Positions 1 to 52,641 of a DNA stretch of 52,641 bases are shown piece after piece (position 1 is the first letter of the stretch; every line of letters starts with the position of its first letter). Position numbers and translations under genes: made by a program. The notes under the pieces were generated by a model. It made no database searches. It saw nothing but the letters and a program-made list of their open reading frames with translations, and had not been told where the DNA came from. This DNA comes from Alphaproteobacteria bacterium (GTDB lineage Bacteria > Pseudomonadota > Alphaproteobacteria > JAAXGF01). The stretch is from assembly GCA_046758065.1 (NCBI GenBank), contig JBHHZM010000002.1, positions 1 to 52,641 on the forward strand, given 5' to 3'.

Positions 1-317
1 AAGGCGACCTTCTTCTTGCGCTCCTCGGTGATCGACATCGAGGCGATGATGGCGTCGTACTTGCGCGCCAGCAGCGCCGGGATGATGCCGTCCCAGTCCT
101 GCTGCACCAGCGTGCACTGGGTACCGATCTTCTCGCACAGGGCCATCGCGATCTCGATGTCGAAGCCCTTGAGCGTGCCGTCGGGCTCGACCCAGCTAAA
201 CGGCGGATAGGCGCCCTCGACGCCGATGCGGACTTTCTTCCAGTCCTTGGCCGACGCCACACCGGATGTCACGGCGAGCGCCGCCACGGTAAACAACGCA
301 ATAGCTAACCTTCTCAC
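1..317 (-). CDS. Periplasmic substrate-binding protein of a polar amino-acid (His/Lys/Arg/Orn-type) ABC transporter; 3' end runs off the window
   Basis: Hand translation of the minus strand from GTG at 317 gives [65 protein letters not shown]..., a signal peptide plus family-3 SBP motifs. AAGGAGA RBS at 322-330. Absent from the ORF track because no stop lies in the window. Confidence 0.8.
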
Positions 318-375
318 GGCATGTCTCCTTCTCTCTTGAAATAGGATTTCTTTTCCGCCTCCGATCCCGTCCCGG

Positions 376-1146
376 TCACGACAGCATGCCGGCAAGGAAC
401 TGCCGGAACCGCTCCGAGACGGGGTTGTCGAACACCTGCTGCGGCGCCCCGGATTCTTCGACGCGCCCTTCATGCAGGAACATCACCGCACTCGAGACCT
501 CGCGCGCGAAGCCCATTTCATGGGTGACCACGAGCATGGTACGGCCTTCCTCGGCCAGGATGCGCATGACCTTCAGCACCTCGCCAACGAGCTCGGGGTC
601 GAGCGCCGAGGTGGGTTCGTCGAACAGCATCACGTCGGGTTCCATGGCGAGCGCCCGGGCGATCGCGGCGCGCTGTTGCTGGCCGCCCGAGAGATGCGCC
701 GGATAGTAGTCCTTGCGGTCGAACATCCCGACCCGTTCGAGCACGGCCTCGGCGCGCTCGATCGCCTCCTTCTTCGGGACCTTGAGCACGTGGACCGGCG
801 CCTCGATGACGTTCTGGAGAACGGTCATGTGGGACCACAGGTTGAACTGCTGGAACACCATCGCGAGTTTGGCACGGATGCGCACCACCTGCTTCATGTC
901 CTCGGGCGCCGCCGCGCCGGCGCCGTTTCGGCGCATCCGGATCAGCTCGCCGTGGACGTAGACCTTGCCCGAGTTCGGCCTTTCGAGCAGGTTGATGCAG
1001 CGCAGCAGCGTGCTTTTACCCGAGCCGCTGGCGCCGAGGATCGAGATCACGTCGTGCTCGCGCGCCGTCATCGAAACGCCCTTGAGCACTTCGAGCGGTC
1101 CGAAGCTCTTGTGAAGCTCCTCGACGACAAGCACCTCTTCGGCCAC
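376..1146 (-). CDS. Amino-acid ABC transporter ATP-binding protein (HisP/ArtP-like)
   Basis: Walker [10 protein letters not shown], signature LSGGQQQR, Walker [12 protein letters not shown]-loop VTHEM. Start moved to GTG 1146 ([15 protein letters not shown]) behind a GGAGGA RBS; the upstream part of ORF 376..1326 is Arg-rich junk. Confidence 0.9.
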
Positions 1147-1516
1147 GGCCGACGATCCTCCCCTTGGTCCCTGTGCCCTTTGGGGAAACGTTAGACGGCG
1201 CGCCCGACGAGGGCAAGCGGTTCCGTAAGCGGCCGCCGGCGCCCTCCGCCTTCGCGCCGGGGTCGACCGCTCGACGTTGCCGCGGGGACCGGCGATCCGG
1301 TCGTCGCGCGCGGCGCGCCGGCGCAAGATATTGAATTATAGAAGAAAAATACGATAGATGGTCGACGAATCCAACATACGGGCCCAATAGTCCGATCGCG
1401 TTGCATGTCGCATGAACGTGGTCTAACCTGATGGAAAGCAGGGTTTTGGCCGCGCCCTGGGGCGCGGCGCTTGCGCCGAGGGAAGGTAGGATATTCCCCG
1501 AAGGGAGGTTCATCGC

Positions 1517-2371
1517 ATGAAACGCATTCACAACCTGTTGATCGGAATCACGCTGGGCGTGCTGGGCGCTCTGGTTCTCGCGCCGACCGCTGCCAACGCG
1601 GGCGACGTGCTCGACCGCATCATGAGCAAGGGCGTTCTGGTGGTGGCGTCCGACGCCAACTATCCGCCGCAGTCGTTTCTCGACAAGGACAACCAGCTCA
1701 AGGGATTCGACATCGACGTCGCCAAGGAGGTCGCCAAACGCCTCGGGGTGAAGACGAAATTCGTGACCCCAGACTGGGAGGTCATCGTCGCCGGCAACTG
1801 GGGCAAGCGCTGGGACATCTCGATCGGCTCGATGACGCCGACCAAGCAGCGCGCGCGGGTGCTCGACTTCCCCGGCATCTATTACTACACGCCGGCGGTA
1901 TTCGCCGTGCACAAGGACAACACCACGATCAAGTCGGTCGCCGACCTTAACGGCAAGAAGATCGGGGTGTGCGGCGGTTGCACCTACGAGTGGTACCTCA
2001 AGAAGAACCTGGTGATCGACGCCGAAGGCGCGCCGCCGTTCGAGTATCAGGTCACCGCGGGCGAGATTCGCTCGTATCCGGACGATTCCGCGCCGTTCCA
2101 GGATCTCAGGCTGGGCGACGGCGTGCGTCTCGATGCGGTGTTGTCGGCGATGCCCAACATCCAGGCGGCGATCAAGAACAGCTTCCCGATGAAAATTGTC
2201 GGCAAGCCGGTGTTCTACGAGCCGCTGTCGGTCGCCATCAACAAGGGCGATCCGGAGTTCGCCGCGAAACTTTCCAAGATCATCGCCGGCATGCATGCCG
2301 ACGGCACGCTCACCAAGCTGTCGATGAAATGGTATGACGTCGACCTGACGAAAGCGGCGCCGTCGAGTTGA
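1517..2371 (+). CDS. Amino-acid ABC transporter periplasmic substrate-binding protein (family 3)
   Basis: Signal peptide ending AANA, then a DANYPPQSF...GFDIDVAKEVAKRLG pattern. AAGGGAGG RBS at 1501-1508. Confidence 0.85.
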   Translation: MKRIHNLLIGITLGVLGALVLAPTAANAGDVLDRIMSKGVLVVASDANYPPQSFLDKDNQLKGFDIDVAKEVAKRLGVKTKFVTPDWEVIVAGNWGKRWDISIGSMTPTKQRARVLDFPGIYYYTPAVFAVHKDNTTIKSVADLNGKKIGVCGGCTYEWYLKKNLVIDAEGAPPFEYQVTAGEIRSYPDDSAPFQDLRLGDGVRLDAVLSAMPNIQAAIKNSFPMKIVGKPVFYEPLSVAINKGDPEFAAKLSKIIAGMHADGTLTKLSMKWYDVDLTKAAPSS

Positions 2372-3384
2372 CGGCCCTTCAGGCTGAAAACAGTCGCGTG
2401 ACGGCGGCGCCGGCCGCCGCCACCACCACGGTCTTTGCGGGGCGGCCTTGGATTCCAAGGCTGCTCCTTTTCGTGGCGGTGGCCGGCATCGCTTTCTGGA
2501 TCGACCTTACCGATACCATGCTGGGTCGCGCGCTCGGGCCGGCGCTCGTCAGCGTCACCGGGAGCGCGAGCGGGTGGCTGGCCCGGCTGAATGTCGCCCT
2601 GTTCCTCGCCGCGGTCGTCACCGCCAACGTCGCGATCGTTCGCGCGCTGCCGTTCCTGTGGCAGGTCGGCGTCGTCTGGGCCGAATTGCTGGTCATCTTT
2701 CTGGCGTTCTTCTACTCGTTCAACCTCAGTTTTCCGTTCATCTTCGAACGCATCGGTTTCCTCATCACCCAGGGCGCGGTGACGACGGTCTACATCTCGA
2801 TGGTTTCGATCATCGTGGCTTCGGTTCTCGCAATGGCCGCCGCGCTCGCCCGGCTGTCGTCGAGCGGCCCGGCGTACGGCATCGCGACGTTCTATATCTC
2901 GTTCTTCCGCGGCACCCCGCTGCTGCTCCAGGTCTACATGATCTATCTGGGCCTGCCCCAGCTCGGCCTGTTCCTCGATGCGGTGCCGTCGGGCATCATC
3001 GCGCTCAGCCTGTGCTACGGGGCGTACATGGCCGAGATTTTCCGCGCCGGCATCCAGGGCGTGCCGGCGGGTCAGCGCGAGGCGGCGATGGCGCTCGGAC
3101 TCAAGGGCGGTTTGATCATGCGCAAGGTCGTCCTGCCGCAGGCGATGCGGCTGATCGTTCCGCCCACCGGCAACCAGTTCATCTCGATGCTCAAGGACAG
3201 TTCGCTGGTCTCGGTGATGGGCGTGTGGGAGCTGATGTACCTCGCGCGCACCGAGGGCCGCGCCGAGTTCCGCATCATCGAGATGCTGATCACCGCGGCG
3301 ATCATCTACTGGATCATCTCTTTCACGTTCGAACTGATCCAGGCGCGCATCGAGCGCTATTACGGCAAGGGCGTGAGGGTCTGA
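2368..3384 (+). CDS. Amino-acid ABC transporter permease (His/Glu/Gln/Arg/opine family) with a long N-terminal membrane extension
   Basis: C-terminal two thirds carry FRGTPLLLQVYMIYLGLP and the EAA-like loop (GQREAAMALGL). TTGA overlap with the upstream SBP gene. The first ~120 aa are extra hydrophobic segments, so the start is uncertain. Confidence 0.8.
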   Translation: MTALQAENSRVTAAPAAATTTVFAGRPWIPRLLLFVAVAGIAFWIDLTDTMLGRALGPALVSVTGSASGWLARLNVALFLAAVVTANVAIVRALPFLWQVGVVWAELLVIFLAFFYSFNLSFPFIFERIGFLITQGAVTTVYISMVSIIVASVLAMAAALARLSSSGPAYGIATFYISFFRGTPLLLQVYMIYLGLPQLGLFLDAVPSGIIALSLCYGAYMAEIFRAGIQGVPAGQREAAMALGLKGGLIMRKVVLPQAMRLIVPPTGNQFISMLKDSSLVSVMGVWELMYLARTEGRAEFRIIEMLITAAIIYWIISFTFELIQARIERYYGKGVRV

Positions 3385-3413
3385 CGCCTGCCCGACAACC
3401 GCGGCGCGCCGGC

Positions 3414-5438
3414 TTATTCCTCGGCCTTGGCGCCGTATTCGGCGAGCACCTGATCGGCCTCGCGACCGCTGATCTCGGTCAGGTGGTCGTATTCGAAGAT
3501 ATACCAGCCGACCCCCAGCGTGAGCGAGCGCAGTTCGAGCACGAGGTCGTGCAATTCGGCTTCCGGCATGAAGGATTCGACTTCGTCCCAGCCTTCCCAT
3601 CCGTCCTTGGCGTGAAAGCCGAGAATCTGGCCGCGGCGGCTGCTGATCAGGCCGTGGATTTTCGAGGTCGCGTCGTTGGGCACCGATATCTTGACGTGGC
3701 AGATGGGCTCGAGCAGGACCGGGGAGCACTTCGGCATCGCCTCGGTGAGCGCCACCCGCGCCGCCAGCTTGAACGACTGCTCGTTCGAATCGACCGAATG
3801 GTAGGAGCCGTCGGTGAGCGTGACCGAAACGTCGACCACGGGGAAGCCCAGCGGCCCTTTCTCCAGATATTCCCTCACCCCCGCCTCGACCGCCGGGATG
3901 TACTGTCTGGGCACCGAACCGCCGACGATGGTCTGGTTGAACTCGAAGCCCGTGCCGCGTGGTAGCGGCTTGACGTCGATATGAACGTCGCCGAACATGC
4001 CGTGGCCGCCGGTCTGGCGCTTGAAACGGCCGTGCTGCGAACAGCTCTTGCGGATCGCTTCCTTGTAGGTGACCCGCGGCCGCCGGGTGGTGAGCGTGAG
4101 GTTGTATTTGTTTCTGAGCCGCGCCAGCGCCACCTGGAGGTGGATTTCCCCTTGCCCCTTGAGCACGAAGTCGCGGGTTTCCGGGTTCTGCTCGACGGAG
4201 AGCGACGGGTCTTCCTCGATCACCTTGGCGACCGCCCCCGACATCTTGACCTCGTCGTCGCGCTTCTCGGCGGCGATCGCGAGCGCGTAGACCGCCGGCA
4301 GGGGCTCGGCGCGGGGCAGCGGTTCGGCGGGCGGCTCGTTGCCCGGGATCAGGGTGTCGCCGGTGGCGACGCCTTCGAGGCGGCCGAAGCTCACGACGTC
4401 CCCCGCCGTCGCGCCGCTCAGCTTCTCCTGCTGGACGCCCGTCATGCGGTAGACGCCGCCGACGCGCTCGCCGTTGAGCACGGTGCCGTCGGCTATCTCG
4501 CCGCGCCAGACGCGCGCCAGCGACAGCTTGCCGCCGTGCGGCGTCATATAGGTCTTGAGCACCTGCGCCAGCGGATCGGACGAGTCCGGATCGATGCCGC
4601 GCCGCGCGGCGGTCTCTGCCGCGCTGGGCACGAGGTTGACCATGTGGGTAAGCAACCGGCGCACGCCGTGTTCGTATTCGCCCGATCCGATGAAGACCGG
4701 GGCGACCTGGTTGGCCGCCACCTGGGCACGGAGGTAGTTGCGGATCTCCTCTTCCGAGGGTTGCTTGTCTTCGAGCAGGGCCTCAAGCAGGGTGTCGTCG
4801 AAATCGGCAAGCGATTCGAGCAGTTCGGTGCGCGCGGCGGCACTGCGTTCCGAAACCGAGTCGGGTGCTTCCGTCTCTTCGGACGCGCCGTTCCGCTGGT
4901 AGGCGTACGCCTGCCCGCTGATCAGGTCAACGTAGCCGGTGATTGCGTCGCCCTCGCGGGTCGGCACCTGGTGCAGCACCAGCGGGTGGCCCGAAATGCT
5001 GCGTATCGCGGGGATGACTTCGCGCAGCGTCCGGCTGGCCCGGTCGATCTTGTTGATGAAGGCGAGATTGGGGATGCCGTGGTCGTTGAGGAAGTGGAAC
5101 AGTGGCGCCAGAGTCACCACGCGGTCGGGTTCGGGCTCGCAGACCACGAGCGCGGCGTCGGCCCCCATCAGCGCATTGCGGGCTTCCGCGGCGAACTCGA
5201 TCGAGCCCGGGCAATCGAGGAAGTTGAAGGTGACGCCGTTGTATTCGGCGGTCGCCGCCGAAACCTCGGTGCTCGACTGGCGCTCGCGCGCTTCGGCCGA
5301 GCCGTCGCCCACCGTATTGCCTTCCTTGACGCTGCCCTTGCGGCCGATCGCGCCGCAAGCGAACAACAGGCTCTCGAGAAGCGACGTTTTGCCGCTCATC
5401 GAAGGGCCGACAATGGCTACAGTACGCTTGTCACTCAT
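3414..5438 (-). CDS. Elongation factor G-like GTPase paralogue (divergent G domain)
   Basis: 674 aa with five-domain EF-G architecture (domain IV/V-like HSVDSNEQSFKLAA). G1 GPSMSGKT, G3 DCPGS, G4 NKID. GGGGAGGA RBS directly upstream of ATG 5438. Confidence 0.85.
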   Translation of the reverse strand: MSDKRTVAIVGPSMSGKTSLLESLLFACGAIGRKGSVKEGNTVGDGSAEARERQSSTEVSAATAEYNGVTFNFLDCPGSIEFAAEARNALMGADAALVVCEPEPDRVVTLAPLFHFLNDHGIPNLAFINKIDRASRTLREVIPAIRSISGHPLVLHQVPTREGDAITGYVDLISGQAYAYQRNGASEETEAPDSVSERSAAARTELLESLADFDDTLLEALLEDKQPSEEEIRNYLRAQVAANQVAPVFIGSGEYEHGVRRLLTHMVNLVPSAAETAARRGIDPDSSDPLAQVLKTYMTPHGGKLSLARVWRGEIADGTVLNGERVGGVYRMTGVQQEKLSGATAGDVVSFGRLEGVATGDTLIPGNEPPAEPLPRAEPLPAVYALAIAAEKRDDEVKMSGAVAKVIEEDPSLSVEQNPETRDFVLKGQGEIHLQVALARLRNKYNLTLTTRRPRVTYKEAIRKSCSQHGRFKRQTGGHGMFGDVHIDVKPLPRGTGFEFNQTIVGGSVPRQYIPAVEAGVREYLEKGPLGFPVVDVSVTLTDGSYHSVDSNEQSFKLAARVALTEAMPKCSPVLLEPICHVKISVPNDATSKIHGLISSRRGQILGFHAKDGWEGWDEVESFMPEAELHDLVLELRSLTLGVGWYIFEYDHLTEISGREADQVLAEYGAKAEE

Positions 5439-5676
5439 GCATCCTCCCCAAAGGTTGCGCGGGCCGGCAGGGCCTCACGCGAAGCGATCGGAACCGCAGC
5501 GCCGCCGCGTCCAGACTTTGCCCGCCGCGCGGAACCCGGCGGCGAGGCCGTTATATTTACCCACTCCCGCCGAAAACGCGAGTCCCACCGTTGCGCCGTT
5601 TCGCGCGCCGCGGGCGCTATGGCAGTATAGTCCGCGATCACGCGGCAGCGACGGAGAAGGAGGCGGAAGCGGACCA

Positions 5677-6405
5677 ATGAGTGTTTGGGGAAAAGTCATC
5701 GGCGGGGCCGCCGGCTTCGCCCTCGGTGGCCCGCTCGGGGCGCTTATCGGCGTCGCCGCCGGTCATGCCATGGATCGTATGCGCGGCGCCGCGAAGGTCG
5801 CTCCGTCGGAAGCCAGACCGGTCGCCTTCACCGTCGCGGTCATCGCCCTCGCGGCCAAGATGGCCAAGGCCGACGGCGTCGTCACACGCGACGAGGTCGA
5901 CGTCTTCAAGCGCATCTTCCGCATCCCGCCCGGGGATGTCGGCAAGGTCGGCCGCCTGTTCGACGCGGCGCGGCGCGACGCCGGCGGCTTCGAGCCCTAC
6001 GCCGAGCAGATCGCCCAGATGTTTCGCGACAGCCCGAGGGTTCTTGAGGAACTGCTCGACGGTCTGTTCGAGATCGCCAAGGCCGACAACGTGGTGCATC
6101 CGGCCGAGCTCGACTACCTGCGCCGCGTCGCCGCGCTGTTCGGTTTCGACGAAGCGGCGTTCGAGCGCATCCGCGCCGGCCATCTCGGGCGCGGCGAGGC
6201 CGACGCCTACGAGATCCTCGGAGTCGACTCCGACGCCGGCGACGACGAGCTCAAGGCGGCCCATCGCCGGCTGGCGCGCCAGTACCATCCCGACCGGCTG
6301 ATCGGCGAGGGCCTGCCGCAGGAATTCGTCGACCTCGCCAACCAGAAGCTGGCGACGATCAACGACGCCTACGACCGCGTGCGCCGCGAACGCGACCTCG
6401 GGTGA
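5677..6405 (+). CDS. djlA: DjlA-type co-chaperone (N-terminal TM segment, TerB-like domain, C-terminal J domain)
   Basis: MSVWGKVIGGAAGFALGGPLGALIG membrane anchor. C-terminal J domain AYEILGVDSDAGDDELKAAHRRLARQYHPD with the HPD motif. In-frame ATG at 5677 downstream of GAAGGAGG. Confidence 0.85.
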   Translation: MSVWGKVIGGAAGFALGGPLGALIGVAAGHAMDRMRGAAKVAPSEARPVAFTVAVIALAAKMAKADGVVTRDEVDVFKRIFRIPPGDVGKVGRLFDAARRDAGGFEPYAEQIAQMFRDSPRVLEELLDGLFEIAKADNVVHPAELDYLRRVAALFGFDEAAFERIRAGHLGRGEADAYEILGVDSDAGDDELKAAHRRLARQYHPDRLIGEGLPQEFVDLANQKLATINDAYDRVRRERDLG

Positions 6406-6500
6406 GGCGTGGCGCCGCCGCCCCTGGTCACGCTTGCCGGTGAGGTACTGTATAGTCGCCGGGTGACGTCCGCCTTTCGCCCACGCGCCCATACGACGCC

Positions 6501-7226
6501 ATGACCGATCGTCCTTCGCCCAACCACGACGCGCGGCCCGAGGGCGTCGCCGTCGACGTGCTGGTCCTGCACTACACCGGCATGGAAAACGCCGAGACGG
6601 CGCTAGCGCGCCTTTGCGACCCGGCCGCCCGGGTCAGCGCCCACTACCTCGTCGACGAGGACGGTACGATCTTCCGTCTGGTCGCGGAATCACGCCGGGC
6701 ATGGCACGCCGGGGTGTCGTTCTGGCGCGGTTGTGACGACGTCAATGCGGTGTCGATCGGGGTCGAGATCGTCAATCCCGGCCACGAGTTCGGCTACCGC
6801 CCCTATCCCGAAGCGCAGATGGCCGCGGTCGAGGCGCTGTGCCGCGACATCGTCGCCCGCCACCCGATCCCCGCCCGCAACGTGGTCGGCCATTCCGACG
6901 TGGCGCCGGGCCGGCGCGCCGATCCGGGCGAACTGTTCGACTGGCCGCGCCTCGCCGCGGCGGGCGTCGGTCTGTGGCCCGAGGACAACCCGGTGCGGGG
7001 CGAAATGGGGCTCGCGCTCGCCCGCGGCGACGCCGGGCGCGCGGTGGCCGACGCGCAAGGAGCGCTCGCCGAATTCGGTTACGCGGTTCCCCGCCACGGC
7101 GCTTACGACGAGGCCACGGCCGATGCGGTGGCCGCCTTTCAGCGCCACTTCCGGCCCTGCCGAGTCGACGGCGTTCTCGATCCCGAGACCGCGCAACGCC
7201 TGTTCGCCGTGCTCGCCCGCGCTTGA
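6501..7226 (+). CDS. N-acetylmuramoyl-L-alanine amidase (AmpD/AmiD-like, amidase_2) with C-terminal peptidoglycan-binding repeat
   Basis: LVLHYTGM...SAHYLVDEDG...AWHAGVSFW...VGHSDVAPGRRADPG matches the amidase_2 zinc-site pattern. The C-terminus resembles PG_binding_1 (AVAAFQRHF). Confidence 0.85.
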   Translation: MTDRPSPNHDARPEGVAVDVLVLHYTGMENAETALARLCDPAARVSAHYLVDEDGTIFRLVAESRRAWHAGVSFWRGCDDVNAVSIGVEIVNPGHEFGYRPYPEAQMAAVEALCRDIVARHPIPARNVVGHSDVAPGRRADPGELFDWPRLAAAGVGLWPEDNPVRGEMGLALARGDAGRAVADAQGALAEFGYAVPRHGAYDEATADAVAAFQRHFRPCRVDGVLDPETAQRLFAVLARA

Positions 7227-7260
7227 CGCGGCGGGGCCGGCTGCGTACCTCTAATAACGA

Positions 7261-7667
<407 letters not shown>

Positions 7668-7919
7668 GCCGATTCCGTTCCTGCTTCCGCCACCGGGATG
7701 AATCGCCCGGATGTCCCGATGTCTCGGGGGCCATGCGCGGCCGCCCGGATGTCGGGCGCTATGCTCGCTCTTGCCTGGTTGAGAACATTAGATGAACATA
7801 AATTCGCCACATTTTGCTGCCAGGTTCAAAGGAAAACGCGGGTCATTGCACGCGATCGACTTTGTTCACACGACGTTCTCAAAGAAACGCGTCTTAGGAA
7901 ACGAGTGAAAGTCCTTGCG

Positions 7920-7935
7920 TTAAGGAAATATTAAC
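7920..7935 (+). promoter_or_regulatory. Full-consensus CtrA box TTAA-N7-TTAAC upstream of the dcw promoter region
   Basis: Sequence TTAAGGAAATATTAAC read directly. It lies in the low-GC spacer, 13 bp upstream of a TTGACG -35-like hexamer. Confidence 0.5.
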
Positions 7936-7947
7936 TAGTCTGCGGCA

Positions 7948-7990
7948 TTGACGCCCATGATATCCCATGGTATCCCATACAGTCCCAATC
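7948..7990 (+). promoter_or_regulatory. Putative Pmra promoter overlapping four 10-bp-phased direct repeats (candidate MraZ operator)
   Basis: TTGACG (7948-7953), 17-nt spacer, TATCCC (7971-7976). Four phased repeats: acGCCCATga / taTCCCATgg / taTCCCATac / agTCCCAAtc (7951-7990), which read TGGGA on the opposite strand. Confidence 0.5.
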
Positions 7991-8072
7991 TGTTCGCGCA
8001 TCGGGCATGGTGGGACGGGGCAGGGGACGGTTGCCGCGGGAGACCGGCAGCCCGAAACAGGGGAGTGGCCGC

Positions 8073-8546
8073 GTGGCGTTGTTTCTGTCCACGTTCGTCA
8101 ACAAGATCGACCGCAAGGGGCGCGTCTCGGTGCCGGCGAGTTTTCGCGCCGCGCTCGCCGGTCAGGGCTTCCCCGGCATCGTCGCCTTCCCGTCGTTTCG
8201 CGACAGCTACAACGCCATCGAGGCCTGCGCCATGGACCGCATGGAGCGCCTGAGCGCGAGTCTCGACCAGCTCAATCCCTTCTCGGACGAACACGACGAC
8301 TTCGCCAGCGTCATCTTCGGCGCTTCGGCGCAGCTGCCCTTCGACGGCGAAGGCCGCATCATCCTGCCCGAGGCGCTGCGCGCCCACGCGACGATCGTCG
8401 ACCGGGCGGCGTTCGTCGGCCGCGGCGCGACCTTCCAGATCTGGGAGCCCGCGGCGCTTGAGGCCTTTCAGGCCGAGGCCCGGCGGCGCGCCAGCGAGGC
8501 GCGCGCGCGCTTCGAACTCGGACCGTCGGGAGGTGAGCGCGGATGA
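8073..8546 (+). CDS. mraZ: Transcriptional regulator MraZ
   Basis: [25 protein letters not shown] is the typical MraZ N-terminus, with a second SpoVT/AbrB-like repeat ([12 protein letters not shown]). GTG 8073 follows a GGGGAG RBS; upstream residues of the ORF 8007..8546 are not conserved-looking. Confidence 0.9.
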
Positions 8547-9511
8547 ACGGCGCCGCGACAAGCGACGGCGGACACCGCCCGGTGTTGCTGAGCGAGATTC
8601 TCGCCGCGCTCGCGCCCCGCGACGGCGGTATCTACGTCGACGGCACCTTCGGCGGCGGCGGCTACAGCCGCGCCCTGCTTGCCGCGGCCGAGTGCACGGT
8701 GTGGGCGATCGACCGCGATCCGGAAGCGCTCGCCCGCGCCGCCGCGCTGATCGACGCGTTCGCGCCCCGCCTCGGCGTCATCGCCGGACGCTTCGGCGAG
8801 ATGGACCGATTGCTCGCCGCCCGCGGCGTCTCCGCGGTCGACGGCGTCGCACTCGACCTCGGCGTTTCGTCGCAGCAACTCGACGATCCGTCGCGGGGCT
8901 TTTCGTTCCGGCACGACGGCCCCCTCGACATGCGCATGGAAAGCGCCGGGCACACCGCGGCCGAGGTGATCAACGAGAGCGGCGAGCAGGCGCTCGCGGC
9001 GATCATCTTCAATCTTGGCGAGGAGCGCCGGGCGCGCCACGTCGCCCGGGCCATCGTCGAGGCGCGCGGCGAGCGGCCGATCACCCGCACCGGCGAACTC
9101 GCCGCCATCGTCCGTCGCGTCGTCAGGCCGGCGGCCGACGGCATCGACCCGGCGACCCGGACGTTCCAGGCGCTGCGCATCCACGTCAACGACGAACTCG
9201 GCGAGATCGACCGCGGCCTCGCCGCCGCCGAACGGTTGCTCTTGCCCGGCGGGCGCCTTGTGGTGGTGTCGTTCCACTCGCTCGAAGACCGCCGCGTGAA
9301 GCGTTTCCTCGCCGCGCGCTCGGGCCGCGTCCCGCGTCCCAGCCGCCATGCGCCGGTCGTTGCCGAACCCGCCGCGCCCAGTTTCCGGCTGCTTGGCCGG
9401 GGCGCGCGGCGTCCTGCCGCCGGCGAGATTGCGGTCAACCCCCGGGCCCGCTCGGCGCGGCTGCGCGCCGCCGAGCGCACCGCCGCGCCGGCCTGGGAGA
9501 CGGCGGCATGA
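8543..9511 (+). CDS. rsmH: 16S rRNA (cytosine1402-N4)-methyltransferase RsmH
   Basis: [10 protein letters not shown]...[11 protein letters not shown]...[13 protein letters not shown]...[15 protein letters not shown] overlap with mraZ. Confidence 0.95.
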
Positions 9512-9822
9512 ACGCGCCGTCCAATGTGCTCTGGGTGGCGCTGATCGGCATCGTCGCCTTCGGCCTGTTTCAGCTCAAACACGCGGTGCAGCGCCTCGAG
9601 GACGAACTCGCCGGCCTCAACCGCGAACTCCTCGCCAGCGAGGAAAACATCCACGTGCTGCGCGCCGAGTGGAGTTATCTCAACCGGCCCGAGCGGCTCG
9701 CAGTCCTTGCCGCGCGCCATCTCGACCTCGAGGCCTTGGCGCCGGCGCAGATCGGCGCGGTCGAAGTCCTGCCGTTGCGCGCCGACGTCGCCCGGCTCGC
9801 AAACCCGGAGAAGGCGCCGTGA
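9508..9822 (+). CDS. ftsL: Cell division protein FtsL (alphaproteobacterial type)
   Basis: 104-aa bitopic protein ([19 protein letters not shown] followed by a coiled coil) in the canonical slot between rsmH and ftsI. ATGA overlap upstream and GTGA overlap downstream. Confidence 0.8.
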
Positions 9823-11561
9823 GCCCGCAACGCAATCGGTTCGCGGACGACGCGCCCGCGATAGACGGTCGCGTCCGGCTCGACGGCCTCGCCAGCCAGG
9901 CGCTGCACACCGGGTGCCATCGCCTGATGTTCGGCGCCGTTCTGTTCGCGCTCGCCTTCTTCATCGTCGGCCTGCGGCTGGTCGACGTGGTTCTGCTCAA
10001 CGACGGCTTCGAACCGCGCCTCGCGCGTGCGGCGCCGACGCAGCACGCCCAGCTCGGCCGTCGCGACATCGTCGACCGCAACGGCGTACTGCTCGCCACC
10101 AACCTGCCCACCGCTTCGCTGTTCGCCGATCCCGCCCGGGTGCTCGACGCCGGCGAGGCGGCCGGCAGGCTGGTCCGCGTCCTGCCCGAGATGAGCCGCG
10201 CCGAGATTCTCGACAAGCTGACCAGTCCGCGGCGCTTCGTCTGGCTCAAGCGCAACCTCACGCCCCGCCAACAGGATGCGATCAACCGCCTGGGATTGCC
10301 CGGAATCGCCTTTCAGCGCGAGGAACGACGGGTCTATCCGCTGGGTGCGCTGTTTTCCCATGTCGTCGGGTTCGCCGACATCGACGGCCGCGGCATCGCC
10401 GGCGTCGAGAAGTCGTTCGACGAGACGTTGCGTGCGGCGGCGGAAGGCGAAGCGGCGCCGCTCAGGCTGTCTCTCGACACCCGTGTCCAGCACGCGCTGC
10501 GCGAAGAGCTTGCCCGCGGCATGGCGACGTTCGATGCCGCCGGCGCCGCGGGCGTCGTGCTCGACGCGACCAACGGCGCCGTGCTGGCGATGGTCTCGCT
10601 GCCCGACTTCGACCCCAACCGCTCGCGCGACGGCCGGCAAGCGGCGCGCTTCAACCGCGCCACCCTCGGCGCCTACGAGATGGGTTCGACCTTCAAGGTG
10701 TTCACCACGGCGATGGCGCTCGACGCCGGCGTCGTCACGCTGCGCGACGGCTACGACGCCAGCCAGCCGATCCATGTGGCGCGCTTCGTCATCCACGACT
10801 ACAAGCCGGCCAACCGCTGGCTGTCGGTGCCCGAAATATTCGTGCGCTCGTCGAACATCGGCGCGGCCAAGATGGCGCTCGACATCGGCACCCGGAGGCA
10901 GCGCGAATACCTCTCGCATCTCGGTCTGCTTTCGCCTGCCGAGATCGAGCTGCCCGAGGTTACCGCGCCGATTCTGCCGTCGCCGTGGCGCGAAATCAAC
11001 ACCATGACGATCGCCTACGGCCATGGTCTCGCGGTCAGCCCGTTGCAGCTCACTTCGGCGGTCGCGGCGGTGGTCAACGGCGGGGTGTTCTATCCCCCCA
11101 CCCTGGTCCGGCGCTCGTCCGCGGAGCCGAGCCTCGGCTGGCGCGTCATCGAACCCGACACCTCGACCCGGATGCGCGCGCTGATGCACCTCGTGGTCGC
11201 GCGCGGCACCGGCAAGAAGGCGGCGGTGCCCGGTTATCTGGTCGGCGGCAAGACCGGCACGGCGGAAAAGCCGGGGCGCGGCGGCTATCGGCGCAAGTCG
11301 CTGATTTCGTCGTTCGTCGCCGCCTTTCCCATCGACGCGCCGCGCTTCGTCGTGTTCGCCATGCTCGACGAACCGCGCGGCACCAAGAAGACACACAACT
11401 ACGCGACGGGCGGCTGGACCGCGGCGCCGATCGTCGGCCGCGTCATCGCGCGCCTCGGACCGATGGAGGGTCTCGCGGCGCGCGGGGACGACGCCGAGGA
11501 TCCGGCGGAGGCGCGGCTCGTCAAGATCGCCGGTCGGGAGGGCGCGGGTGTTGCTTTCTGA
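9819..11561 (+). CDS. ftsI: Peptidoglycan D,D-transpeptidase FtsI (PBP3)
   Basis: N-terminal TM, then SxxK (GSTFK), SxN (SSN) and KTG (KTGTAEK) motifs. GTG 9819 overlaps the ftsL stop. Confidence 0.9.
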   Translation: MSPQRNRFADDAPAIDGRVRLDGLASQALHTGCHRLMFGAVLFALAFFIVGLRLVDVVLLNDGFEPRLARAAPTQHAQLGRRDIVDRNGVLLATNLPTASLFADPARVLDAGEAAGRLVRVLPEMSRAEILDKLTSPRRFVWLKRNLTPRQQDAINRLGLPGIAFQREERRVYPLGALFSHVVGFADIDGRGIAGVEKSFDETLRAAAEGEAAPLRLSLDTRVQHALREELARGMATFDAAGAAGVVLDATNGAVLAMVSLPDFDPNRSRDGRQAARFNRATLGAYEMGSTFKVFTTAMALDAGVVTLRDGYDASQPIHVARFVIHDYKPANRWLSVPEIFVRSSNIGAAKMALDIGTRRQREYLSHLGLLSPAEIELPEVTAPILPSPWREINTMTIAYGHGLAVSPLQLTSAVAAVVNGGVFYPPTLVRRSSAEPSLGWRVIEPDTSTRMRALMHLVVARGTGKKAAVPGYLVGGKTGTAEKPGRGGYRRKSLISSFVAAFPIDAPRFVVFAMLDEPRGTKKTHNYATGGWTAAPIVGRVIARLGPMEGLAARGDDAEDPAEARLVKIAGREGAGVAF

Positions 11562-13008
11562 GCTGATCAACGGCGACGGCGGACCGGCCGGAAAAATCGA
11601 GATTCGCGGCCTTACCGCCGATTCGCGTGCGGTCCGCCCGGGTTATCTGTTCGCCGCGCTGCGCGGCAGCCGTGCCGACGGCAGCGACTTCGTCGCCGAC
11701 GCCGTCGCCCACGGCGCGATCGCCGTGCTCGCGGCCGAAGGCGCGCGGATCGAACTTCCCGAGGACAAGGTACGGCTGGTCACCGACGCCAATCCAAGGC
11801 GCCGGCTGGCGCTGATGGCGGCGCGCTTCCATCCGGCGCAGCCACGCGTCATCGCTGCGGTGACCGGCACCAACGGGAAGACCTCGGTCGCCGCCTTCGC
11901 CCGGCAGATCTGGGAGCGCATGGGGGTGCCCGCCGCCTCCCTCGGGACCCTTGGCATCGTCGGACGGGACGTATCGCGGTCGTTGTCCCACACGACCCCC
12001 GATCCCGTGACGCTGCATCAAGCGCTCTCAGATCTCGCCGCGGCGGACATCGACCACCTGGCGATCGAGGCCTCGAGCCACGGTCTCGACCAATGCCGGC
12101 TCGACGGCGTTCGGGTAAGCGCCGCGGCCTTCACCAATCTGACGCAGGATCATCTCGACTATCACCCGAGCGCCGAGGCCTATCTCGCCGCCAAGCTGCG
12201 CCTGTTCGACACGGTGATGGCGCCGGGCGGTGTCGCCGTGCTCAACGCCGATGCGCCCGAATTCGCGCGCCTTGCCGAAGTCTGCCGCGCGCGCGGTCAC
12301 CGCATCATGAGCTACGGCCGCACCGCGGGCGACCTGCGTCTGGTCGGCGCCGGGGCGGTGGACGACGGCCAACGCCTGACGATCGACGTCGCCGGCCGGC
12401 GCCGCACCGTCGCCCTGCCGCTTCCCGGCGCGTTCCAGGCGATGAATGCGCTCTGCGCCGCCGGGCTCGTGGTTGCCTGCGGCGTCGCGATCGACGACGC
12501 GCTGGCGGCGCTGTCCGGGATCGCCGGCGTTCCCGGCCGGGTCGAGTGCGTCGCCCGTCACCCCTGCGGCGCGCCGGTCTACGTCGATTACGCGCACACC
12601 CCCGACGCGCTTGCCCACGTGCTCGAAGCGCTCAGGCCGCACGCCCGCGGCCGACTCGTCGTCGTCTTCGGCTGCGGCGGCGACCGCGACCGGACCAAAC
12701 GGCCGCTCATGGGCAAGATCGCCGCCGCGCTCGCCGATCATGCCATCGTCACCGACGACAACCCGCGGGGCGAGGACCCGGGAGCGATCCGGCGCGCCGT
12801 GCTCGCCGCCTGCCCCGGCGCCGACGAGGTCGACGACCGCGCCCGGGCGATCCGCGAGGCGATTGCCCGGCTCGCCCCGGGCGACGTTCTGGTCATCGCC
12901 GGCAAGGGTCACGAACGGGGTCAGATCGTCGGCCAAACGGTCATCCCCTTCGACGACGCCGAAATCGCCCGCGCCGCCGTCGCCGGGCTTCGCGGAGACG
13001 ACCGGTGA
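11548..13008 (+). CDS. murE: UDP-N-acetylmuramoyl-L-alanyl-D-glutamate--2,6-diaminopimelate ligase
   Basis: Mur ligase P-loop GTNGKTS and the DNPRGED (DNPR, meso-DAP specificity) motif. GGGAGGG RBS. Confidence 0.95.
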   Translation: MLLSELINGDGGPAGKIEIRGLTADSRAVRPGYLFAALRGSRADGSDFVADAVAHGAIAVLAAEGARIELPEDKVRLVTDANPRRRLALMAARFHPAQPRVIAAVTGTNGKTSVAAFARQIWERMGVPAASLGTLGIVGRDVSRSLSHTTPDPVTLHQALSDLAAADIDHLAIEASSHGLDQCRLDGVRVSAAAFTNLTQDHLDYHPSAEAYLAAKLRLFDTVMAPGGVAVLNADAPEFARLAEVCRARGHRIMSYGRTAGDLRLVGAGAVDDGQRLTIDVAGRRRTVALPLPGAFQAMNALCAAGLVVACGVAIDDALAALSGIAGVPGRVECVARHPCGAPVYVDYAHTPDALAHVLEALRPHARGRLVVVFGCGGDRDRTKRPLMGKIAAALADHAIVTDDNPRGEDPGAIRRAVLAACPGADEVDDRARAIREAIARLAPGDVLVIAGKGHERGQIVGQTVIPFDDAEIARAAVAGLRGDDR

Positions 13009-14435
13009 GCGACGCGATCCTGTGGACGGCGACCGAGGCCGCGCGCGCGACCGGCGGGGAGACGCCGGCCGAATGGGACTGCACGAGCATTGCCTCGGAC
13101 AGCCGCAAGGTCGAGCCCGGCGCGCTGTTCGTCGCCCTCAAGGGCCCCAACCACGACGCCCACGATTATGTCGTTCAGGCATTCGAGCGCGGCGCCGCGG
13201 CGGCGCTGGTGGCGCGTCGCCCCGAAGGCGTCGCCGCCGGGGCGCCGCTGCTGGTGGTCGACGACGTGCTCGCGGCGCTCGGACGGCTCGCCCAAGCGGC
13301 GCGCGCGCGGACCGCGGCGCGCGTCATCGCGGTGACGGGGAGCGTCGGCAAGACGGGCACCAAGGAGACCTTGCGGCTCGCGCTTTCCGAGCAGGGCGCC
13401 ACCTTCGTGAGCCCGGCGAGCTACAACAACGCCTGGGGCGTGCCCCTGAGCCTCGCCGCCCTGCCGCGCGACGCGATGTACGCCGTCTTCGAGATCGGCA
13501 TGAACCACCCGGGCGAGATCGCCCCGCTGGCGCGGCTGGTGCGGCCCGACGTCGGCGTCGTCACCGTGATCGAAGCCGTGCATCTCGCGTTCTTCGATTC
13601 GCTTGCCGCGATCGCCGACGCCAAGGCCGAATTGTTCGAAGGCATGGATGCCGACGGCGTCGCCGTGCTCAATCACGACGACCGCTTCTACAAGCGCCTC
13701 GCCGCCGCCGCCCGGGCGCGCGGGATGCGGCGTATTCTCGCCTTCGGCCGCGATCCCGGCGCCGAAGTGCGCCTCGTCGAGGCGACCAGCGACGCCGAAT
13801 CGAGCGCCGTGACCGCCGCCGTCGAGGGCGAGACGATCCGCTACACGGTTGGCGCGCCGGGCCGCCACTGGGTCGATACCAGCCTCGCCGCGCTCGCCGC
13901 CGTCAGGGGCGTCGGGGCCGACGTCGGCCGCGCCGCCGCGCGGCTCGCCGAGGCGCGGCCCTTGCCCGGCCGCGGCGCCCGCCACCGCGTGTCGCTCGAC
14001 GGCGACGCCTTCACCCTGATCGACGAGAGCTACAACGCCAACCCGGCGTCGATGCGCGCCGCCATCGCCAACCTCGGCGCGACGCCGCCCGGCCCCGGCG
14101 GCCGGCGCATCGCCGTGCTCGGCGACATGCTCGAACTCGGCGGCGCCGCGCCGGCGCTCCACGCCGCGCTCGCCGATCCGCTGGCCGAAGCGGACGTCGA
14201 TCTGGTGTTCACCGCCGGGACCCACATGGCGCGCCTGCGCAGGGCGCTGCCGGCGGCGCGCCGCGCCGGCCACGCCGAACGCTCGACCGACCTCATCGGG
14301 CCGGTCGTCGCCGCGCTGCGCGCGGGCGACGTGGTCATGGTCAAGGGCTCGCTGGGCAGTCGCATGGCGCCCGTCGTCGAAGCGTTGCGCGCGCGCAACG
14401 CCGCGCGCCGTCCGCGTGCCGCCGGCAACGGATGA
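13005..14435 (+). CDS. murF: UDP-N-acetylmuramoyl-tripeptide--D-alanyl-D-alanine ligase
   Basis: DSRKVEPGALFVALKG, GSVGKTGTKE P-loop, YNANPASM. GTGA overlap with murE. Confidence 0.95.
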   Translation: MSDAILWTATEAARATGGETPAEWDCTSIASDSRKVEPGALFVALKGPNHDAHDYVVQAFERGAAAALVARRPEGVAAGAPLLVVDDVLAALGRLAQAARARTAARVIAVTGSVGKTGTKETLRLALSEQGATFVSPASYNNAWGVPLSLAALPRDAMYAVFEIGMNHPGEIAPLARLVRPDVGVVTVIEAVHLAFFDSLAAIADAKAELFEGMDADGVAVLNHDDRFYKRLAAAARARGMRRILAFGRDPGAEVRLVEATSDAESSAVTAAVEGETIRYTVGAPGRHWVDTSLAALAAVRGVGADVGRAAARLAEARPLPGRGARHRVSLDGDAFTLIDESYNANPASMRAAIANLGATPPGPGGRRIAVLGDMLELGGAAPALHAALADPLAEADVDLVFTAGTHMARLRRALPAARRAGHAERSTDLIGPVVAALRAGDVVMVKGSLGSRMAPVVEALRARNAARRPRAAGNG

Positions 14436-14450
14436 ACGGGGCGCCCGGTC

Positions 14451-15539
14451 ATGCTGTTCAACCTGCTCTATCCGCTGGCCGACGATTTCGGGCTGTTCAA
14501 CCTGTTCCGGTATCTTACTTTCCGTACCGGCGGCGCGGTGCTGACCGCGCTCGTCGTGAGCTTCATCTTCGGCCCCGGCATCATCCGCTGGCTGGCGAAC
14601 CGGCAAGGCAACGGCCAACCGATCCGCGACGACGGTCCCGCGGGCCACATCCTCGCCAAGGCAGGCACGCCGACGATGGGCGGCTTCCTCATCCTGCTCG
14701 CCCTCAGTCTTTCGACGCTGCTCTGGGCCGACCTCACCAACGGCTATGTGTGGATCGTGCTGCTGGTCGCGCTGGGTTACGGCTTCGTCGGTTTCGCCGA
14801 CGATTACATGAAGGTGATGCAGCAGTCGAGCCACGGGCTTTCGGTGCGCTTCAAGTTCCTCATCGAGATCGGCATCGGCGTCGCCGCTGCGGTCTGGATC
14901 ATGCAGCTCACCGACAAGCCGCTGGCGGTGGGGCTTGCCGTGCCGTTCCTCAAGGACGTGCTGGTCGACCTTGGCTGGTTCTTCGTGCCGTTCGCGGTGC
15001 TGGTGATGGTCGGCACCTCGAACGCGGTCAACCTGACCGACGGGCTCGACGGCCTCGCCATCGTGCCGATCATGATCGCCGCCGCCTGTTTCGCCGTGAT
15101 TTCGTACCTCGTCGGCAACACGGTGTTCGCCAACTACCTGCAAATCCAGTTGGTGCCGGGCAGCGGCGAGCTCGCCGTGCTGTGCGGCGCGCTGGTCGGC
15201 GCGAGCCTCGGTTTTCTCTGGTTCAACGCGCCGCCGGCGATGGTGTTCATGGGCGATACCGGCAGCCTCGCCGCCGGCGGCACCATCGGGGCGGTCAGCG
15301 TGGTGACCAAGCACGAGCTCGTGCTGGTCATCATCGGCGGTCTGTTCGTCCTCGAGACCGTTTCGGTCATGGTCCAGGTGATCTCGTTCAAGATCACCGG
15401 GCGTCGCGTCTTCCGCATGGCGCCCCTGCACCATCATTTCGAGCAGAAGGGCTGGGCCGAGCCGACCATCGTCATCCGCTTCTGGATCATCGCCGTGGTC
15501 CTGGCCCTGCTCGGGCTGGCGACGCTGAAACTGAGGTAA
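14451..15539 (+). CDS. mraY: Phospho-N-acetylmuramoyl-pentapeptide transferase
   Basis: 362-aa polytopic protein with [13 protein letters not shown] and [11 protein letters not shown] motifs. Confidence 0.95.
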
Positions 15540-15543
15540 GGCG

Positions 15544-16968
15544 ATGATCGTGCCCTTCCCCTTCGCCGAGCTTCCCGTCGCCGTCTTCGGCCTGGGCCGT
15601 TCGGGGCGGTCGGCGGCCCGCGCGCTGGTCGCGGCCGAGGCCGAGGTGTGGGCCTGGGACGACGACGCGGCGACGCGCGCGGCGGCGGAGGCCGAAGGGG
15701 CGCCGCTCGTCGATCTCTACCACTGCGACTGGCGCGAACCGCTCAGCCTGGTCCTCAGCCCGGGCGTGCCGCTCAGCCATCCGAAACCGCATCCGGTGGC
15801 GGCGCTCGCGCGCGAGGCGGGTTGCGAGATCATCGGCGACATCGAGGTGCTGGCGCGCACCATGCGCGACGCGCGCTACATCGGGGTGACCGGCACCAAC
15901 GGCAAATCGACGACCACGGCGCTGATCGGACACATCCTCGAATTCGCCGGTCAGACCGTCGCCGTGGGCGGCAACCTGGGCACGCCGGCGCTCGATCTCG
16001 ATCCGCTCGACGGGTCGGGAACCTACGTGCTCGAAATGTCGTCGTACCAGCTCGACCTGACCTATTCGATCACCTTCGACGTGGCGGCGCTGGTCAACGT
16101 GACGCCGGATCACCTCGACCGTCACGGCGGCTTCGACAACTACCTCGCGACGAAGAAGAAAATCTTTTACCGTCAGACCCGCCCACGCACGGCGGTGGTC
16201 TGCGTCGACGACGAGCCCTGCCGCCGGGTGTTCGACGACCTCGTCGCCCTGAGCGACCAGCGTATCGTTCCGGTCTCGGCGGAACGCAAGGTCGCGGGCG
16301 GGATCTACGTCGTCGACGGCGTGCTTCACGACGATAGCGAAGGCCGCGATGCGTCGGTGATCGACCTCAAGGAGGTAGCGACGCTGCCCGGCGTTCATAA
16401 CTGGCAGAACGCCGCAGCCGCCTTCGCCGTCGCCCGCGCCGCCGGGGTTGCCGCGCCGGTCGCCGGCGCCTGTCTGCGCAGTTTTCCCGGTCTCGCGCAT
16501 CGCCTCGAACTGGTCGCGATCATCGACGGCGTGCGCTTCATCAACGATTCCAAGGCGACCAACGCCGCCGCCGCGGCGAAGGCGCTGGCCTGTTACGACA
16601 CCATCCATTGGATCGCCGGCGGGCGGTCCAAGGAAGGCGGCATCGATTCGCTCGAGCCCTATTTCCCGCGCATCACCAGGGCCTACCTCATCGGCGAGGC
16701 GGCCGAGGCGTTCGCGGCGACGCTCGCGGACAAGGTGCCGTACACGATTTGCGGTGAACTGGAGACCGCCGTTTCCCTGGCGGCGGCAGACGCCAAGGCG
16801 TGCGGGCGCGACAGCGCTGTCGTGTTGCTGTCTCCCGCCGGCGCCTCCTTCGACCAGTTCACCAACTTCGAGGCGCGTGGTTCCGCATTCCGCGCGCTCG
16901 TCGACGTCCTCCCCGGCGAGCGTGATGAGGTGGAAAGTACCGCCGTCTCACGAGGAGGCGTCCATTGA
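15544..16968 (+). CDS. murD: UDP-N-acetylmuramoylalanine--D-glutamate ligase
   Basis: GVTGTNGKSTT P-loop and canonical position in the cluster. Confidence 0.95.
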   Translation: MIVPFPFAELPVAVFGLGRSGRSAARALVAAEAEVWAWDDDAATRAAAEAEGAPLVDLYHCDWREPLSLVLSPGVPLSHPKPHPVAALAREAGCEIIGDIEVLARTMRDARYIGVTGTNGKSTTTALIGHILEFAGQTVAVGGNLGTPALDLDPLDGSGTYVLEMSSYQLDLTYSITFDVAALVNVTPDHLDRHGGFDNYLATKKKIFYRQTRPRTAVVCVDDEPCRRVFDDLVALSDQRIVPVSAERKVAGGIYVVDGVLHDDSEGRDASVIDLKEVATLPGVHNWQNAAAAFAVARAAGVAAPVAGACLRSFPGLAHRLELVAIIDGVRFINDSKATNAAAAAKALACYDTIHWIAGGRSKEGGIDSLEPYFPRITRAYLIGEAAEAFAATLADKVPYTICGELETAVSLAAADAKACGRDSAVVLLSPAGASFDQFTNFEARGSAFRALVDVLPGERDEVESTAVSRGGVH

Positions 16969-18089
16969 TCGTCGTCGCGCGCACCGATACCAGTCTGTTC
17001 GGTCGTTGGTGGTGGACGATCGATCGGTGGACCCTCCTCGCTTTTGTCCTTCTCATGGGATTGGGCGCCATCCTGATCATGGCGGCGAGCCCGGCGGTGG
17101 CCGACCGCCTCGGCGTCGATCCCTTCTATTTCGTGCGGCGCCAGCTTGCCTATCTCCTGCCTGCCGCGGCGGTCATGCTGGCGACCTCGCTGCTGTCGCC
17201 GCGCGGCGTGCGGCGGCTCGCGCTCGCCGGATTCGCGGTCGGCGTGGCGCTGCTCGTCGTCACCCTCGTCGCGGGCCACGAGGTCAACGGCGCCCGGCGC
17301 TGGCTCAGGCTGGGGACGTTCTCGCTCCAGGCCTCGGAATTCGTCAAGCCGTTCTTTGCGGTCGTCGCCGCCTGGCTGTTCGCCGCCTACCGTCTCAACC
17401 CGGGGTTTCCCGGAAACCTGTTGTGCGCCGCGTTCTGCGTGCTGCTGCTCGGTCTGCTCGTCCTGCAGCCCGACTTCGGCATGGCCCTGATGGTGGCGGC
17501 GGTGTGGTTCGCGCAGTACTTCTTCGCCGGCCTGGGTTTCGGCTGGGTGGCGCTGTTCGGCGCTCTCGGCCTCGCCGGGCTGGTCGCCGGCTATGTTTTC
17601 CTGCCGCACGTGGCAAGCCGCATCGACCGCTTTTTCGACCCGGGTTCGGGCGACAACTTCCAGGTCGATACGGCGCTCAGCGCCTTCACCAACGGCGGGC
17701 TGTTTGGCCGCGGCCCGGGCGAAGGCGTGGTCAAGGAGAGTCTGCCCGACGCGCACAGCGATTTCATTTTCGCCGTCGCCGGGGAAGAGTTCGGGCTGCT
17801 GTTCTGCCTCGTGATCGTCGCCATTTTCGCCTTTATCGTGCTGCGCGGCTTCGGCCGCGCGCTTCAGGGCCGCAGTCTGTTCGCGATGCTCGCGGCGGGC
17901 GGCCTTCTCGCCGGCTTCGGCCTGCAGGCGCTGGTACACATGGGAGTGACGCTCAGGCTGCTGCCGCCCACCGGGATGACGCTGCCGTTCGTCTCCTACG
18001 GCGGCTCGTCGATCTTCGCCGTGGCGCTCGGCATGGGCATGCTGCTGGCGCTGACGCGCCGGCGCGCCGGCGCGGGAGAGCTGCCGTGA
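16965..18089 (+). CDS. ftsW: Peptidoglycan glycosyltransferase FtsW (SEDS family)
   Basis: Multi-TM SEDS protein with [21 protein letters not shown] overlap with murD behind a GAGGAGG RBS. Confidence 0.9.
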
Positions 18090-19237
18090 GCGGGCTGGTG
18101 GTGCTGACCGCCGGCGGCACCGGCGGTCACGTCTTTCCGGCCCAGGCGCTGGCCAGCGAGCTGGTCGCGCGCGGCCGGACGCTGGCGCTGATTACCGACC
18201 GCCGCGGCGCCGACTTCGGCGAGATGCTCGACCGCAAGGCGGTGTTCACCGTGTCCGCGAGCATGGTGAGCGGACGCGGGCTTTCGGGCCGGCTCAGGGG
18301 TCTCTTCGACATCGGCCTCGGCGTGGTGCAGGCGCGCCGCATCCTCGGTCGGCTGCGTCCGGCGGGGGTGGTGGGGTTCGGCGGCTACGCCTCGGTGCCG
18401 GCGATGCTGGCGGCCACCCAGCGCGGGCTGCCCACGGTGATCCACGAGCAGAACGCGGTACTCGGCCGCGCCAACCGCCTGCTCGCTCCCCGGGTGCGCG
18501 CCATCGCCGTCTCATTCGCCGGGACGGCGCAGCTCTGTCCCGCCGACGCCGGCAAGGCCGAGCATACCGGCAATCCGGTGCGTCCCGAGATCGCGGCGCT
18601 CGCCGAGACGCCCTACCCGGCGCCCGCGGCGGACGGCCCCTTGACGCTGCTGGTGACCGGCGGCAGTCAGGGCGCGGCGGTGTTGGCCGACGTGGTGCCG
18701 GAGGCGCTCGGCCTCCTGTCCGGGGCGATGCGGCGCCGGCTCCGCGTCATGCAGCAGTGCCGCGCCGACGACATCGAACGCGTCCGGGCGGCGTACGCCG
18801 GGGCGGCAATCGACGCCGAACTCGCGGTTTTTTTCAACGACATGCCGGCGCGGCTCGCGGCGGCGCATCTCGCCATCGCCCGGGCCGGCGCATCGACGGT
18901 CGCCGAACTCACCGCCGCCGGCCGGCCGGCGATCCTGGTGCCCTATCCGCACGCCATCGACGATCACCAGAGCGCCAATGCCCGCGCCGTCGAGGCCGCC
19001 GCTGGCGGCTGGCTGATGCCGCAGACGGAGTTCACGCCCGAGGCGCTTGCCGCCCGCCTCGCCACGCTGTTCGAGGCGCCCGGGCGTCTCGCGACGGCCG
19101 CGGCCGCCGCGCGCGCCGCCAGCAGACCGCACGCCGCGGCGCTGCTTGCCGATCTCGTCGAACGGCGCATGCCGGTCAACGGCGGCTGCGGCGTCAATCG
19201 CGGTGCGGGACTGACCGCGCAGGGGGTCGCCGCATGA
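18086..19237 (+). CDS. murG: UDP-N-acetylglucosamine--N-acetylmuramyl-(pentapeptide) pyrophosphoryl-undecaprenol GlcNAc transferase
   Basis: [15 protein letters not shown]-terminus. GTGA overlap with ftsW. Confidence 0.95.
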
Positions 19238-20676
19238 GGAAGATTCCGCTCGCGATCGGCACCATCCATTTCGTCGGCATCGGCGGCATCGGCATGAGCG
19301 GCATCGCCGAAGTGCTGCATAACCTGGGTTATTGCGTGCAGGGCAGCGATATTGCCGAAAACGCCAACGTCAACCGGCTGCGCGAGTTGGGCGTCGCGGT
19401 TCGCGTCGGTCACGCGGCGGAGAACCTGGGCGACGCCCAGGTGGTGATCGTTTCCTCCGCGGTGAAACCCGACAACCCCGAGGTGACGGCGGCGCGCGCC
19501 TCCTTCGTACCGGTGGTGCGGCGCGCCGAGATGCTGGGCGAGCTGATGCGGCTCAGATGGTCGATCGCAGTGGGCGGCACTCACGGCAAGACGACGACGA
19601 CCTCGCTGATCGCCGCGCTGCTCGACGCCGCGCGCTTCGATCCGACGGTGATCAACGGCGGTATCATCAACGCCTACGGCACCAACGCCCATCTCGGCGG
19701 CGGCGAGTGGATGGTCGTCGAGGCCGACGAATCCGACGGCACCATCGCGCGGCTCCGGGCGATTGTCGCCGTGGTCACCAACATCGACCCCGAACACCTC
19801 GATCACTACGGCTCGTTCGATGCGCTGCGCGCCGCCTTCGAGGCGTTCGTCGAGAACATCCCGTTCTACGGCTTTGCGGTGCTCTGTATCGATGCGCCGG
19901 AGGTTCAGGCAATGATCGGCCGGGTCTCCAACCGCCGCGTCGTCACCTATGGCTTCAGCCCGCAGGCCGATGTGCGCGCCGTCGACGTCGAAACGGCGCC
20001 GGGCGGCATGCGCTTCAGCGCGGTGCTCGCCGACCGCAGCGGCGGCGAACCGCGCACCATCGAGGGCCTCGATCTGCCGATGCCGGGCGAGCACAATGTG
20101 CAGAACGCGCTCGCCGCGCTCGCCGTCGGCCACGAGATGGGCATCGACGAGCGGGTGATGCGCCGCGCCTTCGCCGAGTTCAAGGGGGTCAAGCGGCGCT
20201 TCACCCGCACCGGCGAGGTTGGCGGGATCACGGTAATCGACGACTACGGACACCACCCGGTGGAAATCGCCGCGGCGCTCAAGGCAGCGCGCGCGGCCTA
20301 CGACGGTCGCATCGTCGCCGTCGTCCAGCCGCACCGCTACACCCGACTGCGCGACCTGTTCGAGGAATTCTGCGTTTGCTTCAACGATGCCGACACGGTC
20401 ATCGTCGCCGACGTCTACGCCGCGGGCGAGCAGCCGATCGAAGGCATCGACCGCGACGCGTTCGTCGCCGGTCTGCGCGAGCGCGGCCACCGTCGCGTCG
20501 AGGCGCTCGACGATCCGGAAGATCTCGCCGGCATCATCGCCAGCGAGGCGGTCGCGGGCGATGCGGTGATCTGCCTCGGCGCCGGCACCGTCACCAATTG
20601 GGCGCATGCCCTGCCGGATCGGCTCGCGCGGGCGCTCGCCGGGCGGGCGGGCGACCGGCGGAGCGTCCATAAATGA
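19234..20676 (+). CDS. murC: UDP-N-acetylmuramate--L-alanine ligase
   Basis: [18 protein letters not shown] and [13 protein letters not shown] overlap with murG. Confidence 0.95.
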
Positions 20677-21617
20677 TGGCCCCGGCGCGTCGCCCCGCTC
20701 GCCTGATCGATCGGCTGCCGCCGGTGCGCGGCCGTTACGTGGAGAATGTCGCGCTCGGCCGTTTCACCTGGTTTCGCGTCGGTGGGCCGGCTGAGGTCGT
20801 CTTCCGCCCCGCCGACGAGGCCGATCTCGCCGAATTTCTCGGCCGCAAACCGGCCGACGTGCCGGTCACGGTGATCGGCGTCGGTTCGAACCTTCTGGTG
20901 CGCGACGGCGGGATCGACGGCGTGGTGGTCCGGCTGGGCCGCGCGTTCGCCGGCATTGCGGTCGAGGGCGCGGGCATCGAAGCCGGCGCGGCGGCGCTCG
21001 ATCTCAACGTGGCGCGCGCCGCCGCCGCAGCGGGACTCGCCGGGCTCGAATTCCTGAGCGGTGTGCCGGGAACCGTCGGCGGCGCGCTCCGGATGAACGC
21101 CGGCGCCTTCGGCGGCGAGATGGCCGAAGTCGCGATCGGCGCCCGGGCGGTCGACGCGCAGGGCGGTCTGCACGAACTCTCGGTCGCCGATCTCGGGTTC
21201 GCCTACCGCCATACGGCGGCGCCCGGCGACTGGATCTTCACCGCGGCGAGGCTGGTCGGGCAGCCGGGCGAGCCGCGGGCCATCGCCGCCCGCATGGCCG
21301 AGATCGCCCGCACCCGCGACGCCGCCCAGCCGCGGCGCAGCCGCACCGGCGGCAGCACGTTCAAGAACCCGCCGGGGATGAGCGCCTGGGAGCTGATCGA
21401 ACGCGCCGGCTGTCGGGGCCTGCGCCGTGGCGGGGCCATGGTCTCCGAGAAGCACTGCAACTTTCTCGTCAACGCCGGCGAGGCCACGGCGGCCGACGTC
21501 GAGGCGCTCGGCGAGGAGGTCCGTCGGCGCGTCGCCGAGGCGGCCGGCGTTACCCTCGAATGGGAAATCCGCCGTGTCGGCCGCCACGCCGCGGGCCTCG
21601 GAGAGGCCGAACGATGA
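20673..21617 (+). CDS. murB: UDP-N-acetylenolpyruvoylglucosamine reductase
   Basis: FAD-binding PCMH-type N-terminus (FRVGGPAE...[11 protein letters not shown]) and C-terminal GSTFKNP. ATGA overlap with murC. Confidence 0.95.
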
Positions 21618-22534
21618 GCAAGCGCGTCGCCGTGCTGATGGGCGGCTGGTCCGCCGAGCGCGAGGTCTCGCTGGTTTCCGGCAGGGCCTGCGCCGCGGCG
21701 CTGCGCGAGCGCGGCTACGACGTCATCGAGGTCGAAGTCGAGCGCGACCTGACGAGGCTGCTGACGGCGCTCGAACCCCCTCCCGACGTGATCTTCAACG
21801 CGCTGCACGGACGCTTCGGCGAGGACGGCTGTATCCAGGGTGTGCTCAACGTCCTCGGCCTGCCCTACACGCATTCGGGTCTGCTCGCCTCGGCTCTGGC
21901 CATGGACAAGCCCATGGCCAACCGCATCTTCGCCGCCGCGGGAATCAACTGCCCGGAAGGAATCGTCGTCGATCTTGAAACCGCGCTCAGCTGCGAAGCG
22001 ATGGATCCGCCCTATGTCGTCAAGCCGACCAACGAAGGCTCGAGCGTCGGCGTTCACATCGTGCGCGAAGGCGACAACGCCCCCGGGTTCGCCGCCTCCG
22101 ATTGGAGTTTCGGCGATAAGGTGCTGGTCGAACGCTACATCCCCGGCCGCGAGCTGACGGTCGCGGTGATGGGAGATCGCGCGCTCGGCGTCACCGAGCT
22201 GCGACCGCACCGGGGCTTCTACGACTACGAGGCCAAGTACACCGACGGCAGGACGACGCATCTCTGTCCCGCGCCGCTGCCCGACGCGGTGGCGAAAAAG
22301 GCGATGGACGACGCGGTCACGGCGCACGGCGCGCTGGGGTGCCGCGGGGTAAGCCGCGCCGATTTCCGCTACGACGACACCGCCGGCGAGCCCGGCACGC
22401 TCTACATGCTGGAGGTCAACACCCAGCCCGGCATGACGCCGCTGTCGCTGGTGCCCGAGCAGGCGACGCGCGCCGGCATCGACTTCGGCGGGCTGGTGAG
22501 CTGGATGGTGGAGGAGGCGAAATGCGACGCCTGA
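21614..22534 (+). CDS. ddl: D-alanine--D-alanine ligase
   Basis: [33 protein letters not shown]-grasp core. ATGA overlap with murB. Confidence 0.95.
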
Positions 22535-23382
22535 TTCCGTCGCGGCGCGGACGGACGTCCGGCGCCGGCCGGCGGGCCGGCCGCAGGCGGATGCACTGGC
22601 GCCCGTTACGGCCCGGGCTGCGCCGACTCGCGGTGGTCGGCGGCGCCGTTCTGGGATTCGCGCTGATCATCGGCGGCGGCGCCTGGCTGTGGACCTCGGG
22701 GCGCGTGACCGCAGCGCTCGACGACGCGCGCGGCGCGCTGGTCGCGGCTTCCGCCGACGCCGGCCTGATCCTGCGCGAGGTCTACGTCTCGGGGCGCAGC
22801 CAGACGTCGCGCGCCGACGTGCTCGAGGCCATCGGCATTCGCCGCGGCGCGCCGCTCGTCAGCCTCGACCCGGCGGCTGCGCGCCGGCGCCTCGATGCGC
22901 TCGGCTGGGTTCGCACGGCCACGGTCGAACGGCGCTTTCCGGATACCGTTTTCGTTCGTCTCGACGAGCGTGCGCCGCTCGCGCTCTGGCAGCGTAAGGG
23001 GAGGCTCGTCGTCGTCGACCGCGAAGGCGTGGTGGTCGCCGGCGCCGATCCGGGCGACTTCGCGGCGCTTCCGGTGATCGTCGGCGACGACGCTCCGGCG
23101 CATATCGCGGGCCTGCTCGCGGTCATGGCGTCGGAGCCCGCCCTGAGGGCGCGCGTCGAGGCCGCGGTACGGGTCGGCGGCCGGCGCTGGAATCTGAGGC
23201 TCGACAACGGCATCGACGTGCAGCTTCCCGAGCAGGGCGTCGTCGAAGCCTGGCGCCGCCTTGCCGACTTCGAGCGTCGTCACCGGCTGCTCGCGCGCGA
23301 CATAACGGCGGTCGACCTGCGGCTGCCCGACCGGCTTGTGGTGGTGCGTCCGCCGCCTGCAGGCAAGGGGAAAAGCACCTGA
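22522..23382 (+). CDS. ftsQ: Cell division protein FtsQ
   Basis: Arg-rich cytoplasmic tail, one TM ([17 protein letters not shown]), then a POTRA-like segment ([19 protein letters not shown]...). Start ATG 22522 overlaps the end of ddl by 13 nt. Confidence 0.85.
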
Positions 23383-23425
23383 CGGCGGCGATCGAAACGA
23401 TAATGCGGGCAACGGGGGAGCAACG

Positions 23426-24673
23426 GTGAGTAAGGGCAAGACGCGGAGCGGCGTGATCGCGGCGCTCGATGTGGGCACCAGCAAGGTGTGCTGTTTCATC
23501 GCCCGCAGCGACGGCGAGGCGCTGCAGGTCGTGGGAATCGGCCACCAGATCTGCCGTGGACTGCGCGCCGGCGCGGTGGTCGATATGGCCGCGGCCGAGG
23601 AATCGATCCTCGCCGCGGTGCATGCCGCCGAGCAGATGGCCGGCGAAACCATCCGCGACGTCCACCTCAACTTCTCGACCGGCAATCCCACGTCGCATCG
23701 CATCGGCGTCGAAGTCGCCCTCAACGGGCACGAGATCGGCAACAGCGACCTGCGCCGGGTGCTGAATCACGGCCGGTTGCGCTGCCAGGCCGGCGACCGC
23801 GAGATCGTGCACAGCATCCCGCTCGGCTATACGATCGACGGCAACTGCGGCATTCGCGACCCGCGCGGCATGTTCGGCGACCGTCTCGGCGTCAACATCC
23901 ACGTCGTGACCGCCGACAGCGGGCCGCTGCGCAACCTCAACACCTGCGTCGCGCGCTGCCATCTCGACATCGCCGCCTGCGTCGTTTCGCCCTACGCCTC
24001 GGGTTTCGCCTGTCTGGTCGACGACGAAAAGGAACTCGGCGTCACCCTGATCGACATGGGCGGCGGCAGCACCGGCGCAGCGGTATTTCTCGAAGGCGAC
24101 GTCGCCCATACCGACGTGGTGCCGGTCGGCGGCAATCACATCACCAACGACATCGCCCGCGGCCTGTCGACGCCCATCGACCACGCCGAGCGCATGAAGG
24201 CGCTGTACGGTAGCGCCATCGCCAGCGTGGCGGACGAGCGCGAGACGATTGACGTTCGCCGGGTCGGCGAGAACGAGGAGAGCGGCGCCAACCCGGTGCC
24301 GCGCTCGTATCTCGTCAGCATCATCCGGCCGCGGGTCGAGGAAACCTTCGAGCTGCTGCGCAGCCGTCTCGAGGCCGCCGGCTTCGACAAGGCGGCGGGC
24401 CGCCGGCTGGTGCTTACCGGTGGGGCGAGCCAGCTTCAGGGCGTGCGCGATCTCGCCGCCCAGGTGTTCGACAAGCAGGTGCGTCTCGGCCGGCCCCAGG
24501 GTTTTGCCGGCCTCGCCGAGGCCACCGCCGGACCGGCGTTTTCGACCTGCGCCGGCCTGCTCGGTTACGCGCTCGCAGAGCGCGGCGATTCGTCGTCGCA
24601 CGCGGCGGGGGCGCCGGACGGGACGGGCGGGCGGCTCGACCGGATCGGCCAGTGGTTTCGTGAGTACCTGTGA
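23426..24673 (+). CDS. ftsA: Cell division protein FtsA
   Basis: Actin-fold N-terminus IAALDVGTSKVCCFIA and DMGGGSTG phosphate-2 motif. GTG 23426 after a GGGGGAG RBS is preferred over ATG 23336. Confidence 0.9.
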   Translation: MSKGKTRSGVIAALDVGTSKVCCFIARSDGEALQVVGIGHQICRGLRAGAVVDMAAAEESILAAVHAAEQMAGETIRDVHLNFSTGNPTSHRIGVEVALNGHEIGNSDLRRVLNHGRLRCQAGDREIVHSIPLGYTIDGNCGIRDPRGMFGDRLGVNIHVVTADSGPLRNLNTCVARCHLDIAACVVSPYASGFACLVDDEKELGVTLIDMGGGSTGAAVFLEGDVAHTDVVPVGGNHITNDIARGLSTPIDHAERMKALYGSAIASVADERETIDVRRVGENEESGANPVPRSYLVSIIRPRVEETFELLRSRLEAAGFDKAAGRRLVLTGGASQLQGVRDLAAQVFDKQVRLGRPQGFAGLAEATAGPAFSTCAGLLGYALAERGDSSSHAAGAPDGTGGRLDRIGQWFREYL

Positions 24674-24763
24674 GGAGTCCAGCACCCGGCGTCGGGGCGT
24701 CGGGATTTCGCAAGCGTCCGCGGGTCGTGACACGCCCGCAGCATCAAATCTCTGGAGGCAAGG

Positions 24764-26254
24764 ATGACGATTAATCTCAGCATGCCGGCAACGCATCAGT
24801 TGAAGCCGCGCATCACCGTGATCGGCGTTGGCGGCGCCGGCGGCAACGCGGTGAACAACATGATCACCTCGCACCTCGAAGGCGTCGATTTCGTCGTCGC
24901 CAACACCGACGCCCAAGCGTTGGCGCAGTCGCTCTCGGAGCGACGCATCCAGCTCGGCGTCAACATCACGCAGGGGTTGGGGGCCGGCTCGCGGCCCGAT
25001 GTGGGCCGCGCCGCGGCCGAGGAGGCGATGGACGAGATCGTCGATCACCTCCAGGGCAGCAACATGGTGTTCATCACCGCCGGCATGGGCGGTGGAACCG
25101 GCACCGGAGGCGGCCCGGTGGTGGCCAAGACGGCCCGGGAACAGGGCATTCTCACCGTCGGCGTCGTGACCAAGCCGTTCAACTTCGAAGGCGTGCACCG
25201 CATGCGTCTCGCCGAGGAAGGGTTGGTCGAGCTGCAAAACTACGTCGACACCCTGATCATCATTCCCAACCAGAACCTGTTCCGGGTGGCGAACGAGAAG
25301 ACCACCTTCGCCGATGCCTTCAAGATGGCCGACGACGTGCTCTACTCGGGAGTTCGCGGGGTCACCGACCTTATGGTCATGCCCGGGCTCATCAACCTCG
25401 ACTTCGCGGACGTGCGTTCGGTGATGGCCGAGATGGGCAAGGCGATGATGGGCACCGGCGAGGCCGAAGGCGAGCGGCGCTCGATCGACGCGGCCGAGGC
25501 GGCGATCTCGAATCCGCTGCTCGACGATGTGTCGATGAAGGGCGCCAAAGGCGTGCTGATCAATATCACCGGCGGCTATGACATGACGCTGTTCGAGGTC
25601 GACGAGGCCGCCAACCGCATTCGCGAGGAGGTTGATCCCGCCGCCAACATCATTTTCGGTTCGACCTTCGACGAGGCGCTCGCCGGGCGCATGCGCATCT
25701 CGGTCGTCGCGACCGGCATCGAAGCCGACGCCGCGACGCAGCCGCAGCCGATGTTCGGGGCCGGCATCGCCGCCCAAACCCCCGTCCGGCTGGTTCCCAA
25801 AACGCCGGCCATGCCGGAAATCGAACCGCCGGTCGCCGCCGAATGCGGGCCGATTTCGGCCGGCGCCGAACTCGAAGCGGACGAGCCCGCGGCTGCCGTC
25901 GCGGCCGACGACAGCTTCATCCCGCCGCCGCCCGTCGAACCCGGACGTCGTGCGCCCCTCGGACCGCGGGCCGAGCCGTTCGCCGCCGCGGCCATGGCGA
26001 ACGGCACCCTCGCGCCGACCCGTTCCGAACCCCGGCGGACGCCGACCCTGTTCGAGCGCGTCACCAGCAGCGTGCGCGCCCGCCAGCCGCGCACGACACC
26101 GTCCGCGCCGGCGAGAAGAACTCCCGCTGCCGAGCCGGTGCTTGAGACCGCCGGCGGTCCGCCCGAACCCTCCGTGTCGGAAAGCCTTACCTTGCCGCGG
26201 GTCGAGGAAGATCTCCTGGACATTCCGGCCTTCCTCCGTCGTCAATCCAACTGA
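24764..26254 (+). CDS. ftsZ: Cell division GTPase FtsZ with long disordered linker
   Basis: [11 protein letters not shown], the tubulin signature GGGTGTGG, a ~150-aa Pro/Ala-rich linker, and the conserved C-terminal peptide [12 protein letters not shown]. Confidence 0.97.
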
Positions 26255-26323
26255 ATCGTCGTTGCCTCCAAAGAACAGTCATAACGTAAGTAGGCGTAAC
26301 ATTGTGTCACACAACGTGAATTG

Positions 26324-26363
26324 AGTGCTTCGGGCGAACTTGTTAGAAGTTGCCCGAAGCACT
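26324..26363 (+). other. Long near-perfect stem-loop between ftsZ and lpxC
   Basis: AGTGCTTCGGGC pairs with GCCCGAAGCACT (12 bp). The stem extends by AACTT/AAGTT inside the loop. No U-tract follows. Confidence 0.6.
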
Positions 26364-26465
26364 CTACCCCGTGTACGAGGGGGAATCCGAAAGAGGATGG
26401 AAAGGCAGGTACGGACCCAGCGCTGGGCCGTCGGTGGCTCGGGGGGGAATCGCGAGCGAAAGTCC

Positions 26466-27386
26466 GTGAGCATTGTCTATCAGAGGACGCTGAAGAGCGC
26501 CATCAGTTGCGCCGGCGTAGGACTTCACAGCGGAAATAGAATCAGGATGACCCTGCATCCCGCCGCAGCGGGAAGCGGGATTGTGTTCCGTCGCACCGAT
26601 CTCGGCGGGGCGACGCTGGCGGCAACCTACGAGAACGTCAGCGCGACGATGATGCGCACCAACCTCGGCGACGACAATGGCCTGAGCGTGGCCACGGTCG
26701 AGCATCTGATGTCGGCGCTGGTGGGTCTCGGCATCGACAACCTGGTGATCGATGTCGACGGCCCCGAGGTGCCGATCATGGACGGCAGCGCGGCGCCCTT
26801 CGTTTTCCTTATCGAATGCGCCGGGATCGTCGAACAGGACCAGCCACGCCGGGCGATTCAGGTGCTGAAGCCCGTCGTGGTCTGGGACGGCAAGCGCTCC
26901 ATCTCGCTTTCGCCTTCGGACCGCTTCTCGATAAGTTTCGAGATCGACTATCCGCACCCGCTGATCGGCCGGCAGTCCTGTTTTTTCGTCTTAGAGGACG
27001 GCGCCTTCGAACGTGAACTCAGCCGCGCACGCACCTACGGCTTTTTGCGTGATATCGGCGCCTTGCGCGCGCGCGGACTGGCGCTCGGCGGGTCGCTCGA
27101 GAACGCCATCGTGCTCGACGACCATCAGGTGTTGAACGGCGAAGGCCTGCGCTACCACAACGAACTCGTCCGCCACAAGGTGCTCGACTGCATCGGCGAC
27201 CTTTATCTCGCCGGCGCACCGTTGCTCGGCCATCTCCATGGCATCGGTTCGGGCCACAGCATGAACCACAGACTGCTCACGGCGTTGTTCGACGACGACG
27301 AGGCCTGGCGCAGTGTCTACCTCGACGGCGCGACGCTCGGTGCGCTCGTACGCTGGCAGGATACTGCGGTCGCCATTCCCGCCTGA
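26466..27386 (+). CDS. lpxC: UDP-3-O-acyl-N-acetylglucosamine deacetylase
   Basis: QRTLKSAISCAGVGLHSG, TVEHLMSAL and HKVLDCIGDL zinc and active-site motifs. GTG 26466 was chosen by N-terminal conservation and has a weak RBS. Confidence 0.9.
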   Translation: MSIVYQRTLKSAISCAGVGLHSGNRIRMTLHPAAAGSGIVFRRTDLGGATLAATYENVSATMMRTNLGDDNGLSVATVEHLMSALVGLGIDNLVIDVDGPEVPIMDGSAAPFVFLIECAGIVEQDQPRRAIQVLKPVVVWDGKRSISLSPSDRFSISFEIDYPHPLIGRQSCFFVLEDGAFERELSRARTYGFLRDIGALRARGLALGGSLENAIVLDDHQVLNGEGLRYHNELVRHKVLDCIGDLYLAGAPLLGHLHGIGSGHSMNHRLLTALFDDDEAWRSVYLDGATLGALVRWQDTAVAIPA

Positions 27387-27486
27387 TCCCGGGTTATACG
27401 CCGTGCCGCGTTCGCCTCTGCGGCGGCGGGCCGGGAGTGTGCAAGCGCCGCGCCGGATGATATAGTCCCGCCAGGCGAACACACCG

Positions 27487-28350
27487 GTGAATCGGCTCGG
27501 GATGCTCGATCAGTTTTTTCGTTTACGCGTCGGTTCGGGGGGCGGGCGCAGGCGCTGCCGTTCGGCCCTTGCGCTTCTGGTTGCCGGTTGGCTCGTCGCC
27601 TGCGCGGACGCCGGGCCCGAATATGTCGAGCGACCGGTCGAGGACCTCTACAACAGGGCGATGGATCTTCTGCTCGACGGCGACTACAAGCCCGCAGCGC
27701 AGGCCTTCGACGAGGTCGAACGTCAACATCCCTACTCGGTATGGGCGACCAAGGCGCAGATCATGGCGGCTTACGCCCAGTACCAGGCTAACGCTTACGA
27801 CGAGGCGGTCCTTGCCGCCAAGCGCTTCATCGATCTCCATCCGGGCCACCGCGACGTCGCCTATGCTTACTACCTGGTCGCCATCTCCTATTACGAACAG
27901 ATTTCCGACGTCGGGCGCGACCAGAAGATGACCGAACTGGCGCTCGACGGCCTCGAGAAGATCATCCGGCGCTTTCCCAATACCGAGTATGCGCGCGACG
28001 CCAAGCTCAAGCTCGATCTGACGCGCGACCACCTCGCCGGCAAGGAGATGGAGGTCGGGCGTTTCTATCTGAAACGGGGTGAGTACATAGCGGCGATCAA
28101 CCGCTTCCGCACCGTGGTCGAGAAATACCAGACCACGACGCACGTGCCCGAGGCGCTGCACCGGCTCACCGAAGCGTATCTCGCTCTCGGCGTCACCAAG
28201 GAGGCGCAGACCGCGGCGGCGGTACTCGGCTACAACTATCCCGGCAGCGAGTGGTACATGGATTCATACGCCCTGCTCACCGGAGCCGACCTCAGGCCCG
28301 AAGCGAACAAGCAGTCGTGGATCGCCCGGGCGTGGAACTGGGTTTTCTGA
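27487..28350 (+). CDS. bamD: Outer membrane protein assembly factor BamD
   Basis: Lipobox LVAC, TPR-like repeats, YRLTEAYLALG-type C-terminal region. Sits in the canonical lpxC-bamD-recN neighbourhood. Start uncertain. Confidence 0.85.
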   Translation: MNRLGMLDQFFRLRVGSGGGRRRCRSALALLVAGWLVACADAGPEYVERPVEDLYNRAMDLLLDGDYKPAAQAFDEVERQHPYSVWATKAQIMAAYAQYQANAYDEAVLAAKRFIDLHPGHRDVAYAYYLVAISYYEQISDVGRDQKMTELALDGLEKIIRRFPNTEYARDAKLKLDLTRDHLAGKEMEVGRFYLKRGEYIAAINRFRTVVEKYQTTTHVPEALHRLTEAYLALGVTKEAQTAAAVLGYNYPGSEWYMDSYALLTGADLRPEANKQSWIARAWNWVF

Positions 28351-28378
28351 GTCCCGGGGGGAGGCCGCATTCCGGCCC

Positions 28379-32154
<3,776 letters not shown>

Positions 32155-32184
32155 GGCGGCGGCTTCGGGTGCGGAGATAAAGCG

Positions 32185-32508
32185 ATGAGCGGTAAGAAAG
32201 AATCCTTCGGTCCCGGGGTCTACGCGGCGGATGCCGAAGGGAACATGACGCTGGTGCATCCGTATCAAGGCGGGCCTTACCGGCTGGTCGATATTTTCGA
32301 TATCTGGGGGCTTGGACGGATCGAGGGCGGCGCCCGCAAGGGCGAGAGCGTCCTTGTCCTCGAGCGCGGCGAAATACGCAAGCTCAAGACCCTGGCCGAT
32401 GCCTTCAGCTTCGATTTCGACCAGGAGTTCATCGAGATGTGTCACGCGATGCACCGCTTCGCCGTGCGTCTCACGGGCGACAGCTTCCGCTTCATTGGCA
32501 CCTTCTAG
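32185..32508 (+). CDS. Hypothetical small cytoplasmic protein (107 aa), no recognisable family
   Basis: Clean ORF with GC3-rich codon usage and a GGAGA RBS 8 nt upstream. No signal peptide or motif that I recognise. Confidence 0.55.
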   Translation: MSGKKESFGPGVYAADAEGNMTLVHPYQGGPYRLVDIFDIWGLGRIEGGARKGESVLVLERGEIRKLKTLADAFSFDFDQEFIEMCHAMHRFAVRLTGDSFRFIGTF

Positions 32509-32540
32509 TGCAGCGGCGCATACTGATGGTTCAGTCCCAT

Positions 32541-32616
32541 CCGTCACCCCCGCGTAAGCGGGGGTCCAGCGGCTCTTGGATTCCGGCTCTGCGCTTCGCT
32601 CCGGCCGGAATGACGG
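32541..32616. repeat. REP/MITE-like palindromic element of the widespread 'IPAxAGIQ' type
   Basis: Terminal inverted repeat CCGTCA...TGACGG enclosing two hairpins (CCCCGC-GTAA-GCGGGG and ATTCCGGC...GCCGGAAT). The minus-strand translation reads VIPAGAKRRAGIQ, typical of spurious ORFs made from this repeat family. Confidence 0.6.
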
Positions 32617-32655
32617 GTTGGATCAGCGCGTGAATCTTTTGTTTGTATCTGTGCA

Positions 32656-33777
32656 CTAGGCGCTCTCCGCGAGGCGATTGTACGACTTGAGCACGGCGCG
32701 GAGTTCGTCGTGGGGAAGCGCGAGCACGGTGTGGCCGTCGCGTCCCGTCATGGTCTGGTTGGCGACCAGCGCGTTGACGATCGCTTCGTCGGTCGCCTGC
32801 GCGACGGCGGCGAAGATGGGATCGAGCCGGAGGTCGGGGATGAAATCGGCCGCGGCGACGCCGGCGGCGGCGTCGCAGGCCGCGGCGTTGGCGGTCGAGA
32901 AGGCGAGGAAGATGTCGCCCGAGCCGTGGTGCGAGATCGAGCCCGAGCGCCCCACCCCGAGAGCGATGCGTCGCGCCAGCCGCTTGAGCTGGTGAGGCAG
33001 CAGCGGGGCGTCGCTGGCAACGACGGCGATGATCGAGCCGGCGCCCCGGCTGCGGAAGGTTCCTTCGGTGAGGTGACGCCCGACCGGCACGCCGGCGATC
33101 GTCAGTTCCTCGCGCATTCCGAAATTGGCCTGGACGAAGGCGCCCACGGTGTAGGTTCCGCCGTCGTGCTCGACGAGACGCGAGGCGGTGCCCGAACCGG
33201 CCTTGAACTCGTAGGCGGTCATGCCGGTGCCGCCGCCAACGCTGCCTTCCTCGATCGCGCCGCCGCGCGCGCCGTCGATCGCTTCGAAGACATGGGCTTC
33301 GCGCACATGGAAGCCGTTGATATCGTTGAGGTAGCCGTCGTAGGTCTCGCCCGCCACCGGCAGGCCCCAAGCATCGACGAACTGGGGCAGGTTCTCGACC
33401 AGCCAGCGGATCGTGGCGTCGCGCGCGAGCCCGCAGGAGTGCGTGTTGGTGATGGTGATCGGCCCTTCGCAGCGCCCGGCCTCCTCGATCCAGATGGCGC
33501 CGGTGAGCTCGCCGTTGCCGTTGAGCGAGAAACAGCCGGCGAACACCGGCGTCGCCGCGCCGGCGCGGCCGCGCGGCAGGATCGCGGTGACCCCGGTGCG
33601 AACCGGTCCCTCGCCGACGACGAGCGCGCCGTCGCCGCGGATGATCGTCGCATAGCCGACCTCGACGCCGGCGACATCGGTGATGGCGTTGTTGCGCCCG
33701 GGCGTACCGTCGAAGGGCACGCCGAGGGCGCGGGCGCGGGGCTTTCCGGACGGGGTGGCGAGATGCGGATCGGGCAT
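32656..33777 (-). CDS. DmpA/BapA-type aminopeptidase (peptidase family S58, Ntn hydrolase)
   Basis: NAITDVAGVEVG, TGVTAIL, GGGTGM, and the self-processing site context RGAG|SIIAVVASDAPL. ATG 33777 has a GAGG RBS; the upstream part of ORF 32656..33894 is discarded. Confidence 0.85.
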   Translation of the reverse strand: MPDPHLATPSGKPRARALGVPFDGTPGRNNAITDVAGVEVGYATIIRGDGALVVGEGPVRTGVTAILPRGRAGAATPVFAGCFSLNGNGELTGAIWIEEAGRCEGPITITNTHSCGLARDATIRWLVENLPQFVDAWGLPVAGETYDGYLNDINGFHVREAHVFEAIDGARGGAIEEGSVGGGTGMTAYEFKAGSGTASRLVEHDGGTYTVGAFVQANFGMREELTIAGVPVGRHLTEGTFRSRGAGSIIAVVASDAPLLPHQLKRLARRIALGVGRSGSISHHGSGDIFLAFSTANAAACDAAAGVAAADFIPDLRLDPIFAAVAQATDEAIVNALVANQTMTGRDGHTVLALPHDELRAVLKSYNRLAESA

Positions 33778-33914
33778 GGTCGGAGCCTCGTGGTGTGCGG
33801 AACGGAATTTGGACGACCGGGCGCCGGCGTCGGATGCCGCGCTCTGGCGCGCGCGCCGCCCACCCCTTATGCTGCGCGCCGCACCGTTTCGCAAGCCATC
33901 AGGGGAAGCCGTCC

Positions 33915-34385
33915 ATGACCGACGGAGCCAACGATCGTCCCGGCGTGATCGCCCCGCCGCCGCTCATCTATCTCGGGTTCCTGCTCGCCGGTCTCGGACT
34001 CGATCGCGTGTGGCCGATTGCGACGTTGGACGATGGCCTGCGCTATCCCGGCGGCGTCGGGCTGATCGCGCTCGGTCTCGTCGTTGCGTTTCTCGGTTTC
34101 GCCGAATTTCGCAAGGCGGGCACCGCGGTCAACCCGCATCGTTCGACGACGGCGATCATAACCACCGGGCCGTTCCGCTTCAGCCGCAACCCGCTCTACC
34201 TCGCGCTCGCCCTGATCCACGCCGGAGTCGCCATGGCGGCGCAAAGCTTCTGGGCGCTCGTTTTCCTCGCGCCGGCGCTCGTCGTCGTGCGCTACGGCGT
34301 GATCGCGCGCGAGGAGCGCTACCTCGAACGCAAGTTCGGTCGAACGTATCTCGACTACAAGACGACGGTCCGGCGCTGGCTCTGA
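33915..34385 (+). CDS. Isoprenylcysteine carboxyl methyltransferase (ICMT)-family membrane methyltransferase
   Basis: Four hydrophobic segments and the C-terminal GPFRFSRNPLYLA...EERYLERKFG motif characteristic of the ICMT/PEMT family. Confidence 0.8.
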   Translation: MTDGANDRPGVIAPPPLIYLGFLLAGLGLDRVWPIATLDDGLRYPGGVGLIALGLVVAFLGFAEFRKAGTAVNPHRSTTAIITTGPFRFSRNPLYLALALIHAGVAMAAQSFWALVFLAPALVVVRYGVIAREERYLERKFGRTYLDYKTTVRRWL

Positions 34386-34473
34386 GGCGGACGATGCATC
34401 CTGCGCGCTTTCGCGCCGGGCGTCGCACCGGCGTGCTAATGTCGGCTTCGGAGAAGTTGCCGGGAGGTCGGCG

Positions 34474-35688
34474 ATGAGCGACGAGACCGGCGAGGCGGGT
34501 GCGGGCGGCGATCTGATCGGCGCCGTCGCCGACTGGCTGATGGCGCAGGCGCTGGGCCGGACCGACCTCGAGAACCTGTTCGACGGCTGTTGCCGTCGGC
34601 TGCGGGCGGCGGGCGTACCGCTGACGCGCGCCTACGTGTCGTACCGCACGCTGCATCCGCTGTTACACGCGCAGGGGATTACATGGCGGCCCGACGCCGG
34701 CACCGAATGCGAAGGCTTCAGCCACGGCATCAGCGAAGACCCGTCGTGGCTGCGTAGTCCTTTCTTCCACATGATCGAGAACGGCATTCCGTTCCTGCGC
34801 CGGCGTCTCGCCGGCGACGAGGCGCTGATCGACTTTCCCATTCTCGCCGAGTTTCGCGACGCCGGCGCCACCGACTATCTCGCCTATCTCGTTCCCTTCG
34901 GCGACGAGGACGATGCCGGTATCGCGGGGTCGTGGATGACCGACCGCCCCTCGGGGTTCGGCGACCAGGACATCCGCGCCCTCGGGCGCATCCAGCATCG
35001 GCTGGCGGTCGCCTGCAAGGTCCGGATCAAGGAGCAGATCACCCGCAACATCGTCACCGCCTACCTCGGCCCCAAGGCGGGGCTGCGGGTGCTCGAGGGC
35101 CAGATCAAGCGCGGCGACGGCGAATCGGTCCACGCCGTCATCTGGTACAGCGACCTCCGCGATTCGACGCGTTTCGCCGAGAGCCTGCCGGCGCGGGACT
35201 ATCTCGATCTGCTCAACGCCTATTTCGAATGCACGGCCGGCGCGGTGATCGCCAACGGCGGCGAGGTGCTGCTGCTGATCGGCGACGCGGTGCTCGCCAT
35301 CTTCCCTTGCGGGACGGGGAACGAAAGCCAGTGCGCCGCCTGTGGGCACGTGCTCGACGCCTTGCACGAGGCGGAGAAGCGCCTCGCCGGGCTCAACGCC
35401 GCCCGCGCCGCGGTCGGTCGGGAAGCGATCGATTTCGGGCTTGGCCTGCACGTCGGCGATCTCATGTTCGGCAACATCGGCGTGCCCGAACGGCTCCAGT
35501 TCACCGTCGTCGGCCCCGCCGCCAACGAGGTCGCTCGGCTGGAAGCGCTGGCGCGCGAGGCCGGGCGGCGCGTGGTCGCGAGCGCGGCCTTCATGAACAA
35601 TGTCGCGCTCGACTGGGAGTCTCTCGGACCCCATAGCCTGCGCGGCGTCGGCCAGCCGATCGAGGTCTTTGCTCCGCCTGTCGTCTGA
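34474..35688 (+). CDS. Class III adenylate/guanylate cyclase with uncharacterised N-terminal domain
   Basis: C-terminal CHD: VIWYSDLRDSTRF, LLIGDAVLAIF, GLHVGDLMFGNIG, VVGPAANEVARLE. GGGAGG RBS. Confidence 0.85.
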   Translation: MSDETGEAGAGGDLIGAVADWLMAQALGRTDLENLFDGCCRRLRAAGVPLTRAYVSYRTLHPLLHAQGITWRPDAGTECEGFSHGISEDPSWLRSPFFHMIENGIPFLRRRLAGDEALIDFPILAEFRDAGATDYLAYLVPFGDEDDAGIAGSWMTDRPSGFGDQDIRALGRIQHRLAVACKVRIKEQITRNIVTAYLGPKAGLRVLEGQIKRGDGESVHAVIWYSDLRDSTRFAESLPARDYLDLLNAYFECTAGAVIANGGEVLLLIGDAVLAIFPCGTGNESQCAACGHVLDALHEAEKRLAGLNAARAAVGREAIDFGLGLHVGDLMFGNIGVPERLQFTVVGPAANEVARLEALAREAGRRVVASAAFMNNVALDWESLGPHSLRGVGQPIEVFAPPVV

Positions 35689-35724
35689 CGGGGCGCGCGA
35701 CCCCTATCGCAGCCGATAGGGGGA

Positions 35725-35753
35725 TTGAAACGCCGACGTTTCATTCATATATA
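35725..35753 (+). promoter_or_regulatory. Sigma70-like promoter TTGAAA-N17-TATATA upstream of the BON-domain gene
   Basis: Hexamers and 17-nt spacer read directly. It sits in an AT-rich patch about 140 nt upstream of the BON start. Confidence 0.45.
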
Positions 35754-35892
35754 AGAACACAGGTCGTTGCCTGCATGGTGCGTGGCGAAACCACGCGTAA
35801 CCCGGGCGACCCACCCGCATAGCGGGTGAAAAACATCTGTCCGGCCAGCACTGCGAATCGCCGGACAGTGATATCCAGAGAGGGGGACAGCG

Positions 35893-36243
35893 TTGTCCAC
35901 GAGACGAGACGCGCCCCGGGTGGCCGAGGCGATGTCCCGGAAGGCGTCCGCTGCGCCCGCGCCGCGGGACGTCTCCCGCCTCGCCGAGCTTATGCAACCG
36001 AGCGACGGCGATATCGCTCGCGCCGCCCGCGCCGCGCTTGACGAGCGCCTCGGTTCCGTTGCCCGTACCATCGAGGTGCGGGTGGGCAACGGCGTCGTCG
36101 AACTCGGCGGCGGGCTCGAGAGCGGCAATCAGAAGGAAATCGCCGAAGTCACGGTCGGCGCGCTCGAAGGCGTAAGATCGGTGGTCAACCAGCTCCGCAT
36201 CTCGCCGCCGAGCAAGCTGACCATGCGCACGCTGTATCGTTAG
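35893..36243 (+). CDS. BON-domain protein (OsmY-like, small)
   Basis: IEVRVGNGVVELGGGLESGNQKEIAEVTVGALEGVRSVVNQL fits the BON pattern. TTG 35893 follows GAGAGGGGGA; alternative ATG starts at about 35931 or 35993. Confidence 0.7.
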   Translation: MSTRRDAPRVAEAMSRKASAAPAPRDVSRLAELMQPSDGDIARAARAALDERLGSVARTIEVRVGNGVVELGGGLESGNQKEIAEVTVGALEGVRSVVNQLRISPPSKLTMRTLYR

Positions 36244-36382
36244 CCGACGCAATCCCGGTTGCGTCACGATCCTTGACGACCACCCGGCGCTGACCGCAAG
36301 GTGAGCCGGGGTTTCGCCAGCGGAACCCCGCAACGAGGCGGCCGAGGGAAGGGCCGCCCGCGGACGCAGGGAAGGGCCGGGC

Positions 36383-37351
36383 TTGGCACAACGGCTGTTC
36401 TGTCTCATCGTGGTCGCGTTCGTCGCGCTCACCGCCGGAGAAGCGCGCGCGGCGCCGCTCAGACTCGGCCTGCTCAAGTTCGGCACGGTGAGCTGGGAGG
36501 TCGACGTCGTCCGCCACCACGGTCTCGCCCGCGCCGAAGGCGTCGAGATCGAGATCGTCGAGCTGGCCAGCACGCAGGCGACCAAGGTGGCGTTGCAGGG
36601 CGGCGCGGTCGATGTGATCGTCAGCGACTGGCTGTGGGTCTCGCGTCAGCGCGCGCGGGGCGCCGATTACAGCTTCGTGCCGTACTCGACGGCGCTCGGG
36701 GCGCTGGTGACGCCTTCCGCATCGCCGCTGCGCGGTCTCGCCGATCTCGCGGGCCGCCGCCTCGGAGTCGCCGGCGGACCGCTCGACAAGAGCTGGCTGA
36801 TCCTGCGTGCGCTCGCCCGCAAGCGCACCGGGCGCGATCTCGATACCGAGCCCGTGTTCGGCGCGCCGCCGCTGCTCAACGAACAACTCAAGGCCGGGCG
36901 CATCGACGCGGTACTCACCTTCTGGCCCTACGCCGCGCGCCTCGAGGCCGCGGGCATGCGGCGGCTGATCGCCGTCGCCGACGCGGTACGGGCGCTCGGC
37001 ATCGGGGCGGCGGTGCCGCTCGTCGGCTACGTCTTCAGCGAGGCGCTCGCTGCGACACGCGGCGACGAGCTCGCGGGATTCCTGCGCGCGGCGCGCAAGG
37101 CGCGGGCGCTGCTCGCGAACTCGGACGCCGAGTGGGACCGCCTCGCCCCGCTGATGCGCGCGCCCGATGCGGCGACGCGGCGCGCGCTGCGCGACGGCTT
37201 CCGCGCCGGCATTCCCCGGCGCTGGGGAGCGGACGAACGCGCTGCCGCCCGCCGCCTCTACGCCATCCTCGCCGGAATCGGCGGCGCTCGACTGGTCGGC
37301 GAGGCGCGCGAACTGTCGCCCGGCACCTTCTGGCCCGGCGCGGTCTACTGA
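36383..37351 (+). CDS. ABC transporter substrate-binding protein, NMT1/THI5-like (NitT/TauT family)
   Basis: Signal peptide ending EARA and the fold-typical pattern LRLGLLKFGTVSWE...VDVIVSDWLWVS. Followed by a cognate permease and ATPase. The TTG start is uncertain. Confidence 0.75.
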   Translation: MAQRLFCLIVVAFVALTAGEARAAPLRLGLLKFGTVSWEVDVVRHHGLARAEGVEIEIVELASTQATKVALQGGAVDVIVSDWLWVSRQRARGADYSFVPYSTALGALVTPSASPLRGLADLAGRRLGVAGGPLDKSWLILRALARKRTGRDLDTEPVFGAPPLLNEQLKAGRIDAVLTFWPYAARLEAAGMRRLIAVADAVRALGIGAAVPLVGYVFSEALAATRGDELAGFLRAARKARALLANSDAEWDRLAPLMRAPDAATRRALRDGFRAGIPRRWGADERAAARRLYAILAGIGGARLVGEARELSPGTFWPGAVY

Positions 37352-37365
37352 GCCCCGGCGTCGCG

Positions 37366-38106
37366 GTGCGCGCTTCCTGGACAACGCTCGTCTCGTTCGC
37401 GCTGCTGCTTGCCGTCTGGCAGGCGGCGGCCGAGATCGCCGCGAGCCGCATGATGCCGGGGCCGGCCGAGGTCGTCGTCGTGCTGGGACGCGAGATCGCC
37501 GACGGCTCGCTTCCCTACCACCTCGGGGTGACGCTGGTCCGCGTCGCCGCCGCCTTCGCGCTCGCCATGCTGGCCGGTACGGCGCTCGGCATCGTCATGG
37601 GCCGTTCGCGCCTCGTCGACCGCCTGCTCGACGGCTGGCTCGTGGTCTTTCTCAACCTGCCGGCCCTGGTCACCATCGTACTGGCCTACATCTGGTTCGG
37701 CCTGATCGAGACGGCGGCGATCCTCGCGGTGGCGGTCAACAAGATCCCCAACACGGTCGTGACGGTGCGCGAGGGCGCGCGGGCGCTCGACCGCGATCTG
37801 CTCGAAATGGCCGACAGCTTCCGCATGACGCGGCTCGCCACCCTGCGCCACGTGGTGCTGCCCCAGCTCTGGCCCTACCTGATGGCGGCGGCGCGCTCGG
37901 GTCTCGCGTTGATCTGGAAGATCGTCCTCGTCGTCGAACTGCTCGGTCGCTCGAACGGCGTCGGTTTTCAGATCCAGCTCTTTTTCCAGCTCTTCGACGT
38001 GACCGCCATTCTCGCCTATACCGTCGCCTTCGTTGCCGTTATCCAGGGAATCGAGCTCGCCGTCCTGCAGCCGCTCGAACGCCGCGTCAACCGGTGGCGG
38101 CGATGA
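37366..38106 (+). CDS. ABC transporter permease (NitT/TauT family)
   Basis: Six hydrophobic segments and an EAA-like loop (LEMADSFRMTRLATLRHVVLPQLWP). GTG 37366. Confidence 0.85.
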   Translation: MRASWTTLVSFALLLAVWQAAAEIAASRMMPGPAEVVVVLGREIADGSLPYHLGVTLVRVAAAFALAMLAGTALGIVMGRSRLVDRLLDGWLVVFLNLPALVTIVLAYIWFGLIETAAILAVAVNKIPNTVVTVREGARALDRDLLEMADSFRMTRLATLRHVVLPQLWPYLMAAARSGLALIWKIVLVVELLGRSNGVGFQIQLFFQLFDVTAILAYTVAFVAVIQGIELAVLQPLERRVNRWRR

Positions 38107-38843
38107 GCGCGCTCGCCGTCGTCGTGCGCGAGAAGCGGTACCCGGCGCGCCCGCCACAGCCCGCGCTGACGGCGCTTGCGGGGCTCTCGCTCGGCCTCGA
38201 CGAAGGCGAGTTCGTTTGCGTTTTCGGACCATCGGGCTGCGGCAAGACGACGCTGCTGCACATCGTCGCCGGGCTCGACGCCGAGTTCGACGGCACTGTC
38301 GCGTTCGCCGACGGCCGGCGCCCGACGCTGGGCTACGTTTTCCAGACGCCCCGGCTGCTCCCCTGGCGCTCGGTGCGCGAGAATATCGCGCTGGTCCTGC
38401 CGCCCGGCGCGGATGCCGAGGCCGACGCGCTGATCGAGGCGGTCGAACTCGCCGGCTTCGGCGACGCCTATCCCGGACGCCTGTCGCTCGGCATGCAGCG
38501 GCGCGCCGCGCTCGCCCGCGCTTTCGCCGTCCATCCCGGGCTGCTGCTCATGGACGAGCCCTTCGTCTCGCTCGACGAGCCGACGGCGCGGCGGCTCCGC
38601 CTCCTGCTGCACGACATCTGGCGGTCGCGTCCGGCGACGGTGCTGTTCGTCACCCATAATCTGCGCGAGGCAATCGAGCTCGCCGACCGCATCGTCTTCC
38701 TCTCGTCCCGACCCGGCAAGGTGGTCGCCGAAACCCCGGTCGGGCTCTCGCGCGCGGCGCGCGCCGATGAGGCGGCGGTCGAAGCCTTCCGCGCCGAGCT
38801 CATGGCACGCGAGGTCGCGGTGTTCAACGACGCCGCCCCTTGA
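38103..38843 (+). CDS. ABC transporter ATP-binding protein (NitT/TauT family)
   Basis: Walker A GPSGCGKTT, signature LSLGMQRR, Walker B LLMDEPFVSLD. ATGA overlap with the permease gene. Confidence 0.9.
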   Translation: MSALAVVVREKRYPARPPQPALTALAGLSLGLDEGEFVCVFGPSGCGKTTLLHIVAGLDAEFDGTVAFADGRRPTLGYVFQTPRLLPWRSVRENIALVLPPGADAEADALIEAVELAGFGDAYPGRLSLGMQRRAALARAFAVHPGLLLMDEPFVSLDEPTARRLRLLLHDIWRSRPATVLFVTHNLREAIELADRIVFLSSRPGKVVAETPVGLSRAARADEAAVEAFRAELMAREVAVFNDAAP

Positions 38844-38906
38844 TGATGGCGGCGCGGGCAGTATATCGATTCATGAACCCGAGTGAGAGACGGGAGGCGT
38901 CTGCTG

Positions 38907-39428
38907 ATGCAGTCTGAGCGCAAACGGCGCGCGGCGCGCGTGCTCCCCGTCCTGGCCGCGCTGGGACTCGCGCTCGCGGCCTGCGCCTACCCGGTCGACA
39001 ATGGGGTCGGGCGACCGGCGACCGTCGCGGTCATCGACGCGCTCGACGACGCGGACTGGACGGCCCAGGCCCAGGCGTTTCAGAACGCGCTCGAGACCAA
39101 CAAGGTCGGCGAGAGCGCCAACTGGTCGAATCCGGCGAGCGGCCATCTCGGCACGGTGACGCCGACGCGCACCTACACGGCGAAATCGGGCGCGCCGTGT
39201 CGCGAATATCAGCAGACGGTGACGGTCTCGGGCGAGACCGCGATCACCCAGGGTACCGCCTGTCGCCAGGAGGACGGCACCTGGGAGACCGTCGCCGCGA
39301 CCGACGCGGCGCGCGGCTACCGGTATCGGCGCTACGCCTACGGCTATCCGTATTGCGGGTATTACCCCGGGTATTACGGCTACGGGTACGGCCACTACGG
39401 CTACGGCCATTACGGCTATTACTACTGA
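38907..39428 (+). CDS. Lipoprotein with COG4520-like surface-antigen domain and a C-terminal Tyr/Gly-rich low-complexity tail
   Basis: Lipobox LAAC. WSNPASGHLGTVTPTRTY...GAPCREYQQTV...GTACRQEDGTWE resembles the alphaproteobacterial 17-kDa surface-antigen domain. The tail is GYRYRRYAYGYPYCGYYPGYYGYGYGHYGYGHYGYYY. ATG 38907 follows a GGGAGG RBS. Confidence 0.75.
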   Translation: MQSERKRRAARVLPVLAALGLALAACAYPVDNGVGRPATVAVIDALDDADWTAQAQAFQNALETNKVGESANWSNPASGHLGTVTPTRTYTAKSGAPCREYQQTVTVSGETAITQGTACRQEDGTWETVAATDAARGYRYRRYAYGYPYCGYYPGYYGYGYGHYGYGHYGYYY

Positions 39429-39440
39429 GACCCGCGGCCG

Positions 39441-40247
39441 TTATCCGCCGACGCCTTTCCGCGGCATCATGCCGCGCGCCGGATTATAGCCGTAGATCGC
39501 GAGACCGAGGAACACCGCGAGCGCCAGCACGGTCCAGCCGAGCGCCGGGGCGTTGAGCTGACCGTAGAGCGCGTAACGGATGAGCTCGACCGCGTGGGTG
39601 AAGGGATTGACGGCGCAGAGCCGGTAGAGCAGCAGGCTCGATTCCTTCATCTTCCACAGCGGGTAGAGCGCCGAGGACATGAAGAACATCGGGAAGATGA
39701 CGAAGTTCATCACGCCGGCGAAGTTCTCGAGCTGGCGGATCGCCGTCGACAGCAGCATCCCCAGCGCGCCGAGCATCAATCCGCTGACGATCAGCGCCGG
39801 CAGCAGCGTGAGATAGCCCCAGGGCGGCGGCTCGACGCCGAAGGCCCAGGCGATGGCGAGGAAGGCGTAGACCTGGAGGATCGAGACGGCGACGCCGGCG
39901 AGCAGCTTGCAGGTGAGCAGGTACCAGCGCGGCAGCGGACTGACCAGCAGGGTGCGCATCGAGCCCATCTCGCGGTCGTAGACCATCGAGAGCGAGCTCT
40001 GCATGCCGTTGAAAAGCTGGATCATGCCGACGAGACCGGGCGCGATGTAGACCTCGTAGGTGATGTAGGTCTCGTACGGCGGGATAATCGAGATGCCGAG
40101 CGCGGCGCGGAAACCCGCGGCGAAGATGAAGAGCCAGACCAGCGGGCGCACCAGCGCGGCGAAGAAGCGGCCGCGCTGGCGGAAGAACCGCAGGCCTTCG
40201 CGTCCGACGATCCCGGCGAAGCAGCGCCAATAGTGGACGGGGTACAT
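39441..40247 (-). CDS. ABC-2 type transporter permease (NodJ/PedC-like)
   Basis: 268 aa, six TM segments, ABC-2 pattern (LVRPLVWLFIFAAGF...MVYDREMGSMRTLLVSP). Lies 8 nt downstream of its ATPase gene. Confidence 0.85.
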   Translation of the reverse strand: MYPVHYWRCFAGIVGREGLRFFRQRGRFFAALVRPLVWLFIFAAGFRAALGISIIPPYETYITYEVYIAPGLVGMIQLFNGMQSSLSMVYDREMGSMRTLLVSPLPRWYLLTCKLLAGVAVSILQVYAFLAIAWAFGVEPPPWGYLTLLPALIVSGLMLGALGMLLSTAIRQLENFAGVMNFVIFPMFFMSSALYPLWKMKESSLLLYRLCAVNPFTHAVELIRYALYGQLNAPALGWTVLALAVFLGLAIYGYNPARGMMPRKGVGG

Positions 40248-40257
40248 TTACAGGCTC

Positions 40258-41013
40258 TCAGCCCCGCGTCAGGGCGTCGAACGCCTCGGCGATCGTCGCC
40301 GCGCCGGCTGCGGCGTTGACCGCATCGAGCGCGCCCTGGGCCTGCACCCGGCCGCGGTGCAGCACGATGACGTGATCGCCCGGACGGACCTCGTCGATCA
40401 GGTGCGTCGCCCACAGGACGGCGATCGCGCCCGAGGCGCAGAGCGCGTGCACATGGTCGACGATCGCCTGGCGGGTGGGCACGTCGAGGCCGACGGTCGG
40501 CTCGTCGAGCAGCAGCAGCCCGGGCCGGTGGAGCAGCGCGCGGGCGATCTCGACGCGCCGCCGGTGGCCGCCGTTGAGCTGGCGTACGCGCTCGCCGGCG
40601 CGCTCGGCCATGTCGAGACGCTCGAGCTCGACGGCGATGCGCGTTTCGGTCTCGGCGCGGGCGAGTCCGTGCAGCGCGGCGTGATAGCGCAGGTTCTGGC
40701 GCACCGTGAGGTCGAGGTCGAGGGTCGGTTGCTGGAAGACGACGCCGATGTGGCAGAGCGCCCGCGTCGAGGCGCGCCTGAGGTCGTGGCCGGCGATGCG
40801 GACCCGGCCCGTGCGGGCGTCGTAGAGCCGGGTAATCAGCGAAAACAGCGTCGTCTTGCCGGCGCCGTTGGGCCCGAGCAGCACCTTGAACTCGCCGGCG
40901 CGGATGGCGAACGAGACGTCATCGAGCGCGAAGCTTTTGCCGAAGCTGTAACCGAGTCTCTCGACCGCGAGTGCGGGGGCGTCCTCCGGGGCTGTCCGGG
41001 CGGCGGCGGTCAC
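40258..41013 (-). CDS. ABC transporter ATP-binding protein (NodI/PedB-like)
   Basis: Walker A GPNGAGKTT, signature LNGGHRRR, Walker B LLLDEPTVGLD. GTG 41013 overlaps (GTGA) the stop of the upstream ORF. Confidence 0.9.
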   Translation of the reverse strand: MTAAARTAPEDAPALAVERLGYSFGKSFALDDVSFAIRAGEFKVLLGPNGAGKTTLFSLITRLYDARTGRVRIAGHDLRRASTRALCHIGVVFQQPTLDLDLTVRQNLRYHAALHGLARAETETRIAVELERLDMAERAGERVRQLNGGHRRRVEIARALLHRPGLLLLDEPTVGLDVPTRQAIVDHVHALCASGAIAVLWATHLIDEVRPGDHVIVLHRGRVQAQGALDAVNAAAGAATIAEAFDALTRG

Positions 41014-41720
41014 GGTGCGCGGACCTCGTCGACGATGGTGCGGATCGAGACCAGCAGCGGCTCGTCCTGACGGTCGGTGATGAAGTAATAGTCCGACAAC
41101 CGCGCGAACAACAGCGAGGGCGCGAGTGCCAGCCAGGGACGCACGCGGCGCCGCGCCCCGGCGAACGCGGCGTCGAGCGCGGCGGCGTCGGCCGCGCCGT
41201 CGAGCCCGCGCCACAACGCCCGCGCATAGCTCCCGCCGTGGAAGCCGGACAGCAGCGCGAAGCGCCGCGACGGGTCGAGCCCGAGCCAGTCGTCGCCCGA
41301 CGGCGCGGGCGGCGGCAGTCGCCCGGCGGCGGCCGCGCGCAGGAGCAGCACCGCCAGCCGCGGGTTCGCCGCGTCCGCCAGTCCCGCGCGCCGATCGAGC
41401 GCGGCGATGACCGGCGCCTGGGCGGCGAGCGTCTCGGCGAGCGCGAGCGGCGGCGTCGCGGGCGCCTCGCCGTGCCAGCCGAGCGCGAAACCGGCGACGA
41501 ACCACGGCCGGTCGCCCGGCGCCACACGCAGCCAGTCGGCGAGCCTGAGCTCGGTCGAACGCACGTCGTCGAGCTCGCTCGCCGGGGCCGGCGCGACGAG
41601 GCCGAGAACCAACGCCGCCGCCAGTCCCCGGCAAAACACGACAACCAGCATCGAAACGGCGCCGTCGCGGTGTTTTTCATCCGCGGGGCCTGTGAAACGA
41701 TGATGCGCCGGGCCGGACAT
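41010..41720 (-). CDS. Hypothetical secreted or membrane-anchored protein (operon member 'B'), no recognisable family
   Basis: Reading frame continuous with operon spacing: 8-nt gap upstream, GTGA overlap downstream. Hydrophobic N-terminal segment MLVVVFCRGLAAALVLGLVAPAPA. Start is either 41720 or 41651. Confidence 0.55.
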   Translation of the reverse strand: MSGPAHHRFTGPADEKHRDGAVSMLVVVFCRGLAAALVLGLVAPAPASELDDVRSTELRLADWLRVAPGDRPWFVAGFALGWHGEAPATPPLALAETLAAQAPVIAALDRRAGLADAANPRLAVLLLRAAAAGRLPPPAPSGDDWLGLDPSRRFALLSGFHGGSYARALWRGLDGAADAAALDAAFAGARRRVRPWLALAPSLLFARLSDYYFITDRQDEPLLVSIRTIVDEVRAP

Positions 41721-41730
41721 CGCCTGCGCC

Positions 41731-42297
41731 TTACTCGCCACCGAGACCCAGCACCGCGACAAGCGCCGCCTCCTTCTCGGTGATGCGCCGGCGCGCACGC
41801 AGCGCCTGGGCCAGACTGCGCCGCGCCTTGGCCTCGGACTGTGTGTAGTAGGCGCGGTTGGAGTCGCCGGATGCGGCGCCGGCGCGCAGATCGGTGAAGA
41901 CCGCGACGTGATGGTACCAGGCATCGACCGCCTCGCAGTTGAGGTCGCGGTAGAACGCCATGTCCTTGAGCGCGTAATAGGCGATCGCGGCGCGCAGCGC
42001 CGGGTCGCCGCCGCGCTCGGCGAGCAGGCGGGCGATTGCGGCCGCCGCGCGCCGGGGGTTCTCGCTCGGCTGGATGCGCGTACTCACCTCGAGGCCGAGG
42101 GTGGCGTCGAGTTCGCTGGGCGCGCGGGCGATGCCGTAAGTCTCGAGACGCGCCGCGAGGTCGGCCTCCATCGGCGTTTCGCGGCAGGCGAGGATGATCC
42201 GCTCGACGGCGTCGGCGTCGATTTCGGGCGTCGATTGCGCCTGCGCCGCGCCGGCGAGTGCGACAACGACGACGACTATCGACCACCCCCGGGTCAC
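41731..42297 (-). CDS. Hypothetical periplasmic protein (operon member 'A'), no recognisable family
   Basis: GTG 42297 overlaps (GTGA) the cupredoxin stop. Signal peptide WSIVVVVVALAGAAQA, followed by an acidic, predicted helical mature part. Confidence 0.6.
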   Translation of the reverse strand: MTRGWSIVVVVVALAGAAQAQSTPEIDADAVERIILACRETPMEADLAARLETYGIARAPSELDATLGLEVSTRIQPSENPRRAAAAIARLLAERGGDPALRAAIAYYALKDMAFYRDLNCEAVDAWYHHVAVFTDLRAGAASGDSNRAYYTQSEAKARRSLAQALRARRRITEKEAALVAVLGLGGE

Positions 42298-42863
42298 GGA
42301 TAGCCCGGCTGGTCCTCGGGGCCGAGTGCGTCGTCGGCGATGGTGACGTAAGGGGCCTTGGCCTCGGCGCTGACCGTGAAGTGATCCCACATGCCGGCCT
42401 GGGCGTGGCCGGCGACGCCGCACAGGAGGTGGAACACGCCCGGTTTCTTGGCCTTGAAGCGTAGCGAATCCGTGCACGCCAGACAGCCTTCCCGGGGATC
42501 GCTCGAATAGGCGCGCGGGATCCCGACCTGTTCGCGTCCGGCGTCGTTGGGGAAGGCGTCGGGCGCGAACGGCTGGCTTACGATCAGACTGTGCGGGTAG
42601 TTGCCGTCGGGGTTCTTGAAGTCGATCCGGACCTTCGCGCCGAGCGGGATGACCACGGTCATGCCGCCCTCGCTGTAGCCGTTGAAGTTCCACGAACCGT
42701 TGTTGCCGTTGTAGGCGGCGACGATCTCGATCTTGACCGTGTTCTTCGCCTCGTCGAACGTGAGCCAGCTCGGGACGATCCGCTCCGCGGCGAGCGCCGG
42801 CGCCACAACGATCAGCGCCAGCGCGCCGGCACCGAGGAGTCCGTTCGATACGATGCCTCTCAT
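42294..42863 (-). CDS. Sulfocyanin-like type-1 (blue) copper protein, periplasmic
   Basis: Signal peptide ...VVAPALAA. NGNNGSWNFNGYSEGGMTVVIPLGAKV resembles the SoxE/sulfocyanin domain. Candidate T1Cu ligands: H in NYPHSL, then C-x4-H-x4-M in LLCGVAGHAQAGMW. AGGAG RBS 7 nt before ATG 42863. Confidence 0.75.
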   Translation of the reverse strand: MRGIVSNGLLGAGALALIVVAPALAAERIVPSWLTFDEAKNTVKIEIVAAYNGNNGSWNFNGYSEGGMTVVIPLGAKVRIDFKNPDGNYPHSLIVSQPFAPDAFPNDAGREQVGIPRAYSSDPREGCLACTDSLRFKAKKPGVFHLLCGVAGHAQAGMWDHFTVSAEAKAPYVTIADDALGPEDQPGYP

Positions 42864-42922
42864 CGGTCGCTCCTGCCGTTCCGAAAACCCGTGTGCGTCG
42901 CCGGGCGGGCGGCGCACGAGGC

Positions 42923-42951
42923 GGCGCCACCCCGGAGACCGGGGTGGCGCC
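42923..42951 (-). other. Intercistronic 13-bp GC-rich stem-loop between the dehydrogenase and cupredoxin genes
   Basis: GGCGCCACCCCGG-AGA-CCGGGGTGGCGCC, a perfect palindrome about 22 nt downstream of the dehydrogenase stop. No adjacent U-tract. Confidence 0.6.
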
Positions 42952-42972
42952 TGAGCCCGCCGGGCGGTGCGT

Positions 42973-44652
42973 CTATTCGAGCGCGAAGACGAGCAAGGCG
43001 TCGCCGCGCTTGAAGTTGGTCTGATGCACGCCGCCCGAGGCGACTGCGATGTGCAGCTTGCCGTCGACCTCGAACGCCATCGGCGCAGAGTTGACGCCGG
43101 CGCCCGCCTGGAACTGCCACAGCTGCTCGCCGGTGCGCGCGTTGTAGGCCTTGAACAGGCCGTTGCCCTCGCCGGCGAAAACCACGTCTCCGGCGGTGAC
43201 CAGCGCGCCGCCGATCATCGGCTGCTCGGTCTTCGCCTGCCAGACGATCCAGCCGTTGTCGACGTCGACCGCCGTGACGTTGCCCCACTGCTGCTCGCCG
43301 GGGATGGCGACGAACGCCGATCCCAGCCACAGCCTGCCCTTGGCGTAAGGCGCGTTGTGGGTGATGTAGTCCATCGGCTGGTGCAGGTTGACGTAGTAGA
43401 CCATGCGGGTGTCGGGACTGAACGCCCCCGGCGACCATTCGACCCCGCCGTTGGCGCCCGGCAGCATGCGCGTGCCGGCCTCGGTAGGCTGCGCGAACAG
43501 GTTCTCCTGCGGCACCATCGACGGCGAGCGCCGGATGAGCCGCCCGTCGCGGCGGTCGTGGACGTAGACCCAACCGGTCTTGCCGCCGTGGATTGCGCCG
43601 GGAACCATGTTGCCGTTCTCGTCGGCAACGTCGGCGAGGATCGGCGGCGACACCGCGTCGAGGTCCCAGACGTCGTGCGGGACATACTGATACGCCCATT
43701 TGATCTCGCCGGTCTCGATGTCGAGGGCGAGCAGCGAATCCGACCAGCGGTTGTCGCCGGGCCGCACCGAGCCGTCGAGATCGGGCGACGGGTTGCCGGT
43801 GGTGACGACGACGAGCCCGAGGTCGGGGTCGATCGACGGCGTCATCCACTGCGAGGCGCCGCCGCGCTTCCACGAATCGGCGTACTTGCCCGAGGCGACC
43901 GCCGCCTTCTCGCCGGCGACGTCGCGATGGAGCGGGTTGATGCCGTCGGCCTTGGCGACGTAGACGCCTTCCCAGCCCTTGACGCCGTCGGGCGAGGCCT
44001 CGTCGGGCGCGGGAATCAGGTGGGTGCGCCAGATCAGGTCGCCGGTGTCCTTGTTGTAGGCGCTGACGAAACCGCGGATGCCGTACTCGGCGCCCGAGAT
44101 GCCGAGGATCACCTTGTCCTTGTAGATGACCGGCGCGTGGGTCTCGGAGTAGCCGGCCTCGGGGTCGGCGATCTCGGTTTCCCAGACCAGCTCGCCGCTG
44201 CGCTTGTCGAGCGCGATCAGCATGGCGTCGAGCGTCGCCATGTAGACCAGGTTGCCGGCGATCGCCACGCCGCGGTTGTTCGGTCCGCAGCAGAAAATCG
44301 TGGTGCCGAGCTTGTGCTCGTAGTGCCACAGTTCGCGCCCGGTCGCAGCGTCGATGGCGAAGACGTGGTTGTACGGAGTGGTGATGTACATCACCCCCCG
44401 CTCGACGATCGGCGTGTTCTCGTACGAACCGACGATGCCGCTTTGATGAATCCATTTGAGACGCAGGCCGTCGACGTTGTCGACGTTGATCTGATCGCTC
44501 GGCACGAAACGCATCTGGCCGAGATCGCCGCCGTAGTTGAGCCAGTCGCGGCTCTGGCTGCCGGCGTGCAGGATCTCCTCCCAGCTCGCGGCCGAGGCCG
44601 CGGTCGCCACACCGGCGACGACGCCAGCCAATATCAGGCTCTTTAAAGACAT
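42973..44652 (-). CDS. PQQ-dependent dehydrogenase, methanol/ethanol family (predicted lanthanide-dependent by D-x-D signature)
   Basis: Sec signal ...ATAASA; vicinal disulfide FCCGPNNRG; GISGAEYGIRGF; TTGNPSPD; WDLDAV active-site block; eight-bladed propeller Trp-docking repeats. ATG 44652 follows a GGAGAGGGG RBS. Confidence 0.9.
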   Translation of the reverse strand: MSLKSLILAGVVAGVATAASAASWEEILHAGSQSRDWLNYGGDLGQMRFVPSDQINVDNVDGLRLKWIHQSGIVGSYENTPIVERGVMYITTPYNHVFAIDAATGRELWHYEHKLGTTIFCCGPNNRGVAIAGNLVYMATLDAMLIALDKRSGELVWETEIADPEAGYSETHAPVIYKDKVILGISGAEYGIRGFVSAYNKDTGDLIWRTHLIPAPDEASPDGVKGWEGVYVAKADGINPLHRDVAGEKAAVASGKYADSWKRGGASQWMTPSIDPDLGLVVVTTGNPSPDLDGSVRPGDNRWSDSLLALDIETGEIKWAYQYVPHDVWDLDAVSPPILADVADENGNMVPGAIHGGKTGWVYVHDRRDGRLIRRSPSMVPQENLFAQPTEAGTRMLPGANGGVEWSPGAFSPDTRMVYYVNLHQPMDYITHNAPYAKGRLWLGSAFVAIPGEQQWGNVTAVDVDNGWIVWQAKTEQPMIGGALVTAGDVVFAGEGNGLFKAYNARTGEQLWQFQAGAGVNSAPMAFEVDGKLHIAVASGGVHQTNFKRGDALLVFALE

Positions 44653-44728
44653 TACCCCTCTCCCCATAAGACGATCCTTTCGCGCGCCGGAGCGCGCGGT
44701 CGTCCTTTGTCGTTGGTGAAAGCCGGGC

Positions 44729-44815
44729 TCAGTCGAGCTCGGCGCAGGCGTAGCAGTTGATTTCCATGCCGACGGCGATCTCGACGATCACCGGCTTGGA
44801 CCATACGCGCGACAT
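44729..44815 (-). CDS. pqqA: PQQ precursor peptide PqqA
   Basis: 28-aa peptide MSRVWSKPVIVEIAVGMEINCYACAELD with the W-x-K-P block and the E-x3-Y cross-link motif. It closely resembles the Methylobacterium-type PqqA pattern (..VGMEVTSYESAEID..). GGGAGGA RBS. The longer 68-aa ORF in the track is an upstream extension. Confidence 0.85.
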   Translation of the reverse strand: MSRVWSKPVIVEIAVGMEINCYACAELD

Positions 44816-45565
44816 ACCCCGTCCTCCCGGTTGTTGTATTTGGACACAGGTCAACCACCCCCGGTCGCCGACCTTCGGCGACCGCAAGCGATACCCCCGC
44901 ACCGCTATGTTGCGGCGAATCCGATCGCGAATCAAGTTTCGGGTTGGTCGGGGTGATGTGCGGGAGTTTGGGTCGAGGTTCGACGCACCAAAATCGCACG
45001 GCGGACTCGAACGCCGACTATGGCGATGAAAGCGGTCGTCGTTCGGGCGCGGGCCGTCGTTCCGGCGGCGCCATCACGCCGGCGCCGCAGCGAAGTTCGT
45101 TCCCGGGACGCGCGGCCCCGCCGAGCCCGTCGCCGAAACCGGAACCCTCGCCATGGGTCAGACCTTGCCGTCCAAGATCGGAGCGATCATGGGGTGCGCT
45201 CTGAGGCAAAGCCGAAGAAAATCATCGGAACGTCGGCTCTTCCCCACCTTCCAGACCACTTGGCGCGGCGGTCGGGACAGGAAAAGCTGGCCAAAAACGG
45301 ACCTAGGAATGAAGTTCGGAAGCCCGGGGTTTCCCGAACGGCGTCGTCAGGCGGATTTCCGGTATCCCCGCTGGGCCTCGCGGGTCATTGACTTCTCCGG
45401 GATATCCTCTACATATCCCACATACGTGATGCATTTGTTTTGTGTTACCTAAATAACCGGCACGCCGATTAGCTTAGTTATCCCCTGACAATGCGAGCGT
45501 TAAACCGACCGCGCCGTCACATGGTGTGAGGCGCGGAATCAAGACTCCTGTTAGAGGAAATAACT

Positions 45566-45775
45566 ATGGCTACTGGTACTGTAAAGTGGTTCAACCCGGC
45601 CAAGGGTTTCGGATTCATCGAGCCGGAAGACGGCTCGAAAGACGCTTTCGTCCACATTTCGGCCGTCGAGCGCGCCGGACTGAGTTCGCTTAGCGAAGGG
45701 CAGAAGGTCTCCTATGAGCTTCAGCCCGGACAGAACGGCAAATCTTCCGCCGAGAACCTGTCCATCATCGACTAA
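45566..45775 (+). CDS. cspA: Cold-shock protein (CspA family)
   Basis: [15 protein letters not shown] (RNP1) and DAFVHISAV (RNP2). 69 aa. Confidence 0.97.
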
Positions 45776-45787
45776 CCACGCAAGGCA

Positions 45788-45813
45788 CCGCCTCCAACTC
45801 CCGTTGGGGGCGG
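45788..45813 (+). terminator. Possible terminator hairpin after cspA (no U-tract)
   Basis: CCGCCTCCAAC-TCCC-GTTGGGGGCGG, an 11-bp stem with one G-U pair, 13 nt after the stop codon. Confidence 0.3.
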
Positions 45814-46049
45814 CCACCGCTCGCCGTCAGCGACGCGACCTTCAACGATCGCGCGGCGGACCGAAGGAAATGGGCCGACTGATCGGTGGTCATTCCTTCT
45901 GCAACAAAAAAACGACGAACAATAAGATAAACGGCGCGATGCGCCGTGCCGTCGCCGACCTTGCGCACCATGCTGCGAGCAGTCCCGCCTGCGCTCCGGG
46001 ACGAAAATTTCCGCCCGTGACGCCTCGAACCGAAGCAGAGGATTACCAA

Positions 46050-46292
46050 ATGCGGATGTCAGTAAAATCGAGGGCCGAGGAACAGTTCGCCGCAATCCAG
46101 AAGAAGGCCAAGCAGGCCCTGAAGGAAAAGGAAAAAGCGCGGCAGGAGATCGCGGAACGCGTGGCGAGGCTGCGGACCCTCCGCCTCGCCAAAGAGGCGG
46201 CCGACAAGGAAGCCGCCGAGGAGGCCGACGCCGAGAAAGCGGCCGCCAAGACCAAAAAGCCATCGCGTTTGCCCCAGGCTCACCGACACTAA
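46050..46292 (+). CDS. Hypothetical small Lys/Glu/Ala-rich coiled-coil protein (80 aa)
   Basis: In-frame ATG 46050 after an AGAGGA RBS. MRMSVKSRAEEQFAAIQKKAKQALKEKEKARQEIAERVARLRTLRLAKEAADKEAAEE... The upstream part of ORF 45714..46292 overlaps cspA and its hairpin and is discarded. Confidence 0.55.
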   Translation: MRMSVKSRAEEQFAAIQKKAKQALKEKEKARQEIAERVARLRTLRLAKEAADKEAAEEADAEKAAAKTKKPSRLPQAHRH

Positions 46293-46362
46293 TCGTAACG
46301 GCCGCAAAGGCCGCAACGGAACCCGACATCGACGAACCGCAATCGGCATCCGCCTCTACGTG

Positions 46363-46390
46363 GCGCTTCACGAAGCGTTTGTTTCTTCGT
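46363..46390 (+). terminator. Candidate intrinsic terminator
   Basis: Short hairpin CGCTT-CACG-AAGCG followed by TTTGTTTCTT. Confidence 0.4.
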
Positions 46391-46503
46391 CGCCTTCGCG
46401 TTCTACATCCTCCCGGCCCATGCTGTATGACCGCGGGGCGTGAGGCGCCTCCCGCCCGCTCCGGGGGCTACCCGTACGCCGCCGGAGCTCCTATCTTGTT
46501 GGC

Positions 46504-48435
46504 GTGAGCCCCGCGACGCGGCGATTGGCAGTGAGCGAACGCAAGACACCCGAAGCGACGCCGGCGGTCGAACCCGCCCAAGGCCCGGCCGCGACCGGCG
46601 CCGCCGTGATCCAGGCGGCGCTTCCCGGCCTGCCGTCGCGCCCCGGGGTCTACCGCATGATCGCGGCCAAGGGCGAGGCGCTTTACGTCGGCAAGGCCAA
46701 GAACCTGCGCAAGCGGGTCGCGGCCTACGCCAACCCCGGGCGGCTGTCGACCCGCATCGCCCGCATGGTGGCGCGCACCGCCGCGCTCGAGGTCGTCACC
46801 ACCCATACCGAGGCCGAGGCGCTGCTGCTCGAAGCCAACCTCATCAAGCGCCTCAAGCCGCGCTACAACATCCTGCTGCGCGACGACAAGTCGTATCCCT
46901 ACATCCTGCTGCGCCGCGATCACGACTGGCCGCAGCTCGTCAAGCACCGCGGCGCGCGCCGCCGCGAGGGCGAGTATTTCGGCCCCTTCGCCTCGGCCGG
47001 GGCGGTCAATCAGACGCTGATTACGCTGCAGCGGGCGTTTCCCTTGCGCTCGTGTCCCGACAGCGTGTTCGCGAGCCGCACGCGGCCCTGCCTGCAATAC
47101 CAGATCAAGCGCTGCGTCGCGCCCTGCGACGGGCGCATCGACGCTGCCGGATACGCCGCCCTGGTCGAGGACGCCCGCACCTTCCTCGCCGGCCGGAGTC
47201 GCGAGGTGCAGGAGAGGCTTTCGACCCGCATGGAGGCGGCGAGCGAGGCGCTCGATTTCGAGACCGCGGCGGTGTTCCGCGACCGCATCCGGGCGCTTTC
47301 GCAGGTTCAGGCGAACCAGGAGATCAGCGTCGCCGGCGTCGGCGACGCCGACGTCATCGCCATACACCGGGAAGGCGGGCAGGCGTGCGTCGAGGTCTTC
47401 TTCTTCCGAGCCGGACAGAACTACGGCAACCGCGCCTATTTCCCGGTGCGCGCGGGCGCGGCCGACACCGCCGAGGTGCTGGCCGCTTTCGTTGGCCAGT
47501 TCTACGAGAACAAGCGGGCGCCGCGCGCGATACTCGTCAGCCACGCCCTGCCCGAGCAGCCGCTGATCGCCGACGCGCTGTCGCTGCGCGCCGGACGCCG
47601 CGTGCGCATCGTCCGCCCGCAGCGCGGCACGCGCCGCAAGCTGGTCGCGCACGCCGCCGCCAACGCGCGTCTCGCGCTGGCGCGCAAGCTGTCGGAAAGC
47701 GCGGCGCAACGCCGCCTGCTCGAAGCGCTGGCGAAACGGCTCGCGCTCGAAGCGCCGCCGCAACGTATCGAGGTCTACGACAACAGCCACATTTCGGGCC
47801 GCGACGCCGTCGGCTGCATGATCGTCGCCGGACCCGACGGCTTCGTCAGGAACGCCTATCGCAAGTTCAACATCAGGAACGTCGCCGATATCGCGCCGGG
47901 CGACGACTACGCCATGATGCGCGAGGTGCTCGCCCGCCGGTTTTCCCGCCTGCTCAAGGAGGACCACGAGGGCGACCGCGGCGCCTGGCCCGATCTGGTG
48001 ATCCTCGACGGCGGCGCCGGCCAGCTCGGCGTCGCGCTCGAGGTCTTCGCCGATCTGGGGGTCGGCGACGTCGCCGTCGTCGCGGTCGCCAAGGGGCCCG
48101 AGCGCAACGCCGGACGCGAGCGCGTTTTCCTGCCGGGCCGTCCGCCCGTCATGCTCGCGCCCCACGATCCGGTGCTCTATTTCCTTCAGCGGCTGCGCGA
48201 TGAGGCCCACCGTTTCGCCATCGGCAGCCACCGGACGCGGCGCGGCAAGGCGGCCGGACGGTCGAGCCTCGACGCCATCCCGGGAGTCGGCGGCAAGCGC
48301 AAGCGGGCGCTCTTGCATCACTTCGGCTCGGCGCTCGGCGTCGCCCAGGCCGGCCTGCCCGACCTCGAGAAGGTCGCCGGCATCTCGGCCGCCGTGGCCC
48401 GGGCGGTCTACGATCATTTTCACGCCGACGACTAG
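46504..48435 (+). CDS. uvrC: Excinuclease ABC subunit C
   Basis: GIY-YIG N-terminus (GVYRMIAAKGEALYVGKAKNLRKRV), UVR domain, endonuclease V-like and HhH C-terminus. The GTG start is uncertain. Confidence 0.95.
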   Translation: MSPATRRLAVSERKTPEATPAVEPAQGPAATGAAVIQAALPGLPSRPGVYRMIAAKGEALYVGKAKNLRKRVAAYANPGRLSTRIARMVARTAALEVVTTHTEAEALLLEANLIKRLKPRYNILLRDDKSYPYILLRRDHDWPQLVKHRGARRREGEYFGPFASAGAVNQTLITLQRAFPLRSCPDSVFASRTRPCLQYQIKRCVAPCDGRIDAAGYAALVEDARTFLAGRSREVQERLSTRMEAASEALDFETAAVFRDRIRALSQVQANQEISVAGVGDADVIAIHREGGQACVEVFFFRAGQNYGNRAYFPVRAGAADTAEVLAAFVGQFYENKRAPRAILVSHALPEQPLIADALSLRAGRRVRIVRPQRGTRRKLVAHAAANARLALARKLSESAAQRRLLEALAKRLALEAPPQRIEVYDNSHISGRDAVGCMIVAGPDGFVRNAYRKFNIRNVADIAPGDDYAMMREVLARRFSRLLKEDHEGDRGAWPDLVILDGGAGQLGVALEVFADLGVGDVAVVAVAKGPERNAGRERVFLPGRPPVMLAPHDPVLYFLQRLRDEAHRFAIGSHRTRRGKAAGRSSLDAIPGVGGKRKRALLHHFGSALGVAQAGLPDLEKVAGISAAVARAVYDHFHADD

Positions 48436-48522
48436 ACGCAAGATGCGATGAAATAGAACCAATCTCATCACATCTCGCTCTGGCCATGATATAACGCCCC
48501 AGCCCGCGAACGGACCTGCGCC

Positions 48523-49152
48523 ATGCATCTCAACCTGCCCAACCTGTTGACGCTGTCGCGCATCGGCGTGATTCCGCCGTTGGTCGCCCTGTTCTACTGG
48601 GACCATCCGCTGGCCGGCTGGATCGCCTGCGGATTGTTCACGCTGGGCGGGATCACCGATTTCCTCGACGGCTACATCGCGCGCACCCGGGGCCAGCACT
48701 CGCGGCTCGGGAAAATGCTCGACCCGATCGCCGACAAGCTGCTGGTCTCGGCGGCGATCCTGATGCTGGTCGCCAACGACGGCGCGCCGGTGCTCGCCGC
48801 CCTCGTCATCCTGTGCCGCGAGCTTCTGGTTTCCGGCCTGCGCGAGTTCCTCGCCGAACTCCGGGTCAGCGTCCCGGTAAGCCGGCTCGCCAAGTGGAAG
48901 ACGACGATCCAGATGGTCGCCATCGGGGTCCTGCTGGTCGGCGACGCGGGACCGACCTTCTTCACCGGGGCCCTGACGACCACCCTGGTCGGCGACATCC
49001 TGATGTGGCTCGCCGCCGGACTCACGCTGGTCACGGGCTTCGATTACCTGCGGGCCGGGCTCAAGCACATGAACGCGCCGGCGTCGCAGGAAACGGATCA
49101 CGAAAAGCCGCAGGCGTCGGTTCGCCCCGCAGGGTCGGCGTCGGCCGGATAA
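48523..49152 (+). CDS. pgsA: CDP-diacylglycerol--glycerol-3-phosphate 3-phosphatidyltransferase
   Basis: CDP-alcohol phosphatidyltransferase motif DFLDGYIAR...GKMLDPIADKL. Confidence 0.93.
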   Translation: MHLNLPNLLTLSRIGVIPPLVALFYWDHPLAGWIACGLFTLGGITDFLDGYIARTRGQHSRLGKMLDPIADKLLVSAAILMLVANDGAPVLAALVILCRELLVSGLREFLAELRVSVPVSRLAKWKTTIQMVAIGVLLVGDAGPTFFTGALTTTLVGDILMWLAAGLTLVTGFDYLRAGLKHMNAPASQETDHEKPQASVRPAGSASAG

Positions 49153-49171
49153 CGGGCCCTGCGAGACGCCG

Positions 49172-49690
49172 ATGAACGGGCAGGCGATGCGCATCTTCGG
49201 ATTGGCGGGCTGGAGCGGCAGCGGCAAGACCACGCTGCTGTGCCGGCTGCTGCCCGAGCTCACCGGGCGCGGGCTCAGGGTCTCGACCGTCAAGCACGTC
49301 CATCACACCGTCGACATCGACCGCCCGGGCAAGGACAGCTTCCGCCACCGCGACGCCGGCGCGACCGAGGTGATGATCGGCTCGGCCAAGCGCTGGGCGC
49401 TGCTGCACGAGTATCGCGGCGAGCCCGAGCCGACGATCGACGAACTGCTCGCGCACATGACCCCGGTCGATCTGCTGATCATCGAAGGCTTCAAGCGCGA
49501 CGCGCATCCCAAGATCGAGGTCCACCGCCCGGTCCTCGGCAAGACGCTGCTCTGCCGCGACGACCCCCACATCGTCGCGGTGGCGAGCGACGCGCCGCTC
49601 GACGGCCTGCATCTGCCCGTGCTCAACCTCAACGATCCGCCCGCCATCGCCGGCTTCATCGTCGGGCATTGCGGGCTCGAGGCGCGCTGA
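49172..49690 (+). CDS. mobB: Molybdopterin-guanine dinucleotide biosynthesis adaptor MobB
   Basis: IFGLAGWSGSGKTTLL P-loop and KHVHH motif. An alternative start is ATG 49187. Confidence 0.9.
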   Translation: MNGQAMRIFGLAGWSGSGKTTLLCRLLPELTGRGLRVSTVKHVHHTVDIDRPGKDSFRHRDAGATEVMIGSAKRWALLHEYRGEPEPTIDELLAHMTPVDLLIIEGFKRDAHPKIEVHRPVLGKTLLCRDDPHIVAVASDAPLDGLHLPVLNLNDPPAIAGFIVGHCGLEAR

Positions 49691-49693
49691 ACG

Positions 49694-50950
49694 ATGCCCC
49701 AGCTTTCCGATGACTGCTTCGCCCACGGCGGTCCGCTGATGACCACGGCGGAGGCGCTCGAGCGCATCGCCGCGCTTGCCGTCACGGTGACCGAGGCCGA
49801 GACGGCGCCGCTGCGCCGGGCTTCGGGGCGCATCCTCGCCGAGGACGTCGTCGCGCCCTTCGACGTGCCGCCGCACGACAACGCGGCGGTCGACGGCTAC
49901 GCCGTGTTCTTCGACGATCTCGACCCCGACGGCGAAACCCGCCTGCCGGTGACGGGACGGATCGCCGCCGGCCATCCGCTCGACCGCCCGATGGCGCGCG
50001 GCGAGGCGCTGCGCGTCTTCACCGGCGCGCCTATGCCCAAGGGCCCCGACACGGTGATGATGCAGGAGGACTGCCGCGCGGACGGCGACGAGGTGGTGAT
50101 CATGCCCGGCATCCGCCGCGGCGCCAACCGCCGCGACGCCGGCGAGGACATCGCGAAGGGCAGCGTCATCCTCGAACGCGGCCGCCGGCTGCGGCCGCAG
50201 GACCTCGGGCTCGCCGCCTCGGTCGGACGCAGCGCGCTCGCGGTCTACCGGCCGCTCCGGGTGGCGGTCTTCTCGACCGGCGACGAGGTGCGCGAGCCCG
50301 GCGCGGCGCTCGACGAGGGCGCGATCTACGACGCCAACCGCTACGTCCTGACCGCGCTGCTCGAAGCCCAGGGCGCCGCGGTCACCGACCTCGGCATCCT
50401 GCCCGACGATGTCGAAACCGTGCGCGCCGCGCTCGCCGGGGCGGCGCGGGATCACGATGTGCTGTTTACCTCGGGCGGGGTCTCGGTCGGCGAGGAGGAT
50501 CACGTCAAGGCCGCGGTCGAGGCGCTCGGGCGGCTGCACTTCTGGCGTCTGGCGATCCGGCCCGGCCGGCCGCTGGCGCTGGGTCAGGTGGGCGCGACGC
50601 CGTTCGTCGGCCTGCCCGGCAACCCGGTGGCGGCGATGGTCACCTTCCTGCGCATCGCCCGGCCGCTGGTCCTCAGGCTCTCGGGCTGCCGCGAGGTGAC
50701 GCCGCACCTCTTCCGGGTGCGCGCCGACTTCGACTACAAGAAGAAGAAAAACCGCCGCGAATGGCTGCGCGCCCGTCTGGTGGCGCGCGCCGACGGCAGT
50801 CTCGCCGCCGAGAAGTTTCCGCGCGGCGGCGCCGGCATCCTGTCGTCGCTGGTCGCCGCCGACGGCCTGATTGAACTGCCCGAGGAGATGACCCAATTGA
50901 CAAGCGGGACGATGGTCGATTTCCTGCCCTTCAGCGAGGTGAGCCGATGA
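49694..50950 (+). CDS. moeA: Molybdopterin molybdenumtransferase MoeA
   Basis: 418 aa; PFDVPPHDNAAVDGYAV, TSGGVSVGEEDHV, GLPGNPVAAMV. Confidence 0.93.
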   Translation: MPQLSDDCFAHGGPLMTTAEALERIAALAVTVTEAETAPLRRASGRILAEDVVAPFDVPPHDNAAVDGYAVFFDDLDPDGETRLPVTGRIAAGHPLDRPMARGEALRVFTGAPMPKGPDTVMMQEDCRADGDEVVIMPGIRRGANRRDAGEDIAKGSVILERGRRLRPQDLGLAASVGRSALAVYRPLRVAVFSTGDEVREPGAALDEGAIYDANRYVLTALLEAQGAAVTDLGILPDDVETVRAALAGAARDHDVLFTSGGVSVGEEDHVKAAVEALGRLHFWRLAIRPGRPLALGQVGATPFVGLPGNPVAAMVTFLRIARPLVLRLSGCREVTPHLFRVRADFDYKKKKNRREWLRARLVARADGSLAAEKFPRGGAGILSSLVAADGLIELPEEMTQLTSGTMVDFLPFSEVSR

Positions 50951-51198
50951 AGATCCGCTATTTCGCCTGGCTCAGGACCAAGGTGGGCACCGACTCGGAA
51001 GAGGTGACGCCGCCCGCCGAGGTGCGCGACGTCGGCGGCCTGATCGACTGGCTCAAGGGGCGCGGCGACGGCTACGCCGACGCCCTGGCGCGGCCCGAAC
51101 TGGTGCGCGTCGCGGTCAACCGGGAATACGTCGGCCCCGACCACGCCGTCGGACCGGGCGACGAGGTCGCGCTGTTTCCCCCGGTGACCGGGGGGTGA
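50947..51198 (+). CDS. moaD: Molybdopterin synthase sulfur-carrier subunit MoaD
   Basis: 83-aa ubiquitin-fold protein ending in ...FPPVTGG (C-terminal Gly-Gly). ATGA overlap with moeA. Confidence 0.9.
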   Translation: MKIRYFAWLRTKVGTDSEEVTPPAEVRDVGGLIDWLKGRGDGYADALARPELVRVAVNREYVGPDHAVGPGDEVALFPPVTGG

Positions 51199-51200
51199 TA

Positions 51201-51237
51201 CCAGCCAGCAAAACGACCGGGTCGCTTTGCTGGCTGG
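51201..51237 (+). other. Perfect 12-bp stem-loop in the moaD-moaE spacer
   Basis: CCAGCCAGCAAA-N13-TTTGCTGGCTGG, read directly. Confidence 0.6.
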
Positions 51238-51319
51238 AGCCAGCGACTGCCGGCCGCCGACCGTTCGGCGAAAGCCAAGCGGGGGTACGTCCGCGCCCGG
51301 CGACTGAGGGCCAATTAAA

Positions 51320-51775
51320 ATGACCGTCCGCGTGCAACGCGACGACTTCGACCCCGGCGCCGAGATCGCGGCGCTCGGCGAAGGGCGGCGGGGGATCGGC
51401 GGCGTCGTCGCCTTCGTCGGGCTGGTCCGCGATGTCGCCGGCGACACGGCGCTCGAGGCGATGACGCTCGAACACTACCCCGGCATGACCGAGCGGAAGC
51501 TCGCCGCGATCGAGGCCGAGGCGCGGGCGCGCTGGCCGCTCGAGGCGAGCCTCATCGTCCACCGTTACGGCCGGCTCGAACCGGGCGAGCGCATCGTCCT
51601 CGTGGTCACCGCGTCGGCCCACCGCAAGGCCGCCTTCGAGGCCTGCGAGTTCCTGATCGACTGGCTCAAGACCAGGGCGCCGTTCTGGAAGCTCGAAGAG
51701 ACGGCGGAGGGCGAGCGATGGGTGGACGCGCGCGACGCCGACGACGACGCGGCGGGGCGCTGGGGGGAAGGCTGA
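51320..51775 (+). CDS. moaE: Molybdopterin synthase catalytic subunit MoaE
   Basis: GAVVAFVGLVRD...LEHYPGM...HRKAAFEACEFLIDWLKTRAPFWK. Confidence 0.93.
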   Translation: MTVRVQRDDFDPGAEIAALGEGRRGIGGVVAFVGLVRDVAGDTALEAMTLEHYPGMTERKLAAIEAEARARWPLEASLIVHRYGRLEPGERIVLVVTASAHRKAAFEACEFLIDWLKTRAPFWKLEETAEGERWVDARDADDDAAGRWGEG

Positions 51776-51830
51776 TCGCGTTCCCGGCACCCGACCGGCG
51801 CGCCGCCAGATTCGACGAGGAGGCACACCG

Positions 51831-52641
51831 ATGTCCGGAATCATCGTCGGCATTCACGGCCTCGCCAACAAGCCGCCGAAGACCCGACTCACCGGGTTCT
51901 GGCGCCAATCGATCGCCGAAGGGCTCGAAAAGTCCTGCCGCATCTCGCACCCGCGCTTCGACTTCCGGATGGTCTACTGGGCCGATCTTCTCTACAAGAC
52001 GCAGCAGCACGACGACCCCCTGTTCGATTTCGACCGGCTGTATGACCGGGAGCCCTACACCCCCGGTCCGGCGAAGCTGAAAACCTACGATCAAGGCTTT
52101 CTCGACATTATCCGCGCCGACGTCTCGGCCCTCGCCGGCGCGGCGGCCGATTACGCCAAGCGGCAGTTCGGCATGGACGCCGTCGCCGACTGGATCATCA
52201 GAAAGACCCTCAGGGACCTCGCGTTCTACTACGACGACGAACGCAAGATCGGCGACCGCTCGAAGCCGAAGCGGAAGGTCCGGGCGCGCAAGGTGTTGCA
52301 GGACGAACTGCGGAACGCGCTCAAGCCGCTCAAGGGCGAGCGGATCATGCTGATCGCCCATTCGATGGGATCGATCATCGCCTACGACGTGCTGCGCGAC
52401 ATCGGCCGGGAAGACCCGTCGTTCGAGGTCGCGCATTTCGCCACCATCGGATCGCCCCTCGGCCTGCCGCACGTCAAGGCCAAGATCATCGAGGAACGGG
52501 CCTACGCCGGGACGAAGCGCAAGCGCGTCCGCACCCCGACCGTCGTCACCGGACGCTGGGTCAACTACGCCGACCGGAGAGACCCGGTCGCCCTCGATAC
52601 CCATCTGCGGGACGACTACGGACCGAACGCGCACGGCGTCC
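51831..52641 (+). CDS. Alpha/beta-hydrolase (lipase-like) protein; 3' end runs off the window
   Basis: Hand translation with no stop to the window end: MSGIIVGIHGLANKPP..., nucleophile elbow IAHSMGS, later GSPLG. GAGGAGG RBS at 51816-51822. Absent from the ORF track because it is open-ended. Confidence 0.7.
   Translation, partial: MSGIIVGIHGLANKPPKTRLTGFWRQSIAEGLEKSCRISHPRFDFRMVYWADLLYKTQQHDDPLFDFDRLYDREPYTPGPAKLKTYDQGFLDIIRADVSALAGAAADYAKRQFGMDAVADWIIRKTLRDLAFYYDDERKIGDRSKPKRKVRARKVLQDELRNALKPLKGERIMLIAHSMGSIIAYDVLRDIGREDPSFEVAHFATIGSPLGLPHVKAKIIEERAYAGTKRKRVRTPTVVTGRWVNYADRRDPVALDTHLRDDYGPNAHGV

Follow-up and report, generated by a model that had tools for sequence, protein, structure and literature searches.

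A PQQ dehydrogenase gene paired with a sulfocyanin-like cupredoxin gene in an alphaproteobacterial cluster and in other uncultured bacteria

The stretch of alphaproteobacterial DNA analysed here (the window, 52.6 kb) carries a minus-strand cluster of seven genes that lacks a gene for cytochrome c. The cluster probably encodes a periplasmic alcohol-oxidation system that would use a secreted cupredoxin as its dedicated electron carrier. The conserved core of the cluster is a PQQ dehydrogenase gene followed by the cupredoxin gene, a B-like gene accompanies this core in about half of the cases, and pqqA, protein A and the PedB/PedC-type transporter are variable add-ons. The genes present, the motifs of the active site and of the copper ligands, and the conservation of genes alongside one another were all observed directly.

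Gene content and junctions of the cluster

An earlier sequence-only reading had listed seven genes in the order given below, and both the set and the order are confirmed by the open reading frames and by Pfam and NCBIfam matches for five of the products, A and B being unmatched.

44732..44815, minus strand: pqqA, a 27-aa PQQ precursor peptide, MSRVWSKPVIVEIAVGMEINCYACAELD (PF08042, 28.2 bits; TIGR02107, 32.7 bits)
44681..44698, minus strand: GC hairpin in the pqqA-dehydrogenase spacer, CGCGCGC-tccg-GCGCGCG (-14.7 kcal/mol)
42973..44667, minus strand: PQQ dehydrogenase, eight-bladed, periplasmic, with Sec signal, vicinal Cys-Cys and PHDVWDLD (PF01011, E = 2.6e-83)
42923..42951, minus strand: perfect 13-bp hairpin just 3′ of the dehydrogenase stop (-30.3 kcal/mol)
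42294..42863, minus strand: sulfocyanin-like type-1 copper protein, secreted, 189 aa (PF06525 SoxE, E = 1.7e-17)
41731..42297, minus strand: protein A, 188 aa, secreted, predicted all-alpha, no family match; start codon GTG, overlapping the stop of the cupredoxin gene
41010..41720, minus strand: protein B, 213-250 aa, secreted, Trp/Arg-rich, no family match; its stop overlaps the ATPase start
40258..41013, minus strand: PedB/LutE-family ABC ATPase (TIGR03864, 357.6 bits; cutoff 302.25)
39441..40247, minus strand: PedC/LutF-family ABC-2 permease (TIGR03861, 444.8 bits; cutoff 241.35)

Both GTGA start/stop overlaps noted earlier are exact, at 42294-42297 (cupredoxin/A) and 41010-41013 (B/ATPase), as is the 109-nt gap between the dehydrogenase and cupredoxin genes. 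The two gaps given as 8 nt (A to B and ATPase to permease) are 10 nt each, and the one given as 77 nt, between pqqA and the dehydrogenase gene, is 79 nt from the start at 44652 or 64 nt from that at 44667; the ATG at 44652, located behind the ribosome-binding site GGAGAGGGG, is the likelier of the two. Housekeeping genes flank the cluster on its two sides.

A single transcription unit had been proposed from the tight junctions, but one transcript for all seven genes is uncertain because of the conserved terminator-like hairpin after the dehydrogenase gene. A hairpin at this position is found in all eight loci that were folded (the window, L003, L007, L016, L018, L103, L034 and L021); that of the window is terminator- or attenuator-like and has no U-tract, and in L034 and L103 the hairpin is followed by a T-run as in an intrinsic terminator. 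Since the hairpin lies between the dehydrogenase and cupredoxin genes, expression of the two may be partly uncoupled. The GC hairpin upstream of the dehydrogenase gene, which has an analogue at the matching position in L003, is probably an attenuator or a transcript-stabilising element.

The dehydrogenase and the cupredoxin

The lone pqqA copy lies directly 5′ of the dehydrogenase gene, and its product belongs to the PqqA family, with PF08042 and TIGR02107 scores above the respective cutoffs (20 for TIGR02107) and the E-x3-Y motif present as EINCY. It is kept at the same position in L003 with 96% identity, and in L007 and L103 it is divergent from the dehydrogenase gene. Signal peptides could be read from the sequences of the dehydrogenase, the cupredoxin and proteins A and B.

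The closest solved structure to the dehydrogenase is PedH (6zcv, E = 2.2e-95), and an alignment places the segments FCCGPNN, GAEYG, TGNPSP and HDVWDLD opposite their PedH counterparts, including the metal-binding and catalytic Glu, Asn, Asp and Asp. The PF01011 match and the PedH alignment thus give the eight-bladed propeller, the Cys-Cys pair, the catalytic Asp and the Glu-Asn ligands, and the enzyme looks catalytically competent. The additional Asp two residues past the catalytic one, which forms the lanthanide-type D-x-D motif, is also present, and the enzyme would accordingly be expected to depend on lanthanides. The TIGR03075 score of 477.3 bits is just below the cutoff of 480.05, and two cupredoxin-linked relatives in L009 and L034 also remain below it with 446 and 444 bits, which suggests that the cupredoxin-linked dehydrogenases probably form a separate subfamily borderline to TIGR03075. 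Among the linked dehydrogenases, the Cys-Cys pair is found in 37 of 37 and the D-x-D motif, as PHD[VP]WD[LY]D, in 36 of 37.

The ligand set H...C-x4-H-x4-M recognised earlier in the cupredoxin is present as H91...C148-x4-H153-x4-M158 and is invariant in the family alignment; all 35 dehydrogenase-linked cupredoxins have the C-x4-H-x4-M part, and 34 of them the upstream His. The profile of the protein matches rusticyanin, auracyanin and the cupredoxin domains of nitrite reductases in the PDB, and the ligands together with the cupredoxin fold predict a type-1 copper site. The protein is not a sulfocyanin proper, as it scores 72.8 bits against the TIGR03094 equivalog cutoff of 168.4 and its neighbour is a quinoprotein and not an oxidase. 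With the mature dehydrogenase at pI 5.0 and the mature cupredoxin at pI 5.3, both proteins are acidic; they have no obvious charge complementarity of the kind seen between MDH and cytochrome cL, which counts against a partnership.

The absence of CXXCH from the seven products, as claimed previously, proved to extend further, since no C-x-x-C-H motif is present within open reading frames in six frames of the entire 52.6-kb window, the one pattern match crossing a stop codon. The dedicated c-type cytochrome gene of the canonical alcohol and methanol dehydrogenase systems is therefore missing from the window, and the cupredoxin is proposed to be the electron acceptor of the dehydrogenase.

This arrangement is not confined to the window. 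A census covered 80 GTDB loci with a gene for a cupredoxin relative: 40 hold both genes (linked) and 40 are unlinked, and in 36 a homologous dehydrogenase gene (46-86% identity) lies immediately 5′ on the same strand. The 36 adjacent pairs span at least five phyla, with Alphaproteobacteria, Gemmatimonadota, Acidobacteriota, Dormiibacterota and Eremiobacterota represented, and their lineages also include Vicinamibacterales, Ca. Velthaea and ANGP1. In L017 a distance of 3.6 kb separates the dehydrogenase and cupredoxin genes. Almost all of the nearest cupredoxin relatives, those with 44% identity or more, are linked to a dehydrogenase. Half of the loci of the family have no dehydrogenase, and the fold family must therefore serve other purposes as well. 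The earlier observation that a cupredoxin occupies the place of the dedicated cytochrome c thus holds at 36 loci. Within 5 kb of these pairs, the CXXCH open reading frames are a TlpA-like WCPTCH thioredoxin in 12 loci and one further putative CXXCH frame each in just two, L021 and L033. As a set of seven, the genes are not conserved together, since all of them recur in one other contig only (L003). On the L009 contig, a canonical xoxF-like gene accompanied by MoxJ_2 (TIGR03871) and a cytochrome c occurs alongside a dehydrogenase-cupredoxin-B set that has no cytochrome, which indicates that the canonical xoxF-type and the cupredoxin-type are distinct systems. No published description of a dehydrogenase-cupredoxin system was found in the literature searched.

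Proteins A and B and the transporter

As the sequence-only reading had it, A and B match no characterised family. Neither has a Pfam or NCBIfam match at E < 0.1; PDB sequence searches gave no credible match for A and nothing credible for B (best E = 0.0037 over about 30 residues), and the best Foldseek hits against the PDB have E = 0.33 for A (AF2 model pLDDT 76.7) and E = 1.1 for B, the latter from a low-confidence model (pLDDT 59.5). Protein A, which has two conserved cysteines, C38 and C121, belongs to a very rare family with 11 representatives in 1.84 billion. Wherever the context could be read, which was so in eight places, its gene lies directly 3′ of the cupredoxin gene (the window, L003, L004/L005 as copies of the window locus, L095, L096, L097, L098 and L100), and A is thus specific to this cupredoxin. 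The dehydrogenase-cupredoxin-A order is retained in L096 at 28% GC, and in L100, where A likewise follows the cupredoxin, Sel1 is found in place of the ABC genes.

Protein B, the start of which is uncertain (213 or 250 aa in public gene calls, 236 in the earlier reading), is not the orphan it had seemed but the long form of a wider uncharacterised family tied to quinoprotein and PQQ genes. A short form matches residues 106-213 of B (hhalign probability 98.7%, E = 4e-16) and is located directly 3′ of the cupredoxin gene in 19 of 40 dehydrogenase-linked loci versus none of 40 unlinked ones, and in L102 a long B adjoins pqqB, pqqE and a six-bladed GSDH-type PQQ enzyme without a cupredoxin. The family is specifically linked to quinoprotein and PQQ contexts, and the occurrence of B with PQQ genes but no cupredoxin argues against a place for it in the electron path. 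About half of the linked loci have no B-like gene or only a decayed one, and B is therefore dispensable.

The ATPase and permease, both above their NCBIfam cutoffs, are members of the PedB/PedC (LutE/LutF) families; the permease copy in L003 is 87% identical, and B followed by a PedB-like ATPase is found also in L003 and L099. The function of such transporters had been called unclear, yet the PedA1A2BC and LutAEF homologues are required for lanthanide-dependent growth and move lanthanide from the periplasm to the cytoplasm (PMC6839425, PMC7391723). As in those systems, the ATPase and permease genes of the window adjoin a lanthanide-type quinoprotein gene, but PedA1/LutA and the YVTN beta-propeller PedA2 are not beside the transporter, and their position upstream of the ATPase is held by A and B, unrelated proteins that are predicted to be all-helical. 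In M. extorquens, two hypothetical genes lie among the lut genes and break up their series, and the product of one has a putative cupredoxin fold (PMC6850437).

Electron route, alternatives and known systems

We infer which way and between which partners electrons pass, that the enzyme depends on lanthanides, and what A and B do. In the proposed mechanism, the lanthanide- and PQQ-dependent eight-bladed dehydrogenase would oxidise an alcohol or aldehyde, and the reduced PQQ would pass single electrons to the dedicated secreted sulfocyanin-type copper protein. The cupredoxin would in turn deliver them to the respiratory chain, standing in for cytochrome cL, XoxG, ExaB or PedF. The other genes of the cluster would serve the enzyme and not the electron path: pqqA could provide the precursor of the cofactor as the enzyme is being made, the PedB/PedC-type transporter may handle lanthanide as its homologues do, B may be an accessory or maturation factor for quinoproteins and PQQ generally, with cofactor or metal loading as a guess, and A may be a partner specific to the cupredoxin, for example in docking or maturation.

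As the window covers 52.6 kb only, the actual acceptor could be a cytochrome c whose gene lies outside it. The cupredoxin would then act further down the chain, perhaps linking a bc-type complex or that cytochrome to a terminal oxidase like the sulfocyanin of Sulfolobus SoxM, or would serve another enzyme, and the adjacency would reflect a co-regulated respiratory branch and not a direct partnership. The many cupredoxin loci without a nearby dehydrogenase, which point to other respiratory contexts, the hairpin parting the two genes, the 52.6 kb of genome that is visible and the evidence from L009 that such organisms can make c-type cytochromes all fit such a scheme. We nevertheless consider it unlikely, given the tight adjacency with fixed orientation in 36 loci across phyla, the almost exclusive dehydrogenase linkage of the closest cupredoxin relatives and the habit of canonical systems to keep the dedicated acceptor gene beside the dehydrogenase gene; nor did clustering of the neighbouring open reading frames, with representatives of about 10 clusters compared with Pfam, bring to light a gene for a cytochrome or an oxidase next to the pairs.

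Somewhat more doubtful is a cluster mainly devoted to cofactor handling and maturation downstream of the dehydrogenase, in which PedBC would handle lanthanide, A and B would replace PedA1 and PedA2, and the cupredoxin-fold protein would act in metal handling. The location of A and B, which corresponds to that of pedA1 and pedA2 relative to pedB, the overlap of the B stop with the ATPase start, the repeated B-ATPase order in L003 and L099, the proximity of B to pqqB/pqqE and the hypothetical protein with a putative cupredoxin fold in the Methylobacterium lut cluster (PMC6850437) would agree with it. However, the type-1 ligands kept by the linked cupredoxins are a signature of electron transfer and not of metal trafficking, at least 34 loci have dehydrogenase-cupredoxin(-B) without PedBC nearby, and A can come after the cupredoxin without visible ABC genes, as in L100. 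A chance or recently assembled gene order with no functional meaning would be compatible with the housekeeping flanks and with the full order in a single further contig, but it is highly improbable: the core pair at 36 loci across phyla and the distribution of B-like genes between linked and unlinked loci effectively refute it, and the order up to A kept in a 28% GC organism adds to this.

In characterised quinoprotein systems the carrier is cytochrome cL, XoxG, ExaB or PedF. Compared with PedH/ExaF and their cytochrome c550 (PedF/ExaB), the window has the same eight-bladed propeller, Cys-Cys pair, D-x-D motif, periplasmic location and nearby PedB/PedC-family transporter, but a type-1 copper protein takes the place of the cytochrome c gene, PedA1/PedA2 are missing and two uncharacterised accessory families are added. 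The XoxF-XoxG-XoxJ and MxaFJGI systems similarly consist of a quinoprotein gene followed by a dedicated small periplasmic carrier and accessory periplasmic proteins, and XoxF shares the D-x-D motif; the predicted carrier of the window, however, contains copper and not haem, and there is no XoxJ/MoxJ-type binding protein. Cupredoxins as electron acceptors have precedents. Amicyanin takes electrons from methylamine dehydrogenase, and in the mau cluster the cupredoxin gene adjoins the dehydrogenase genes; azurin is the electron acceptor of type II quinohaemoprotein alcohol dehydrogenase (PMC8348568). In both cases a quinone-cofactor dehydrogenase passes electrons to a cupredoxin, as is proposed for the window, although methylamine dehydrogenase uses TTQ instead of PQQ and has an unrelated fold, the azurin-using enzyme transfers electrons first through its own haem c domain whereas the window enzyme is haem-free and type I-like, and the window carrier is of the sulfocyanin family and not an amicyanin or azurin. 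With the sulfocyanin (SoxE) of Sulfolobus SoxM it shares the Pfam SoxE domain and type-1 copper ligands; unlike that protein, it comes from a bacterium, carries a cleavable signal peptide and neighbours a quinoprotein instead of an oxidase.

If the proposed electron route is correct, the cluster would represent a new variant of the quinoprotein-plus-electron-carrier theme in which a copper carrier is used in place of a haem one, and the pairing, common to dozens of uncultured bacteria, points to an undescribed route by which electrons from alcohol oxidation enter respiration.

The dehydrogenase-cupredoxin gene cluster and its surroundings

Open reading frames and their translations, searched against Pfam and NCBIfam, place seven genes on the minus strand between positions 39441 and 44815, as the sequence-only reading had proposed:

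44732-44815, minus strand: pqqA (TIGR02107, 32.7 bits against a cutoff of 20), with the motif EINCY
42973-44667, minus strand: PQQ dehydrogenase (PF01011, E = 2.6e-83; TIGR03075, 477.3 bits against a cutoff of 480.05)
42294-42863, minus strand: SoxE-like cupredoxin (PF06525, E = 1.7e-17)
41731-42297, minus strand: secreted protein A (no match in Pfam or NCBIfam)
41010-41720, minus strand: secreted protein B (no match in Pfam or NCBIfam)
40258-41013, minus strand: ABC ATPase (TIGR03864, 357.6 bits against 302.25)
39441-40247, minus strand: ABC-2 permease (TIGR03861, 444.8 bits against 241.35)

The two GTGA overlaps called in that reading are exact and the gap of 109 nt between the dehydrogenase and cupredoxin genes is correct, while the two short gaps given as 8 nt measure 10 nt. 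The dehydrogenase most likely starts at the ATG at 44652, behind GGAGAGGGG. Public gene calls on near-identical metagenome contigs agree with the window for the cupredoxin (189 aa) and for A (188 aa), and vary in the start of B (213 or 250 aa).

Of the single transcription unit proposed for the cluster, the part from the cupredoxin to the permease is supported, the overlaps and 10-nt gaps favoring co-transcription of these five genes; a single seven-gene transcript is possible. A perfect 13-bp hairpin (-30.3 kcal/mol) is located 3′ of the dehydrogenase stop codon, and a hairpin follows the dehydrogenase in all eight loci folded, from Alphaproteobacteria and Gemmatimonadota, with a T-run in two of the related loci on other contigs (L034 and L103). 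A smaller hairpin follows pqqA in the window and in the related locus L003, and both hairpins look like attenuators or transcript-stabilizing elements that would set the stoichiometry of the products. The hairpins came from folding, as a simple terminator scan gave nothing above chance; a promoter scan found no sigma-70-like promoter.

The module is flanked by ordinary chromosome, with uvrC, pgsA, mobB, moeA and moaE on one side and, on the other, a 17-kDa-antigen-like gene and an unrelated ABC importer, followed farther on by the dcw cell-division cluster and the RNase P RNA. The bacterial RNase P RNA lies at 7263-7667 (plus strand, 286.6 bits) and the start of the dcw cluster at ~7900-15500, with mraZ, mraW, an ftsI-like PBP, a murE-like ligase and mraY. 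The 17-kDa-antigen-like secreted protein (38883-39428, plus strand), convergent with the permease gene, carries an unusual Gly/Tyr-rich C-terminal tail, ...YGYPYCGYYPGYYGYGYGHYGYGHYGYYY. The 1.6-kb lower-GC stretch between pqqA and uvrC holds a cold-shock protein gene (45566-45775, plus strand) with a long 5′ leader, whose match to the Rfam cspA thermoregulator stays below threshold (feature 45439-45817, plus strand; 41 bits where the gathering score is 78, E = 1e-8), and a small Lys/Ala/Glu-rich ORF (46050-46292, plus strand, MRMSVKSRAEEQFAAIQKKAKQALKEKEKARQEIAER...; no match in Pfam), which lies in a stretch of strong AT skew just ahead of uvrC.

Conservation of the dehydrogenase-cupredoxin pair

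The closest solved relative of the dehydrogenase is the lanthanide enzyme PedH (6zcv, E = 2.2e-95), and the structures of ExaA and XoxF are at about equal distance from the window enzyme. The motifs FCCG (the vicinal disulfide), GAEYG, TGNPSP and PHDVWDLD all align with PedH residues; since the last of these corresponds to PHDGWDFD in PedH, the dehydrogenase has the extra Asp that marks lanthanide-dependent quinoproteins. Among the dehydrogenases of linked loci, that is, cupredoxin loci that also carry a homologous dehydrogenase, PHD[VP]WD[LY]D is found in 36 of 37 and the Cys-Cys pair in all 37. The window enzyme misses the TIGR03075 cutoff by 2.7 bits and two tested relatives, at 446 and 444 bits, likewise stay below it, which suggests that these proteins form a separate clade.

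The cupredoxin has a Sec signal peptide, and the H...C-x4-H-x4-M ligand set read from its sequence (H91, C148, H153, M158) proved invariant across an 11-member protein family; C-x4-H-x4-M is also retained in all 35 linked cupredoxins. Its profile matches rusticyanin, auracyanin and the electron-donating cupredoxin domains of nitrite reductases in the PDB, and in NCBIfam it scores far below the cutoff for sulfocyanin proper. An extra GC-x2-C loop pair at residues ~126-129, common to the closest relatives (alignment A2) and absent in distant family members, could form a disulfide or a second metal site.

When the cupredoxin alignment was scanned against GTDB, with a single genome for each species, 80 loci were kept and searched with the window proteins, and the pairing proved recurrent. 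In 36 of the 80 loci a homologous dehydrogenase (46-86% identity) lies directly upstream in the same orientation, at a distance below 1 kb, and both genes are present in 40 if looser arrangements are counted. The loci come from MAGs of Alphaproteobacteria (one of them from Kiloniellaceae), many Gemmatimonadota, Vicinamibacterales, Ca. Dormiibacterota, Ca. Velthaea and "ANGP1", and from those of unclassified bacteria.

The lack of a CXXCH motif, previously noted for the seven products, extends to every ORF in all six frames of the whole 52.6-kb window. When ORFs within 5 kb of each of the 36 pairs were screened for a coding signature together with CXXCH, the hits were a TlpA-like thioredoxin in 12 loci, whose WCPTCH is a thioredoxin motif and not a heme site, and two single ORFs (L021 and L033). 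The L009 contig carries both kinds of system side by side: a xoxF-like gene of the canonical kind, accompanied by a MoxJ_2 binding protein (TIGR03871, above cutoff) and a small cytochrome c, and a dehydrogenase-cupredoxin-B-like set without a cytochrome. The cupredoxin-type system is therefore a distinct module that recurs. Together, the adjacent pairs, the contrast within L009 and the CXXCH census bear out the earlier proposal that the cupredoxin occupies the genomic place of the dedicated cytochrome.

Several neighborhoods of the pair have features of their own. In an alphaproteobacterial MAG (L017, 6463-9806), a FIST-domain sensor protein and a ~800-aa gene are inserted between dehydrogenase and cupredoxin. 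In the Kiloniellaceae MAG (L007), a complete mercury-resistance operon (merR, merT, HMA, merB, merF, merA; 10616-15385) comes right after the cupredoxin, and pqqA-B-C-E are divergent from the dehydrogenase. In L003 (289-1966) and L007 (3057-4882) the module comes after two further genes, one for an orphan DctP-type TRAP binding protein and one for a conserved ~215-aa secreted protein; the two ~215-aa proteins are 51% identical to each other and gave no match in a family search, and neither flanking gene has relatives in the window.

A larger neighborhood ~2-8 kb upstream of the dehydrogenase is shared among Gemmatimonadota (L027, L029-L031, L034, L037, L044, L059, L062, L066, L077, L079, L084, L086, L089 and L090). 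It comprises an ECF sigma/anti-sigma-like pair, DUF1684, a TlpA-like redoxin and, on the opposite strand, a second cupredoxin-like gene, whose Met ligand is replaced in both copies read (C-x4-H-x4-E in L027 and L034). Next come an MFS transporter that by eye resembles an oxalate/formate antiporter, a small membrane protein, and then the dehydrogenase-cupredoxin pair, often followed by a porin-like protein of 380-400 aa without a Pfam match. Formate dehydrogenase genes occur in L009 and formate-tetrahydrofolate ligase in L006, and together with the MFS transporter upstream in Gemmatimonadota they weakly hint at C1 metabolism in the relatives.

Putative accessory proteins and transporter

The claim that A and B match no recognized family stands, as Pfam, NCBIfam, PDB profiles and AlphaFold2 models compared with the PDB by Foldseek gave nothing significant. 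For A the best structural neighbor in the PDB had E = 0.33, and the model of B (pLDDT 59.5) was too poor for a meaningful fold search. As a side comparison, A and B share a similar-looking D-x-aromatic-F-Y stretch by eye, but their relation as distant homologs was rejected (hhalign probability 1.6%).

Protein A is secreted, predicted to be all-helical (pLDDT 76.7) and has two conserved Cys. HMMER, run exhaustively against 1.84 billion representative proteins, yielded a family of 11 members, and wherever the context is readable (the window, L003, L095, L096, L097, L098 and L100) the gene lies directly 3′ of the cupredoxin, often overlapping it. The order of dehydrogenase C-terminus, cupredoxin and A is retained even in L096 (28% GC), where A is only 25% identical.

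Six relatives of B were found in a word-indexed search of 5.8 billion proteins, and with their profile, run over six-frame translations of the fetched loci, short B-like proteins of ~125-150 aa were detected immediately behind the cupredoxin in many loci, of Gemmatimonadota and of other bacteria. The short form is homologous to B residues 106-213 (profile-profile probability 98.7%, E = 4e-16), and at its N terminus the long form carries a further repeat of the motif "DW..L.p..R.wfl.GF.lG". Conserved His, Cys or Met are absent from the family, and many Trp, Arg, Tyr and Asp are invariant. The B-like gene occurs in 19 of 40 dehydrogenase-linked loci versus none of 40 cupredoxin loci without the dehydrogenase, with two apparent exceptions sitting at contig starts, where the dehydrogenase may be cut off. 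In L024 it directly follows the dehydrogenase, and two cupredoxin genes converge on it. In some lineages only decayed remnants are left, and Gemmatimonadota seem to have lost the B-like gene several times over; frame-disrupted remnants (e.g. "...DGRDWEE...EVNNRV", "...KEAYLAN...") lie 3′ of the cupredoxin in L084 (~10700-10990) and in L034, L044 and L059 (~10560-10900). Some long-B proteins (P0006, P0007, P0009 and L100 1736-2434) have QQRR ahead of a hydrophobic stretch, a possible twin-arginine export signal; this motif is absent from the window B, L003 and L006.

A metagenome scan seeded with the B alignment places B in a further context. In L102, which has no cupredoxin, pqqB and pqqE (TIGR02108 and TIGR02109, both over their cutoffs) are arranged divergently from long B, after which come a Sel1-repeat protein and a GSDH-type six-bladed PQQ enzyme. 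The B-then-Sel1 pair also occurs in L006 and L100, and B followed by a PedB-like ATPase in L003 and L099. The occurrence of B with pqqB/pqqE and another PQQ enzyme, without a cupredoxin, therefore ties it to quinoproteins and PQQ generally and not to copper.

The ATPase and the permease clearly belong to the PedB/PedC families, whose function had been called still unclear. That view is out of date: lanthanide-dependent growth requires the homologous PedA1A2BC in Pseudomonas putida and LutAEF in Methylorubrum extorquens, and lanthanum builds up in the periplasm of mutants in such transporters (PMC6839425, PMC7391723). In contrast to PedA1A2BC, the partners PedA1 and PedA2 are absent here and A and B are in their position. 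Only in the window, in L003 and probably in L099 does the ATPase-permease pair occur with the module.

A possible copper route into respiration

To our knowledge, every characterized methanol/ethanol-family PQQ dehydrogenase is wired to respiration via a dedicated c-type cytochrome. The most likely mechanism of the present module, as read from wholly genomic evidence, would be a periplasmic oxidation, in which the dehydrogenase oxidizes its substrate and reduces the type-1 copper protein, which in turn would pass electrons on to the respiratory chain. The pqqA product and the PedB/PedC pair would support cofactor supply, B may be an accessory or maturation factor associated with quinoproteins, and A may be a partner specific to the cupredoxin. 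The transfer step is thermodynamically reasonable, since type-1 copper potentials lie above that of PQQ/PQQH2, and amicyanin serves methylamine dehydrogenase as a precedent. Likewise, azurin serves the type II quinohemoprotein ADH (PMC8348568). We infer electron transfer from dehydrogenase to cupredoxin from these precedents, the conserved adjacency, the intact redox site and the lack of a cytochrome gene. Both proteins are acidic, so that no charge complementarity is apparent between them.

Less probably, a cytochrome encoded at a distance could instead be the true acceptor. Chance adjacency is very unlikely, given the recurrence of the pair in 36 loci. The downstream genes might also be mainly cofactor-handling, which agrees with B beside pqqB/pqqE and with the lanthanide role of PedB/PedC-type transporters, and less with the position of A behind the cupredoxin, which it keeps even at a locus where ABC genes are not seen (L100).

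Taken jointly, and with rather less than even confidence, the dehydrogenase-cupredoxin(-B) set may be a widespread, undescribed, cytochrome-independent entry point to respiration, in which lanthanide/PQQ alcohol dehydrogenases of Gemmatimonadota, Alphaproteobacteria, Acidobacteriota, Dormiibacterota and Eremiobacterota directly reduce a dedicated blue-copper protein. The Trp/Arg-rich B, which also has pqqB/pqqE and a six-bladed PQQ enzyme among its neighbors, would then be a new periplasmic quinoprotein maturation factor binding or delivering PQQ or lanthanide, and A a new cupredoxin-specific partner.

Full-text literature searches, with most subscription journals outside their coverage, returned no account in which a PQQ-ADH goes together with a cupredoxin gene. 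For heterotrophic Thaumarchaeota that lack cytochromes, it has been speculated that their PQQ dehydrogenases may reduce blue-copper proteins (PMC7300363), and the Methylobacterium lut cluster includes a hypothetical protein with a cupredoxin fold (PMC6850437). Surveys of lanthanide enzymes in Gemmatimonadota and Acidobacteria describe XoxG/XoxJ partners and a "PQQ-ADH type 8", with copper proteins unmentioned (PMC10875860, bioRxiv 10.64898/2026.07.10.737718). A quinoprotein with a dedicated periplasmic carrier is a known theme, of which the present pair would be a new variant and to which two putative accessory families, both uncharacterized, are added here.

With two to four soluble proteins, the system is small and hence directly testable in vitro, and B and A are new candidates for periplasmic PQQ or lanthanide acquisition by quinoproteins and for the maturation or docking of cupredoxin partners. 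If the copper route is true, the choice of acceptor would change for assays and bioelectrochemistry of cupredoxin-linked dehydrogenases, as would the known link between copper and lanthanide/PQQ metabolism, and blue-copper wiring would alter models of electron flow and energy yield for abundant, mostly uncultured soil phyla, Gemmatimonadota above all.
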